A stretch of 61,824 nt of DNA, filler included, from Bipalium vagum (taxonomy: Eukaryota), in NCBI GenBank assembly GCA_037834085.1. It is 3 parts of 3 records of this genome, joined end to end, with 100 filler letters (N's around TTAATTAATTAA, not from the genome) between each part and the next. Parts side by side here need not be neighbours in the genome. Positions count along the whole stretch, not along the records: positions 38,616 to 61,824 come from JBBMKC010212038.1; 2 more parts are not named here. One strand, written 5' to 3'. Below, piece after piece: positions 1 through 61,824 of this stretch. How positions within the stretch are numbered: the stretch's first letter is position 1; each line of letters starts with the position of its first letter. Position numbers and translations under genes: made by a program. A model generated the notes under the pieces. That model did not search any database and was not told where the DNA came from. It saw only the letters and a list, made by a program, of their open reading frames with translations.

Positions 1-470
1 TAAAAAGTTAAATAAGTGGATACCGCATTTATTAACTGATTATCAAAAACAAATGAGATATGATATTTGCTTAAAACCAATTCAAAGAAATAAAATGAAT
101 CAATTTTGCGCAGAATAATAACGTATGATAAAAATTGGATCCTTTACGATAACCGTAAACGCCACCTGAGTGGGTAGATCGTGGTTCAGTTCCAAATTGT
201 TCTTCAAAACCAAGTTTGCATCCCAAAAAGATTTTGATATCAGTTTGGTGGTGTCAGACGGGTTTGATTCATTACGAATTCCTAAAAAATTGTGAATCAA
301 TATCATCAGATGTATTTTGCAATCAATTGGAACGTATGCATCAAAAATTAAGTTTTGATTCACCAATTTTCAACAGAAATATTCCAATTTTGCTGCATGA
401 CAATGCGAGGCCACATTCGCAAAACAAACAATGGAAAAGGTAAATGACTTTGGATATGAGATTTCTGATT
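1..470 (+). mobile_element. Decayed mariner (Mos1-like) transposase fragment
   Basis: Frameshifted reading gives WIPHL, KWILYDNRKR, HPKKILISVWW and LLHDNARPH, all mariner transposase motifs. It is truncated at the window start. Confidence 0.85.
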
Positions 471-2435
471 CCAACGATTTTCTTTTAGTCCATTCGCTAT
501 GTAGGCAAAATAAAATGAATTAATATTGAAACTTACCAAATTTCTTCAATAAACATTAAAGGAAAACAAAGTAGTAATAAAAAATAATCACATGGAAGGT
601 TAATCACTTGATACTGTCATTTCTTTATTTTCAGTTTGCTCAATTTACCTCTGAATTTGATTCTATCTTTCCTTCAATTTCAATACAATTTCAATTCCTA
701 ATGCCGACTTGCTATCACCTGTGCTTATGGAGATTCTGGATACTCCATTATATAATAATTATTATTATTCACTTAAATTAATAGGTGGGTCAAAGAGAAA
801 AAGAGAAAAATCACTCAATACAAATCCTATTCAGAATACAAATCTTAGTCTCAATATGACAATCAACTAACTCAATAAAAACTGATGTTATTTGATAATT
901 GTTCTATTTTATTTGACAATTGTTTCCTGATGTATTACTATTTTATGCATGAATTTATAAAAAAGGAAGTCTTACGTAGGTTTAATAAATCCAATTTAAA
1001 TATAAATAAGTTAAAAATAATTTTTAAAATAAATAAAATTTTACTTTGGAAGCATTTGAAACAATCTCAATTGATTTCTGGCGTTTGATGCATAAGGCAG
1101 TATCGATGAAGTTCTGAAATAAAATTAGAGTTAATAATAATGAAAATAAACAATATAGTAAATAAATATCTTGATCGGATCAACAGTGTGAAAACAATAA
1201 ATAACCTTTAAAAATATTTATAGTAAAAGTTAATCTTTATTATAATAATAAAAAATTACAAAATATTTTATGTTAATATTACAAAAATATTATTTTTTTC
1301 AATATTTTTTTATATATTTTATAAGAAAAATATTTCGGCAGCACTTAAATTTTCTATTTTCATATAAAATAACCTAAAACAACATATGTGAAGGGATAAG
1401 TAAAAAAATTGAGCAAATTTTTGATAAAGAACATATTGAAATATCTTTATTTATTTCGGCAATTTTTTAAAACTTAAAAAACAATTATAAATGAACAAGT
1501 TAAAAAAATAAGCAACTTGAGTATGTTAATTTATAATCAATATATAATTACTTTATTTAAACAATAGTACAAGGTGATAAAAAGTATTAACCATAACTTT
1601 AAAAATATTTTTATTTTAACAAAAATGTAAATAAGTATCATAAAATTCTATTTTAGATTTTTATCCGGTACCGAATTACTTTTATATAAAAATAACATAA
1701 TGAAAATAAGTCACTATCACTACTCTGTTCACAAGCTTCATACATAAATTCAACTTAATTTAAATTTACTAGAATTTTTACTGCTTTAAACGTATTTATT
1801 AGGGAATCAATTAGTAGAAATTTTACATTAAAAAGAAAAAACTTTACAGAGAAAGATGAATTAAAAGAAGACATTAAAAACAGTATAAAGAGAAAATAGA
1901 AAATTTAAATTAGTGAAATATATTACATTTTTAAATCTTCAAAAATGAATGCAAATCAAAATTTTAATTGACCTTGACAAAAGATTTGAAATATTTGAAA
2001 CTATTTATTCCATAATTAATAATTAATTCAATAATTTGATTAAATATCTATTAATGTAATCTTTTCATCAAGACATTTTGAGCAAAACATCTTTCAAAAG
2101 ATACAGCAGAAACTTTACAGTTATATAATGTACGAAGACTGTACCAGAATTTGATTTTAATAAAAATAATAGTTTGTTTATTCAAGATAAAATAAAAAGT
2201 TTAAGAGTTTAAATTAATTCATTTATCCTTAAAGCCCATACAATTTGCAAATATGAAAAATTAAGAACATTCAAATTTTATAAATGTATATACTATTTTA
2301 AATATATATAAATAATGTGCCTCGTTTAAGTTTATTAGAATTTTAAAATTTATATTCAATATTTCGTTTTGATTTAAAATATCAACCGGAAAATTTATTC
2401 TTACATACAGCCATAATAACTTTGCATATTTGGAT

Positions 2436-2543
2436 TAGTAGTGTATAAATGGATAAAAAATTCAGTCCATAGATTCTTATTTTTTCACTCGTTCAAAAAC
2501 TCGGTCTAGAGATCTCGAGTTTTTATCCATTTATATACTATTA
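2436..2543. mobile_element. Small inverted-repeat element (MITE/fold-back)
   Basis: The left end TAGTAGTGTATAAATGGATAAAAA matches the reverse complement of the right end (TAATAGTATATAAATGGATAAAAA) with 2 mismatches. Confidence 0.55.
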
Positions 2544-2909
2544 GACAAGTTTGTTGAATAGGAAATTTTTAAAGAAAAAAACAACTATTTTTTACAACTT
2601 TTAAAAGCAACATTAAAGTGGTAATGAATATGTATGTAAAATGAATATGTTATGTACAATCTTTATTTTTAAAAAAATTACTGAATCATATTTTTGTGAA
2701 GTTTGTTATATGTATTTCAAAATATAATAACAGCAAACATTTAAATACAAACATACATTAAAAAAGTACAAATAAAAATACTGATAAAGTAAAAAAGTAG
2801 TAATTAAAATACTATTGAAAAAAGAACTATTGAAAATACTAATGAAAGTACTTATGAAAGTACTAATGAGAAAATAAAAGAAAATATCCAAATTTTTAAA
2901 AAAAAAAGG

Positions 2910-3700
2910 CGATGACATCTAATCATCAATAAGAAATAATAATTTTTTTGGGAAAATATCCAGGAGAATTACATTAAAAATATTTAAACTCTTTTAACAA
3001 AATACATGCGGTAGAAATTTTCTGTGGATCAGGGTCGCATTTTGATAAAAAATTTGAAAACTATAATGAAATAATAGAACATTACAATGAAACTAGCAAA
3101 ATATATATTTTCCCAATTCAAAAACAAGACACATTCCATATAAATACAATTGATCAAGCACTAATGAAAAATGATGTAAAATATTTTTCAAAAGATTTAA
3201 AAGATAGGCGTGATGCTGATGTTGAAATGATACATGAAATGAATAATATTCCAAATCCAACCCAAGAGAAAAATTAGTAAGATGTTTAGTAAAATTAATT
3301 ATTAAAGGAATAACTTTATTTGCTCAAAGTTTTCCAAAATCAGCAAAAAATTTTGCAAATGAAAACATATTTGAAAATACAAAAATACTATCACCTGAAA
3401 ATAAAAAAAATTTACCAAATGAGTTACATAAAGAATTTCGAAAAAACAAAATTTCCTAAAAATAAAAGTTTTTATAAATGCGATTGATGAAATATTTGGA
3501 AAATATCAAAGAATTCCTTAAAAATTACGGGTTGATAAAAAAACAGAATTCTATAATAAAACATTTAAAGAATTTTGTGAACAAAATGAAATTGAAATCT
3601 ATTCAACTGAAATGAGGGGAAAGCTGTGGTGATTGAAAGATTTAATAAAACCTTAAAAATTTAATGTTTAAAAATTTTACAGAACAATGTACTTTTCGAA
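2910..3700 (+). mobile_element. Maverick/Polinton (adintovirus-like) remnant: PLA2X-like pseudo-ORF followed by rve integrase pseudo-ORF
   Basis: Broken frames read YPGELH..FCGSGSHFDKKFE..IDQALMKNDVKYFSKDLKDRRDADVEM (parvoviral-type PLA2-like). They then read ELHKEFRK..LRVDK..EFYNK..NEIEIYSTE..GKAVVIERFNKTLK (Maverick-type integrase). Confidence 0.65.
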
Positions 3701-3994
3701 TCTTCATTATATCTAAAATGTGTTTTATAATATTAAATACAAAAATTAAAATCGAATTAAAATTTGATATTACAAATGAGTGATACCAACCTTGACAGAA
3801 TAATGTAGTTTATTAATTAAAGTTATTATTTATAAAAATCGTCTCGCACTTAGGCTCAGGGGTCCTCAGTAAAGAAAAACAAATATATTTCATCGCCCTA
3901 CTTAGCGTGTGAAATATGAACAAAAAAGAACAAAAGATAACTAAGAAAAAGGGGTCAAAAAATTACTTAATTCTCAGGTCCTGGCCTGAGTATT

Positions 3995-4026
3995 TATTAG
4001 GTTGTCCCATATGGGACAACCTAATA
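3995..4026. repeat. Perfect 32-bp palindrome resembling two fused mariner ends
   Basis: The sequence is TATTAGGTTGTCCCAT|ATGGGACAACCTAATA, with TA on each side of TTAGGTTG...CAACCTAA. Confidence 0.8.
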
Positions 4027-4994
4027 GTTAATGTTAATTTCTACAAACTGTGTCTTGTCTGACAAAACACGCTTAGTTAGTTGGATTAATTGAATAAGAT
4101 GTACAATCCTAAAATTATTATTATAGATCGAAGCCAGTCTTAAAATCTTTTAACTTAAACCGGTTTATATTATATTAAATATATAATAAATATAATCGTA
4201 TTCTATGAAAAGTTATTACTTAGAAAAATTATAAACGTAACTTTAAATGATTATTATGCAAACACAAAATATTAATTTGAAACACTAGAATCAAAACAAA
4301 TACGTGTAAATAAAAACAAATACGTTTTTCAGTGTCAAGTATAATAACTAAAATTACTTTTTTTAAAAATAAAGTATAAACGGCTGGGTCGAATGAAGTT
4401 GAGTCAACTGGAATAGCGGATTATTAATGGATAAATGAGTCGAATGAAATTGAATCGAATAGCGTATTATTGACGAACTATGGAATCGAATGGATAAGTT
4501 GTTGTTTTTGTCCCGTTTTACCATTTTATTGTATTCCTTTTATACTACTTCGATTTGCGGGAGGTCTTGTTGAATTTTATGAATTAATGGGAATTACCAA
4601 CTGTGAAAGACTGCAACTGTGAAGACTGCAGCTGTGAAAGGCTGCTATTATAATTGAATTTTTTTGAATGTTTTTGACCTTTTGCTAAAAAAAAATTTTT
4701 TTGAAGAATTTTTGTGTTGTCCTTATTTATCATTTTTTTTGAATAATAATAACAATAATAATAATAATATCAACATAAACTATATCCTCAAATTAATTTA
4801 TTATTTTATACATAATCTATTTATATTATTATTTAATTATCACTTTATTATTTTTCGGTAAAAATTGGTTTACATAAACTTAAAACAGATATACAATATA
4901 CATATATATATATTTCACATGATTAAAAATTCAAAAAATACTATACACAAATAAAGTTTTTCAGGATGATTAAAAATTCACACATAATTGTTAA

Positions 4995-6421
4995 CACTAA
5001 TATTATAAAGTTTATGATCACAAATAATGAAGTTTTTTAGGATTGGATATCTGGATTGTTTGGAACTGTTTTTGCTGATCCTCCTGATTCTGCTGTTGTT
5101 GGTTGACGTTGACGTAGTCTCCACAGTTCTAAAATGTACAATTTCGGAATCTCGAAGGGATAACAATACATTGGATGATTTAGATAAATTAATTGGTCTT
5201 ATTATTGCTAGAGGAGTAATTAGAAGAAGAAATTTATCGATAGCATATATGTGGGATAAACCTTGGATATGTCTACTATTTAACAAAACTATGAAAAGTG
5301 ATAAATTTTCAGATATAATGAAAAACCTACGATTTGATCTCAAAAGTGAAAGGAGAAAAAATTTGGAAACAGATAAGTTTTGTCTAGTTTCTAACCTATG
5401 GAATTCATTTACAGAAAACTCTCAAAAAGATTATATTCCTCATGAGAATATTATAATCGATGAGCAGTTATTACCTTGTAAGGTTAGGTGTAAATTTATC
5501 CAGTATATGTCAAACAAGCCTGATAAATTTGGATTAAAAATTTGGCTTGCTGCTGATGCTGAAAGTAAATATTTATGCAATGGCTTTCTATACCTAGGCA
5601 AAGATCAAACAAGATCACCAATTGATTCTTCACCCACTGATGTTGTACTAAAATTAACGAGTCCCTTTACCAACCGAGGATATAACGTCATGACAATAAC
5701 TTTATCTCATGAATCTTGCTGAAAAGTTACTGCTGAAAAAAACTAGCATTGTTGGTACAATTTGTTTAAATAGAAGAGAATTCCCTGAATTAATAAAGGT
5801 AAAAAGACCTCCTCATGATACATTAATAATGGAAACATCGAATCATATAACTTTAACGTCATATCAGTGCAAAACAACAAAACCTGTTGCCCTCTTTGAG
5901 CACCGCACATCCTGATGTCATTATTCCAAGGGTATCTAATCCTAAGAAAAACCCAAAACTGTTTTATTTTATAACAAGAACAAATTTAGAGTTGATGTCA
6001 TTGATCAAATGTCAAGGACATATTCCACGAGAGCTAGTATTAGAAGATGGCCAATGCATGTTTTTTTATAATGTTTTCGACTTCTTCGTGATAAATGCTA
6101 GGGTAGCTTTTAAAAGCGTGTGCAGAAGTACAATTTCTCGACAACAGTTTACCCATAAAGTTTGTGAAGACCACACCGGACATTCTCCATTAGGTAAAAA
6201 CCCAAATGACAATAATGACGATGACTCCTGTCCATCTGAAACATGTGGTACAACTAAATGCAGAAATAAAACAGATCGCTGTCAGATGTGCAATAAAGCG
6301 ATTTGTGGAAAATTTTCAATTAAAAAATGCAAAGGATGTGTTTTGAAATAAAAGTTAATGTAAAACGTCAATTGACGCACTTCGTGTTTGTAGTTAGTTC
6401 ATTTTCCTCGGGTTTTTAGTG
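4995..6421 (+). mobile_element. piggyBac (PGBD4-like) transposase, frameshifted
   Basis: Overlapping ORFs 5027-5722, 5709-5915 and 5887-6351 carry IDEQLLPCKVRCKFIQYMSNKPDKFGLKIW, SIVGTICLNRRE, FFYNVFD and a C-terminal Cys-rich CxxC domain. The right end is ..TAGTG|TTAA. The left end TTAA|CACTA at 4991 is tentative. Confidence 0.88.
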
Positions 6422-7625
6422 TTAAAAGATAAAATTTTTTTAGGAAAAATAAATTTTGTTTTATTACAAAAACAATTTATAGAAATAAAATTAAAAGGAA
6501 GAAAAATATTCAAGGTCGAGACAAAGTCTCTAAGCTGAAGCTGTCATTGAAAGTTAAAAGAATTTAAGTAAAATATTTTTATATTTTTAATTTTTATTGA
6601 TTTTTATTGTGATAAAATGACATTTTTATTTTTAAAAAAAATCGAAAATACAAAATACTTGTTCGCTTTATTTATTTTTCTCTATTTTATAATAATAATA
6701 ATAATATTATTATCCTCTTGTCAATTCCTGTGAATACGAAAAAAATCAAAGTAGTATTTTTTTAAAATGCCTAATTACTTCTCGGTAATTAAAAAATTAA
6801 AAAAAATTTATAATCAATATTTTATTTTGATTTAACAAATGAAAATTTTCCGAATAAAACTTTTTATCAAATTATTTCAATAAAATATTATTCAACACAA
6901 GTATAAAAATGTTCCTAATATTTCCTAATAAAGCTGACGCCCTTTTGTTTGTATTCTTTGTTTTTTATTTACTCCTAAATGTTCCCAATTTAAATTAATA
7001 TTTTCAGCTCTTTCGATAGTTTTTTTAAAATTATGTTCGTATCTAGTCTACTTATCATAATAAATATTATTTATTTATATATTTTTTTAATAATTTATTT
7101 AATAATTTAGTAATAAAAATATTTAGTATGAAAATCTTTCAGATAATTTTTTATTATTTATATTTAACTATAATAAATAAAAATAAGACTATATAAATTA
7201 TGATTGTCTCCACGATCCTTTGAAGGGTTTTAATTTTTCAGCTTTCCTTCCATATTCTTTTAATCATTTTGGGGAACTGTAAATCCAATTTAATTAATAT
7301 TTTTAAAAATATTAATCAAAATATTTATTATGAATGAAATGACATTATTACGTTTATCCTACATATTTAATATTTTTATTAATTAATTTTTTAAAATTAT
7401 TATTTATTTTTTGAAGACTGCTCTCATAGCAACAAACAAGAATGAACAAAAAGATAGTTTTATATTTTATCACAAATTTATTGAAAAACGAAACTGAAAA
7501 AGATCTAATAATGATTATAAGTGAACGTCCATCGTTGCATTGTGATACGTATATTTTCATCAATTGAACATCTGATTAACCAAATTTATAATCTGAATGA
7601 AAGTGTTTTTTAACAAAAATATTAA

Positions 7626-7627
<2 letters not shown>

Positions 7628-7685
<58 letters not shown>
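7628..7685. repeat. (AAT)n microsatellite
   Basis: Direct inspection. Confidence 0.95.
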
Positions 7686-7688
<3 letters not shown>

Positions 7689-8039
7689 TTATTATTAAAA
7701 TATTAAAAAACCAAATGTAGATTCTTTTAAAATTTTCTAAATAATAATCAACAAAAAAAATGATAATAAATAATAAGGGAATTTAAACCGTGACAAGAAA
7801 GTTTTGATACAAACAAAAATTTATATTTTTACTAATAATAAAATTTCCGTAAATAGTTATTTATATCTTAAAAATATATAAGATGTACAAATAAATAATC
7901 CAAATTTTTAATTATTTTGTATAACTAATACAGTTGTTTTAATATTTCAATCTTGAATAATATTTAAATCAATTATAATTGATGCTATATTAATAATTAT
8001 TGATTTATTAATAATTATTAATATGGCATCACGTTTTCA

Positions 8040-8812
8040 AGAAGATCAATCAGAAATGTCCAAAAATCGAAAAGGAAATGGATCCCCCATGAACTCACTC
8101 ATTACAATAAAAATCAAAGAATGAAAATATGTCTTTCTCTTCTTAATATCCAGTGTGAAAGCCGTTCTTATGGAAAAGCAACGGCAGATGAGAAATAGAT
8201 TCAATATAAAAACCCGAAACGTAAAACTTCATGAGTGTATCCGGAAGAACTGTCAACATCGGTTGCAAAGTCAAATCATTTCGGAAAAAAAATAATGCTC
8301 TCCTTTTTGTGATTAAGGAAGTCGCTGAAACAGTTACTGCCGACCGCTGCAAAGACCAATTAATTTGGTTTAGTCAGCATTTGGAGTTAAAATGGCCTTT
8401 TAGGGGGAAAGGGAAACTATCTCAGATATTGCGCATGATAACACTAGACCATATATAGGTCCAAAGACAAAGGACACCAAAATGAAGCTTGGGTAGGAAA
8501 TTCTTGGAGCATCCAGTATATTTACCAGACATTAGTCCAACTGATTATCATCTGTTTTGATCATTACAGCATGCCTTGTGTGATACAAACTTTTAACCAG
8601 TGGATGCCATACAAAAATGGCTTGAGGAATTTTTGTCTTCCAAAGAGTCAGTATTTTTTCATGATTTAATTCATCAACTGTCTGCAAGATGGCTTAAAGT
8701 TTCCCATAACGGTAGCGATTTTGTAATTTGAGTGATAAATTTGTATCACTTTTAATTAAATAAATTTTGAAGGTAGTTATAAATTTTGGATTATTTATTT
8801 GTACACCTAATA
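8040..8812 (+). mobile_element. Decayed mariner element with 3' TIR
   Basis: It reads KWIPHEL and HPVYLPDISPTDYHLF-SLQHAL (a YSPDLAPSDYHLF variant). It ends ..TTATTTGTACACCTAATA, a mariner-type terminus. Confidence 0.8.
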
Positions 8813-8829
8813 CATAAATATTGATATAT

Positions 8830-9770
8830 TTTACAATAGATGTTTTGGAATAACTCCTTTTAAATCAACTACCAGTTTCAATATTCTTTCGAAATCTTTG
8901 CAAATGACGCGTACTGTCTCTCCATTGATCATTTGTCCCAAACTCTGATAATAGACTGCTTAAATTACCTGAAATTTGAGCATTTATGATTTGTGAAATT
9001 GGGCAACATGTATGACCATATGGAAAAGTCCACCTGACGTGAATGCGGTGAGGTTGAAAGCCATTTATCCTTGGACAATGGTCTACTATATTTTCTTGAC
9101 ACCAAGCTTGAGCAAAGTTTGCTGTGCAAAAAAAAGCTCCATCCTGTTGAAAGCAGTAACAATCATCTTTTTAGCCATATATTTCTTTAAAATTTCTAAT
9201 TTTGCATTCATTTTCGCTTCTTTTTTTGTTGAAAATAAGGGGAAATGTAACTCTAGGATTGATAGATATCCAAACCATTATTTTGGGAGTTGTAAGATTG
9301 CTCCACGATGAATAACCTTTCATCAGAAAAAATATTTCATCTTCAGCGTGCCGAGCCAAAATATTTTTATATCTTCAAAGGCGTTTTTGTTTTGAGATTA
9401 CAAAAACTTTTCGCCTTCAGATCATTTTTGAATATTTCTCTGAAAATGTTGAGATTAATTTTAAGATCTCTTGGTGTTTTCCTGGCAGATACAACCAAAT
9501 TTTGTCGGACTCATGTTCAAATGACTTTAATGACTCTTGAAGTTGTTGCGGTTCGTGAAGATTTCTTTTGATGGTCTTTGGTTGTACTTATTTCCATGAA
9601 GCAATTGATTGTTCTATACATCACAGCCCTGATCACACCATCGATCTTCAGCGATCTAAAGATGTTGACCCACAACATTCCATTTTGATTTTTTAAAATA
9701 TAATTTCATGATACTGTTTCATGTTGAAAATTTTATTCAGAAATAAAATAATTCCAGAAAAAAATGATAT
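8830..9770 (-). mobile_element. Decayed Tc1/mariner (maT/DD37D-like) transposase
   Basis: The minus strand reads PKIMVWISI, FQQDGA and WLSTSPHSRQVDFSIWSYM (a WPPSSPDLNPLDFSIW variant). Confidence 0.7.
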
Positions 9771-11399
9771 AATGATGATAATTGACTAGATAAAGATTTT
9801 TTATTCGATTTTTTTATAATGAATAGTTTGGAAAAATAACGGTAAATTGATAATTTAGAGTTCTATCATAATTGAAAAATTATGTTTAAGGAGTACTGAA
9901 AAAAATAATCTGTGATTTCAAATAAATATACAATTTTTTTGAATTTTGGCTATGAAAAAATTGCCAAAATGGAAATCATGAATTTAGAGCGCTTTTGAAA
10001 AATTATTTTCCTAGAAGTTAAAATTCAACAATTGAATTTGAATACCTGCATTGCAATGTCAAACATTTCAAAAGACTGATATTTCAATACAAGAAATTCA
10101 TTGTTTTGCACCAATATCGATTCTAAATTTAGTAACAATATATCAGACATTTATCTGCAAGAGAGCGTTCCACTGATTTGAATGTAAATGAATAAATATG
10201 TCTAATAAATATGAAAGTCTAACAGTATTATTCATCGAAAGATGTAGTTGAGATTATAATGCAGAAACAGATATTTCAGATCAATCTTGGTCATTTTTAA
10301 TTTTTTTTCTTCCTGTTCCATTGGTTCTAAACCTTAAAATTTTCCATATCCCAAAAGATACAGAGAATGTCTTGGTTATGTCGGTCTGAGAACAAATCTT
10401 CAGTATAGAAGGGAGTATTTCTTACTTGAAATTAACCTAGCTCAATTTTTATTTATTATATTAAACGAAAAATAATGCCTTCCACTCATAATCAATTATT
10501 TTGTAATAAAATATTTCTCCATTCTTTTTTATAGGTACCGAAGATGTAAAATTGTTTTGAAAATAGCCGAAGAAAAAGACTCACTATTTCATAGAATATC
10601 AAAGAGTCGTCGATTTTTCTCTCTGGATCTCATCAGAGAGCGAGAGAGAGAGAGCTCGTAAAATATTATACATGTAAGGCAATAAATAACCATCACGAAA
10701 GTCTGGGAAATAATTGAATAAAAATCTATCACCGTAAAAATTGTGGAGAAAGAAATATGTAATTAAAAATTATTCCTCAATAAATTCCGATTGCCATTGT
10801 CAGTATCCCTGTTCGACGCACGTCCACTGGCTTGAATTTATGCAGATTTAATTATCAGCCGTCAGTGATCGGCAGTTCAGTCAATGAGGGAAATAAATAA
10901 ATGATTTTGGGTCCCCTCTTCTTCGATGTAATTTCAAAGCTCAAATTCAATTATCCACAACGCTAAATCAGAACAACGCTACAATACAATGGAAATAAAT
11001 TCCTCTAAAACTAATCCTCTGAGGCGAAATTAGATAATTCCAGAATTTCTTTTTTATTTGGGCCATCGAAGGAAATTTGAGTTAGAATGATTGAAAGTTG
11101 ACTTGGGCAAAGTTTGAGGGAAAATATCTCGAAGGATTTTCCGGGAGCTCGGGATTATGTTGAAGTCACTGTGGAGAAGGAACAGCCCATCAGTCAGACT
11201 TAACGGTTTTGTTGATTTGAAGGTTTTCATTTTTTGATAATTAATTACTTTGGAAAGTTTTTTCAAAAAAGATATTTCTGAGACAATTTCCCTTCTGATT
11301 GTGCCTCTTAAAAATGAAAATGTCCGATACTTTTGCTATTATTTTTATTTTTGATTTTTTTTATTATTTAATAACATTTATAATATTATTTTTTTGTAG

Positions 11400-11920
11400 T
11401 AGGCTTCGGCACGGCTTGTTTAGTGTAATCTTGTTTCAATCACCATCCTTTGAGAAGAATGTTTTCGTACAGGATCAATTTCATTTATTTTTAATAGCGA
11501 TTCACAAACGGAAATTCTATCGATTAAATTATTTGTCGATAAATTATGTGGTACTCAAACATCAAGCTGCTTTTGATATCCTGCTTTCTTTAAATAACTT
11601 AAAACTGTTTACTGACAAACATGTAATTCTTTTGCAATAGTATGACTTGTTACTTGTCGGTCTTCTTCAACCGAGATTTATGATTATTTCCTGAAGATTT
11701 TCTGTGACTCGTCGATCAACATCTGCTTATCCAAATTTCCAGGACGAACGAAATTGATTGAATCATTTTATCGATGTTACTTTTGATAAATTAGCATTAC
11801 CATATGTTGCACAATATTTTTGACGTGCTTCCGAAGCATTTGGATCTTTGCGGAAAAAAATTGCAATATAGTCTTGATTTTTTCGGTTGTTTAACGCTGT
11901 TAAAATGGATGAGTCATTTT
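11400..11920 (-). mobile_element. Mariner transposase N-terminal fragment
   Basis: The minus strand reads ILQFFFRKDPNASEARQKYCATYG, VEEDRQVTSHTIAKELHV and VPHNLSTNNLIDRISVCESLLKINEIDP, with stops and frameshifts. Confidence 0.75.
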
Positions 11921-14329
11921 ATATAAATTTAAGACATCATAATAAATTCATTTCCCTTTTATTTAAGGTTAATTTCAACTTGATGTTAATTATAATATGT
12001 GAGATATACGATCCTAAACCCACAGAGTTTGAAAAAGGCTCAATGGCTTTTAGACTACATAATAATATAAAATAAAATATAAAGTAATAAGCAATATATC
12101 ATTTATATATTAACAATCCAATCTAATTATGAGCCCCTAATCGACAATACTTCGAAATAAATCTTATTATTAACATACAAACATTTTTCCAATAATGGAG
12201 TAAAGGATACGAACAATATGGTTTTTAACAACTTTCGTATTATTTTGTAATACTAAGAAAAAAGATATTAAATCAATATATTTTATTTCTATCACATATT
12301 ACTTGTTATCGTGTCTTTTCAAAATAACAGTGAATAAGTTTAATTTATTATTAGGCTATTTAAACAATTTACCTTTAAATATTACAATTTCAAAAAGTCA
12401 CCACGAATTTTTGGACACTAATATATAAACAATGCGGAAAACATTATTATTTAATCTGAAAATTTTTCAACAGAAACGTAATAAAATAATAGTAATAAAC
12501 TGAACAAGAAAAAATTTCCCCACAATATCAATAACATCACCTCAAGTCTTAGGACTGCTTTCGTCCAAAGCAACCCCTACATTTTATATTTTCCTCTTTC
12601 AAATTGACAAGTCGCGAAAACTAATTTTAATTGTTTTTAATTATTTTTGACGAAATTCCGAGAAGGATATTGACCAGATTTCTTTTTGAGAGAGGCGTAT
12701 GTCTTCCACGCCCCACCATCTCCTAATCATCGAAAGCTGGGATCTCTCCAAAAATTAAAAATTATCAAGCCGGGCTCGTTGAAAATTATTCCCCATTGCC
12801 GTAACGGAGCTTTGGACGAATTTCAATAATTTTAAATCAATTAATTCCCTTCTATCATTTGTATAATTTGAATAAGCTTTCGTAAAACAAATGACGATAA
12901 TTTATGGGGCATTGTGTGGGCTTAATGGAAAATCTAGAAAATAATTCCTCAGAGTTTTCCTAAGCGACTTTGTTGAAATTGAAGAAGAACGTTCTCCAAA
13001 CAGGGGCAGATCCAAATCCAATCGATACTCTCTCAATTCGGTTAGGATAACAATTTTAAGCCGGGATAAAGTTATGTTAAAATTAGATTTGTCTTGTTAA
13101 TATTTTTCTTTCAACTCTATCTTTGTATTTTTATTATTTATTTATTACTTAACCGACAAAAAATAATTTATATTTATATTTAAATAATTCTTTGTTACAT
13201 TATTTTAATAATAATAATTAATAAATAAATAATAATATATAAAGGTAATATAAGTAAAATAAAATATTGTTAAATTATTTCTTCTCAGCGGAAACAATTA
13301 AAATTAATAATAATAATTATTATATTTATCTGTCTTGTATATATTTAATATATTAATATATTTAAACATTTTTTCATATTTGCTCTCAACAAACCTTTTC
13401 AATTTATTATACGGTAAAAGATGCTTTGTCTACTCTTGCTCTGATTAGAAGTTGGTAATGAAATATTGAATGTGATAGGCTACTTTTTACTTTTTCTCAA
13501 ACTTAAATGATGTGTGGCAATCTTGATTAGAGCTGAGAATTACTGTCAGTTTTCATTAGGCGTCAGTTATTCTTTGATTTCATGATTATGGCTACAGGAA
13601 AGAGCTATCGACTCTGAGAGAGCTCTGATTGGTCATCATAGTCCATAAAATAGTATCTCAGAATTAAGTAGGTCAAAAGAGAAAAAAAAATGAATTTTTC
13701 ATTGAATTTTGCAATTCAAGTGCACAAAAAGATTTTATTGATATCGAAAAAAAACAATCGGAAGAAAAAAAACAGCAAATTCTATAATTTGCTTGACTAA
13801 TGTGCGGGTTCGAAAGAGATAGGTCGACAACGAGCGGCAAGATAAGGGATTGTTACAGATCCAGAAACTTAACCAAGATTTATATCTGATGTGACTTTCA
13901 TTTATCTTTCCTTTAATATATTGATTATTAATATTTTTTAAGTGCTTAATAATAATAAAAATGATATTATTATTCAATTACTTTGACATTAATAACTTCC
14001 TGTATTGCCATTATTAACAAACTTCATGATGTTTCACAATCATGGGAACAGAAGTTCAGAGCTGGAATTCTTATGAAAGTAATCAAGAAAGGCAAGATAG
14101 GTGAAGAGTATACATTATACTTCAGATATCGAGAATATATACATAGGATGAAGTAGATATGAAAGACGAGCATAAGAAAGTTTTTGTGTTTCTAAAAGAT
14201 TGATTTCAGAACAAATCAAAAAGTATGTAAAGAAAGCTGTTATTTTGCATAAAAGTTTTACAAAATTGAAAATTTTCGGAATAAAGTTTGAAGCAGAAAC
14301 AAGGAAGTACCTCGAACGAGAATGGAGGT

Positions 14330-14920
14330 AAGAAAATAAATTTCATGGAGAGAAACTGAAAATCCAATTGATTGTAATAGTGTGGACCCTTTCGATGTTT
14401 TGATCTCTAGTAGAAAAAATTTTTTTCGAAATTAGTTGATAATTTTGTGATAACAAATCAACCTCGTCCAATAATGTGATTTGTCATTTTTGGTCTCAAA
14501 GCTCTATATTAATGTGAAAAATCGGATGTTGTGAATCTAGTGGGGTTCCGTGGTCCAATCCATTGAGTTGCTTACAAAAAAGTAAAGTCATTAAAGCTGA
14601 TCTATACAGTTCTTAGTTGTTCAACTTAAATAAAAAACTCAAACATCTAATGCACAGACGGAAGTTTTATTCCATAGCTGGATGTCCTGGTCTTATATTT
14701 ACTACTACAGCAAAATTAGTGAAAATTCGCTTAAAAGTCCTGCTTCATCCATCAAATACTCTAATCACTATTTTATTAGATTCTCGTTTTTTCAGGTCAC
14801 TGTAACATTTTTGAATGATTGGTCATTTATGGTTGATAAAAATACCTGACATACTTTTTTGTTTAAAGAGGGATTGGTTTGGTATTTAAAATAGTGTCAA
14901 AGGTCATGAAAAATGAGAAT
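14330..14920 (+). mobile_element. Heavily decayed mariner C-terminal fragment
   Basis: KVLLHPSNTLITILLDSRFFRSL aligns by eye to VLPHPPYSPDLAPSDYHLFRSL. Upstream it reads IKADLYSS-LFNLNKKLK. Confidence 0.55.
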
Positions 14921-15723
14921 TATAATAATGTATTGAGATACCCCGAGAAGAACAGCGCAAATCATCTCTGGCAGTTAACATAGTTTATGACTGAGTCATA
15001 TATTATCGTACCTCAAACCACTCTTCTGTTGAACTTATTTCTTTCTTGAATAAAAAGTAAGATGAGTCGGAAATGCTGTTCTAATCTTCAGTTTGATTAG
15101 ATTTCTCCATTCTGAAAATAAATTTAGTAGAACTTTGGTTGAACTTCGATATCACTGCTGGTCTTTTGTTAAGGTTAATTTAATATTTCTTATGTTATAC
15201 AATATTTTTTAGAATCCAGGCTTACAGTGATTTTTTTAATTATCGGAACGTTTTATGGGAGCGCAGCGATCTTAATAGCGACCACTTTCGTTAAATTTAA
15301 ATAATATACTATATAGTTACAAAAGTAAAGCTGAAAATCAATATTACTTTGAGATTAAATTAATCATTTAAAACAAAAACAACTGCTGTAGCTATTTCAA
15401 ATAAGATCCAAAAGTTTTTGTTAAGCAATTAAATTACCACAGAGTTTATTAAATATTATTTAAACAACGTTCGATTAATATTTCTTGGAATAAAATCATT
15501 ATTTAATTTTATTAGTTAAAAATAATGCAGAACTTGTTCACTAACCCATTTATAAAAATGTTTTTATTCTTAAATTTTATATAAGAATTCCACCAAAAAT
15601 ATAAGAATGTACTTGTCTGAATTCAAAATATAATGAGGTTGTAAGAATTAAATTTAATTGTTCATTTTATGTTCTACTTACACATGAATATCAGAACAGA
15701 ACCAAGGAGCGATAACATTACCT

Positions 15724-17079
15724 CTAACAAACGAAAGCCGGGTTATCGTAGACCTTGTTGAAAAAGCGCTTTGTGTCTGTGAAGCTGGTCAAATCGTCAC
15801 TTTTGGAGTCTGATTTGGATTTGTTCCCTGAGAGACTGTCGTCATTATCACTTTTCCCATCGCCGATCAATCTGGAGTCTGACGAAACGGACAAGATATC
15901 GAATATCTGTAACAGAGCACTGATTTGTTGATAGGTGAAGTTTTCCGGAATCATGCTGATCTGCATCACTGGACATATTTTCTCTCGCGTGCAGAACACT
16001 CGAAAAGAATCGCAATTTTCCAAATGATCTATGATCTCCCATCGATCGAAAATCAAGAAAAACATGGATTTGTAACATTTGTGCCAGTGATCCATGCACT
16101 GTTCTTCAATATCTCTTCCCACCAGATTGCCATTGTCGGGCGGGTTTTCTAACGTATCCATGTCCAGTTTCGACAGCTGATACAGCTTAATGGTGTCATC
16201 GGTCTGATCGGAAACGTATTCAGAGTTTTCTATTGCTATAATATTTCGATAGCCGTAAATGTCGGGACGATAAGAGTACGACGGTGAGCCTGACAGTGCA
16301 TAAAAGTGGGTACTGATCGTCAGATTGCTACAATCTTGACCTCCGACTCTATTGTGTCTCAAACCGCTTCTCGAGAACATGTCGCTGATGCGCCATGAAA
16401 ACTCAGTTCCTGGGCCGAGCTGAAGAGTCTTGACGACCTTGGAACCACTTTTTGGCAAAGGAATGTTAAGAAAAAAGATCGTAGGATTGAGTTGGCGAGA
16501 GTTCAGTTCTGTGATAAAGTTCATTCTGATAGCTTTGATGATGAGGTCGACAACAAATTTAACGACCTCCATCACAAGATTGACGTTCTTCAACATTCCG
16601 ATCTGATACTCGTATATCACACAGACGTGTTGGGCAAACTGTTGGATTTGATCACTGCGTTCGGATTCCGCTGTTTGAGTGTAGATGAGAAGAAGGCGAG
16701 ACAGTTGAAGGTCTTCGTATTTCAGATCGTTTGTCGGCACATGGAACTTCTTGACCGGAGTGGAACCCCTCGACGACCGTATCGGAGTGAATCTTCGCAT
16801 TATCGGTGAATTGGTCAAAGATCGACACCAGTTCGGCTTGTGGATCGAAGTCAGCTGTTTCGCGGGCGACGAAAGCTTGTAGTTTTGTGGAAGACAATTC
16901 GCGTCGATCTTCAAATAGGGGTTGGTAGGAAAGATTTTACTTTTGTACAATTTCGACTGGAGAGTTTCTTCAAAAATTGAGCACAGTTGCTTCACAAACC
17001 ATTTTATATTGCGAAGAATTTGGTGGCGGTTTGCACATTTGAGACTGGAAATGTCAGAAGACATCACTGTCAAGATCAA
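15724..17079 (-). CDS. Uncharacterised protein (451-codon uninterrupted ORF; true start or upstream exons uncertain)
   Basis: A long stop-free ORF that is markedly more GC-rich than its flanks. It has an S/P/R-rich linker (SPIMRRFTPIRSSRGSTP) and an acidic/Ser C-terminal part. I do not recognise the family. The first in-frame ATG is 5 codons after the TTG used by the ORF track. Confidence 0.7.
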   Translation of the reverse strand: MILTVMSSDISSLKCANRHQILRNIKWFVKQLCSIFEETLQSKLYKSKIFPTNPYLKIDANCLPQNYKLSSPAKQLTSIHKPNWCRSLTNSPIMRRFTPIRSSRGSTPVKKFHVPTNDLKYEDLQLSRLLLIYTQTAESERSDQIQQFAQHVCVIYEYQIGMLKNVNLVMEVVKFVVDLIIKAIRMNFITELNSRQLNPTIFFLNIPLPKSGSKVVKTLQLGPGTEFSWRISDMFSRSGLRHNRVGGQDCSNLTISTHFYALSGSPSYSYRPDIYGYRNIIAIENSEYVSDQTDDTIKLYQLSKLDMDTLENPPDNGNLVGRDIEEQCMDHWHKCYKSMFFLIFDRWEIIDHLENCDSFRVFCTREKICPVMQISMIPENFTYQQISALLQIFDILSVSSDSRLIGDGKSDNDDSLSGNKSKSDSKSDDLTSFTDTKRFFNKVYDNPAFVC

Positions 17080-17581
17080 GGATGAACGGGCTTCAAATCA
17101 GAGAGACATTCGCAAATTGTGACACGAAACCTCACTTTGTCAATGGTAATGATGAGAACACTCTGAAACCAAAGAAAGGGTTCAATAATATTATTTTGGA
17201 AAAATTTCGGTAATTATCGGGGGAAGACGTTATTACCAACATTGATCTTATCTCAACAGGTTTGGTGGTAAGTAAACCATTAATGTGTGACTTACGATCA
17301 ATAGTAAAAGGAAAAAAGAAAGAATTATTACTGAAATACATTAATATAATAAAGGAGGTTGAACATTATGAACTAGGATTTTACAAGTCATGTATAAAAT
17401 AGATTTGTCCAGCTTTGCTTTCATGTTTCTATGACAGAAATAAAGAGCTTTGATGTCAGAAAATAATTCTTACCCGTCATGGAAAATATTAACATTAATT
17501 AATATTTTAATTTAATTAAAATTATAAATATTTTTCGTTCGATAAATTATGAGTAAAGATAATAATAGTAAAATTAAAATT

Positions 17582-17681
17582 NNNNNNNNNNNNNNNNNNN
17601 NNNNNNNNNNNNNNNNNNNNNNNNNTTAATTAATTAANNNNNNNNNNNNNNNNNNNNNNNNNNNNNNNNNNNNNNNNNNNN
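17582..17681. other. Artificial contig linker (44 N + TTAATTAATTAA + 44 N)
   Basis: It is exactly 100 nt. The central 12-mer has stops in all six frames, and the same structure recurs at 38516. Confidence 0.92.
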
Positions 17682-17745
<64 letters not shown>

Positions 17746-17757
17746 TAATAATAATAT
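17682..17757. repeat. (AAT)n microsatellite at a contig end
   Basis: Direct inspection. Confidence 0.9.
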
Positions 17758-19505
17758 TCAGAAGAGTATTGGTTTAATTTTGGAATTTGTTAAAAGAATA
17801 CTGATTTAAAAATTTTTGGAAGTTTCAGAAAAGTATCAGTTATTGAAAGAATTTTAGGGAAAATTTTCTTTAAATCTCAACCAGGTTCCAATTTTTTCAT
17901 TACTTTTATGCAACATGATTCGATGGGTCCTGTGTGGTTCGGTCGTTTTCGAGCGAACCGATTTGGCTCATCAAACGACCCAATGATCAATAGCCAACAG
18001 CAGTGAGACGTTGATAATTTTAATTTTTTTCTTTTTCATATTTTTTATTAAAACAAATATTAAAATTTTTTCATTAAATTATTTGTAATAAAGTACGACC
18101 TATTAAGTGTATGTTATATTGATTTATTTGAATATATAATCAAATTATTTTCATTGTGCTCACTGTTCTCATTTGGGAATGTTGTGGCAGTGACTGATTT
18201 TGAGTAATTGTTGATTGAACTGTTTTAATTCAATTATGTTGGGAGCGAACACGTTAATAACAATAGTGAAGGGGTTAGTAAACGTTACGAGCCATAGCTT
18301 ACGGACAAATAAGTAAAAGTAAGAGTATTGGAAAAAAATTGTCAAAGTGTACGATATATTATTTGTTTGAAGAAAAAACAGTCCATTGTAACCAAAGCAA
18401 AAGAAATCTTGTTAAATTACCTGATTGAAAATTTAATATTTGGATCAATAATTTTTCTGAAAAATTACAGATATTAAAAAATAGAACTGAAATTCGGCAT
18501 CATGCTTAAGATAAATCAAGTTTCCTACTTTGTGGAAATGATCTTTCTTAATATCTCGGATATAGTTTTATGACACTGATCTTTCGTTCAACCATATTTA
18601 CCTGTAATCCACATCTGTGGTTTTTCTCTTAATTTCTTTTGATGATTTAAATCCAGCTCACTTTCCCAATTAGTTGGTTAATAATGCAATGACATCGAAG
18701 GGTAAAAAAGACCAATTTCAGGCAGAACTCTGATTTTTATAGGAAGAATTTTCCAAAACCGGAACCAAATACTGCAGACAGATACGTACAATATCCAAAG
18801 TTGCTTAACAACGAATTAGTCTTATATTAGGGAATTTTTTTTTAATTAAATAGAATACGTGTTATAGAATACAAGACAAGAGTACTAATAACCCTAATCA
18901 AGAACAAAAATTCGAAATTTAACTCATTTAAATTAGAAAAAAGTTTTACCACGAAATACAATTTGAAAGATAAAATTTTGAAATAATTACCAAAATTTTT
19001 AAGTTTTCATTATTGATTTTCAATATTATGAAAAATACTGTAATTTTTGGAAATCCCAAAATTCCCTCTTAATTATTAAATTTTTTTATTGAAATTCGTA
19101 TTTTCAAACATGAAAATAAAATCGAATATCGTATTTTTTTTAAATAGCCAAGTTAAGATGAGAAATGTACGATAAAATTTGAATTTATCCTTAATTTCTT
19201 GTTACTAATTTTAAATTTTAATTTTTTATCAATTTAAATTTAGACAAGAAATTAAATTAAAATTGAATTTTTGTTTTGATTTTTTTTTCAAGATATTTTT
19301 TAACAAGAAACCGAAAAGATATTTCTAAACGACAAAAATAAATTAAGTTCAATGACAAAATCAATAAACATCAAATCAGAATGAAGATTGACAACAATAA
19401 GATTTTAATATATACATGGCCACTTGAGGATAAAAGACATTGCGTAGAGTGTCAGTTCCAGTGCCAGGTTGATGACTAGAGCGTTGACAAGAAAAACACC
19501 CAACC

Positions 19506-22500
19506 TCAGATCGCATTGTAAACGAAAACGCTGACCGAAAACCATGCCAAATGCACTGTCAGCGTAAATAAACTCAGAATGGATCCTTTAGAATTTGTAT
19601 TGCCAATCATTTTGCCATTGGAATCATAATCCATAATTCTCGGAATCCATATCTCGTTCGGAATATCTCCGGGCAGTTCATTTGTGAACACAAGTGTTGT
19701 GGTTGACGGGTTTTCTGGAGTCGTTTTTCGTGGCAAATAAACGGTTGGCGTGTTAGATTGAAATCCAGTTGATGTTTCAGAGCTTTCGTCATCAGGAGAC
19801 TGGCCACTTCCTTCCGGCAGTTCTGGTTCTTTATGACGATTATTATTATTACTGTTTTTTTTATATTTATTAACATCAATGGTTGACATCGTTGTGGTTG
19901 TATATATCTTTATGGGTCTTGTGGATTGCTCACTATCTTCAGACCCGCTTCCCTGAAAATGTTAAAAAACCCATATTTTAATTATTCCAAAAGAGCGACA
20001 TCAATAGGAAAAGTTTTATGAAATTGCAGATATTATCGAATAAATTATGATTTGTGAGACAAGATTTTTCAAATAACCTTCCTAAAATTAAAACAAATGA
20101 CTAATTAATTCAGTTTATTAGTTTTCCATGTTAAATAACTGTTCATTTTAAATTGACTTAATTTTTAAAAAATAATTTGTTTAATAAAAAAAATAATATT
20201 TCAAATAGTTTTTATTTTAATTTTAAAAAGACGAAAAAATTTTAATTTCTTAGAAAAAATCTTATTAAAGGTGAGACTTAATTTCTTGCAAAACTTGATT
20301 TTCTTTTCCGCAAGACATTTATAGAAATATTTTGTTAAAAAATAATTTATAACTTATTACTGCTAAAAGTTCTATTTGAAATTGTGAATTAGATGTTTAG
20401 TAAATCTTAATATATCATATGTAGAGATTTTATATATCATTACTATTAACTTTGTATTAAAAATCCTTTCCAAATGTATTTATGTAATTCCTTACTACAG
20501 ATTTTAAAATCACAATAAAATTTAAGCAATGAAACTCATTTTTAATTTTGGATCTAAAACCCAAAACAATCTTTCCTATTGAATAAGTCAAATAAATAAA
20601 AATACTATCAATAGAGAGCTGAAAGAACTAAGCTCTCAGTATGAACACACTATATAAGGTAATTAAAATCATCTCAACAATTTCTCAATTTAAAATCAAT
20701 TAATCGAAATTTAAAAACAAAACAATGACATGTATTTCAAAAATAAGCAATACAAAAACGAAAAATTCATTTTCAAATCGTTAAATTTCAACAGATCACA
20801 CCTTACACAAAATTGCAAAAGGAATGTCCATGTATTGTAAAAAGTATAACGATAACCATATTACAGTTTTGATCTTGATTGACAAAAAAATTTGATAAAT
20901 AAAAACTTTAAATGTTTTAAAATAATTGTATTGATTATTATAATTATAATTATTTATTATAATTATAATTGATAACTATGATTATTATTAGTTTTTATTA
21001 TTGATTTTTTTATTATAATTCTTATTAGTTTTTATTATTGATCATCATTGTTTCAACAATAATGATGAAATTAAAATGAATTTAACTAAAAAAAAGGGTG
21101 ATAAAAAAATAATAAAGTCTGAGATTTCTTGAAAATAAATCGATCGATAATAATCAATCCGATACATTACAGAAATATAATGATTTTAATCAAAGCTAAC
21201 AGTGAATTAATGATTACTTCGATAGACGGATCGGACCCTTTCTCTGGCTTTTTCGAATTGTCTTTATCATTTTCGTTTTGATTTTGAGCCAGGTCCTCGT
21301 CGTCCGTAATCACGGGCTTCTGACTGGAGCCACCTTTTGGCTTTTGAGAGCTCTTTTCGTTTGTCGTCGGTATTTGTGGAAAGGACGGACGATCTTTAGG
21401 ATTTTCTTTTTTCCCTTTTTCAAGGTTACTGCCATTCTTATTCTTGTCTTGTTCCTTTTTGGTACCACTGCCTTCTTCAATGACCTCTGGTGGCTTCGTT
21501 GTCAAAGGTATGCGATTTTCTTCTTTGTTATTTTCCGCATTTCCATTTGACATTTCCATGTCACCACCGCTACCGCTACCTTCAATAGACTGAGGAAAAC
21601 CAATAACTACTCTTTCAATAAATCAATAAATTTTCACACCTCTGAACCTCTGGACGATTTCGATTTGGACGCTTCGAACTTGTTCACGTGTTTCACGTAA
21701 TTGATTTTGAACGTTTCGGGATCTTTGACAGAGCCAGTGACCAAATTATTGAGAGTCGTTGCGATTTCATTCATTCTCAAAATCAATTTCTGAACCAATG
21801 GATCGATTTTAGCCAACTTGTTTTGTGATTTGGCTTTTGATTCTGGTTTGAAACTGGAAAACCAATAATAATTATATATGTATTTAGTGAACATAAAAAA
21901 TAAAATTAATAAATATCGATTAAGTTAAATTACGTTCTCATTCTTGACCCAAGAGAACATTTTTATATAATTTCTATTTTATTTTCTTAAATCGGTAGAT
22001 TTTTAATGATACAAAAGAAATTTGTGAATCATTCTATTTTTTCTCAAAAAACCTTTTATCACGCTATTTTTTCATTTTTAATGGAACTCAATGTCAACAT
22101 TGAAAATATTGAACAAGTGGTTCAGATGATTATGCGATTTAATTCATTTTGATTTATGTTTTTGCATACCATCCAAAAGTAATCACAAAGTCTCTTTGGA
22201 AAAAGATTAAGGAATTATGTCACGATTATTTGATTTTTAAGCTGTCTCTGTTTATTGAGAAATATTGCGCAATAGTCTTAATCAGTAAGAACGAAGATTT
22301 TATTTTCGAATTTCAATAATAACAATAGCTGATTTTAAGAGTTTATCGTTTTGAAATACATAAATCTTCTGCCTTACTTCAAAGTTGTTTCTAATCCGTT
22401 CCAACATTTCTTTCCAGGTTTCGGAAGATTATATTTCTCAGAACAAATGGTATTTTTGTGCTTCTGTAAATGCTGACTCATTCCTTGTATCTAATTGTCA

Positions 22501-22507
22501 TAATAAC

Positions 22508-22550
<43 letters not shown>

Positions 22551-25500
22551 CAGTAATATTTATGTAACAATATAATAATAACAAAATTCAAATATTAATA
22601 AAACAATAAATAAGAATAAATATTCAATAATAATAATTTAAATTGATACTAAGAAAAACAATTAATAAAAATAAATCATTAAAATAATAAATATTATCAA
22701 TAATAATAATGAATTAATTATATCAATTATGAATTAAACAAATGAAAAATCTATTTATATTAAAAACTAATAATATTAATGAAAATAAATTCAATGATTA
22801 ATTATAAAAAAAATTAATGGTTATTGTAATTTTTCAAAAGTTAAAGATTATATATTAAAATAAATTTTAAATTTAAAATTTCGAAAAAAAATTATAGATA
22901 ATCTAACACAATTGAAATAATTTTCCCATAAATTTTACAAGGTAACTGATCTGAAATTCTTCCAAGAACTAGTAGATACCGTTAGGACTTCAAACAGTCA
23001 AAAAGAAAACAAGAGGTTGAGAGTCAAAATCGATGTCTCCTTCTCCTTCTTCTTCTCCTCCTCCTCCTCCCCCACAACCAACGGAAAACTGTCACAATAT
23101 TATTCATTGATTGTGATGGAATGTGCAAAAATAACACTTCATTTCTAAATCCACCGTATCGACGACAGTTGCCAAACAATGACCGATCGTTTCTCTTGCA
23201 TTATTTTTGCACAACATTCTGTGGAGGTGGATATGGTGGTGGTGGCGTTGGTGGCGGTGATGGTAATGATGACACTTCATAGAATTATTAATTTTCAATG
23301 TGTCTCGAAAGAGAAGTCTGAAAATCCAAGAGAAAGAATTTCCGCCACAAAACATGCAAAAATTAATGTTGTGAAATTAAATATGATTTTATTGGCTACT
23401 ATTAAAAGTTTTATTGGATTTTCTAAGTTTAAAAACCAATCTTTAATTCTTAAAATTTTCGTTTATCTATTTAATATTCATTTTAAATCAATATTCAGAA
23501 TTTAAATAAAATTTCTTATAAATAATTAATAAAAAATCAATTAATATATGATTTTCAATTGTGAAATAAAAAAAGTAGAAAATTTTGAAAATAAACTTTA
23601 TACTTTCTTTATTCGGATTATGAAAAGATGTATTACCTTTGTGGAAAATTTATCGATTAATGGCGACAAGTTGACGGTTTTTGGCATCATATTGACTTGG
23701 TGCTTCGACAAACTTTGAAAATATTGATTGTAATTTCCATCCACAGAACGACGTTGACGAAGCGATTTGACTTTACAGTTCTCCCAAACCTAATAAAAAA
23801 TTCGATAAATAATAATAATTATCAATATTATTTATAATAAATAATAATAGTTATAAAATATATTTTAATAATAAAAATGTATAACCACAAAAATATTTTA
23901 AAAATTACCAAGTCTAAAATTTTATAAATGAATAATAAGAATGATAGTTATTAATAATAAAATTATATTATTTAAAAAGAGTAATCTTAATATTTAATTC
24001 AAGTCGATAATAATAATTAAGAAAACCAAAAATTAAAATGATGAAAATAATTATTATTAATAATAACGAAACCATATATTCGTAATTAAGTTGATCATAA
24101 TAAATAAATTAATAATTATCATTATTAACAAAAAATTCATATTAAAATAAATATCAAAAATTAATAATTATAAAGCCATATAACTAATAATTTGGAAATA
24201 AAAATTCATTAAATTAAAAAAAATTAATAAAATATAATTTTTAAATAAAACTAATAATTAACAGCGAAGCAGTATAATGATAATTAAATTGGTTACAATA
24301 AATTATAGATAAAAGAAAATAAATAATAAAAATAACAAAAGTGAAAATCCAGTGATAATAACAAAAATAAAAAAAAAACTTAATCAAAAATGATTGAGTT
24401 ATTGATTTAAAGCCAGAAAATGTTATTTGAAAAAAGATGAAATAAACACACACAAGCTTCGTTGATAATTGGAAAAAATGAGACCACACCAGAGTGATGG
24501 CTGAAAGTCTGCAAACTCCAGACGACAACCCAGAAACATTATTATTATAATTATTACTATTTTCCCTCCAGTGCGTTAGCAATAAGAAACAACAGCTGGC
24601 CAGAAGTTTCGCGGAATCAACAATTGCTCTATGTCAATCTATTTTACAGCGCCGCCTATACAGATCGGCTCACCTCAACGTCTCCAATACCAATGTAGTT
24701 ATTATTAGTAGTAGCAGCAACAGCAGAAGTAGTGCATCTTGAAAAGAAATTAATATTACCAGAAAATAAATCTATCTTTCGGGAAGGGTAATTTTTCTAA
24801 TTTTAATTTATTTCCAGCGAGTTTTATTGCCAAAAAATCAGACATTAAAAATGTTTCGGCATCGATTCTCGATTTGTTTCATTTAAATTAATTGTAAGAA
24901 AAAGGAAGCCAAGCCTATGAAAAATCACTTCAAAACAACCGTTCCATGCGGTAATATTCCGCGAATGTCATACCAGAAAGATACATCACACATGAAAATA
25001 AATGGCTCATCGTTGCCACAGTAAAGATTCAAAAAATCGCATAAAGTCTATTCATAGATTTAATACAATAAACTTTTTTTACTCTATTGATTTTTTATAT
25101 TGACCAACACAAGATTTCAGTAATTAAAGGTAATAAAAAGATAAAATCAATAAAATGATGGGTCGATGTGAAAGTTCTAATCGTATTAAATAATAATTAT
25201 GATAAAAATATTTGAGCCTGTGTTCAAGGAAAATCAATATATATTAAAATATAAAATACAATAAAAAAATATATTATTAATTTCTTTATTTGATACTATA
25301 AATATTACATTACTATTATCAATATTGAGAGATAAATTGAATTTGTGTATTATTTTGTGTAATTAAATATAATTATTTCAACAATATTGTTGATTATTTA
25401 TTATTTTTTATAATTATTAATTGTTTTATTAACGCCATAAATATTAAAATTTGTTGTTTATTATTATAATTTCACTATATTATTGTTTGCTGATCATTAT

Positions 25501-28500
25501 TTATTATTTTTTTCTTTATTAATAAAATTATTATCAAATTTAGTTTTTTTAATATTAATATTAACTACAGTAGATATTCAATTTCAAAAATTTATTCTTA
25601 TTTATAATTTATTAAGTATATTCCGTCAAAGTCATTAAAATCAAAGATGAAAATCGAAACAAATGACAACAAAAAATATTTAATATTATCCTGCAAACAT
25701 TAATCGTCGTAGTAAAACGGTGAACTCTATGATTTATTTAAAAAACAAAAAATCGATTAATTATGATACAAAAAAATCTCAAAACAAATGACCACTTTGT
25801 TAAGCTAGAAGATGTATTGTACATGTGGATAGTTTCGGCAAGAAATCGAAATGTTAAAATAAATATTGATTTTCTATAAACAAAACCAAGATATTTCGGC
25901 GCGACTGAATGGATACAAAAATCTATGAAAAGATATTCGATAAAACAAGAAGTTACGTGGTAGTTCCGCAAAAAATGATAATGATATGATTGAAAATGAA
26001 AGATTGAAGCTTTTTGATGTTTAAACGTATATAATCCTGAAGAAAATTTTTAATATTGAGTAGTGAGCTCTTATGGACCAATATATACCAAGCAAAAAGT
26101 ATTGTAATAAATCAAAATGTTCAAACGCAAAAGAATCCAAAAACAGAGTAACTCGTGATATTATATTGAGTATTTGTAATGTGTTTTGCTTTAATTAGTT
26201 AGTTATTATTATTAGTTGAAAACTAATCGGAGATACAGTGATTCAAACCCGGGACCCTTCACATGTGTCTGACCACTGAGCTACACCCCCGATTANNNNN
26301 NNNNNNNNNNNNNNNNNNNNNNNNNNNNNNNNNNNNNNNNNNNNNNNNNNNNNNNNNNNNNNNNNNNNNNNNNNNNNNNNNNNNNNNNNNNNNNNNNNNN
26401 NNNNNNNNNNNNNNNNNNNNNNNNNNNNNNNNNNNNNNNTATTATCATCATTATTATTGTTTTATTTATATTTTAATTCTAACCATTGTGCAATCAACTC
26501 CCAGACGACCTCCAGAGAAATCGGAAATGTTCACAGAAACATTATATTTTATATTTTATTACCCTTCATGACAGCGATAAGTTTCGACAAACGTAACTGT
26601 TTTGCCAAAAATCATCATCGCCACATCATTACCACGACCACCACACCAGCACAAATGTCACCATGGGGACGGGGAAAATTACCACAGTGACAGAAAAACG
26701 AAAAATATGATTGTAAAATTACCTTTTTCTGATTAGAAGTGAAAATATTGTGCACATTCATGATGGCATCGGAAATTTTGACATGAAGATTCTTGTTCAT
26801 TTCCACATAATTGAAAGGATGCTTCAAAAGCTTGCCGATTTTTTCCAATGTGCCTGGTAAAACAAAAAATAAAAAAACAAACGATTATTAGAGAATAGGG
26901 GAAGGTCATTTTCCAGTGCCAAAACGATCTTACCAGATAACTTTTTCCATGCTTTGCTCAGTTTGTTCATTTCTTTTCCATTCAGAGAACCGAAACATTT
27001 CCCATAAAATGATTTGCAGAGGCCTTCACATGGCATGGTTTCCGTTGCCGAACACAGTGGACAATGGAAAACTTGAGCAAAACGTTGTATGCATTCTGTG
27101 GATGGTGTCATCTGAAGGGGAAAATTGGAAATGTAAAAGAAAATTTGAGATCAGATGGAAAAAGAAAGATATAGTCTGAAACGGAGAATAATCAGTTCGA
27201 AAAAGAAATTTTAAGTGTATAAAACTCGTGGATTATGGGAGGAAATTTGATGGATTTTTATTAGGGCTAAATAAAACACAATATATGAAATTCGAAAAAT
27301 AACTTAAATAAAAATAGTATTTTAAATTTTTACCTTAATGATAATATTATAATTTTAAATATAAATTAATAATAAATTTAAATAAATAATTATTATTAAA
27401 TAAATAATTTTATAATTATTAAAAAATAGAATAATTATATTTAATTTTTAAAATTAAAATTTTTATTTTTTTAATAATAAAAATGAGAATAATCACAATT
27501 ATAAAAAACTATAAATATTCAATAAATAATAATAATAATCGATAATCATAATTGACATTGGTAATTTAACCCAAAACCCATCTGATATTATTTTAAATCA
27601 TTTTAATGATAATATTATTAAATATATAGTTCATAATTTTAAATATATATTTAATGATATTAAATTAACAATTTCTTATTATTAATAAACATAACTATGA
27701 AGAAAAATGAACATTAAAATAATAAAATGTAATAATAATTAAAAAATGGATAATAATTATTATAATCGGTAAATTTTAAATATATTTCAATTTCATAAAT
27801 ATTTAAAAATAATTATATATTTACTACAACTTTGAAAAAATTTAGAATAAACTTCAGAATTTCATAATAATTTTCAATACGTGGTGTAAAAATTAAAGTT
27901 GAAATTTCATTTGACTATCCCATTTATAAGTTGTTTTAATGATTTATTTCAAGGATAATAAATGTGGATTTCAATTTTAATTATGATTTATGAGACATTA
28001 AGAAATATTTTGTTCTGTTTTAAAAAATGGTGCATTTTTTTCGTTTTTGAATAAAATTTCAAAAAAACTTGTTAAAATTTGGATTATTCTGCATTATAAA
28101 TTTTTAATATATTAAATATAATAATTTAAATCTTGAAATTATAATTTAAAACAAACATTAAATGCAAATGTTAAATCATAATAGATCAAAAAAAAATAAT
28201 ATTTATTATTTTGAGACAATCAAATTTCCTTTTAAAAAATAATATCGAAAGTTTTCCTGAATTAATATTATTATTAAAATAATTATTTGAACTTTAATGT
28301 GCATAAAATAATCTTTAAATAAATAAAAAATAATAATAATTATTAATTATTTTCATACTAATAATATTATTTTGTAATCCTAATTGCATTAATAGAGAGT
28401 AATAAGATAATGAATAAATATATTAAAATTAAAAAATTATTCTTTTTCAATAAATTTTAAAATTATTCTTTTCTTTCGTGTAACGATAAAAAAAATAAAA

Positions 28501-31214
28501 ATATCAATAAAAATATCAATATTATACGCTATTTTTATTACAATCTAGAACAATTATTTTAATTTCACTATTAATAATAAATACTGATAATAAAAATACT
28601 TATTAAAAAAATTGTATTATGACGGTGTATTAATGAAATTATAAAAATTATGTTGAATAATTATTTTTCAACTATAATAATAATAAATTTGAAATTAAAA
28701 ATAAATAATAAGAAATATACGTGATAATTATATTAATAATTAATATCATTAAATAGAAAGTTTTTTATTAAATTTGATGAAAATAATAAAAAAAATATTT
28801 ATAATATTAAAAATTATGGTACTAATTAATTATTATTTTTATTTATTAATATCATTAAATGAAAAATCCATCAACTCTAATATTAACAAAAATGATAAAA
28901 ATAAATCAAGAAATAATAATTTTAATCCCAATGATATTTATATTATGACAAAATAGAAACGATGATAATCATCATTACGTCAAGTTCCTGTCGTTGACAT
29001 AGATCAATATTTCAAATATTATCACGCAAAAATAATAGATGATCTGAAAAACCTCCGATTCTGGAAATCAAAGGAACAGATCATTTCATTTGTCTTAAAG
29101 CTAAAAAATCGATCTCGCTCTCTCTATCACAACGTTGCTCATTATGGACGAATGCGACATTGTCTCTCTCAAATCAATCATGAAAAAGTCAGAACCGTGA
29201 CGTGACACTTATTCCGTCAATAATCAGAAATGATACACAAATTAGAGAACAAAACAGAAAAGAACACACTTAGCATTCGCCATCCGTTTGAAAACGAAAA
29301 AATAAACCAGATATTTGTATGTGCGACAAGTGTGGACGATCAAAATTGATTTTTCTCCTTCTATTAAGAAATCAATAATAATTATTCAAGTTATGAGAAG
29401 ATGGAGGAAATATCACGATTTTCTGGAAATGAAACGATTTTTATTAAGATAAAAATTTTTATGGCAACGGTGTCTTTGTGGTAATGTCGAGGTAAAAAAT
29501 AGTTTAAAATTAAAAATGGTTGATAATCATAAGAACACAATCACGATATCAATTTGATTCAAAATGATAGATTTTATTATTATTATTTTTATTAATATTA
29601 TTATTGAGACGAGTATCCAATGAAACATACACTACAGTGTCACGGACATAGTCCGTGCGAAAGATTACGTCACAGAGAAAAAGACAGAAAAGGTCGAAAT
29701 GGATTTACATCACTTTGTGACGTAATAAAATTACTGTTGGTAAAGTGAAACGAAGAGGATCGTGTCATGAATCGATGAAAAAGGCGGGATTCTTACACTA
29801 GAGTGGGTAAAGGAGGCGGAGCGAATTAGCCTATCCCACTCAGATCACATTTATTCTATTTTATACTTTTTCTTTATCCGTTTGGCACAAAAATTCCTTT
29901 GGATAAGAACCGTACAAACAGATAATCAAAAAAATTGTCAAATAATATTTACAAGGAGAATAAAAATTAATAAAACATCGATAACTAATTGTATTGAGTG
30001 GACAGCGACTGATCTTTAATGATTATCAATTTTCTTACTTTTTTAAGACTAATTTCCTTTTTGTGTAATTCTTACTGACCATTGAGAAAAAAAATTCCAG
30101 CAGAAAAATTGATGATAATTATGCTCAACATATCTATCGTTTTGCCTTTGCCATGGCAATATGAAGTGAAACATTTGATTGGAGTTATTTGAGGAGGAAA
30201 AGGCGGAGATATTGTTTTCAGTGTTCCATTTTGACTCGACAGGAATTTCCGTCGTGAAAAGTGAACAATTGAAACTCAAAAACCACAAAAAATCGATAAA
30301 TAATAAAAGAAGTCGATTTAATATCGTTGATTTTATATATTGATAAAATTATTGTTATTGGCATAAAAATCGAATAAATTATTTAAAATTCCGTTACTTT
30401 TTTCTGTAAAAGCTCTTCAAAAACGTCCTGAGCGGCCATCAACGAATTCATGAACATTCTTGTAATTGGGTAGGTCTTTTTGAAATTGTTCACAATGGCC
30501 TTGTCAATGTTCTGGTAGGGATCCATTTTGAGGAAATTGGTCGTCAGACATCGGATAGTCTCGTTATCTTTTCTGGTGGTGAGCATCATGTTCAATATCC
30601 TTTCGGCCATCTCGTAAAAAAACGTTTCCAAGATCTTTTCGATGTTGTGCTCCTTGCCCACCATGTAGAGCTTTAGTTTGTCGTAGAACTGGAAAAAGAA
30701 CTGTTGGTTTGATCTGTAATTGGTGCTGTATGTGCTAAGAAACATTTGATGCAGCTCACTTTTTGATTGATCGATATTGGTTTGTAAGTAGTCTGTAATA
30801 AGGATTTTCTAAGATTCGATAAAAAGTTTTATGAAAAGTTTACCGTTCAGACTGTCGCTAGTATTGAAAAGAAAGTTTGTTATTTCTTTCAGGTGAGATT
30901 CTGTCATATCTTTCAACTTGATCTTTCCCACAGCAATCATTTCATTTTGCATAGCAATGTCGCAACAAACTGATTTCGGACAAATGTTACTTACTGACTC
31001 TGATTTCATCAATGTTTCTTTAACGAAATTAATTTAAATAAAAGAGCTTACTGAGATTCGTAAGTTTCATCAACTCTTCATCATATGGATACTTAGTTGC
31101 ATACCAAGAATTTTTATAAGTTGAGCAGTCATTAGAACTTTGAGCATAATTGTGTTTCAAAATAAATGCACAAGTGGTTAAAATGTAGACAATGATAAAT
31201 TTTAATTTCAACAT
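19506..31214 (-). CDS. Glypican (GPI-anchored heparan sulfate proteoglycan), 10 exons, 779 aa
   Basis: Exons on the minus strand: 31214-31052, 31017-30844, 30792-30398, 27111-26934, 26853-26723, 23789-23637, 22490-22378, 21853-21640, 21589-21218, 19952-19506. All introns are GT-AG, phases are consistent and the total is 2340 nt. Glypican features: signal peptide MLKLKFIIVYILTTCAFIL, ICPKSVCC, HCPLC..MPCEGLCKSFYGKC, VKISDAIMN, furin-like RQRR, TICS..KCWNG, Ser-Gly GAG sites (EGSGSGG, EEGSG, EGSGS, EGSGQ) and a hydrophobic C-terminal GPI signal. Subfamily not assigned. Confidence 0.92.
22500..22547. repeat. (AAT)n microsatellite inside a glypican intron, next to the exon 7 acceptor
   Basis: Direct inspection. 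Confidence 0.9.
26229..26290 (-). pseudogene. tRNA-Ala-like pseudogene or tRNA-derived SINE head, anticodon arm damaged
   Basis: The minus strand reads GGGGGTGTAGCTCAGTGGTCAGACACATGTGAAGGGTCCCGGGTTTGAATCACTGTATCTCC. It has an A box (TAGCTCAGTGG), a B box (GGTTTGAATC) and a 5' end typical of animal tRNA-Ala. It is about 10 nt too short for a cloverleaf. Confidence 0.7.
26296..26439. other. Scaffold gap (144 N) within a glypican intron
   Basis: A plain N run with no stop linker. Glypican exons continue in phase on both sides. Confidence 0.95.
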
Positions 31215-33978
31215 AACTTTAACTGAATGTCAGAACACAATCAAACTCTAAAGTCAAGATGATAAATTATATATTCAATAAAGATTTTAAAAACTGAAAC
31301 TGTATCACTATCACTTTCTAAAATATTTTCAAAAAATGAACTAAAAATTTAGAACGGATTATTTTAAAGAATTTCTTACAAAACTTTAAATAATTAAGTC
31401 ATTTAAACACTAATTAAGAAATTAATTATTAAAATATTATATAAGATATTTAAATAACAATTTTTCTTATTTCTTTAAATTTTATATTCCAGAAAAAATA
31501 TTAACTTTTATATCATTATTTGCAAAAATATGTAAGACTAGTAAATATAACAATATTTATTTTTAATTAAATGCTAAAGATTAATTATATTTTCATTTAT
31601 TATTACTCAAACAGAAACTAAAAATTCTTAGGCGGGTAGATATTTCTATATTTTCATAGCTTAAAATAATTAGAATTGTATTTTTAACAGTTTCATTTAT
31701 AGTATAAATTTTATTTATAATATAAATAAATTTGACAATGAAATTGTTTTGCAGTAAAAATGTGATTTTTATGAAAATAATGATTTTTTATTGTGTCTGT
31801 TACAAATACATATAAAAGAATTTGCATTCAGATCTGTTTTGATTTTATTATGCATTTATGGAAGCACGATCTTCATGACATATGGATGATGATGGTGGTG
31901 GTGAATTTAGGTTGGCTGTCGAGATCAGGATCGCGAAGAGTCCCTTCAAACCTGATATTGCTTTGGAAAGGCCAAAGGTATCTTCCAACGAAACCCGAGT
32001 AAAGCCATAATTTATCGGGTCACCGTGATATGTTGGTCATCGAAAATTTTTTTACTTCCTTGCATCACACTTTTTGTTAATCCAAAATCCTTTGTACTTT
32101 GTTAACATTCACCAGTTTCTAAAATATTAATTCTTGATTTATCACTGAACTCGTGCCGGAATGTTACTTCATCTCGAACTTATCACGAGAATTGTACTAA
32201 TAAAATTTCTTTGTTACTGTATCTTAAATAAAATTGAACTTAAACTATAGCTATTCTACTTTACGGAAACTGCCTATACTTCTAAAAAACTAATTAAAAC
32301 CTTAATATTTAGGTAAGTATAATTTTACTGACAGTAATTAAATGAATAAATGAATTCAAAATTTTATTTTATTAAATTAAACGTGTTTTAAGTAAGAATA
32401 TATTTTATTAAATCTCAGATAACTACATGTTTAAATATTTTGTTTATTAAATTTTAAATATTAACCAAATTCGTTTATGTAACTCACTTTCTTTTATCAT
32501 AGTTAAGTTCTACATTAATGCTTCGAGTAAATCCAAACAAATCACGATCACAGTAATTTTTAAACTTCAAATCAAAATCTGAAAATGTCGATTTAATCAA
32601 TGAACGCCTCAATTAATAATCTACAGTTTTCTGAACCATGCTTATACATGCTTATAGCCCATTAAAATAACGTCAACTTTTTCCGTCCACAAGTTTCAAT
32701 TAACATGTTTCATTATTTAAAAAAAATTTTTAATCGTTCCAGACTTTTGAAATTCCTGCTATATAAATTTAAATAAATAAAATCGAACAGTTCACCGATT
32801 TGAGGACTGGTCTAAGGTTCCAATCACGGATTTCTTTTTCAATCAATCGTGGTCAGTTGAGCTCTATAAAGCTCTGTCATCATGCGAACTGTTACTATTT
32901 CCATTATTATTATTGTTACTAAATATGTAACTTTAGCTCGAATTCACTAAATCTTCATTCTTAAATGGTGTGCTCGTTTTATTATTACAGCTACACAAAC
33001 TTAAAATCGATTAAATCAAAACTCTCACAATAAAACCTTGTTTGGGCCCAAAATTGAATGAAAACAATTAGAGTAAAGCTTTATTAAAATGCAAAATTAA
33101 GCCGTTACACTTATCAAGAAAAATCACAATCAATCAAAGAATCGATACTAGTCAAATGTCCAAAAATCAAAAAGTCAAAGCTTCAAGAAATTGACAATTC
33201 CTCGTGATACCGGCTTCTACTTCTCCAGAGCTTTGTGCGAGTAAATTTCATTTCATCTAATGAGTTGAGGATAAGTTTTACAATAACGGTTCCGAACCAC
33301 CTCCGTTATTTAAAGACTAATTTAAATTATTTAATAATCGATTTATGAATCTGAAGTTTCACGAATGACTGCGTAAGAGACAGTGTTTGATCATTATTAT
33401 CAGATTATAAGCATTTTACTAAACATAAATGCTTTTTTGATATCATATATGAATGTGGCTCACTGTCAGTTCAATCGATGACTCCCAATTGGATGTTGAT
33501 ATCGGTGAGTTAAGCCCATTACCCAAAAGTTCTGTTTTCTTTTGTAATTTTTAAAATTTTTTTCATTTTGTTAATTCATTTATTTAAAATGGAAAAATCA
33601 TTACAACAATTAGTAAATATTTAATCAAAAAATATTCAACATCTTTTACATTTGTATTATAAAAAGTAAAAAATCAAATTTTTAAAATTACAAATTCCAT
33701 TAATATTAGATCCAAATTGTAATTATGAATTGGATTTAATATATATTTCTTTTTAAAATTTTATTTTTAATATTAAAAAAGAATAATTTTTATAAAAGTA
33801 ACAGATTCAAAAAATAAAAAAAAACAAATGACATATATTTAACTCTTGGTGCATGTGAAATAAATGAAATACCTAAATCAATCGAAAATAAATTTCATAT
33901 AAAATAATAAATAAATTTCTGTTAATTGTATGATAATAACAAGAAGTTGAATTTAAAAAAAAATAGTTTTCAAAAATA

Positions 33979-34404
33979 CAGTGCAACTTCTATTTTGGAC
34001 CACAAAATTTCAAAAGTGGTCCTAAATAGAAGTTGGCCCAATATTATAGGTTAAGACATAAAAAGGCTATAAAACATGTTTTATATGAACTCATATGGAT
34101 GTAATAATAGAAATTAAAAAAAACAACAATAAGTCCAATAAATAATAATATATTTCAACGTTTTTGAATTAAAAATTCCCTAATTTTCTTCATATGTTAA
34201 TTTTTACTCATTCCTGATTTTGAAAATGTTAAATATCAAAATATTATTAAAACAAATTATTGAAATTTTTGGACCAAGAATTATTTTTTTATATGAAAAT
34301 ATCGAGAAATATGATAAGTACAAATTATTGGTTCAAATATGAAGTTTGGCCCGATTATAAAAGTGGTCCATTTCAGAAATTGGTCCAAAATAAAAGTTGC
34401 ATTG
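33979..34404. mobile_element. pogo/Tigger-type MITE (426 bp)
   Basis: 24-bp TIRs CAGTGCAACTTCTATTTTGGACCA / TGGTCCAAAATAAAAGTTGCATTG (2 mismatches), TA on both sides, and internal AAAAGTGGTCC subrepeats. Confidence 0.85.
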
Positions 34405-34419
34405 TAGTAGGATTCGATA

Positions 34420-35570
34420 GTGAAGAAACATATTTATAAGGAATTCATTATACAAAACAAATTAATATTAACAATATAAATAGAATTGTGATTGAGTGTA
34501 ATATTGTAGAGTGAGAATATTATAATTGTGATAAAAGAAATTTAATATTTGATTTTGAAATAATAGAGTTAAAGAAGGATAAGGAAAAATCAAAAGGGCT
34601 AAATTTTCAAAATATTATCCAATAATTGCAAAAACAATAAATGAAATAAATTTAAAATATTTGATGATAACAATGAATTAGTCGATTTTAATAATAAAGA
34701 AATTAGGCTTACAATTTTTTTAATAACAAATTTAAAATATTTAGTTAAAAAATGAGAGAAGTTGTTCTGATTTATTAAACGATAATACAGATAAAATTAA
34801 TCATCATAAAAATTCACTTTTAATTTTAGAATGCTAATAATAAATCAAAATAATTCCTGAAAAACAGAATTATTATATATAATTTTTTCCTATTATTATT
34901 TTAAATAATTGGTTTCTTCAAATATTTTCTCATCATTTAATTGTGGATCATTTGTATAAGAATATTTTAAAAATATTTTCATTTTGTTTAAAAATAAAAA
35001 GTTGAGTACTTTTTATAATTAAAGTTTTACTCACAATGGATGGTATTATTTTCTTTGATAAATTAGGTTTATTTAAATAAGAAATTAAAGGAGAACTATT
35101 AATTGAATCAGTCGTAGGTCTTGTCAACTTCATTGAATCTGTTATATTTTTAATTTTATCATTTTCATTAATATTATTTAATTTCTCAACTATAGGTTGG
35201 TTTATCAATGACAGGTTTATGAAAATTTTTAATTTCTATTGCTAATCCCTTTTTGCCTTACACTGATTTAATTGGTCAATTTCAAATGAGACAAAGTTGA
35301 AATATAAAATAATTCTTAATGTTATTGATTTATACTCGAGATTTACTTTTAAAAAATAAAATTGAAAAATCAATAACAGATGCTTTTGATGAAATATTTG
35401 AAGAGTATCAAAGATAACTTTAAAAATTTTGGTTAATTAAGGTGCTGAATTTTATAATAAAACATTCGAGATTGTTTGTGCTAATAATGAAATAAAAATT
35501 TACTAAACAGAGAATGAAGAAAAAGCTGTTTGTCATAGAAAGATTTACCAAAATTTTGAAGAATATAATG
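34420..35570 (+). mobile_element. Second Maverick/Polinton remnant: minor capsid (penton)-like and rve integrase pseudo-ORFs
   Basis: About 34420-34720 reads NINNINRIVIECNIVE..LIFDF and YYPIIAKTINEINLK..DDNNELVDFNNKEIRLTIF. About 35300-35570 reads ILNVIDLYSRF..KSITDAFDEIF..GAEFYNK..TENEEKAV-VIERF. Confidence 0.65.
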
Positions 35571-37999
35571 CTTAAAATATTGTTAAGTTTTTAGGATGGG
35601 TGTCGCTTACAACATTAAAATTTTATCCTAATCACTTAACGTGGCTTGTAAGATCTGCTTATGATCAGAAGGTTTTAGAGTGTGTTAAGATTTAGAGAGT
35701 CAGATTTAAGAAAATCAATAAATTATGAATATTTTTAACCCACTGGGTGATCAATATGCAATTAATAGATTCAATAAAATGATCAACTGGATTTATTTTT
35801 TTAATAACCAATTACTTATAAAAATCAAAGAATCAATATAAAAAATTTATCTGGATTACTAAAATATATTTTGTTGAACAAAACAAACAGATCTAATCCC
35901 GAAGAAAATAGCTTAAAAGAAAGTCAAGTTGCTCTTCGCTATCTTAGCCTCAAGAGCCCTCGATTAAAAAGCGCTTCTCCGCCCTACTAGACGTAGAGAA
36001 GGCAAAAAAGAAGATACTAAGAAAACAGAAAAAAGTTTAAATTGATATTGACGAAATAATTAGGAATCTATCCAATTATTCAATCTATTTAAATTACTTA
36101 ATTATTTATCCAATTTGTAGTCAAATTGGTATTAGAAATATTCAATTTGGAATCAAATTGCTATTTCGGTAATAAAAGTTAAATAATTACTCAATCGTCA
36201 CGAGAACGTTGAATGCTGGATAAATTCTTGAATAATTTTTTTCTGTTCGAATAGTTCCCTTTTTTATCGTAGGTTTCTGTCGTCTAGCATTTGATTGAGT
36301 TTTAATTCTTTTTTCTCCCTTTCTACTTTCTGTATAAAAAATACTTAGTCTGTTATAGGCTTTTGCGGATACTTGATATTTGTCCTATTCTGAATTGTCA
36401 ATATTGATTATTTCCTCGTAAGAGTTCTTTCCGCTGATAGTTGACAATAGGAGGATTCTGAATAGTTGCTTGATCAAATTTCACTAGAAATATAATCTTT
36501 CTACCTGTAATCTGAGATTCACAAAAGTTTTTAACTCTTTCTTTTTTCTCGGTAATAAATTTTTTTGTGTGTTTTACAATAAAAATAATTGGTATTTATA
36601 TTTAATTTTTATGTACTTTTATTTATAGAAACTTAATTTTACTATTTTTATTTTTTATAACTTCTTTTTCTTATTCATTGAACTAATTTTGTTATTATTT
36701 TTATTTTTAGTAATAATTATTATTACTTTTTCTAAATTTATAATAGTCCTTATTTATTTTTTGTTTTTATAATATATATAATTAAGTATATTTTATTAAT
36801 TATACTAATATTAAAAATTCTTTTGAAATAAATATTATTTATTTTCTTTCAGAGATTTGAAAATTAATTAATTACACAACATGCATACGGTACATAAAAA
36901 TACTTAATTTATACGTCAAATTTCGAATCACACAAGGAATTAAAGGAATTCAAATTACACAAGGTTATTCAACAAGTTATGTTCAGGTTCAGATCACACG
37001 ATTATTTTTGGTTTTAACCGGTTTTTCAACCATTAGAGTTGAAAATTATATTTTTATCAATTTAAAAGAAAACTATACACTTTCAATATCAATATACCGA
37101 GATTATAAATTTGTATTATAATTATCAATCCGATGATTCTATATTGAATTGGTTGGGATCATTATTCAAGAAAATAGGATCAAATTTGCATTTAAATTAT
37201 TTATTATTCTTTCTTATCTTACCTGATATTTTACTATAAATCTATAAGCTGAAAGTATGTGGTGAAACACAATACATCATTTATTCTGTTCACACATTTA
37301 GGTAGTTTCTAGATAATTGTAGAAGAATTTGTAAGTATATAGAATTTCAGAAGAATATAGAAGATAACATCCTTAGTATTAAAAATCAATAATTGTTCTT
37401 AAATTAATATTTTTATTTTTATATATAAAATTTAATTAATAATTTAAATAAATATTATTAAATTATCCAACTCGCTATTTTTTTAAAAATAAAATGAAGA
37501 TAGAAGGGTCGAAGTTTAACAACAACAATAATAAGATAAAGTATTACAAATAAAATTATAAAAATCGATTATAATAATAGTAATTTCCTAATTAATTTTT
37601 TTTTGCACTCGAAGGAGTTTAAATTTGTTTCGCTATTAAATTACTATGAACCTTGCCGTAACGCTTAGCTTGTAAACTTTACTGACTCCATAACTTTTTT
37701 CAAAAGGTGTTCGCAAATGAGTGAATCAAAGCCACTACAAATAACACTTTATTATCAAAATAACAATCACATTGCCTCAATAATTAAATCGAATTGTCAA
37801 TAAAAACATCTAAATCACAAAATCAAATGTTTCAATGACCCTACAAAATGAAAAATAAAGAATAATATGAATCAATCAATAATCAAATAATATCAATTAA
37901 ATCAAAATTTTAATTAAATGTCTATTGAAAATGTCAAAAAAATTAAAGGTTAATTTCAAACAGAAAATTAAAAAAAAGAAACACGATGATCCTCTTACC

Positions 38000-38170
38000 G
38001 ATCTGTCGAAGACATGTCCAAAGAGTGATTAGCTGAGCCCAATTCGGTTCGCCCAGAAACCTCCTAACAACACAGAACCAATCGTAAACTCCTGTTGCAT
38101 AGAGGGCATAAATATAATATTCACTGGCAGGTTTCTTCCGACAAACAATTTCTTCTGACGTACAAATTCT
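38000..38170 (-). pseudogene. Possible SLC22/MFS transporter exon relic (two frameshifts)
   Basis: Joining two frames gives EEIVCRKKPASEYYIYALYATGV / TIGSVLLGGFWANRIGL / QLITLWTCLRQI. This resembles the SLC22 pattern ExDLVC..LYMxGVLIGSxxFGxLSDRxGRR. It ends at a G|GTAAG donor near 37999. Confidence 0.35.
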
Positions 38171-38195
38171 AGAATGTATTTTTGGATATAATATA

Positions 38196-38515
38196 CAGTC
38201 CTTGTAAAAAGTTTGTTCACCCCGTATAAAAAATATAAATTTTAACATATATATTAATGTTCATAGAAATGTTGTAATTATTTTACGAAATAATGGGAAA
38301 TCGTGGTCAAAAATAGATTGTGAATTAATTGGAAAGTATGGGAAAACTGTGACTAAACGTGGCATGCAATACCTGTGGAAAAAATATGTGGAAACTGGAT
38401 CCGCGCAAGATAAGATCAGAATTGGTAGACCACCCATAGTGTCACCTCAAGCTGTACGAGCTATAAAACGAATATGCCAAAGAAATCGCTTATTATCAAT
38501 AGATAAAATAACTTC
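38196..38515 (+). mobile_element. Tc1-family element, 5' end (TIR plus N-terminal HTH), cut by the contig end
   Basis: It begins TA|CAGTCCTTGTAAAAAGTTTGTTCACCCC, a Tc1-type TIR. The ORF reads LWKKYVETGSAQDKIRIGRPPIVSPQAVRAIKR (GRP motif). Confidence 0.8.
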
Positions 38516-38615
38516 NNNNNNNNNNNNNNNNNNNNNNNNNNNNNNNNNNNNNNNNNNNNTTAATTAATTAANNNNNNNNNNNNNNNNNNNNNNNNNNNNN
38601 NNNNNNNNNNNNNNN
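38516..38615. other. Artificial contig linker (44 N + TTAATTAATTAA + 44 N)
   Basis: It has the same 100-nt structure as 17582-17681. Confidence 0.92.
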
Positions 38616-38885
38616 CGATTTGTTTAGCACTAATTGATCTGTTTTGTTCAAGAAGGTCCATAATTTGATAATCCTCCAACTCTTTTGGCCTTTCAGATCT
38701 CTCTTTGTCTTCCAATGAAAAATCGCCACTATTGAATTTTTGAACCAATTTTGCACTGTTCGCAGTTTCATTGTTCCTTCACAAAGCACCTCGTTATGTT
38801 TTGAGACAGTGTCATTTGTGCTTGTGTTATTTTTTCATTCGTAATAAATAATTGCTCGAATTTGTGATTTGTCCAGCCAACTTTT
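38616..38885 (-). mobile_element. Mariner transposase N-terminal fragment, cut by the contig end
   Basis: It reads IRAIIYYE, RTVQNWF and KFNSGDFSLEDKERSERPKELED..LLEQNRSISAKQI. Confidence 0.8.
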
Positions 38886-39242
38886 GGAGTATCTATTCCA
38901 GAGGTTAATGGTTAATAATGTTAATTAAAAGGTAAAATTGAAACTCACATGTTTAAGCAGCAAACTAAAACAAAGAAAATTTAAATCGGTAGATAAATGA
39001 GAATCCCAGGGGCCAACAAATGTAAACAACGGAAAAACGTAGTTCGCAACCTGATATATAGTGAAACCCGCTTAAAGTGAAACCTGCTTAAATTAATAAT
39101 AATAATATTTTTCGTGCTTAATTAATTAAATAAATCCTGAACGTCTTGTAAAACGTCTTGCCTCTTTTGTTACAATCACGTTTTATAAGGTTCTTGAAGA
39201 AACAGATTTTAGTATTCTTAATTTAATTTCATAACTTTTCAG

Positions 39243-42200
39243 CAACCTTCGAAGTGATACCGAACGATGTGAATTACTACTTCATCAACTTCCCAATAAC
39301 CTTGTACTGTGACCCAGAAAGCGTATTCGTACACATTTATGTGGACACGCCCGCAATATACTACAGGGATCAGCGCATGGTCGATGTTGGTGGAAGTTAC
39401 ACTGTTGATAACCAAACGATTTGCGCCTATTGTGCTACAAACATGATTACGTTCCCCCAGAAATGCTTTGAGATATCAAGTAAGAGGTTTAATTCACAAA
39501 AACAAAACAGGAAAATTAATGTCAACAGTTGTCAGAAAATCTTTGACGGTAAACTGTTTTGTTTGAATAAATCAAAGTGGGTATGTACCTTTCAAAATGA
39601 GTTTTAATTTCTACAAGATGAATTCACAACAATATTAGTTGCAGATAAACAACAACACAAAATTAAACAATGATATTATTTTTTGGCTTTGGTTGCCTTG
39701 GGAAAAATGGAATTCATATTATTTTGGGATCGGTCATTGATATTTATGAACTGTCACAGTGAAAAATAATTGGATAAAATACCAGTTAGAGATTGGGTAA
39801 TACTTTTGTTTAAATAAATACCTGTTTGAACTGGAATCCATTTTATTAATGAATATGAAGCAAGATCGAACTGGCGACCACAGAGAAAATATTACTGTCG
39901 TTACAACAAGACAAGAAAGAAAGAAGCTTCGGGATGCTTTACCAAAACAAGCTCAGTAATTATTACATTTTCAGATCAAAATATTTAATGGACGGAGCTC
40001 GTCATAAGTAGATCGTTGTACTGACGAAATCAACGAGTTTCTTAGCATAAACGATCTGTGTTTGATCGGGATTTTGGATCTTTTACTATCGAGAGAAGCT
40101 TTTAAATTGTAGATGATTTTCAAAAAGGAAACTTTGACGAAAGACGAAGAGAAAAAAATGTTTGAGGAAACTTTTATGGTTGAAAAATCATTTCTAGAGA
40201 TTGTAATGGACCTAGCAGAACTTAAGCTAAACGTCTGAGTTTCCTTGGTGGTTTCGAGTCGGAAAGAAGGATGGCTATATTCGGATTTGCGTGGATTTCT
40301 GGAGAATGAATGTAATCACAATCTCTTATCCAATGCTCAATATGTTGTTGGACTGTATGGCTGGTTTGGAATATTTTTCGTCCATGGACTTGGGACAACG
40401 GCTTTCAGTGCCAAACAGGGACAGTTTTGCTTTAATCGAATGCCTTTTGGGCTGGCTGCAGCAGCAGCCCCCTTTCAGAAGGTTATGCACTAGTTGTTGA
40501 ATGGCTTAATATCCAATGGTGTTTAGTGTATCTTGATGATATTTTGATCTACAGTCCTAGATCAGGGACACGATGATATTTTAGAAGAAGTACTTGGAAG
40601 AATAGCTAAAGAAAGTATGAAGTTAAATCCAGCAAAATGTAAGTTTTATCAACATGGATTGGTCTTGCTGGGTCACATTGTTTGTGTTGACGAAATTCGA
40701 ACAAACAAGAAAAAGATTGAAGAGATTTTGAAGGTCGAACCTTCTGATTGTGTATGTCAATTGAGATCTTTTCCGGGACTAACAAATTAAATGGAAAAAA
40801 GGCGGATATAGACGGCTTAATTTCCGATCGAGAGAGAAAAACCGCAATGGACCGACCGATACCGGAAGAGTTTTCAAGATGTAAAGGAAAGATTATTATT
40901 TCTATAATAAATAAACATCTTTTTCCAGCCGGGAGGAAATACAAAAAGGTTGTCGAATTGTCCAAATTATGCAGATCATTTCCGGAAATGATTAAAAACA
41001 TTTAATTAATTATTTTATTAAATAATAATATATTATTTTATCACTTTTAACAAAGATTTTTGTACATTTTTTATTTTTAAAAAATATTTCAATTAAAAAT
41101 TTTAAAAGAAATAAATAAATTAAAAATTTTTTTTAGTTAAATGAATAAATATATTTATCACTTCTCACATGGTATTACTTCGATTAATTAATTAATTAAC
41201 TAATTAATTAATGATAAATAATTAAATTAATGTAGGAATAAAATATAAAATGACTGAAATATAATTTAATGAAGGATAGCAGACTAAGCTCGAGATCCAA
41301 GACTGGAAACCATAACTTGATCGGCATATTCGATTTAGTCAGGGTCTTCTTTGACTTTCGGTCTTCGGTGCTCGGTTTCTTTGGTCATTTCTGCTGACCT
41401 TCGTCTATTGTTTCATACTGAAACGTTCATTTCCATGTCCCAGAGTGAGCGGGTGAACATGGAAATGAACAGCTTGGTGGTTCTTATTGACACAATGATT
41501 TTATTCCACAAAACAGTTTCGAAAAGGTTTCTGACTGGTTCCGAATAATTTTCCTATTTTGTAATGCACAGCATAAGTTAGCAAAAACTGAATTTTATTG
41601 CAGATTTCGATATATTTATTGAACCGAACAACAAGGTTTTCCTATCAAGAGTGCCTTTTGTGGTAACGTGTACGACGGATGAGTCTCTCGGTCCTAGCTT
41701 TGCCTTCAACTTCAAATTCTTGACTTATAATGCCTCGGTATTTTCAAGGGAAGACCATTCCATCCATGTATCAGGGAATGACATGAGCAAAATATGCTTT
41801 ACCTGTGGAACTTCATTACATTTTGCCAAGACTAAATGCTATGATTACTATGGTGAGTATTTGTTCTTGTCTTGCATAATTAATATTATCAAACATTTCC
41901 CAATATTTCGTTTCGTTTTTTCTTTATGAATTGTATATTAATATTATTATTTGGAAATATTTTATGAAATCTTATTAGGCCGAGGGGATGTTCTAAACTT
42001 TTCGTAAGATACATTGAAGCATTGAACAAAAACCGTTAATTTAGAAAGAATATTAAATTTGGTCAACTTAAAGAAAAAGTTTGAAATGAAAGACAGTTTC
42101 AATCAGAAAGTCTTTCGTGAAAAGTCTTATTGTGACGAGAAGTTTACAAATATAACTTGGAAGACCAGAAAACTTAAAATCATATAATTCTGAATAAATT

Positions 42201-45200
42201 AGATATAAAAAATAAATTTTGTCGCTACTGGATAGTCCTTACGAACGATTGTCACTATGACAACTTAATGAAGCCTGGTTACGGTTTTCATTGGTCAGCC
42301 GAAAATGTATTGGTCCAATAGAAATCTATTATCAAGTCATTTGAGAATGAAAGAAATGGACGACAGATTCTCATATTGAAAAGTCCTGAGTTTTCAAGAA
42401 TTGATATTTCCCGAAAGGATCTAGCAAAACGATAATTCATCAGGGTCTTTTGAACCCATTTGTCGACTTTCCGGACCACTAGTAACATCCACAAACCACA
42501 GTTCAGTCGAACCTGTTATGATTGATATTTCCTAACTCTTAATTAATACTCAACATTTTCGTTGTGTCCTCGATATAAATTATGTGTAGCTCATGTCTAA
42601 ATTTTATCCATTCTTTTTCAGATAAACCAGTAAATTTCTCCATTTCTCCGAACGACACCGATTTTTACATGAAGGATGAGGAGCTGAACTTTTATTGTTC
42701 AGTCGAGCCTCCGGAAGTGATAACCCAAAACATGATCAGTCTATACTTTAATTCGACGTACCAACCTTTTGTCCGAAAATCGGTCGGCCACATTTACATA
42801 AAAGAAGTTCTCCAACCGTACCCAAAAATCTGCTTCTTTTGTGGCTATGCGCAAAAAAATCTAGATTCACGTTGCTATACGACTTTCGGTAAGTTTTCAT
42901 CACAGATTTTTTGAGGAACAACACGTCGTTCGCCAAACTTGTTTCCAATAATGTAACCCATTGCTATCATAACGTCAGCGAAATTCTTTTGACCTTACCT
43001 GGCCGCTCACTGACCGAAACTGGCTTAACTTGATTATTTGTTTTCTCGTGCCATTAGGGATTAACGGTTTCATTTGGTTTTGGATGTTCATAGTAAAAAA
43101 TACCTTTCTGGTCCGACTAAGCGAAATGTCTTCTTTTACACAGCAATTCGGAATTGAAATTGTTGACTACCGATTTGAATAGACCTTCGATTTTCTCTTT
43201 TGACAGTTGTCAAACAAACCCACCTTTCTTCTCTTGTCGTAAAGTCTTCTTGATCTTGAACCAATATTCTTCAATTATCACATTTCTTTTTCGTCCTGTT
43301 AGTTGGTCTGACATCCCTTTAGCTTTTCTTCAAAATATAAAAATCATTTTAAAATTCCCAAAGATGTTATTTGTGGAATTAATCTCGACATTGTTTGGTG
43401 TAAGAATGCTTATAATAAAATATCTCTTTTTTCATCTTTAAAAGGAAGTAAGACTGAGAAAAAATGATAATACGAAAACCCAGACCGAGGTCCATTCCAT
43501 GTTATCTTTTGTCCCTGGGATGAGGATGAATATCTCCATGTCTGAACAATAATTCCATGATATCTATTGTTAGACGAGACCTGATGAAATCGAATCTTGT
43601 TACTTTTCTAATTCTTGTAACAAGTAATAGACCATTTCAGACCGATCAACATTGTACGAAAACCACAGGTCAAGAGAACCGAGGAACAATTGCTATTTCG
43701 GAATTAGGGTCTTCATGTAGACAAAGTGTTGATAAGTCACTAAACAAACAATTTTATTCATTTTTCTTGATTATAGAGAGCGTCTTAAATAGGAAAATAG
43801 TAGACAACACCACCAGCATCGCTATTTTTAGCTTCAAGTATTCTTCATTTGTCCTGAAGGCGAATTTCAGTCGTCCTGAAACAAGGTGGTATTTGTTCTG
43901 ATCGCCTTCGTTTGGGGTAGCAGTCAGATGACTCAACGTTCCATCACAAGCACTGCATTATGCGGAATCGCGACAATCCGTAAACAGTAGGAATTGCTAG
44001 AAATCAAAATGCATCACCAAATTAGAATTTTTGGATAGCAAAGTGTTTTAAAATGTGTTTGTCTGAGAGGCTATCCTGAGAACATTGCATATCATGAATT
44101 TACATCCATCACCGATGAGTTGAATGCAAGAATTGTGGACACATGTCCTGAAATAAATGAATCAATTCTCTGGGTGAAGTAATGGAAAGCAGTATTTCTT
44201 TATAGTTTCATGATATATTGAAATAATAATATGAATGGGTTTTTGAGCGATTGTCAGTTGTGGTTTTCAGACATTTACACAAGACTAAAGTTGTCCAGTG
44301 ATTTATCGACCACTCCGTATGTGGCTTCATGGTCTTCAAATGAAACAAATCTTTTCACTGTAGACTCCACAGCACCTCTTAATTTTCAGATGACCTTTCT
44401 TATTTATCAGAATTTTCTAAGCTTAAAAGGGCATAAATACAACCAATACATCACACATGAGAGGGGAATACAATGAGCACAAATTGACATCTTCATTGAA
44501 CTATGAAGACGTTCATGTTTTCAACTTTTTCTGATATCTTAAGGTCTTGGGCAAGCTATCGAGAGTCTTTTGCAAATTTCCTCTTATTCGAATTGTTTGA
44601 TCATTTTGAACATGTTCTCTTCATTTGGATCGCTTACAGTAATTCTAGAAACCTTTGAAGAGGGTGTGAACTTCTTTTGCGAGGAAACTGTTCTTCTAGT
44701 CCGTCACAATTTGCCATAAAAACTTTCATAATCTTTAGGAATAGTAAAAATCTACCGTTTCTTGACCTTCACAAGGCCAAAAGTCTTGGCAACAAGTTAT
44801 AAGCAATGGTGTAGAGGTAATGAGAAACAATTATCAATTCTGGTCTTCTTCTTAGATAAGCCTGTGGTTGTCAATATCAAACCAAACAATTCCGAGGTGT
44901 ATTTGTCCAAACAAGTTCTCAATGTAACTTGTGAAATCGGACCTGAAAAATACCTAACAAAAGAAATAAGGCCCAAATTATTCTTCTCTTGGCATAATGG
45001 ATCGCGCTCAAGTCAGTCGTCTTTCTTCTATACTCTGAAGGGTGACAATGTTGGTACCGCCTGCTTCAGTTGTGGGATCACCACTATCATTGTCAAACAC
45101 AAGTGCTACAGATATTTTAGTATGAGCAGATTTCCTTCATGAAACAATTTCAAGATATATTTAGCTAAGAAGACCTCCATCTACATAGAGCCAAGCGATA

Positions 45201-48200
45201 CCAATATCTACATGGGCACTGCTGAGATGAACGTTACTTGCCACGCCGAACCTCCGGAACTTATTATTGAGAAGTTGATGACAAGGATTGATTTCACCTT
45301 CCACAATTCAACCTTGGACCAGTTAGAACCGAGGATTATCACGGTGAAAGGCATCTCGATTCAGAGAATATGTTTCCAATGTAGCCATGTGATGCTGGGG
45401 ACAGCGACAAGGTGCTACGACTACTACGGTATTGTGATTTTATTGTCATTTTATTAATATTAATGACATTGTACAAAACTTCTTCATTTGTTTTACTCTT
45501 TTTAGACCAACCCGTCAGTGTTAAAATCAAGCCGGATGATGTTGGCATTTATCTGTATAAGAAGGTCATGATTGTGACTTGCACGGTGTCGCCACCGGAT
45601 GTTGTTAACGATCAAAAAATAAAGGGAATAAAATTCATTTACAATAACTCAACCTTCCGACCTACTTCCGACCGTCAGATAATCATCACTGGCAGGGATG
45701 AAGGAACCATTTGCTTTCAATGTGGTCATGCTCTGCTGACTGCCGATACCCGCTGCTACGAGTACTACGGCAAGTTTTATATTTATCATTAATATTTGTT
45801 TCCTTTTGTTATCATTATGTCTGGAAAAAAGTTTTGAATTATTTCGAAACCAAAAGAATGGATTAAAATGAAGAGACTTTAGTGATTGATCTATTTCTTC
45901 GGATTTTATCTGACTCTCGTTTGAAAACTTCAGAAATAAAAACTGATAATAAAATTTATTCAACAATCATGATGTCCTTTAATAATCTCTCCTTTTTAGA
46001 TGAAGAGGTCCACATCACCATACAACCCGTAGATAAAAATATATATCTCCCAAATAAACTAATGACGGTGTATTGTACCGTAAAACCAGAGGATGCCGAC
46101 TTAAGACTGGAGGGGATAGATTTCTTTTTTTATTTCCCACAGACAAAGGTCCAAAAACAATATCGAAATATAACGTTTTCCCAAATCACAGAAAGATTTT
46201 GCGCAATCTGCGGACACCCGGCTGTTGGAAACGTTACGAAATGTTTGGACTACTTTGGTAAGAATTTCTTTACATGTTAATATTGTCAAAATATTTTCAA
46301 ACAGTTCGTCATTTTTCATCATTCTTCAGTATAAAATTGATTTATCCATTTCAAAAGAACCGCACGAACTTTATTGGTTACTTAATAAATGAAATATGTT
46401 GCATGTGTTACAAAAACCAATTAGAATTAGTTGACTTATCAAAATGGGAGAAGTCATTTTCCACGAAGGAAATTGTTTCAGTCAAAGCGTACAAAGATTG
46501 TGATTGACAAATCGGGAATTTGGTGAGACATTGATCAGATCACACCATGTGATCAACAATTACTTGAAATTAAAGGAGAATTATGGCGGAAACTGGAAAC
46601 CATTCGGCACGTTGAAATTAAATATTTAAACGAACTGTGGAGGTTGCGGTTTATAAAATGATAAATTATTCCAGATAAACGTAGAAAAGATAAAGTTTCT
46701 CATTTAATTTCGTCTGTGACAGTAATCAAACTTGGGAAACGCCCCTTCCGGGCTTAGGTCGAAAGACAGCATGGGAATCATAATACGGAAAGGATGTGTA
46801 GAGACCAAATTTAATGTCTGATTTGATGATGGAATGAATTGGGAAAATATAGGACATTATTGTCGTAATAATCGGGGTTCGCCAGTTTCAGAATTTATTC
46901 AGTTGACCGGGTCACCCAAAGGTCACACAGGAAATACATTTATAAACAATATGCATTGAGAATAAGATAGATGAATAACATGTACATAACACCGGGGTTA
47001 AGTACAATTATATATTGATCTTTAAATGCTTTAACTTGCATCGTTTAATTTGTTGTTTACTCCTATCATAGAACATTATTTGTTATTTCAGACAAGAAAG
47101 CCTCGTTCTTAATCACTCCAAACGACACGGAATTTTACTTCAAAGACACCAGATTGAACTTCCATTGCATTGTGACACCAGACGAACTGGTCACAAAAAA
47201 CATGATCACCTTGACGTTCAATACAACCTACGAAACCTTCGTTTATAAAACCGTTACACACATTTACATCAAAGAAGTCATTGATCCGTATCCTGAGATC
47301 TGCTTCCAATGTGGTTTTGAGGAACTCGGCTTTGATTCACGGTGCTACACACTTTTCAGTAAGTTCACTTCACTTTTTGTTTTTAAAATTTGGATGAAGA
47401 CTTTGACTTTACCATTTACTCTACCTTACGCTTTTTTTCTCAAGCTTTATGTAAAAATTGTTCCCATGAAATACGAGGGGAGGTTTCCTAATTTTTCACT
47501 GCTATTTCAGATATGTCGATGGTGGTAGATATCTTACCAAACAATTCCGAGGTGTATTTATCTAAAAAGCTGCTCAATGTAACGTGTGAAATCGGTCCTG
47601 AGGTATACCTAACGAAAGAAGTCAGGCAACGAATATTCTTCACTTGGAACAATGGCACAGGATCAAGCAAAACATCTTTGTTTTATATTCTGAGAGGTGA
47701 CAACAAGGGTCTCGTCTGCTTCACCTGTGGTATTTCAAACGTCCTCAACAAAACAAAGTGCTACATATATTATGGTATGATACAATTTTTTCATGGATGA
47801 AATAAGTTCAAGATATGTTTAGGTAAGATAACCTCTATCTACATAGAACCCAATGACACAATGATTTATCTGAACGGTGTTGAAATGAACGTCGTTTGTA
47901 AAGTGGATCCAGAGGAAATCATCACCGACAACTTGATGTCCGGAATTGATTTCACCTTCCACAATTCAACTTTGGATCAGATTGAACCGAGGGTTTTCAC
48001 GGTGAAAGACATTTCGATTGAGAGAATATGTTTCCAATGTAGCCATGTGATGCTGGGGACAGCGACGAGGTGCTACGACTACTACGGTATTATGATTTTA
48101 TTGTCATTTTAAAAGTGAGTCTAAAATTACCGTTTCGGGGCTTCAGTAATAAACTGTTGATATTTTCGAGAGTCAAATATCATTCCAATAAAGGGTACTT

Positions 48201-51200
48201 CGTTGTAAAGTTGGAACAATTAATCAAGATGATTTCAACTGGCTACAATTTTGCTTTTGGTGTCCTTTGGTCTCTTCCTCGCAAACAGGCATACTGAAAA
48301 GTGTATTTGTTTGAATACCATTTGTCAACTGGTTTGAAGGTCAACGTAAAATGACCTTGTTAAGATTGTGAATACTTTTAAATATGTTTCAACTTTGTCT
48401 CTGTCTAAATTAGAGCTTTCTTTGTGACAATGAAACGCGCTTGGGTTACTCTGATACTCAAATATCAGTGATGACCATTCCAAAGAAATATTTCTTTGCA
48501 TAACATCTTTTATTTGCGTTTTCTTAATATTATTAGGGTTACTCTGTAAATGTATTAAAATTGTACATTTTACCTTTTCGATTATTTTCAGTTTTCAGAG
48601 AACTTAAATCACAAGAGAACATCTTATTAAATAATGTGAAGGCACAATATAATTCTTTAATTTTTCCCTTCATTCAATTCTTACACCTTTCTTTAATATT
48701 ATTATCTTTACTTTGTCTAGATCCATCAGTCAGTGTCAAAATCAAGCCGGACGATATTTACGTTTATTTGCTCAATAAGGTTATGATTGTGACTTGCATA
48801 GTGACGCCACCGGAAGTTGCTGACCAAGGAAAAATTAAGGGAATAAAATTCATTTACAATAACTCAACCTTCATCCCTACCTCAGACCGTCAAATAATCA
48901 TCACTGGCAGGGATGAAGGAACCATTTGCTTTCAATGCGGTCATAAGTTGTTGAACAACGATACTCGATGCTACGAGTACTACGGTAAGTTTTATATTTA
49001 TCAAACTTTTATTAATCCTTTTTTGATTTTACATTATAACTTGAGTTACTGCTATACTCAAAATGTAACGTCGTGATTGTAAACTCTTAGTACTCACTTA
49101 GTTATTCTCGTGTTCGTGAATCAAAATAACAGTAATACAATTTACTCCCAATAACCCTCAATAAATCAAAATAATTATATAAACTTCTTTTATTACAAAA
49201 TAAATTCCAGAAATCGATTACTGCACAAACTAAAATCAATGTCAAATTTCATGCTGAAAAACACAAAATCCAATTAATGCCAAATTATGTTATGACTTAT
49301 TTAACTTTCAAATCGAAATAATTACTTAAAATGAAAAGGAAATAAAATAATATCTTTCTCACCGATGCTGTCAACGGGCTCCCGGGTCGTCCGCAAGCCA
49401 TTTATCGTTGTCTAGAGGTTCCAGGGACCAATCTGTACGGGACCCATCGAAAAATCCTGCTACTTCTTGTTCCTGAAAGAGAATTAACTACAATCAGTGG
49501 CAATTTTTCCGACGCAAAAACAATTTTGAAACAATCTGCTTCAATAATCTTCCCAAGCAAGATAATTAATTGTAGAACTACATGAACAGAATTAATTGAA
49601 GGACTACTACTCTGTCTTTAGCAAATTTCTAAACTAAATTCTGCCCTTGTAGTAGTAGTTGGTCGACAACCGCAAATCTCTATTTTTGGAAGGTTATTTC
49701 CTCGAATAGCTCATTAATTCGTCATCTCGACAACGAGATAAGATTTAATAAAATTATTATTATTATTACACATATTTTTCGACCTAAGAAAGAGAACATT
49801 TGTTTTGTTAAGTGAAAAAAAATATTGCTAAAAAAGTTTAATGTATCCTATTTAGAAAAAGATGTCAAGATCACCATTACTCCCGTAGACCGAAATATAC
49901 ATCTCCCGAACAAGCCTATGTCTTTGAGCTGCATCGTAGAGCCACAGGAAGTTGAAACGAAACTGGAGGGTTTAGATTTCTTTCATTATTTTCCAAAGAA
50001 AAATGTTCAGAAGCAATATCGGTATATATATTTTTCCCAAATCACAGACAGATTTTGCGCAATCTGCGGACATCCGGCGGTGGGAAACGTTACGAAATGT
50101 TTGGACTACTTTGGTAGGATTTTTTTTAAGAATATTTCCCAACGATCTTTGCTTTTCATCTTTCTTCGTTTTTAAAATTATACAGCGGGCTCTTCTCCAA
50201 AACAAGCGAATTGTAAAATAAAATAATAATATTTGTTCCCTTTTTCAGACCAGACAGCCTCGTTCACAATCTTTCCAAATGACACTGGATTTTACTTCAA
50301 GCAGTCAGAAATCAACGTCCATTGTACTGTAACACCACCAGAACTGATCACAAAAGATATGATCACTCTAACGTTCAATACGACCTACCAGACTTTCACC
50401 AGGACATCCCTGACGCACATTTTCATCAAAGAAATCACTGATCCATATCCTGAGATCTGTTTCAAATGTGGTTTTGAGGACTTTGGCTTTGATTCACGAT
50501 GTTACAATCTTTTCGGTAAGAATCTTTCATTAATTAATTGAAAATTAATTGTAGAAGATAGTTTCTGTGAAGAAGAAATACTAATAAAAGAATTAATTCA
50601 TAGGGTTTGGTCATTAGCATCAGACTACTTAGAGAAAAGCAAATACTGAATGTCATCAAGGAAAGATTATCAAAGAAGACATATTCTGACAGAACAATAG
50701 AACAGATCATCATTGATAGGATTAACACATTAATAATTGAGACATACGTCACCAAAGGGATTGAAATTCACAAGAATTTAGATAAAAGAAATATTAATTT
50801 TCAAAATTGTTTAGAGCTTTCAAGAAGTAATAGAGAGACCTCTACGACATGAAGATCTAAAGATGATTTCAATCACAGCGAAAACCATTAAATACATAAA
50901 AAAATTAAACTCGTGCAATGTTGCCACCAATATATTGTACCAAGTTAAATGTCATTTGAACAATAGCCTATACAGCGGGTGAGACAGCGTCACCTCTTAA
51001 CACGGATTAGTGAGCACACACAATTATGCAGAGCTAGTAAAATCTTACATCATTTAATGAGCTGCTTGGCACGAAACACTAAACCTAATGCAAAGGAAAC
51101 TTAGAACATTTACCAATTGAACTGACGAAAACGTTTATTTGGACCTAACCTTTTTGACTGTTTAAATTAAGTGATGAGAGATGTTGTTTATTACTTCCTC

Positions 51201-54200
51201 CTTTTAGATAGAAATATGGTCGTCAACATCTTACCAAGCAATTCAGAAGTTTACTTGTCAAAAAAGCCCCTCAATGTCGCTTGTGAAATTACACCAGAAG
51301 ACTACCTAACGACACAGGTAAGGCAAAGAATTTTCTTCACTTGGAACAATGGCACAGGGTCCAGTTCAACATCTTTGTTACATACTTTGCAAGGTGATAA
51401 CAGAGGTACCGTCTGCTTCAGTTGTGGGATTACTACCGTCGTTGTCAAATACAAGTGTTACCGATTTTATGGTATCTATGACCCTTTGTTTATAAAGGAC
51501 GAATATCAACACTTGTTAAGGAAAGAAAACGTCTATCTATATTGAGCCCAGCAATACCAAAATCTACCTGAGCAATGTTGAGATGAATGTTATTTGTAAG
51601 GTGGACCCAGAGGAAATCATCACCGACAACTTGATGTCGGGAATAGATTTCACCTTCCACAATTCAACCTTGGACCAGTTTGAACCGAGGCTTTTCACTG
51701 TGAAAGGCATCTCGCTTGAGAGAATTTGTTTCCAGTGTGGCCATTTGTTATTGGGGACAGCGACAAGGTGCTACGACTACTACGGTATTATGATTTTATT
51801 GTCATTTTATTAATCTTAATGACTTTGCAAGAAAAATCTTCATTCGTTATACTCTTCCTAGACCAACCCGTCAGTGTTAAAATCAAGCCGGATGATGTTA
51901 ACGTTTATTTCACCAGGAAAGTATTGACTGTGACCTGCATCGTTACGCCGCCCGATATAATTCAGGATCGAAAAATAGATGGAATCAAATTCATTTATAA
52001 CAATTCGACCTACACACCTTCCTCAGACCGTCAAATAATCATCACTGGCAGGGATGTAGGAACCATTTGCTTTCAATGTGGTCATGCGCTGCTGACTTCC
52101 GATACCCGCTGCTACGAGTACTACGGCAAGTTTTATGTTTAATTTTGTCATCATCATCATCATTTTTTTTATCCTCAGCAAAGACTTTAATAATTGATCC
52201 GATTTAGACAAAGGGTACAATATCATTATAAGTCCCATAGACAGAAATATATACCTTCCAGGAGAACGTATGGTTCTGACATGCTCTCTAGACCCTGAAG
52301 ACTTGGGCTCAAAAGTTGAAGGGGTGGACTTTATTTATTATTCACCAAAGACAAATGTTGAGGTTCATTACCGTCAACTTCAATTTTGGGACATCAAAGA
52401 CAAGTTTTGCGCAACTTGTGGACATCCATTCGTTGGAAACGTTTCGAAATGTTTGGATTACTTTAGTAAGTGCTGTTTGATTTGATTTTGTTAATATCGC
52501 CTCCATATAAATGTCAATTATCTTCATTATTATTTCTCAAATTGTAACATTTCAATGAAAGGGTAACACTGGTATCTGGTGCAACATTAATATTTTGACC
52601 TATTATTGAAAATCGGTATTATATGGAGCTATTTGTTACCTAGGAAAAAATTCTTCAGAACTCAATTATAACGCTTCTTGATAAGACATATGTGACTTAA
52701 ATGAATGTGCTATGCTGAAAGTTTATGGTTTGATAGTTTATTGTAGTTCATATGTGATTGGTAAATGTGATTGGTGGGAAAGTCAGGGCACGACGTCAAA
52801 ATTTAATATTTTTAAACAACTATTTTTAGTAACAAAAATATTTGAAAATATATTGCTCTTTTATTTTGCAGACCAAACGGCTACGTTCGAAATCACTCCA
52901 AACGACACGGAATTTTACTTCAAGCAAACTGAAATCAACGTTCATTGCATCGTTACCCCAATAGAACTGGTCACGAAAAATATGATCATTCTAACTTTCA
53001 ATACGACCTACAGCACTTTTATTCGGAGATCTGCTACACATATTTATCTCAAAGAAGTCATTGCGCCGTTTCCGGACATCTGCTTCAAATGTGGCTTTAC
53101 AGCACTAGGTTTTGATTCACGGTGTTACACGGTTTTCGGTAAGTACTTATCGTTGAGGGACCCTCGGAATTCCCAACCATGACGACGTTCTTGCAAGTAA
53201 ACATCAACAAATAATCATTTTTTTGTTCCCTAGCTCATCTTAATGAACCATTTTGTCGGTTTGGCTAAAGGGCTTTAATTGTCAGGTTATAATATTGGTT
53301 ATCTATTGTTTCCCGCCTTCATAGATATGCGGATCGAGATCCACATCTTACCGAACACTTCGGAAATTTATTTGTCTAAAAGGATTCTCAATATAACTTG
53401 TGAAATTGGACCTGCTCAATACATGACGCCGGAAGTACAGAAAAGAGTATTTTTTTCCTGGAAAAACGGCACGGGAACGAGCAAAACAATTTTGACCTAT
53501 ACTTTGAGAGGTACTAATGATGGTCTTGTCTGCTTCACCTGTGGTATCAAAACTGTTACAGTCAAGCACAGATGCTACAGATACTACGGTATGTATTCAT
53601 GCTCTACTGACATGATCTTATTTCGAGGACTGTTAAGACAAGAAAGCTTCGGTCCAAATTGAGCCCAATGACACGAAAATCTATCTGAGCGACGTTGACA
53701 TGAAGGTGGTCTGCAGGGTGGAGCCAGAAGAAATTGTCACTGACAACCTGATCACAGAAATCGACTTCACCTTCAACAACTCTACTTTGGACCAGATAGA
53801 GCCGAGAATTATCATCTTAAAGGGCATAACCGTCGAGAGGATATGTTTGCAGTGTGGCCATATTGTACTGGGTACTGCCACAAGGTGCTACGACTACTAC
53901 GGTATTGTGATTTTATTATTATTATGTTCTATGTCCAACTGGGACCAATTTTCATTCCGTTCTTAACATTTTGTTGACGGCGCACGTTGAGGAAACGTGA
54001 CATCGTGTGACTAAATTGAAAATAAAAAAGAAATGAAAATGTTTTCGATAAAAACAAAATAAATTAATCAAATAATTAGTTAATAAAAGTAATTTGATTA
54101 ATAGGAAAATATTAAAAGCACAAAAACAAGACCAACCAAAACTAATGAAGATTGAGTAGTTGAGATGACAACATTCTGACAAACCTGGCTCAGTGAACAC

Positions 54201-57200
54201 CTCTTGGAAACCCTCTCCAGTCTCAAGGGGTCCGAAACCGCCCCTCGGGACACAGCATACCAACAACAAAACACAAATCTATATTCAGGCATTTCCTTTA
54301 GCAACGATTTACAAAAAATTTCTTTATCTTCCAAGTTCATACAGGTGTTATATATTGGATGTTTGAGAACTGCTGGTTGATGGATTATTTTCAATTGCTT
54401 CGAGTACCACCTTATAATCCACGGTTCCAGGTCGATCAAAACATGGCTCATTCTGAAGATGCGTGTTCCTTATTAAATTTTTTGAACCAGCTTTTGGCTG
54501 TGCAAATGGCGAAGTTTTTTTCTTTAGTGTCAGATATTCTCGTGGGCGCTTCCTTGAAATTAAAGTGCTGTTTCCATTAATAACTGAGAAACACTATAAT
54601 TTCAAAATTTTCCATATTGCTAAAACACAAAAAATAGATTACGAAAACAACCTTTTGAGATATATATTACAGTTCATATTAAAGCTAATTTAAAAATCTA
54701 TAAATTGATACATTACTTACCGAAATCAATAAAATATATCTGCTTTAAATATCACTTTATATATACTGTACAAAAACTCAAGATTATGTAAATTTTGATT
54801 GGATAAAAATCGAACGAATGAAATTCCAAAAAGACAAATACTTGATAGTGTATGTTATGTTTTAGTTCTTTTTTTTATGTTGGATAAAGAAATTAATTCA
54901 GCTTTAACATTGTAACTTGAAATTAAAATAATAAATAATAATCTTTGATAAAAATTAAATAATATTTAGAAATGAAATATTCTTGGAGAAAGATTAAAAT
55001 TATAATAAAAATAATAATAATAAAGATAATATGTTTCAGTGATATTCGTGTGACAGTGAACATTTTTATCCCTTTTACTTTGTTACAGACACGCCGATCA
55101 GTATTAAAATCAAACCGGACGACGTTGACGTTTACTTGCCTAAGAAGGTCTTGATTGTGACCTGCACTGTGTCGCCAACCGAAATCATTGATGATCGCAA
55201 AATAGATGGAATAAAATTCATTTATAACAATTCCACCTTTAAGCCTTCCTCAGACCGACAAGTAACCATCACTGGCAGAGATGAAGGAACCATTTGCTTT
55301 CAATGTGGACATAGGATGTTGATTAACGATACTCGGTGTTATGATTCCTATGGCAAGTTTTAATTTTTTATTAATGGTATTTTTATTATTATCAACCGGT
55401 TTTGGATAACTATTATTCAACCAAAAAAAGCTCAGAATAATCTTTAATAAATGATTTCGTTCAGCAAACGAAGTCAAGATCATCATTAGCCCAATAGACA
55501 GAAACATTTATCTGCAGGATGAGCGCGTGGAAATGTTTTGTACCATTGATCCAGTACACTTAAGTTCACGCGTTAAGGGCGTGGATTTTACTTCTTACTC
55601 CCCAAATAAAACCGTTGACAAGCAGTACCGTCAAATTACCTTTTGGGATATGAAAGATACGTTTTGCGCAACCTGTGGACATCCGTCCATAGGAAACGTC
55701 ACGAAATGTCTGGACTACTTTGGTAAGTATTATAGTTCTTTTCGAATTGATTTAAATCTTCAATTTTCATGATTCCTTATCTTGTATTGCTGACCTGCAA
55801 AAACAATCAGGTTACCAATATTTCCTTCGGAAAAGATTTTTTTTTCTTTTACCGTTTCTATTTCTATTCCCTTTTCTTCTGTTTATTTTTATTTTTTTTA
55901 CTGTTTGCTTTTCTTATAACTTAATCATCGTTTCAGTATATCAAAAGATCAGAAGGGTGCAACAGTTAAGACTGAAAACTTTTATTATGTCAATAATGAC
56001 AGAACTAATCAATGTAAATTTTGCAAGAAAAATATAAATAAACTAAGATTGAGCCTAAATTAAAAAAAATTACTCATAAAAAGATTACATTTATTTAATA
56101 GTCAACATTTCTCTGAATCCCACTCACTGTGTTTAATAGTCCACTAAGATATCGCCTAGTACTTTTCTGACACACACCTTCACCAACCCTGACACTAGAC
56201 CTCAAAATAGACTGATAAATAAAATAATTAAAACAACGAAAGTAAATGAAGAAAACTCAAAAGCAGTCAATTGAAGATAAATCAATTTGAACTATTGATC
56301 ACAATTCACAAAAAAGGATGAACTCAAATCTATTGGTTCAATTACGATATTGAAAAGAGAAACACGATACGGTTCATCGAATTATAACAAATCTTCTTGG
56401 TTTCTAGATCAACGACGGAACCAAACTATGATATACAGTCCACTTTTCTACTCACCTTTCAAAAGAAATCACACCAAATAATAATTATAACTAGGCGTCA
56501 AATGCTTTCCTTTCCTTTTATAGATTTTTTGGATTTTGAATGAAGAAATATTGTGATTGCATAGAGGGGCACAATAGTCTTAATTTTAGTCAATGTTTAC
56601 TAAAGGTCTTTCTCAATTAAGTTCTGTAGAAAGTTCCTATTTACATCAGAATCATGTCTGAAAGAGTGAAGGGTTATTAAATTCCATTCTTTAAATTTAT
56701 TTAAAACGAACACTGACATTTTCTTACGTAAGGAGTTCCGGACTAACCTTGTTAATTATCGAAAGTGGTTTCATAGCATTTTTATGCTTAAAATTCATAT
56801 AGAATTCAATTCCAAACATTGTCTTTCGTCGGTGATTGCTCACCATCCGGACACCAACTGTTTGGTCGTCCTTGGATTTTCGCATAATTATTAAACAATA
56901 TGAACGATTAAAACAAGTGGAATTGATACCTTTGACTGTAATACATGCTGATTTCTGCAGATTTATATAATACGTTGATGAAAAACGACAACGTTTATGA
57001 AACGACCTAATAATAGTAATAATATTATTATTATTATTTTAATGAGAATTTGCTATTTTATTTAATTCTTAGAGCTTTGGGTAAGTCATCTGTAGGGTGG
57101 AGATGCAATTTGTTTATATTATTAAAATGAATTTTGTTTTTCATGGTCAAATAAAAAGAGGTTATAATAAGCCATGTCTCTCTGTTTCCCGTTAGAAAGT

Positions 57201-60200
57201 CAATTTTCTGTACCTACTTATACATCTCTCAGGGGTCTTCCCTTATTATTGCTCCTTTCTTATTCTTCTCAACTGTTACGAAGAACGGTATCTTTAAGTA
57301 TTCACGAGCCATTTCATTTGACAAAAAGTCCATTGAAATGGTGTAAATCTTTCCAGATCAAAATGTGACGATAAAGGTCATCCCAGATGACAGCAACGTT
57401 TACTTTATCAACACGGAGAAAAATTTTTATTGCCTTATAAAACCACCGGAACTGCTCACCCAAAATCTCATTTCCAACATTGTCTTCGAGTCGAACTATT
57501 CCGATAGCACAAAGCTTTCCGAAACCCACATTTTTATAAAGAAGGACATGAACAGCTATCCGAAAATATGTTTCAAATGTGGCCACACTCTGTTCTATTT
57601 GGATACGCACTGCTATGATCCGTATGGTAGGTTTTGTTTTCATTTATGTATTTAATAATAAATGATCCTTTTAAAAAGATCGCGTCAGATTAATATCATT
57701 TATTAAAACACACTCAAATTTTTAAGTCCACTCAACATTAACATTAAAATATTTTGAAAGACCGCTTTTAACATTATTTTATTTTTATTCTTTTTCCATG
57801 ATAATTATTGAGTTTTCCTATAACTTTTACAAAGATTTTTGTAACGAGTGGTCGGAAAGTTTTGGCACAAAATATATTGGTAAAGAAATTGTAAAATCTT
57901 GAAATTAGCAATCAATCAATGTATACCTCTAAAACCCTTTATCTCCTCTCTGTATATCTGTCTACGCTCGAAAACGGATAACGGTTGTATCGCAGCCGAA
58001 GAAGTAAACTCTTTGTCTGTCGGTTTCGTATGGAAATATATTTTATTTAAATCTTTGTCGATTTTTAGATATATCACGATAACTACATAAAAGTGGGTTT
58101 TGTTTGAATGAATCCATGTTTGAAAATATTCTAAATTTAGTTACAAATCTGGATTTGAAAATTGATTTAATTCGATTTTATTATGAAAATGGAAATTCCA
58201 CTACGTTTGGAATTTAGGAGAAACCAAACGCCAAAGTAATTTAATTTGTGAAAATATTGGAAGAAAATGGAAATGTTGTCAATGTACCTCATTGATAAGA
58301 CGTCCATTCAAACATTATTACGGGAAAGAAATATTCCACCTGCCTCGGTTCAACGAATATTATAAGGAGAGAAGTTAAATCATTTTAAAATACAAATATT
58401 TCATGAGCTAAAACCAGATGATTATGATCAACTGAATAAAATTGGTCTGTAGTTTTTGCAGCACCAGGATATACTACACACCATGTGATTATTGGTTTCA
58501 GACTACTCTTAAGGCAAGGGTTTTCCTTTACCAAAACCAACCTACTTCAAACGGATAAACAAATAAACGAAGAATATTCCTGTTTCACTATTAAAATCAA
58601 TAAATCCCAAAGAGTACTTCATAAAGATTGAAATTAGAGTAGAGATATCAGCAAATAAAAGCTTACACCATTTTTATTATTTAAACTTTATAATATCCAT
58701 ACTGATATCGTTACATTATCAATTGGTCGTGGTTGGAGAAGTAAAAATTCCCACAGTCTGATTGCCACTGTTTATAAATCGTACATATTTTATGATGACC
58801 ACAGACTGGTGCTCGCCTTTTGGGGGGGGGCAGCTTTGTTGAGACCTGGTTAAAACGTAATACAAAAATTACTTTTTTCTTAAATGTAATGTGGAAATAA
58901 TATTTTTCAAGTTTGGCCCGTTAGGCTTGTTGAACAATTAAAAATAAGTTTCCCAAAGGTGCAACCCATCCACGACTGATTGTCAAAATGAAAACCTTTG
59001 CTATATTTTTTATAAATGTTAAACTTTTTCCTGTTTTAGGACATCACGAAATTGTTATTGAGCCAGCCCATGTGAACATATATTTGCCTGCTGTTCCCAT
59101 GAACGTAGAGTGCAACGTGTCCCCGGGTGACCTGCTCATGGTTATTGGAAACATTGACTTTTTTAATATCACAGCTCCTTATAATCAAACTGAACCGCGA
59201 AGGGTAACGTTTGGTCCTCTCACTGCCCAAAAGGTCGATAATGTTTGCTTATCTTGCGGTCACAGAATCACCAAAAATGTCACGAAATGTTATAAAAGAT
59301 ACGGTAATGTTATTATTGATATTTATTATTTACATTTTCAAATTATGTGTCCCTTATACACGTTTATCATCGAAGTAGTTTGATTAAATATCAACAATCT
59401 TCATTTTGTTTGGTAATGATCAAGAAGACCGTCAAAGGGTTTGAATTAGACTAAAGGTACAACGGAATATTGACGCAATAAATTTCGCTTAATTTGAATC
59501 TCTGTTTTTTTCTTTTCTTTCTTCTCTCTCTTTCTTTTTTTCTGTGTACAACAAATACCTTCGGGATCTACCAGGCCGATTGAAATAAAACGTTAAGTAA
59601 TTAAAACAAAGCAATATTTATTCCTTTGACATTGTTCACAGATTGCACATGAATGATCAGGTCACAATCCATATTTCGGTTTGCTACTGTCTTATTTTTT
59701 CAATTCACGGAATGCGGACATACGAAAAATGTTCTTCTATTTGCAGGAGGCGTTCCTGTGTCAAATGTTACATGTTTTTGGTTAATTTGGTCGGGAAATT
59801 GAACCAGTTGTCTGACTACGTTGACTAATAACTGACACCGACTGAGTTGTTTCGTTTCCTCCCTACCTGATTGGATCCTAATAATAGCAGCCTTCGTGCC
59901 CTTGATATCGATCATGTTATAAAAAATGACCGTTTTCTTTTCTTTTTCACAGAGTAGCAAGTTACTTTTTGATCCATTTGATCAAGTTCACCTTTGGTCT
60001 TTTTGTAGGTGAAAATATTTTCTGTTTTTTTTTCAGTTTCCTCAACCCGTTTCTCATGAGGCGAGGCACTACGTAATGTGACAACTTTTTATCTTCTGGG
60101 GGAATATGAAACTATTGTCGAGAAATCTTTACATTCAAATGCAACCGTCTATGTAACCGTCTACCAACTGTGACAGCAAATTCCTTAGGTAATTTGGGTT

Positions 60201-61293
60201 GTTTTGTGTATGGTTCCAATGCATGTTATCTTTGTCATAAACAAATATTCCGAAATATCTCAACAGGTGAAAAGTTATCAAAGGTTTTATTCCTAAAACT
60301 AGGCTTTTAGTAACCGATTTTTCTATTTTCTTGAAAGGCAAAATTTACAAACATTTCAAATGTTATGTGGGGCCTCACAGACTCAATTGGTACGTTTAGG
60401 GTTAATCCAGACTACATCCCAGGCAATGACGTGATCAAGGAATGCTTATTCCCAACCAAATCTCAAGATAACAGATGATCCTGAGTAACCTGGGTTTATT
60501 GTAAATTGAGATTGCTTTACGAGGTACAAGATCATTGACATGAGATCCAAGAGCATTGGAGTGACCTCTTGTCTGATATCTTCATTAAATGCCTTTCACA
60601 CTTCATTATAAAACTCCTTTCCTTTGTAGTTGCTATTAGTGATGTAAGAGCAAAATAATTAAAGCACGAAAACATATTTTTCTATGAAGTTTCGTTAACG
60701 TTTATCAGAACCACGAGGAGAACTTCATTTACATATTACTTTTTATGAAGACCAAACCCATAATGGATGACATGTTCGCTTATCAATGCACTTCACAGAG
60801 GAACAATAAAGACAAATGTGTTTTCCCCTTTCGTCAAAGGGTGCGACGAGTATAAGACCACTGAAGGACCAATTATAGATTTATACACAAAATTTGCTTT
60901 TGCTCTCCCATCAACTTTCTTTATGATAGTCACAAATGGAAAATCAGTTCGCCGCCTTCAACTGTTAAAGCTTCTCAACAGTCCTTTGACAAAAACTGAG
61001 GATTGACCTTGGAATATATGTTTCAGATAAGCCAGTCACGTTCTCCATTTCCCCGAACGACACGGAATATTACTTTAAACAAACCGAATTGGACGTCTAT
61101 TGCGTGGTCAACCCCGAGGAGATGGTTACAAACAATCTCATCTCTCCCGTGTTTAACTCGACGTACATTGACGCAGTTCTAAAGTCCCCTATCCATATTT
61201 ACATAAAGGAGGTCACTCACCCGTTTCCAAAGATCTGTTTCCAGTGCGGTATCGTTGAGCTGAACTTTGTTTTGCGCTGTTATTCCCTGTTCG
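39243..61293 (+). CDS. Giant multi-exon protein of >=25 tandem divergent Ig-like 4-Cys domains (one exon per domain); partial at both ends
   Basis: Exons: X1 39243-39479, X2 41604-41852; A1 42622-42888, B1 44856-45119, C1 45165-45428, D1 45506-45769, E1 46000-46257; A2 47092-47358, B2 47511-47774, C2 47823-48086, D2 48721-48984, E2 49856-50113; A3 50249-50515, B3 51208-51471, C3 51521-51784, D3 51862-52125, E3 52208-52465; A4 52872-53138, B4 53325-53588, C4 53638-53901, D4 55089-55352, E4 55465-55722; then 57357-57626, 59040-59303, 61027-61293. Every exon follows an AG, ends at GT or GC, is a multiple of 3, is phase 1-1 and has no stop. The total is 6555 nt (2185 codons). The Ig-like assignment is inferred from the motif pattern. 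Confidence 0.85.
40180..40750 (+). mobile_element. Ty3/gypsy reverse transcriptase relic (intron X1-X2)
   Basis: Frameshifted reading gives ICVDFWRMN, YFSSMDL, TAFSAKQGQFCFNRMPFGL, CLVYLDDILIYS and MKLNPAKCKF..LLGHIV. Confidence 0.85.
50610..51090 (+). mobile_element. Penelope-like element relic (RT C-terminus plus GIY-YIG endonuclease) in intron A3-B3
   Basis: It reads LNVIKERLSKKTYSDRTIEQII, then TNILYQVKCHLNNSLYSG..RHLLTRISEH..SKILHHLMSC. Confidence 0.65.
54340..54600 (-). mobile_element. Mariner N-terminal fragment in intron C4-D4
   Basis: The minus strand reads TAKSWFKKFNK..NEPCFDRPGTVDYKVVLEAIENNPSTSS. Confidence 0.6.
58090..58660 (+). mobile_element. Heavily decayed Tc1/mariner-superfamily relic
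   Basis: It reads WEENGNVVNVP, FKIQIFHELKPDDYDQ and a degenerate PDxTPCDYWF-type segment. Confidence 0.45.
59446..60401 (-). mobile_element. Internally deleted piggyBac
   Basis: There is a TTAA|CCCTAAACGTACC terminus at 60401 (minus). The minus strand reads TIVSYSP..KVVTLRS..IFTYKKTKGELDQMDQKVTCYSVKKKRKR and VIFYNMIDI, matching the piggyBac YNxTKGGVDxxDQ region. The far end is approximate. Confidence 0.65.
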
Positions 61294-61749
61294 GTAAGTC
61301 TTTAATTGTTGATTAATAAAAATGTTTGGAAGCTTGATGGACTTTAATATTTTACTTATTATCCATGGTGAAACAGTGACCCCGTGTTCAAATATTGAAC
61401 ATGAAATCTCAGTCCTGCAATCATAAGTATTTAAAAACTTATGTTTTGACGGTCAGTTATAACCTTTGTCATTCCACAAGGGTTAACAAAAAATGATAAA
61501 AAATAGAAACATGACAAAATAGGAAAGCATGACCAAGAATTAGTTTGCTTAGAATTTTATGGGCATCCCTTTCGAGCTAACCAGTAAAAGAAATGTTGTC
61601 AAACACCCTCCGTTGTTATCAATGATCAATTTGAGATCTTCAATCAATTTCTGACATTTCAATTCCGCTTTCTTTACAAACTCGGCAAATTATTACTATT
61701 ATGAGGAGGCTAATCAGACCTGGGGATTTTTTTATTTATTTATTTTAAA

Positions 61750-61824
61750 TATTTATATATATATATATTTTTATATATATTATTTATTATATATATTATA
61801 TTATATATTATTATATATATATTA
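61750..61824. repeat. TA-rich low-complexity / (TA)n tract
   Basis: Direct inspection. Confidence 0.85.

What the first reader, a model, noticed from the sequence alone, without database searches (positions are those of the whole stretch)
39243..61293. Array of >=25 cassette-like exons, each one divergent 4-Cys Ig-like domain: candidate novel giant or variable surface receptor system
Seen: 25 stop-free exons of 237-270 nt, all phase 1-1, each encoding one domain. The consensus is about [D]xx(V/I)xIxPxDxx(I/V)Yxxxxx(M/L)xVxCxVxPxE...(F/W)xNxT...ICFxCG-x9-C(Y/L)xx(Y/F). The CxxC-x10-C spacing looked invariant wherever I counted it. All exons stay intact although the introns are full of dead transposons, which implies purifying selection. 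Established: one domain per symmetric phase-1 exon is the hallmark of Ig-superfamily and other shuffled extracellular modules. Inference: the A-strand IxP, the B-strand VxCxV and, in B-type domains, FFxWxNG resemble I/C2-set Ig domains. The canonical DxGxYxC is replaced by CxxC plus an extra G-strand Cys. I recognise no known family with this signature. Spliced whole it gives a >2100-aa rod. Because any exon subset stays in frame, it could also yield combinatorial isoforms for adhesion, self/non-self recognition or antigenic variation.
Basis: partly seen in the sequence, partly recalled or inferred. Interest (0 to 1): 0.88.

Follow-up and report, generated by a model that had tools for sequence, protein, structure and literature searches.

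The report
Giant gene of novel Ig-like repeats
This 22-kb stretch is part of a real gene in an unidentified eukaryote that encodes a very long, sugar-coated extracellular protein of at least 25 immunoglobulin-like domains of an undescribed sequence family; they recur in a fixed five-domain order, so it looks like a structural rod, not a variable receptor.

Summary
There are 25 exons on the + strand, 237-270 nt each, all phase 1-1 with GT/GC-AG borders. Each encodes one ~87-aa domain with exactly four Cys (one in strand B, then C-x2-C-x10-C).

Same-class exons show dN/dS of 0.09-0.36 at dS 0.4-2.1, so they are old duplicates under purifying selection. N-glycosylation sequons are threefold enriched (54 against 17 expected).

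Two independent AlphaFold models (pLDDT 86.6 and 94.3) give a seven-strand Ig-like sandwich. Its best matches are NCAM Ig1, ICAM D1, VCAM D1 and MDGA1 (Z 8.0-8.7).

No Pfam or PDB sequence match exists. A profile search of 1.84 billion proteins found only 10 unnamed single-exon fragments from environmental assemblies. Two of their contigs show the same one-domain-per-exon design.

The domains fall into five classes in a strict A-B-C-D-E order, repeated four times, and each class is one clade. That is a titin-like super-repeat made by block duplication. It argues for a constitutive giant rod and against Dscam-like alternative exons.

No RNA data were available. The source organism, the gene ends and the function remain unknown. 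The "dead transposons in introns" claim was not confirmed.

The parts
39243..39479 (+). exon x1, divergent short domain (78 aa), 4 Cys
   Evidence: HMM E 8.5e-16; CAG acceptor, GTAAGA donor, phase 1-1
41604..41852 (+). exon x2, divergent domain (82 aa), 4 Cys
   Evidence: HMM E 3.5e-22; splice sites
42622..42888 (+). exon A1 (class A), super-repeat unit 1
   Evidence: HMM E 7e-29; class A clade 100/98
44856..45119 (+). exon B1 (class B, FFSW-NG type)
   Evidence: HMM E 4.8e-30; class B clade 100/100
45165..45428 (+). exon C1 (class C), after a 45-nt intron
   Evidence: HMM E 1e-33; intron table
45506..45769 (+). exon D1 (class D), GC-AG donor G|GCAAGT
   Evidence: HMM E 4.4e-34; donor sequence
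46000..46257 (+). exon E1 (class E); folded as second model
   Evidence: HMM E 2.1e-27; AF2 pLDDT 94.3
47092..47358 (+). exon A2, unit 2
   Evidence: HMM E 9e-30
47511..47774 (+). exon B2
   Evidence: HMM E 2.8e-30
47823..48086 (+). exon C2, after a 48-nt intron
   Evidence: HMM E 1e-34
48721..48984 (+). exon D2 (GT donor); folded as first model
   Evidence: HMM E 1.3e-32; AF2 pLDDT 86.6
49856..50113 (+). exon E2
   Evidence: HMM E 1.5e-26
50249..50515 (+). exon A3, unit 3
   Evidence: HMM E 5.4e-30
51208..51471 (+). exon B3
   Evidence: HMM E 4.5e-30
51521..51784 (+). exon C3, after a 49-nt intron, AAG acceptor
   Evidence: HMM E 1e-35
51862..52125 (+). exon D3, GC-AG donor
   Evidence: HMM E 7.7e-34
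52208..52465 (+). exon E3
   Evidence: HMM E 1.6e-25
52872..53138 (+). exon A4, unit 4
   Evidence: HMM E 3.8e-29
53325..53588 (+). exon B4
   Evidence: HMM E 4.1e-29
53638..53901 (+). exon C4, after a 49-nt intron, AAG acceptor
   Evidence: HMM E 7.1e-35
55089..55352 (+). exon D4, GC-AG donor
   Evidence: HMM E 5.2e-34
55465..55722 (+). exon E4
   Evidence: HMM E 1.5e-26
57357..57626 (+). exon A5 (basal class-A member, 270 nt)
   Evidence: HMM E 8.9e-30; tree
59040..59303 (+). exon y, unclassified divergent domain
   Evidence: HMM E 1.5e-25; long branch
61027..61293 (+). exon A6 (class A, groups with A1-A4); last exon before the contig ends in an AT microsatellite
   Evidence: HMM E 4.2e-28; tree; TRF 61726-61824

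Best explanation
The stretch is an internal part of one large gene. The gene is cut at both contig ends.

Shown:
- Each of its 25 phase 1-1 exons encodes one compact Ig-like beta-sandwich domain of a sequence family not yet described. There is no linker between domains.

Inferred:
- Spliced in order, the exons give a secreted or surface-anchored, heavily N-glycosylated rod of at least 2185 aa.
- Each domain is probably stabilised by two disulfides. The likeliest pairing is B-strand Cys to the second Cys of the CxxC (buried, between the sheets) and first Cys of the CxxC to the G-strand Cys (across the F-G hairpin).
- The domains form a five-class super-repeat (A-B-C-D-E, four full units) made by duplicating a five-exon block. 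Each class has since been conserved separately.
- That suggests position-specific roles along the rod, such as periodic self-assembly or periodic binding of a matrix or cell-surface partner, as in other giant Ig-repeat proteins.
For: Gene reality:
- 24 of 24 introns have GT/GC-AG borders, and every exon is a multiple of 3 in phase 1-1.
- The 45-49-nt B-to-C introns carry stops or shift the frame, so they must be removed.
- dN/dS is 0.09-0.36 with dS 0.4-2.1 in the 28 same-class pairs that could be estimated.
- Identity by codon position is 0.76/0.84/0.58, against 0.53-0.55 in intron flanks.
- Contigs of an independent assembler reproduce the array with no differences in the long pieces listed.

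Fold:
- AF2 gives pLDDT 86.6 (class D) and 94.3 (class E), with the same seven-strand topology.
- Top structural matches are NCAM Ig1 at Z 8.7, MDGA1 at 8.6, ICAM-5/-2/-3 D1 at 8.2-8.4 and VCAM-1 D1 at 8.0. Nearly all of the top 50 are Ig-superfamily domains.
- hhalign against I-set repeats gives probability 60.6%, E 8e-5, with the B-strand Cys aligned.

Extracellular location:
- There are exactly 4 Cys per domain and 54 sequons against 17.3 +/- 3.8 in shuffles, at conserved positions.

Super-repeat:
- The five classes are each one clade with support 93-100, in fixed order (repeat families).

Conservation elsewhere:
- Environmental contigs L001 and L002 carry 2 and 4 consecutive one-domain exons with G|GT donors and short introns.

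Disulfide pairing:
- In the class-E model, strands 66-72 and 76-84 place C67 opposite C81 (my reading of the DSSP string).
Against: - No transcript evidence of any kind exists; no RNA run holds the sequence.
- No signal-peptide, transmembrane or terminal exon lies on the contig, so secretion is inferred only from Cys and sequon statistics.
- Fold-match Z scores of about 8 sit at the level the tool itself calls 'may mean only a common arrangement'.
- Foldseek E-values are weak (0.005-0.02).
hhalign instead aligns the Ig F-strand Cys with the first Cys of the CxxC.
Confidence: 0.72

Rival explanations
1. Variable receptor. The exons are cassettes used in changing subsets, by exon skipping or mutually exclusive splicing, to make many isoforms for self/non-self or mate recognition.
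For: All exons are symmetric phase 1-1, so any subset stays in frame. The fold resembles adhesion and recognition receptors, including Dscam Ig domains at Z about 7. B and C exons have weaker donors (GTATGA, GTATTG) than the others.
Against: Phase 1-1 symmetry is the rule for constitutive Ig-repeat genes too (established knowledge). Classes are interleaved A-B-C-D-E, not clustered as alternative versions of one position. dN/dS is at or below 0.36 in every estimable pair, with no sign of diversifying selection. No conserved intronic docking or selector elements were seen. The 45-49-nt introns are simply minimal introns, also seen in relatives.
Confidence: 0.07
2. Several adjacent smaller paralogous genes, each with a few domains, and not one giant gene.
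For: Some introns are long (1.2-2.1 kb) and could hide small terminal exons. The contig is short and both ends are open. Read laying suggests near-identical copies elsewhere in the genome.
Against: Every exon has both an acceptor and a donor in phase 1. No exon starts with a Met plus signal peptide or ends in a stop. No other coding-like stretch was found in the introns.
Confidence: 0.08
3. Metal-binding domain. The CxxC-x10-C plus the fourth Cys, or the frequent His after CxxCG, binds zinc, and the protein may be intracellular.
For: The only sequence-level PDB hits are CxxC zinc sites: a RanBP2-type finger at E 0.09-0.46 and Fur at E 0.26. One Pfam zinc-ribbon hit at E 0.015 occurs in one of the 27 members. 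The spacing equals the first three ligands of a RanBP2 finger.
Against: None of those hits is significant. The fourth RanBP2 Cys is absent. The His is missing in classes A and B. Both models put the CxxC inside a regular beta-strand, so its two Cys face opposite sides. The strong, position-conserved sequon excess points to the secretory pathway.
Confidence: 0.04
4. Decaying or unexpressed relic array that only looks intact.
For: There is no RNA evidence. The family has no annotated members.
Against: There are no stops or frameshifts in 25 exons despite dS up to about 2. Codon-position asymmetry and low dN/dS show constraint. Splice sites are intact at all 48 borders. Relatives with the same design exist in other organisms.
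Confidence: 0.04

Closest known systems
I-set / C2-type Ig domains of metazoan adhesion molecules (NCAM Ig1, ICAM-1/-2/-3/-5 D1, VCAM-1 D1, MDGA1)
   Same: Seven-strand Ig-like sandwich of about 85 aa; a Cys in strand B and Cys in strand F; one domain per phase 1-1 exon; tandem arrays; N-glycosylated. Best structural matches have Z 8.0-8.7. ICAM D1 domains also carry two disulfides (own knowledge).
   Different: No Pfam Ig model matches any of 27 members even at E 10. The DxGxYxC motif is replaced by I-C-F-x-C-G. There is an extra G-strand Cys. The strand-C Trp is present only in class B. The profile-profile link to I-set is only 60% probable.
Super-repeat architecture of giant Ig-repeat proteins (titin A-band 7- and 11-domain super-repeats; own knowledge)
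   Same: Distinct domain classes recur in a fixed order, and each class is more similar across units than to its neighbours. Growth was by block duplication. There are no linkers.
   Different: Here the signature is extracellular (Cys, sequons), a single domain type is used (titin mixes Ig and Fn3), and the period is five domains. No partner is known.
Dscam1 alternative exon clusters
   Different: In Dscam, variants of the same half or whole domain lie side by side and are mutually exclusive. Here five different classes alternate, and no selector-like conserved intron elements were found.
Divergent invertebrate IgSF families recognised only by predicted structure: Hydractinia Alr family (PMC9546547) and Ig/Fn3 domains of sponge Aggregation Factor partners (PMC11670116)
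   Same: Ig-like fold with sequence decayed beyond the reach of standard Ig models; extracellular; lineage-restricted.
   Different: No sequence relation was detected. The exhaustive search that includes NCBI and UniRef proteins found none of them. The abstracts and passages read here describe those as histocompatibility / allorecognition and adhesion components; that Alr proteins are short receptors is my own knowledge. This gene is an array of 25 or more domains.
Abalone VERL and other ZP-N repeat egg-coat proteins (PMC3567151)
   Same: Giant glycoprotein made of many tandem Ig-like, four-Cys repeats; an example of what such an array can do (own knowledge plus the cited paper's topic).
   Different: Per my own knowledge, ZP-N has a Cys in strand A and a different C1-C4/C2-C3 layout. 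No ZP Pfam hit and no ZP-N structure among the top 50 fold matches.
Rotifer mate-recognition protein repeats (MMR-A/B, 87-92 aa; PMC2746195)
   Same: Repeat length of about 87 aa; surface glycoprotein; no database homologues.
   Different: MMR genes are intronless, predicted alpha-helical, have nearly identical repeats kept by concerted evolution, and lack N-x-T sequons. This lead was rejected.

Membership tests
Immunoglobulin superfamily (I-set/C2-set) | Seven- to nine-strand Greek-key beta-sandwich of Ig topology | tested here: met
   Two AF2 models (pLDDT 86.6 and 94.3) have strands A, B, C, C'/D, E, F, G. Top matches are NCAM, ICAM, VCAM and MDGA1 at Z 8.0-8.7.
Immunoglobulin superfamily (I-set/C2-set) | Significant match to a curated Ig sequence model (Pfam I-set, ig, Ig_2, Ig_3, C2-set) | tested here: not met
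   No Ig family at E <= 10 in any of 27 members or E <= 1 in 10 domains. The control protein P0011 hits I-set at 2.8e-76.
Immunoglobulin superfamily (I-set/C2-set) | Remote homology by profile-profile comparison | tested here: inconclusive
   hhalign against I-set repeats of P0011: probability 60.6%, E 8.4e-5, 61 columns. The family profile hit that I-set protein at E 3.1e-5 in the 1.84-billion library.
Immunoglobulin superfamily (I-set/C2-set) | B-F inter-sheet disulfide, strand-C Trp, DxGxYxC in strand F | tested here: inconclusive
   The B-strand Cys and F-strand Cys are invariant. Trp occurs only in class B. The motif is altered to (D-x-G-x)-I-C-F-x-C. Pairing is inferred from strand register, not measured.
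Dscam-type mutually exclusive exon cluster | Adjacent exons are alternative versions of the same domain position | tested here: not met
   Five classes are interleaved in fixed order and each class is one clade.
Dscam-type mutually exclusive exon cluster | One exon per cluster in each transcript | not testable with these tools
   No RNA run holds the sequence.
Super-repeat giant Ig-repeat protein (titin-like architecture) | Domain classes recur in a fixed order; same-class domains of different units are closer than neighbours | tested here: met
   A-B-C-D-E repeated four times; class clades have support 93-100; repeat families D1-D5.
ZP-N domain | Pfam ZP match and the ZP-N Cys layout with a strand-A Cys | tested here: not met
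   No Pfam hit. No Cys lies before strand B. No ZP-N structure is among the top 50 fold matches.
RanBP2-type or ribbon zinc finger | C-x2-C-x10-C-x2-C with four ligands in a knuckle | tested here: not met
   The fourth Cys is absent. Hits have E 0.09-0.46 only. The CxxC lies inside a beta-strand in both models.
Rotifer MMR mate-recognition repeat | Intronless, near-identical alpha-helical 87-92-aa repeats | tested here: not met
   Here there is one exon per repeat, an all-beta fold and 20-84% divergent copies, against the description in PMC2746195.

The most novel reading that the evidence does not exclude
The array is the core of a germline-encoded diversity system. Because every exon is symmetric, regulated skipping of single domains or whole five-exon units would give many isoforms of a surface recognition molecule built from a previously unknown Ig-like domain family, in a lineage with no described recognition receptors.
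Probability: 0.07. Interest if true: 0.85.

Novelty: new variant of a known kind. Interest (0 to 1): 0.45.

Why it matters
It adds a well-defined domain family to the Ig-like fold. The family has about 87 aa, an invariant Cys in strand B, C-x2-C-x10-C across the F-G hairpin, conserved sequons and one phase 1-1 exon per domain.

Current sequence models miss it entirely. It has no annotated member among 1.84 billion representative proteins. That is another case where sequence decay hides Ig-superfamily-like proteins in poorly sampled eukaryotes.

The profile made here (alignments A1, A2, A5) could be used to annotate such genes. The five-domain super-repeat offers a clean system for asking how periodic giant extracellular proteins are built.

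It is not, on present evidence, a new kind of biological system. Giant tandem Ig-like extracellular proteins with lineage-specific domains are common in animals.

Tried and rejected
- Pfam on single domains, on environmental relatives, and member by member at E <= 10: nothing consistent.
- PDB sequence profile searches with two alignments: only non-significant CxxC zinc-site look-alikes.
- Word-based homologue search with one domain: no candidates.
- Rotifer mate-recognition protein, recalled for its 87-aa repeats: rejected after reading the paper.
- ZP-N, Sushi/CCP and zinc-finger readings of the four-Cys pattern: rejected on Cys layout, fold matches and lack of hits.
- Transposon content of the introns: 20 intronic stretches gave no Pfam support. 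An RT-like piece had no homologues.
- Metagenome scan with conserved peptide patterns: 133 pattern matches, none a relative.
- Degenerate DNA signature scan: 5 loci (L006-L010) that match only the searched motif at about 17 bits. These are chance hits and were not analysed further.
- Sample identifiers searched in the literature to identify the habitat or taxon: nothing.
- ESM Atlas feature search: only sub-threshold leads to Ig clusters.
- tRNA scan: none.
- So there was no full-length search, no tandem-domain structure model and no complex prediction.
- The source organism could not be identified; run and organism names are coded.
Full report
**Scope.** Work was confined to the piece 38616-61824. 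It holds no N. No full-length search or multi-domain model was made.

**1.
- A regular-expression scan for C-x2-C-x(8-12)-C in all six frames finds 26 matches on the + strand. Twenty-five of them sit in long stop-free stretches that share an obvious domain. The - strand gives only 5 short chance matches.
- A profile built from the 25 domains was run over every stop-free piece of both strands. It returns exactly those 25 at E 8.5e-16 to 1e-35. Nothing else scores below E 0.1.
- Splice-signal mapping gives a single consistent solution. Exons are 237-270 nt, all divisible by 3. Each starts with two bases and ends with one base of a split codon (phase 1-1).
- All 24 introns start with GT, except three D-class exons that carry G|GCAAGT exactly where the fourth D exon has G|GTAAGT. 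All introns end in AG.
- The split codons encode Asp in 15 of 24 junctions and never a stop.
- Intron lengths run from 45 nt to 2124 nt. The B-to-C introns are 45, 48, 49 and 49 nt. They contain stops or shift the frame, so they must be spliced out.
- From the base composition, a stop-free run of 85 codons has a chance of about 0.002 (my arithmetic).
- Contigs of the only public run holding this DNA cover a 5.9-kb test stretch, with no differences in the long pieces listed. The repetitive array is therefore not a misassembly.

**2. The exons are under protein-level purifying selection**
- The 25 domains fall into five classes, plus a few outliers.
- Same-class exons from different units are 61-84% identical at the DNA level. 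dN is 0.08-0.39 and dS is 0.42-2.1, giving dN/dS of 0.09-0.36 in the 28 pairs that could be estimated. In two further pairs dS was saturated.
- A model-free check gives identities of 0.76, 0.84 and 0.58 at codon positions 1, 2 and 3. Intron flanks are at 0.53-0.55.
- The one exception is the 77-nt C-to-D intron shared by units 1 and 3. Its flanks are 80-89% alike, which points to local gene conversion or a younger duplication.
That argument could not be verified: 20 intronic stretches have no significant Pfam hit. A piece that looks RT-like by eye has no homologue.

**3. What each exon encodes**
- The alignment shows an invariant Cys at position 25, invariant C69-x2-C72-x10-C83, P9 invariant among the 25 window domains, and nearly invariant I7, Y15, P29 and F43. 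Every domain has exactly four Cys.
- N-x-S/T sequons number 54, or 2.2 per domain, against 17.3 +/- 3.8 in composition-matched shuffles (maximum 31 in 2000). They sit at recurrent positions (10, 22, 43/47, 77/79).
- An even Cys count plus a conserved sequon excess is the usual mark of a protein that passes through the secretory pathway (established knowledge). No signal or membrane exon lies on the contig, so this remains an inference.
- AlphaFold2 on a class-D domain gives pLDDT 86.6 and pTM 0.76. On a class-E domain, which is 31-33% identical, it gives pLDDT 94.3 and pTM 0.82.
- Both models are all-beta with the same strand order and a short helix after strand B.
- An exhaustive structural comparison with 48,161 PDB representatives puts Ig-superfamily domains on top for both models:

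| Match | Class D model | Class E model |
|---|---|---|
| NCAM Ig1 | Z 7.9 | Z 8.7 (rmsd 2.3, 78 aligned) |
| MDGA1 | Z 7.8 | Z 8.6 |
| ICAM-5 D1 | Z 8.4 | Z 8.4 |
| ICAM-3 and ICAM-2 D1 | Z 8.2 | Z 8.2 |
| VCAM-1 D1 | Z 7.6 | Z 8.0 |

- Foldseek E-values are weak: best 0.02 and 0.005. Atlas matches are bacterial Big_2 domains at TM 0.6-0.66.
- The tool warns that Z of about 8 can reflect a common arrangement. The statement supported is therefore "Ig-like sandwich, closest to I-set/C2 adhesion domains", not proven homology.
- A profile-profile comparison with the I-set repeats of a mussel titin-like protein gives 60.6% probability (E 8.4e-5), with the B-strand Cys in register. That protein is the only annotated hit of the family profile (E 3e-5). 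This is suggestive only.

**4. Disulfides (inference)**
- In the class-E model, strand F spans 66-72 and strand G spans 76-84. This puts C67, the first Cys of the CxxC, directly opposite C81 on the neighbouring strand.
- Hydrophobic alternation (I-C-F-x-C and C-Y-x-Y) puts the second CxxC Cys on the core face, where the B-strand Cys lies.
- I therefore favour a C(B)-C(F2) core bond plus a C(F1)-C(G) hairpin bond.
- hhalign would instead pair the canonical position with C(F1).
- A zinc site is unlikely. The only zinc-finger similarities are non-significant. The His after CxxCG is absent in classes A and B. The two CxxC cysteines face opposite sides of a strand.

**5. Architecture**
- The order along the DNA is x1, x2, then A-B-C-D-E four times, then A5, y, A6.
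- In a maximum-likelihood tree, each class is a single clade: A 100/98, B 100/100, C 93/63, D 93/85, E 100/99. The observed 5 label changes compare with a mean of 18.7 in shuffles.
- DNA repeat finding recovers the same five families. Similarity stops within about 10-20 nt of the exon borders.
- The array therefore grew by duplicating a five-exon block. Each class has since been conserved on its own.
- This is the architecture of super-repeat giants such as titin (own knowledge). It is the opposite of a Dscam-type cluster, where neighbouring exons are alternatives for one position.
- Together with the uniformly low dN/dS, this makes the combinatorial-receptor reading unlikely. I put it at about 7%. 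Without RNA it cannot be excluded.

**6. Relatives**
- No Pfam model matches.
- An exhaustive HMMER search of 1.84 billion representative proteins found 11 hits. Ten are unnamed fragments of 71-164 aa on contigs of 0.6-1.5 kb from ENA, JGI and Logan assemblies. They come from at least five ENA assemblies, one JGI metagenome and two Logan runs.
- All ten keep the four Cys, and most end at the same Y-Y-G border.
- Contig L001 carries two consecutive domain exons and L002 carries four. They have G|GT donors, CAG/TAG acceptors and short introns.
- The five relative contigs whose DNA could be read have GC of 24-27%, against 34% here. They therefore come from other species.
- The family is thus real, conserved in design and rare. 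It is absent from annotated proteomes in that collection.
- Two further metagenome scans added nothing.
- The source organism could not be named; identifiers are coded and sample names were not found in the literature.

**7. Verdict**
- The Ig-like call, the novelty of the sequence family and the giant-protein reading are supported.
- The variable-cassette reading and the transposon remark are not supported.
- The best explanation is a partial gene for a giant, glycosylated, disulfide-stabilised extracellular rod of novel Ig-like domains with a five-domain super-repeat (confidence 0.72).
- It is a new variant of a known kind and of moderate interest. The interest lies mainly in the domain family being invisible to current sequence models, and in the clean super-repeat.

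Noticed in passing
window 45770, 52126, 55353 (first intron bases after exons D1, D3, D4): Three of the four D-class exons use a GC-AG intron (G|GCAAGT), while D2 has G|GTAAGT at the same place. The non-canonical donor has been kept through block duplication.
   Followed up: partly
window 51513-51520 and 53630-53637: Exons C3 and C4 are preceded by the rare AAG acceptor (..TTGTTAAG| and ..CTGTTAAG|). C1 and C2 have TTTAG|. These sit in the 49-nt minimal introns.
   Followed up: no
window 45429-45505 and 51785-51861: The C-to-D introns of units 1 and 3 are both 77 nt, and their flanks are 80-89% alike. That is as similar as the neighbouring exons and unlike other intron pairs. It suggests local gene conversion or a younger duplication of that segment.
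   Followed up: partly
window 49750-50240 and 51728-51924: When the public run's contigs are laid on the stretch, depth roughly doubles here. Many contigs run on into unlike sequence (46% of those laid overall), and 36 of 81 are only 95-99% alike. Near-identical copies of these exons probably exist elsewhere in the genome: more units of this gene, paralogues or the other haplotype.
   Followed up: no
window 45649-45966, 52023-52238, 55250-55507 (- strand): Stop-free antisense stretches of 71-105 aa with a shared peptide run across the D-class exons. This is most simply a by-product of the sense-strand codon composition and not a gene.
   Followed up: no
window 61726-61824: The contig ends in an AT-rich microsatellite (periods 2-14). 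This probably explains why the assembly breaks here, inside an intron of the gene.
   Followed up: no
window 40231-40497 (+), two overlapping frames: By eye this resembles a frameshifted LTR-retrotransposon reverse-transcriptase core, with a second motif in an overlapping frame. Neither Pfam (E <= 0.1) nor a homologue search supports it.
   Followed up: yes
L002:9-137 and L002:938-1102: The first and last partial exons of this 1107-bp environmental contig encode the same peptide about 1050 nt apart. Either this is a three-exon super-repeat with near-identical units in that organism, or the assembly has wrapped around a repeat.
   Followed up: no
window 39060-39092: A 16-nt unit is repeated 2.1 times (94% match) just upstream of the first exon. 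Its meaning is unknown.
   Followed up: no

What the first reader, a model, noticed from the sequence alone, without database searches (positions are those of the whole stretch)
42622..55722. Higher-order five-domain super-repeat (ABCDE)x4 with frozen exon lengths and freely varying introns
Seen: the order A-B-C-D-E repeats four times with identical exon lengths (267/264/264/264/258). Equivalent introns vary greatly: A-B is about 1.97 kb in unit 1 and 152 nt in unit 2, and C-D is 77 nt in units 1 and 3 but about 1.19 kb in unit 4. The exons at 57357 and 61027 are A-like and suggest a degenerate or different periodicity continuing past the window. Inference: the array grew by block duplication of a 5-exon unit, as in titin or nebulin super-repeats. 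Retained order suggests a structural period or specific inter-domain interfaces.
Basis: partly seen in the sequence, partly recalled or inferred. Interest (0 to 1): 0.7.

Follow-up and report, generated by a model that had tools for sequence, protein, structure and literature searches.

The report
Giant Ig-like protein, five-domain repeat
An unidentified animal has a run of at least 25 one-domain exons, twenty of them in four copies of a five-exon block, that likely encodes one long, sugar-coated extracellular chain of predicted antibody-like domains with no Pfam match; such block repeats are known from CR1 and titin, so the domain is the new part, not the principle.

Summary
Twenty phase-1 exons (267/264/264/264/258 nt, four times) lie among 25 that join into 2,184 open codons. 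Same-class domains are 51-84% identical, others 17-45%; dN/dS is about 0.2. The domain has four invariant cysteines, no Pfam match and a predicted Ig-like fold (pLDDT 90.5; Z about 8 to ICAM/NCAM domain 1). N-glycosylation sequons are threefold enriched (54 vs 17), so it is likely extracellular, unlike titin or nebulin. Corrections: the latest duplication spanned B-C-D-E-A, not A-B-C-D-E; introns do not all vary freely (B-C stays 45-49 nt; a 35-nt block at the C donor is nearly invariant; 3 of 4 D donors are GC); unequal crossing-over keeps the order without selection, so order alone shows no interfaces. Best reading: a CR1-like block-duplicated adhesion or spacer glycoprotein made of an undescribed Ig-like domain, ten relatives of which sit in metagenomes. 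Neither gene end nor any RNA was seen.

The parts
39243..39479 (+). Exon X1, most divergent domain (237 nt), first domain exon seen
41604..41852 (+). Exon X2, divergent domain (249 nt)
42622..42888 (+). Exon A1 (267 nt), older A-type edge copy outside the latest duplicated block
44856..45119 (+). Exon B1 (264 nt), basic domain
45165..45428 (+). Exon C1 (264 nt); preceded by a 45-nt intron
45410..45444 (+). 35-nt block across the C1 donor, one variable position among the four units (also 48068-48102, 51766-51800, 53883-53917)
45506..45769 (+). Exon D1 (264 nt), GC donor; the domain that was modelled
46000..46257 (+). Exon E1 (258 nt)
47092..47358 (+). Exon A2 (267 nt)
47511..47774 (+). Exon B2 (264 nt)
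47823..48086 (+). Exon C2 (264 nt); 48-nt intron before it
48721..48984 (+). Exon D2 (264 nt), GT donor
49856..50113 (+). Exon E2 (258 nt)
50249..50515 (+). Exon A3 (267 nt)
51208..51471 (+). Exon B3 (264 nt)
51521..51784 (+). Exon C3 (264 nt); 49-nt intron before it
51862..52125 (+). Exon D3 (264 nt), GC donor
52208..52465 (+). Exon E3 (258 nt)
52872..53138 (+). Exon A4 (267 nt)
53325..53588 (+). Exon B4 (264 nt)
53638..53901 (+). Exon C4 (264 nt); 49-nt intron before it
55089..55352 (+). Exon D4 (264 nt), GC donor
55465..55722 (+). Exon E4 (258 nt)
57357..57626 (+). Exon Y1 (270 nt), sister to the A clade, 35-42% identical to A
59040..59303 (+). Exon Y2 (264 nt), weakly E-like (29-39%)
61027..61293 (+). 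Exon Y3 (267 nt), inside the A clade (48-59%); ends in a donor, so the gene likely continues past the window

Best explanation
Twenty-five symmetrical exons, twenty of them in four copies of a five-exon block, likely splice in order into one long extracellular glycoprotein made of a predicted Ig-like domain that would work as an adhesion or spacer rod with repeated binding surfaces, in the manner of CR1's long homologous repeats. Shown: exon structure, open joined frame, classes, purifying selection, sequon enrichment. Predicted: the beta-sandwich fold. Inferred: two disulfides per domain (C25-C72 between strands B and F, C69-C83 between F and G, from strand alternation only); almost no linker between domains, hence a fairly stiff chain of about 100 nm (4.2 nm per domain is a recalled figure); a signal peptide upstream and an anchor downstream, neither seen. 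History (inferred): an old duplication of A-B-C-D-E, then two internal duplications of B-C-D-E-A by unequal crossing-over between paralogous exons five apart, which adds or removes exactly five exons and so keeps both frame and order. Exon lengths stay fixed because each exon is one domain under selection; introns drift by insertion, except where weak splice sites hold them.
For: 25 of 25 exons phase 1-1, joined frame 2,184 aa without a stop; no further or decayed copy in a six-frame profile scan of the window. dN/dS 0.17-0.25 for the six unit pairs. Model pLDDT 84.3 and 90.5 with strands A, A', B, C, D, E, F, G; top structural matches ICAM-2/3/5 and NCAM domain 1, Z 8.0-8.4, rmsd 2.4-3.0 over 78-79 residues. 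Exactly four Cys in all 25 domains; 54 sequons against 17.3 +/- 3.8 (largest 31) in 2000 shuffles; no hydrophobic segment (largest 19-residue mean 1.46). Register: synonymous differences A1-A2 26 of 52 against 58 of 240 for B-E of units 1 and 2 (Fisher p = 3.5e-4), while A2-A3 is 14 of 60 (p = 1.0). Class-specific constraint: dN/dS 0.25 at 28 columns that vary between classes; B net +4 to +7, A and C net negative in all four units. Introns of 51, 52 and 80 nt in the neighbouring glypican gene show that 45-49 nt is near this genome's normal small size.
Against: No transcript was seen, so in-order splicing is inferred. No signal peptide, membrane segment or GPI signal is in the joined frame; two upstream leader candidates are unconvincing. 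Fold matches are middling: no Foldseek match at E <= 0.001, and Z near 8 may reflect a common sandwich. The canonical Ig Trp and Tyr are missing and the profile comparison with a mussel titin Ig has probability 8.9%. All ten relatives are single-exon fragments; no multi-domain relative exists among 1.84 billion representatives. Single-class quartets for A, B and C do not resolve a topology, and two A1 distances are saturated. Function as adhesion or spacer rests on analogy.
Confidence: 0.65

Rival explanations
1. Same gene and protein, but the period of five has no function: it is only the footprint of unequal crossing-over, and the classes are interchangeable spacers. This rival concerns the period, not the nature of the protein.
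For: Once two blocks exist, crossovers between paralogous exons keep the order by themselves (inference). The register is shifted and the flanks (X1, X2, Y1-Y3) are not periodic. Multi-domain duplication is the common mode of repeat growth (PMC1553488, abstract and section 3 part 2).
Against: dN/dS is 0.25 even at columns that differ freely between classes; charge and several sequon positions are constant within classes; no single exon was lost or swapped over dS of about 1 although the phase allows it.
Confidence: 0.4
2. A Dscam-like diversity locus: exons or blocks are alternative cassettes, used by skipping, mutual exclusion or separate promoters, to give many isoforms.
For: Symmetrical phase lets any exon be skipped in frame. 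Weak donors are kept: GC in 3 of 4 D exons; GTATT with a near-invariant U-rich block in all four C exons, intron positions +7 to +25 being 0.79-1.00 identical against 0.37 +/- 0.12 (largest 0.68 of 244 pairs) between classes. Multi-exon cassettes exist in chelicerate sDscam (PMC4835542).
Against: Like exons are interleaved, not clustered as alternative sets. None of the six internal E-A and A-B junction introns of units 1-4 after A1-B1 holds a leader-exon candidate, and three are only 135-186 nt. The 25 longest of 519 inverted repeats are mostly AT-rich and show no recurring docking site. The C-donor block has no compensatory pair change in 22 predicted pairs. U-rich tracts after weak donors are common in metazoans (PMC2766253, abstract), and gene conversion could also give the block.
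Confidence: 0.12
3. An intracellular titin- or obscurin-like ruler, or a zinc-binding repeat using C-x2-C.
For: The only named hit among representatives is a mussel protein labelled TTN (E 3.1e-5); titin domains appear among weak Foldseek rows; a RanBP2-type finger of RBM10 matches at E 0.46.
Against: Threefold sequon enrichment and an even, invariant Cys count; C69 and C72 lie on one straight strand in both models, not in a knuckle turn; top VIA matches are cell-surface proteins.
Confidence: 0.05
4. Assembly artefact: collapsed or mis-joined haplotypes.
For: Only one sequencing run holds the stretch, perhaps the source itself; no listed contig spans the whole array.
Against: Paralogous exons are only 61-84% identical in DNA, the longest exact shared run is 46 nt. 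Contigs of that run match without differences across A1-B1-C1, E1-A2, E2-A3-B3-C3, A4-B4-C4 and D4-E4, at depths 21-28.
Confidence: 0.02

Closest known systems
Complement receptor 1 (CR1) long homologous repeats (PMC3265835, passages seen)
   Same: Extracellular chain of one small domain type organised in four higher-order blocks that arose by intragenic duplication.
   Different: CR1 uses sushi domains in blocks of seven and its copy-number alleles and ligands are known; here the domain is Ig-like, the block is five, and neither ligand nor copy variation was seen.
Titin Ig/FN3 super-repeats and nebulin seven-module super-repeats (nebulin: PMC1553488, passages seen; titin: search listings and recalled)
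   Same: Position-specific classes recurring at a fixed period, with a recurring exon pattern.
   Different: Those are intracellular and match a filament period; this protein is rich in N-glycosylation sequons with four Cys per domain, and each domain is one phase-1 exon.
ICAM-2/3/5, VCAM-1 and NCAM domain 1 (Ig superfamily)
   Same: Best structural matches to the predicted domain, Z 7.4-8.4 over 78-79 residues.
   Different: 9-15% identity; no sequence match in PDB or Pfam; C / C-x2-C / C pattern; Phe where the core Trp is expected.
Hydractinia Alr proteins (PMC9546547, passages seen)
   Same: Invertebrate Ig-fold domains that lack canonical sequence motifs and carry their own cysteines.
   Different: Alr domains lack the B-F cysteines, are few per protein and form a gene family; no sequence comparison with Alr was made here.
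Chelicerate sDscam 5' cassettes (PMC4835542, abstract and first part of Results)
   Same: Tandem multi-exon units coding Ig domains.
   Different: Each sDscam cassette has its own start and promoter; here the units join in frame and junction introns hold no leader candidates.

Membership tests
Higher-order (super-repeat) domain array, CR1/nebulin/titin type | Similarity peaks at a fixed multi-domain lag | tested here: met
   Peaks at lags 5, 10, 15
Higher-order (super-repeat) domain array, CR1/nebulin/titin type | Domains group by position class | tested here: met
   Five clades with outside relatives added; C unresolved without them
Higher-order (super-repeat) domain array, CR1/nebulin/titin type | All blocks in one transcript and protein | not testable with these tools
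   Joined frame is open; no RNA data could be laid
Higher-order (super-repeat) domain array, CR1/nebulin/titin type | Block number varies between alleles or species | not testable with these tools
   One DNA run only
Ig superfamily, V/I-set | Ig-type beta-sandwich | tested here: met
   Predicted, pLDDT 90.5; Z 8.0-8.3 to ICAM/NCAM domain 1, a middling score
Ig superfamily, V/I-set | Core Trp in strand C (the pin, as defined in PMC9546547) | tested here: not met
   Phe43 nearly invariant in strand C; 19 of 25 domains have no Trp at all
Ig superfamily, V/I-set | Tyrosine corner at the start of strand F | tested here: not met
   No conserved Tyr before the C-x2-C motif in the 25-row alignment
Ig superfamily, V/I-set | B-F disulfide at canonical register | tested here: inconclusive
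Ig superfamily, V/I-set | Match to Pfam Ig profiles | tested here: not met
   0 of 32 members match an Ig family at E <= 0.5
Dscam / sDscam diversity locus | Clusters of like alternative exons, or cassettes with own leader and promoter | tested here: not met
   Classes interleaved; no leader candidate in six internal unit-junction introns
Dscam / sDscam diversity locus | Docking-selector RNA pairing | tested here: inconclusive
   No recurring site among the 25 longest inverted repeats; no 12-mer complement of the C-donor block from 39 kb on; no orthologous DNA for comparison
Dscam / sDscam diversity locus | Isoform diversity in transcripts | not testable with these tools
   Needs RNA
Titin / obscurin | Intracellular I-set and FN3 domains without sequon enrichment | tested here: not met
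   54 sequons against 17 expected; no I-set or FN3 match

The most novel reading that the evidence does not exclude
A lineage outside arthropods and vertebrates has built a giant cell-surface recognition or ruler molecule from its own, undescribed Ig-like domain, and tunes it by regulated splicing: the conserved weak donors (GC at D, the near-invariant block at C) are control points for skipping single domains or whole five-domain blocks, giving a combinatorial set of lengths and surfaces.
Probability: 0.12. Interest if true: 0.75.

Novelty: new variant of a known kind. Interest (0 to 1): 0.4.

Why it matters
The architecture itself is a known kind. What is added: (1) an Ig-like domain family with its own cysteine pattern that Pfam, NCBIfam and PDB sequence searches do not recognise, present in other unnamed samples too; (2) a period of five, whereas Ig repeats mostly grow by one or two domains (PMC1553488); (3) a compact natural record of how a super-repeat grows from the middle with a shifted register, and of which splice signals stay fixed while introns drift. 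If the period matches a partner, the gene would give a direct test of whether super-repeats are kept by function or only by recombination.

Tried and rejected
No whole genome is held for the window, so paralogues and the gene's ends could not be sought. Pfam: no match above cut-off for 18 single domains or 32 aligned members; NCBIfam none; PDB by sequence one chance-level row. Word-index searches found no longer relative and only one of the known short ones, so they are insensitive here. The Atlas gave no answer. Two alignments had no stretch conserved enough for a locus search; a degenerate DNA pattern that finds 12 of the 25 exons in the window gave 9 metagenome loci, none with a full domain (8 without a match, one partial C-x2-C match in L009), so no related genomic array was obtained. 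No RNA holder listed. Contig depth is no copy number: 22 of 30 bins lie at 23-48, 8 are higher. Steric-hindrance exclusion of B and C was rejected because glypican introns of 51-52 nt exist next door. An RNA structure at the C donor has no covariation. A selected read-through tail after the C donor (short hydrophobic peptide) was considered; T-rich intron starts give such peptides after most exons. No complex prediction was run, as no binding is claimed. Paper searches found no description of this domain; they match words only and miss most subscription papers, so this is weak. No supplements were read.
Full report
Setting. The window is AT-rich animal DNA (29% GC) with transposon remnants and a divergent glypican gene on the minus strand. 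No genome is held. Earlier scan notes on other pieces call the animal probably flatworm-like; I did not test that.

Observation. A motif scan with splice-site calling gives 25 exons from 39243 to 61293, all phase 1 at both ends. Twenty lie between 42622 and 55722 with lengths 267/264/264/264/258 four times; two divergent exons precede them and three follow. Joined by coordinates they give 2,184 codons without a stop. A six-frame profile scan finds no other copy in the window. The 30 within-class pairs are 51-84% identical, the 160 between-class pairs 17-45%; similarity by distance peaks at lags 5, 10 and 15.

Not an artefact. Paralogous exons are 61-84% identical in DNA with dN/dS 0.17-0.25 per unit pair; the longest exact run shared by two paralogues is 46 nt. 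Contigs of the one run that holds the stretch match without differences across five multi-exon pieces. That run may be the source, and no contig spans the whole array, so this is not independent proof of the order.

The domain. Four cysteines (C25, C69, C72, C83) and P9 are invariant. There is no Pfam, NCBIfam or PDB sequence match. AlphaFold2 on domain D1 gives a beta-sandwich, pLDDT 84.3 with 25 sequences and 90.5 with 32. The best structural matches in both wide searches are ICAM-2, -3 and -5 domain 1 (Z 8.1-8.4), with NCAM and VCAM-1 tied; Foldseek gives Ig domains only at E > 0.01. The core Trp and the tyrosine corner, defining features as given in PMC9546547 (passages), are absent, so I call the domain Ig-like and do not file it as V- or I-set. 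Disulfide pairing is inferred from strand alternation; I had no coordinates. Sequons number 54 against 17.3 +/- 3.8 in 2000 shuffles, the main evidence for the secretory pathway. A search of 1.84 billion representatives found 11 proteins: ten single-exon ORFs from unnamed ENA, JGI and Logan contigs (E 1e-22 to 3e-6) with the same cysteines, and a weak mussel titin Ig repeat. None of the ten falls inside classes A-E; best identities are 34-51%. The domain family is thus shared with other organisms, while the five-class period is so far seen only here.

History. With the relatives added, all five classes are clades; Y3 sits inside A and Y1 is sister to it. Without them C was unresolved. The concatenated units favour (1,2)(3,4) (AU p 0.98 against 0.017 and 0.002), driven by class E; A, B and C alone resolve nothing. 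Synonymous differences in B-E rise from 0.24 (units 1-2) to 0.30-0.33 (unit 3) and 0.40-0.42 (unit 4). A1-A2 is 26 of 52, far above B-E of the same units (p = 3.5e-4), while A2-A3 is 14 of 60, equal to them. So the latest duplicated block was B-C-D-E-A, inserted in the middle of the array, which fits the general finding that repeats grow by several domains and from the middle (PMC1553488, abstract and section 3 part 2). The same paper reports that Ig repeats mostly grow by one or two domains, so five is atypical. Crossing-over between paralogous exons five apart keeps frame and order unaided; retained order is therefore no evidence of interfaces. Some class-specific constraint does exist: dN/dS is 0.25 at the 28 columns that vary between classes (0.11 at the 28 conserved ones), and B is basic, A and C acidic in every unit.

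Introns. They are not all free. B-C is 45-49 nt in all units; glypican introns of 51, 52 and 80 nt show this is near the local small size. Its weak donor and pyrimidine-poor acceptor may need intron definition (inference). Three of four D donors are GC. A 35-nt block across the C donor has one variable position in four units although C4 is at dS 1.45-2.1 from the others. It shows no covarying structure. A U-rich enhancer after a weak donor, as described for TIA proteins (PMC2766253, abstract only), is the likeliest cause; gene conversion is the rival. Introns in the periodic core are shorter than in the flanks (median 144 nt of 18 against 1,679 nt of 6, p = 0.0008, A1-B1 counted with the flanks). 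Some long introns carry genome-wide repeats and one a reverse-transcriptase remnant.

How it likely works. One long transcript (inferred) yields a disulfide-stabilised, glycosylated chain of abutting domains, anchored or secreted, with divergent N-terminal domains at the tip and four blocks that add length and repeat class-specific surfaces, as CR1's blocks of seven repeat its binding sites (PMC3265835, passages). Neither end is visible: an N-run lies about 0.6 kb upstream of the first exon, two leader candidates further up are weak, and the last exon ends in a donor. A Dscam-like cassette locus is disfavoured because classes are interleaved and junction introns hold no leaders (PMC4835542, abstract and first part of Results), but regulated skipping is not excluded.

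Verdict. Real, and mostly as described. The super-repeat principle, fixed exon lengths and drifting introns are known and expected. The undescribed domain, the period of five, the shifted register and the conserved donors are the additions. New variant of a known kind; interest 0.4.

Noticed in passing
window 19515-31190, minus strand: Divergent glypican gene in at least nine pieces (Pfam Glypican E 2.8e-18); 63% identical over one exon to an unnamed Logan protein, which is closest to Drosophila Dally-like among solved structures and has a long Ser-Gly-rich tail. It points away from the Ig-like gene.
   Followed up: partly
window 15727-17097, minus strand: A 457-codon stop-free stretch without a Pfam match, downstream of glypican; probably an exon of another gene.
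   Followed up: partly
window 40231-40790: Decayed reverse-transcriptase remnant in the X1-X2 intron (RVT_1, E 7e-4, below cut-off).
   Followed up: partly
window 159-440, 5018-6348, 38208-38513: Mariner transposase fragment, piggyBac-type transposase fragment and a Tc1-like helix-turn-helix fragment.
   Followed up: partly
window 45770, 52126, 55353: GC donors kept after D1, D3 and D4; D2 has GT.
   Followed up: yes
window 54700-54750 and 58050-58560: High-copy repeats inside the C4-D4 and Y1-Y2 introns (summed contig depth in the hundreds).
   Followed up: no
   Followed up: no
window 31850-32220: A short GC-richer island between glypican and the Ig-like gene, with a weak leader-exon candidate at 32161-32218.
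   Followed up: partly
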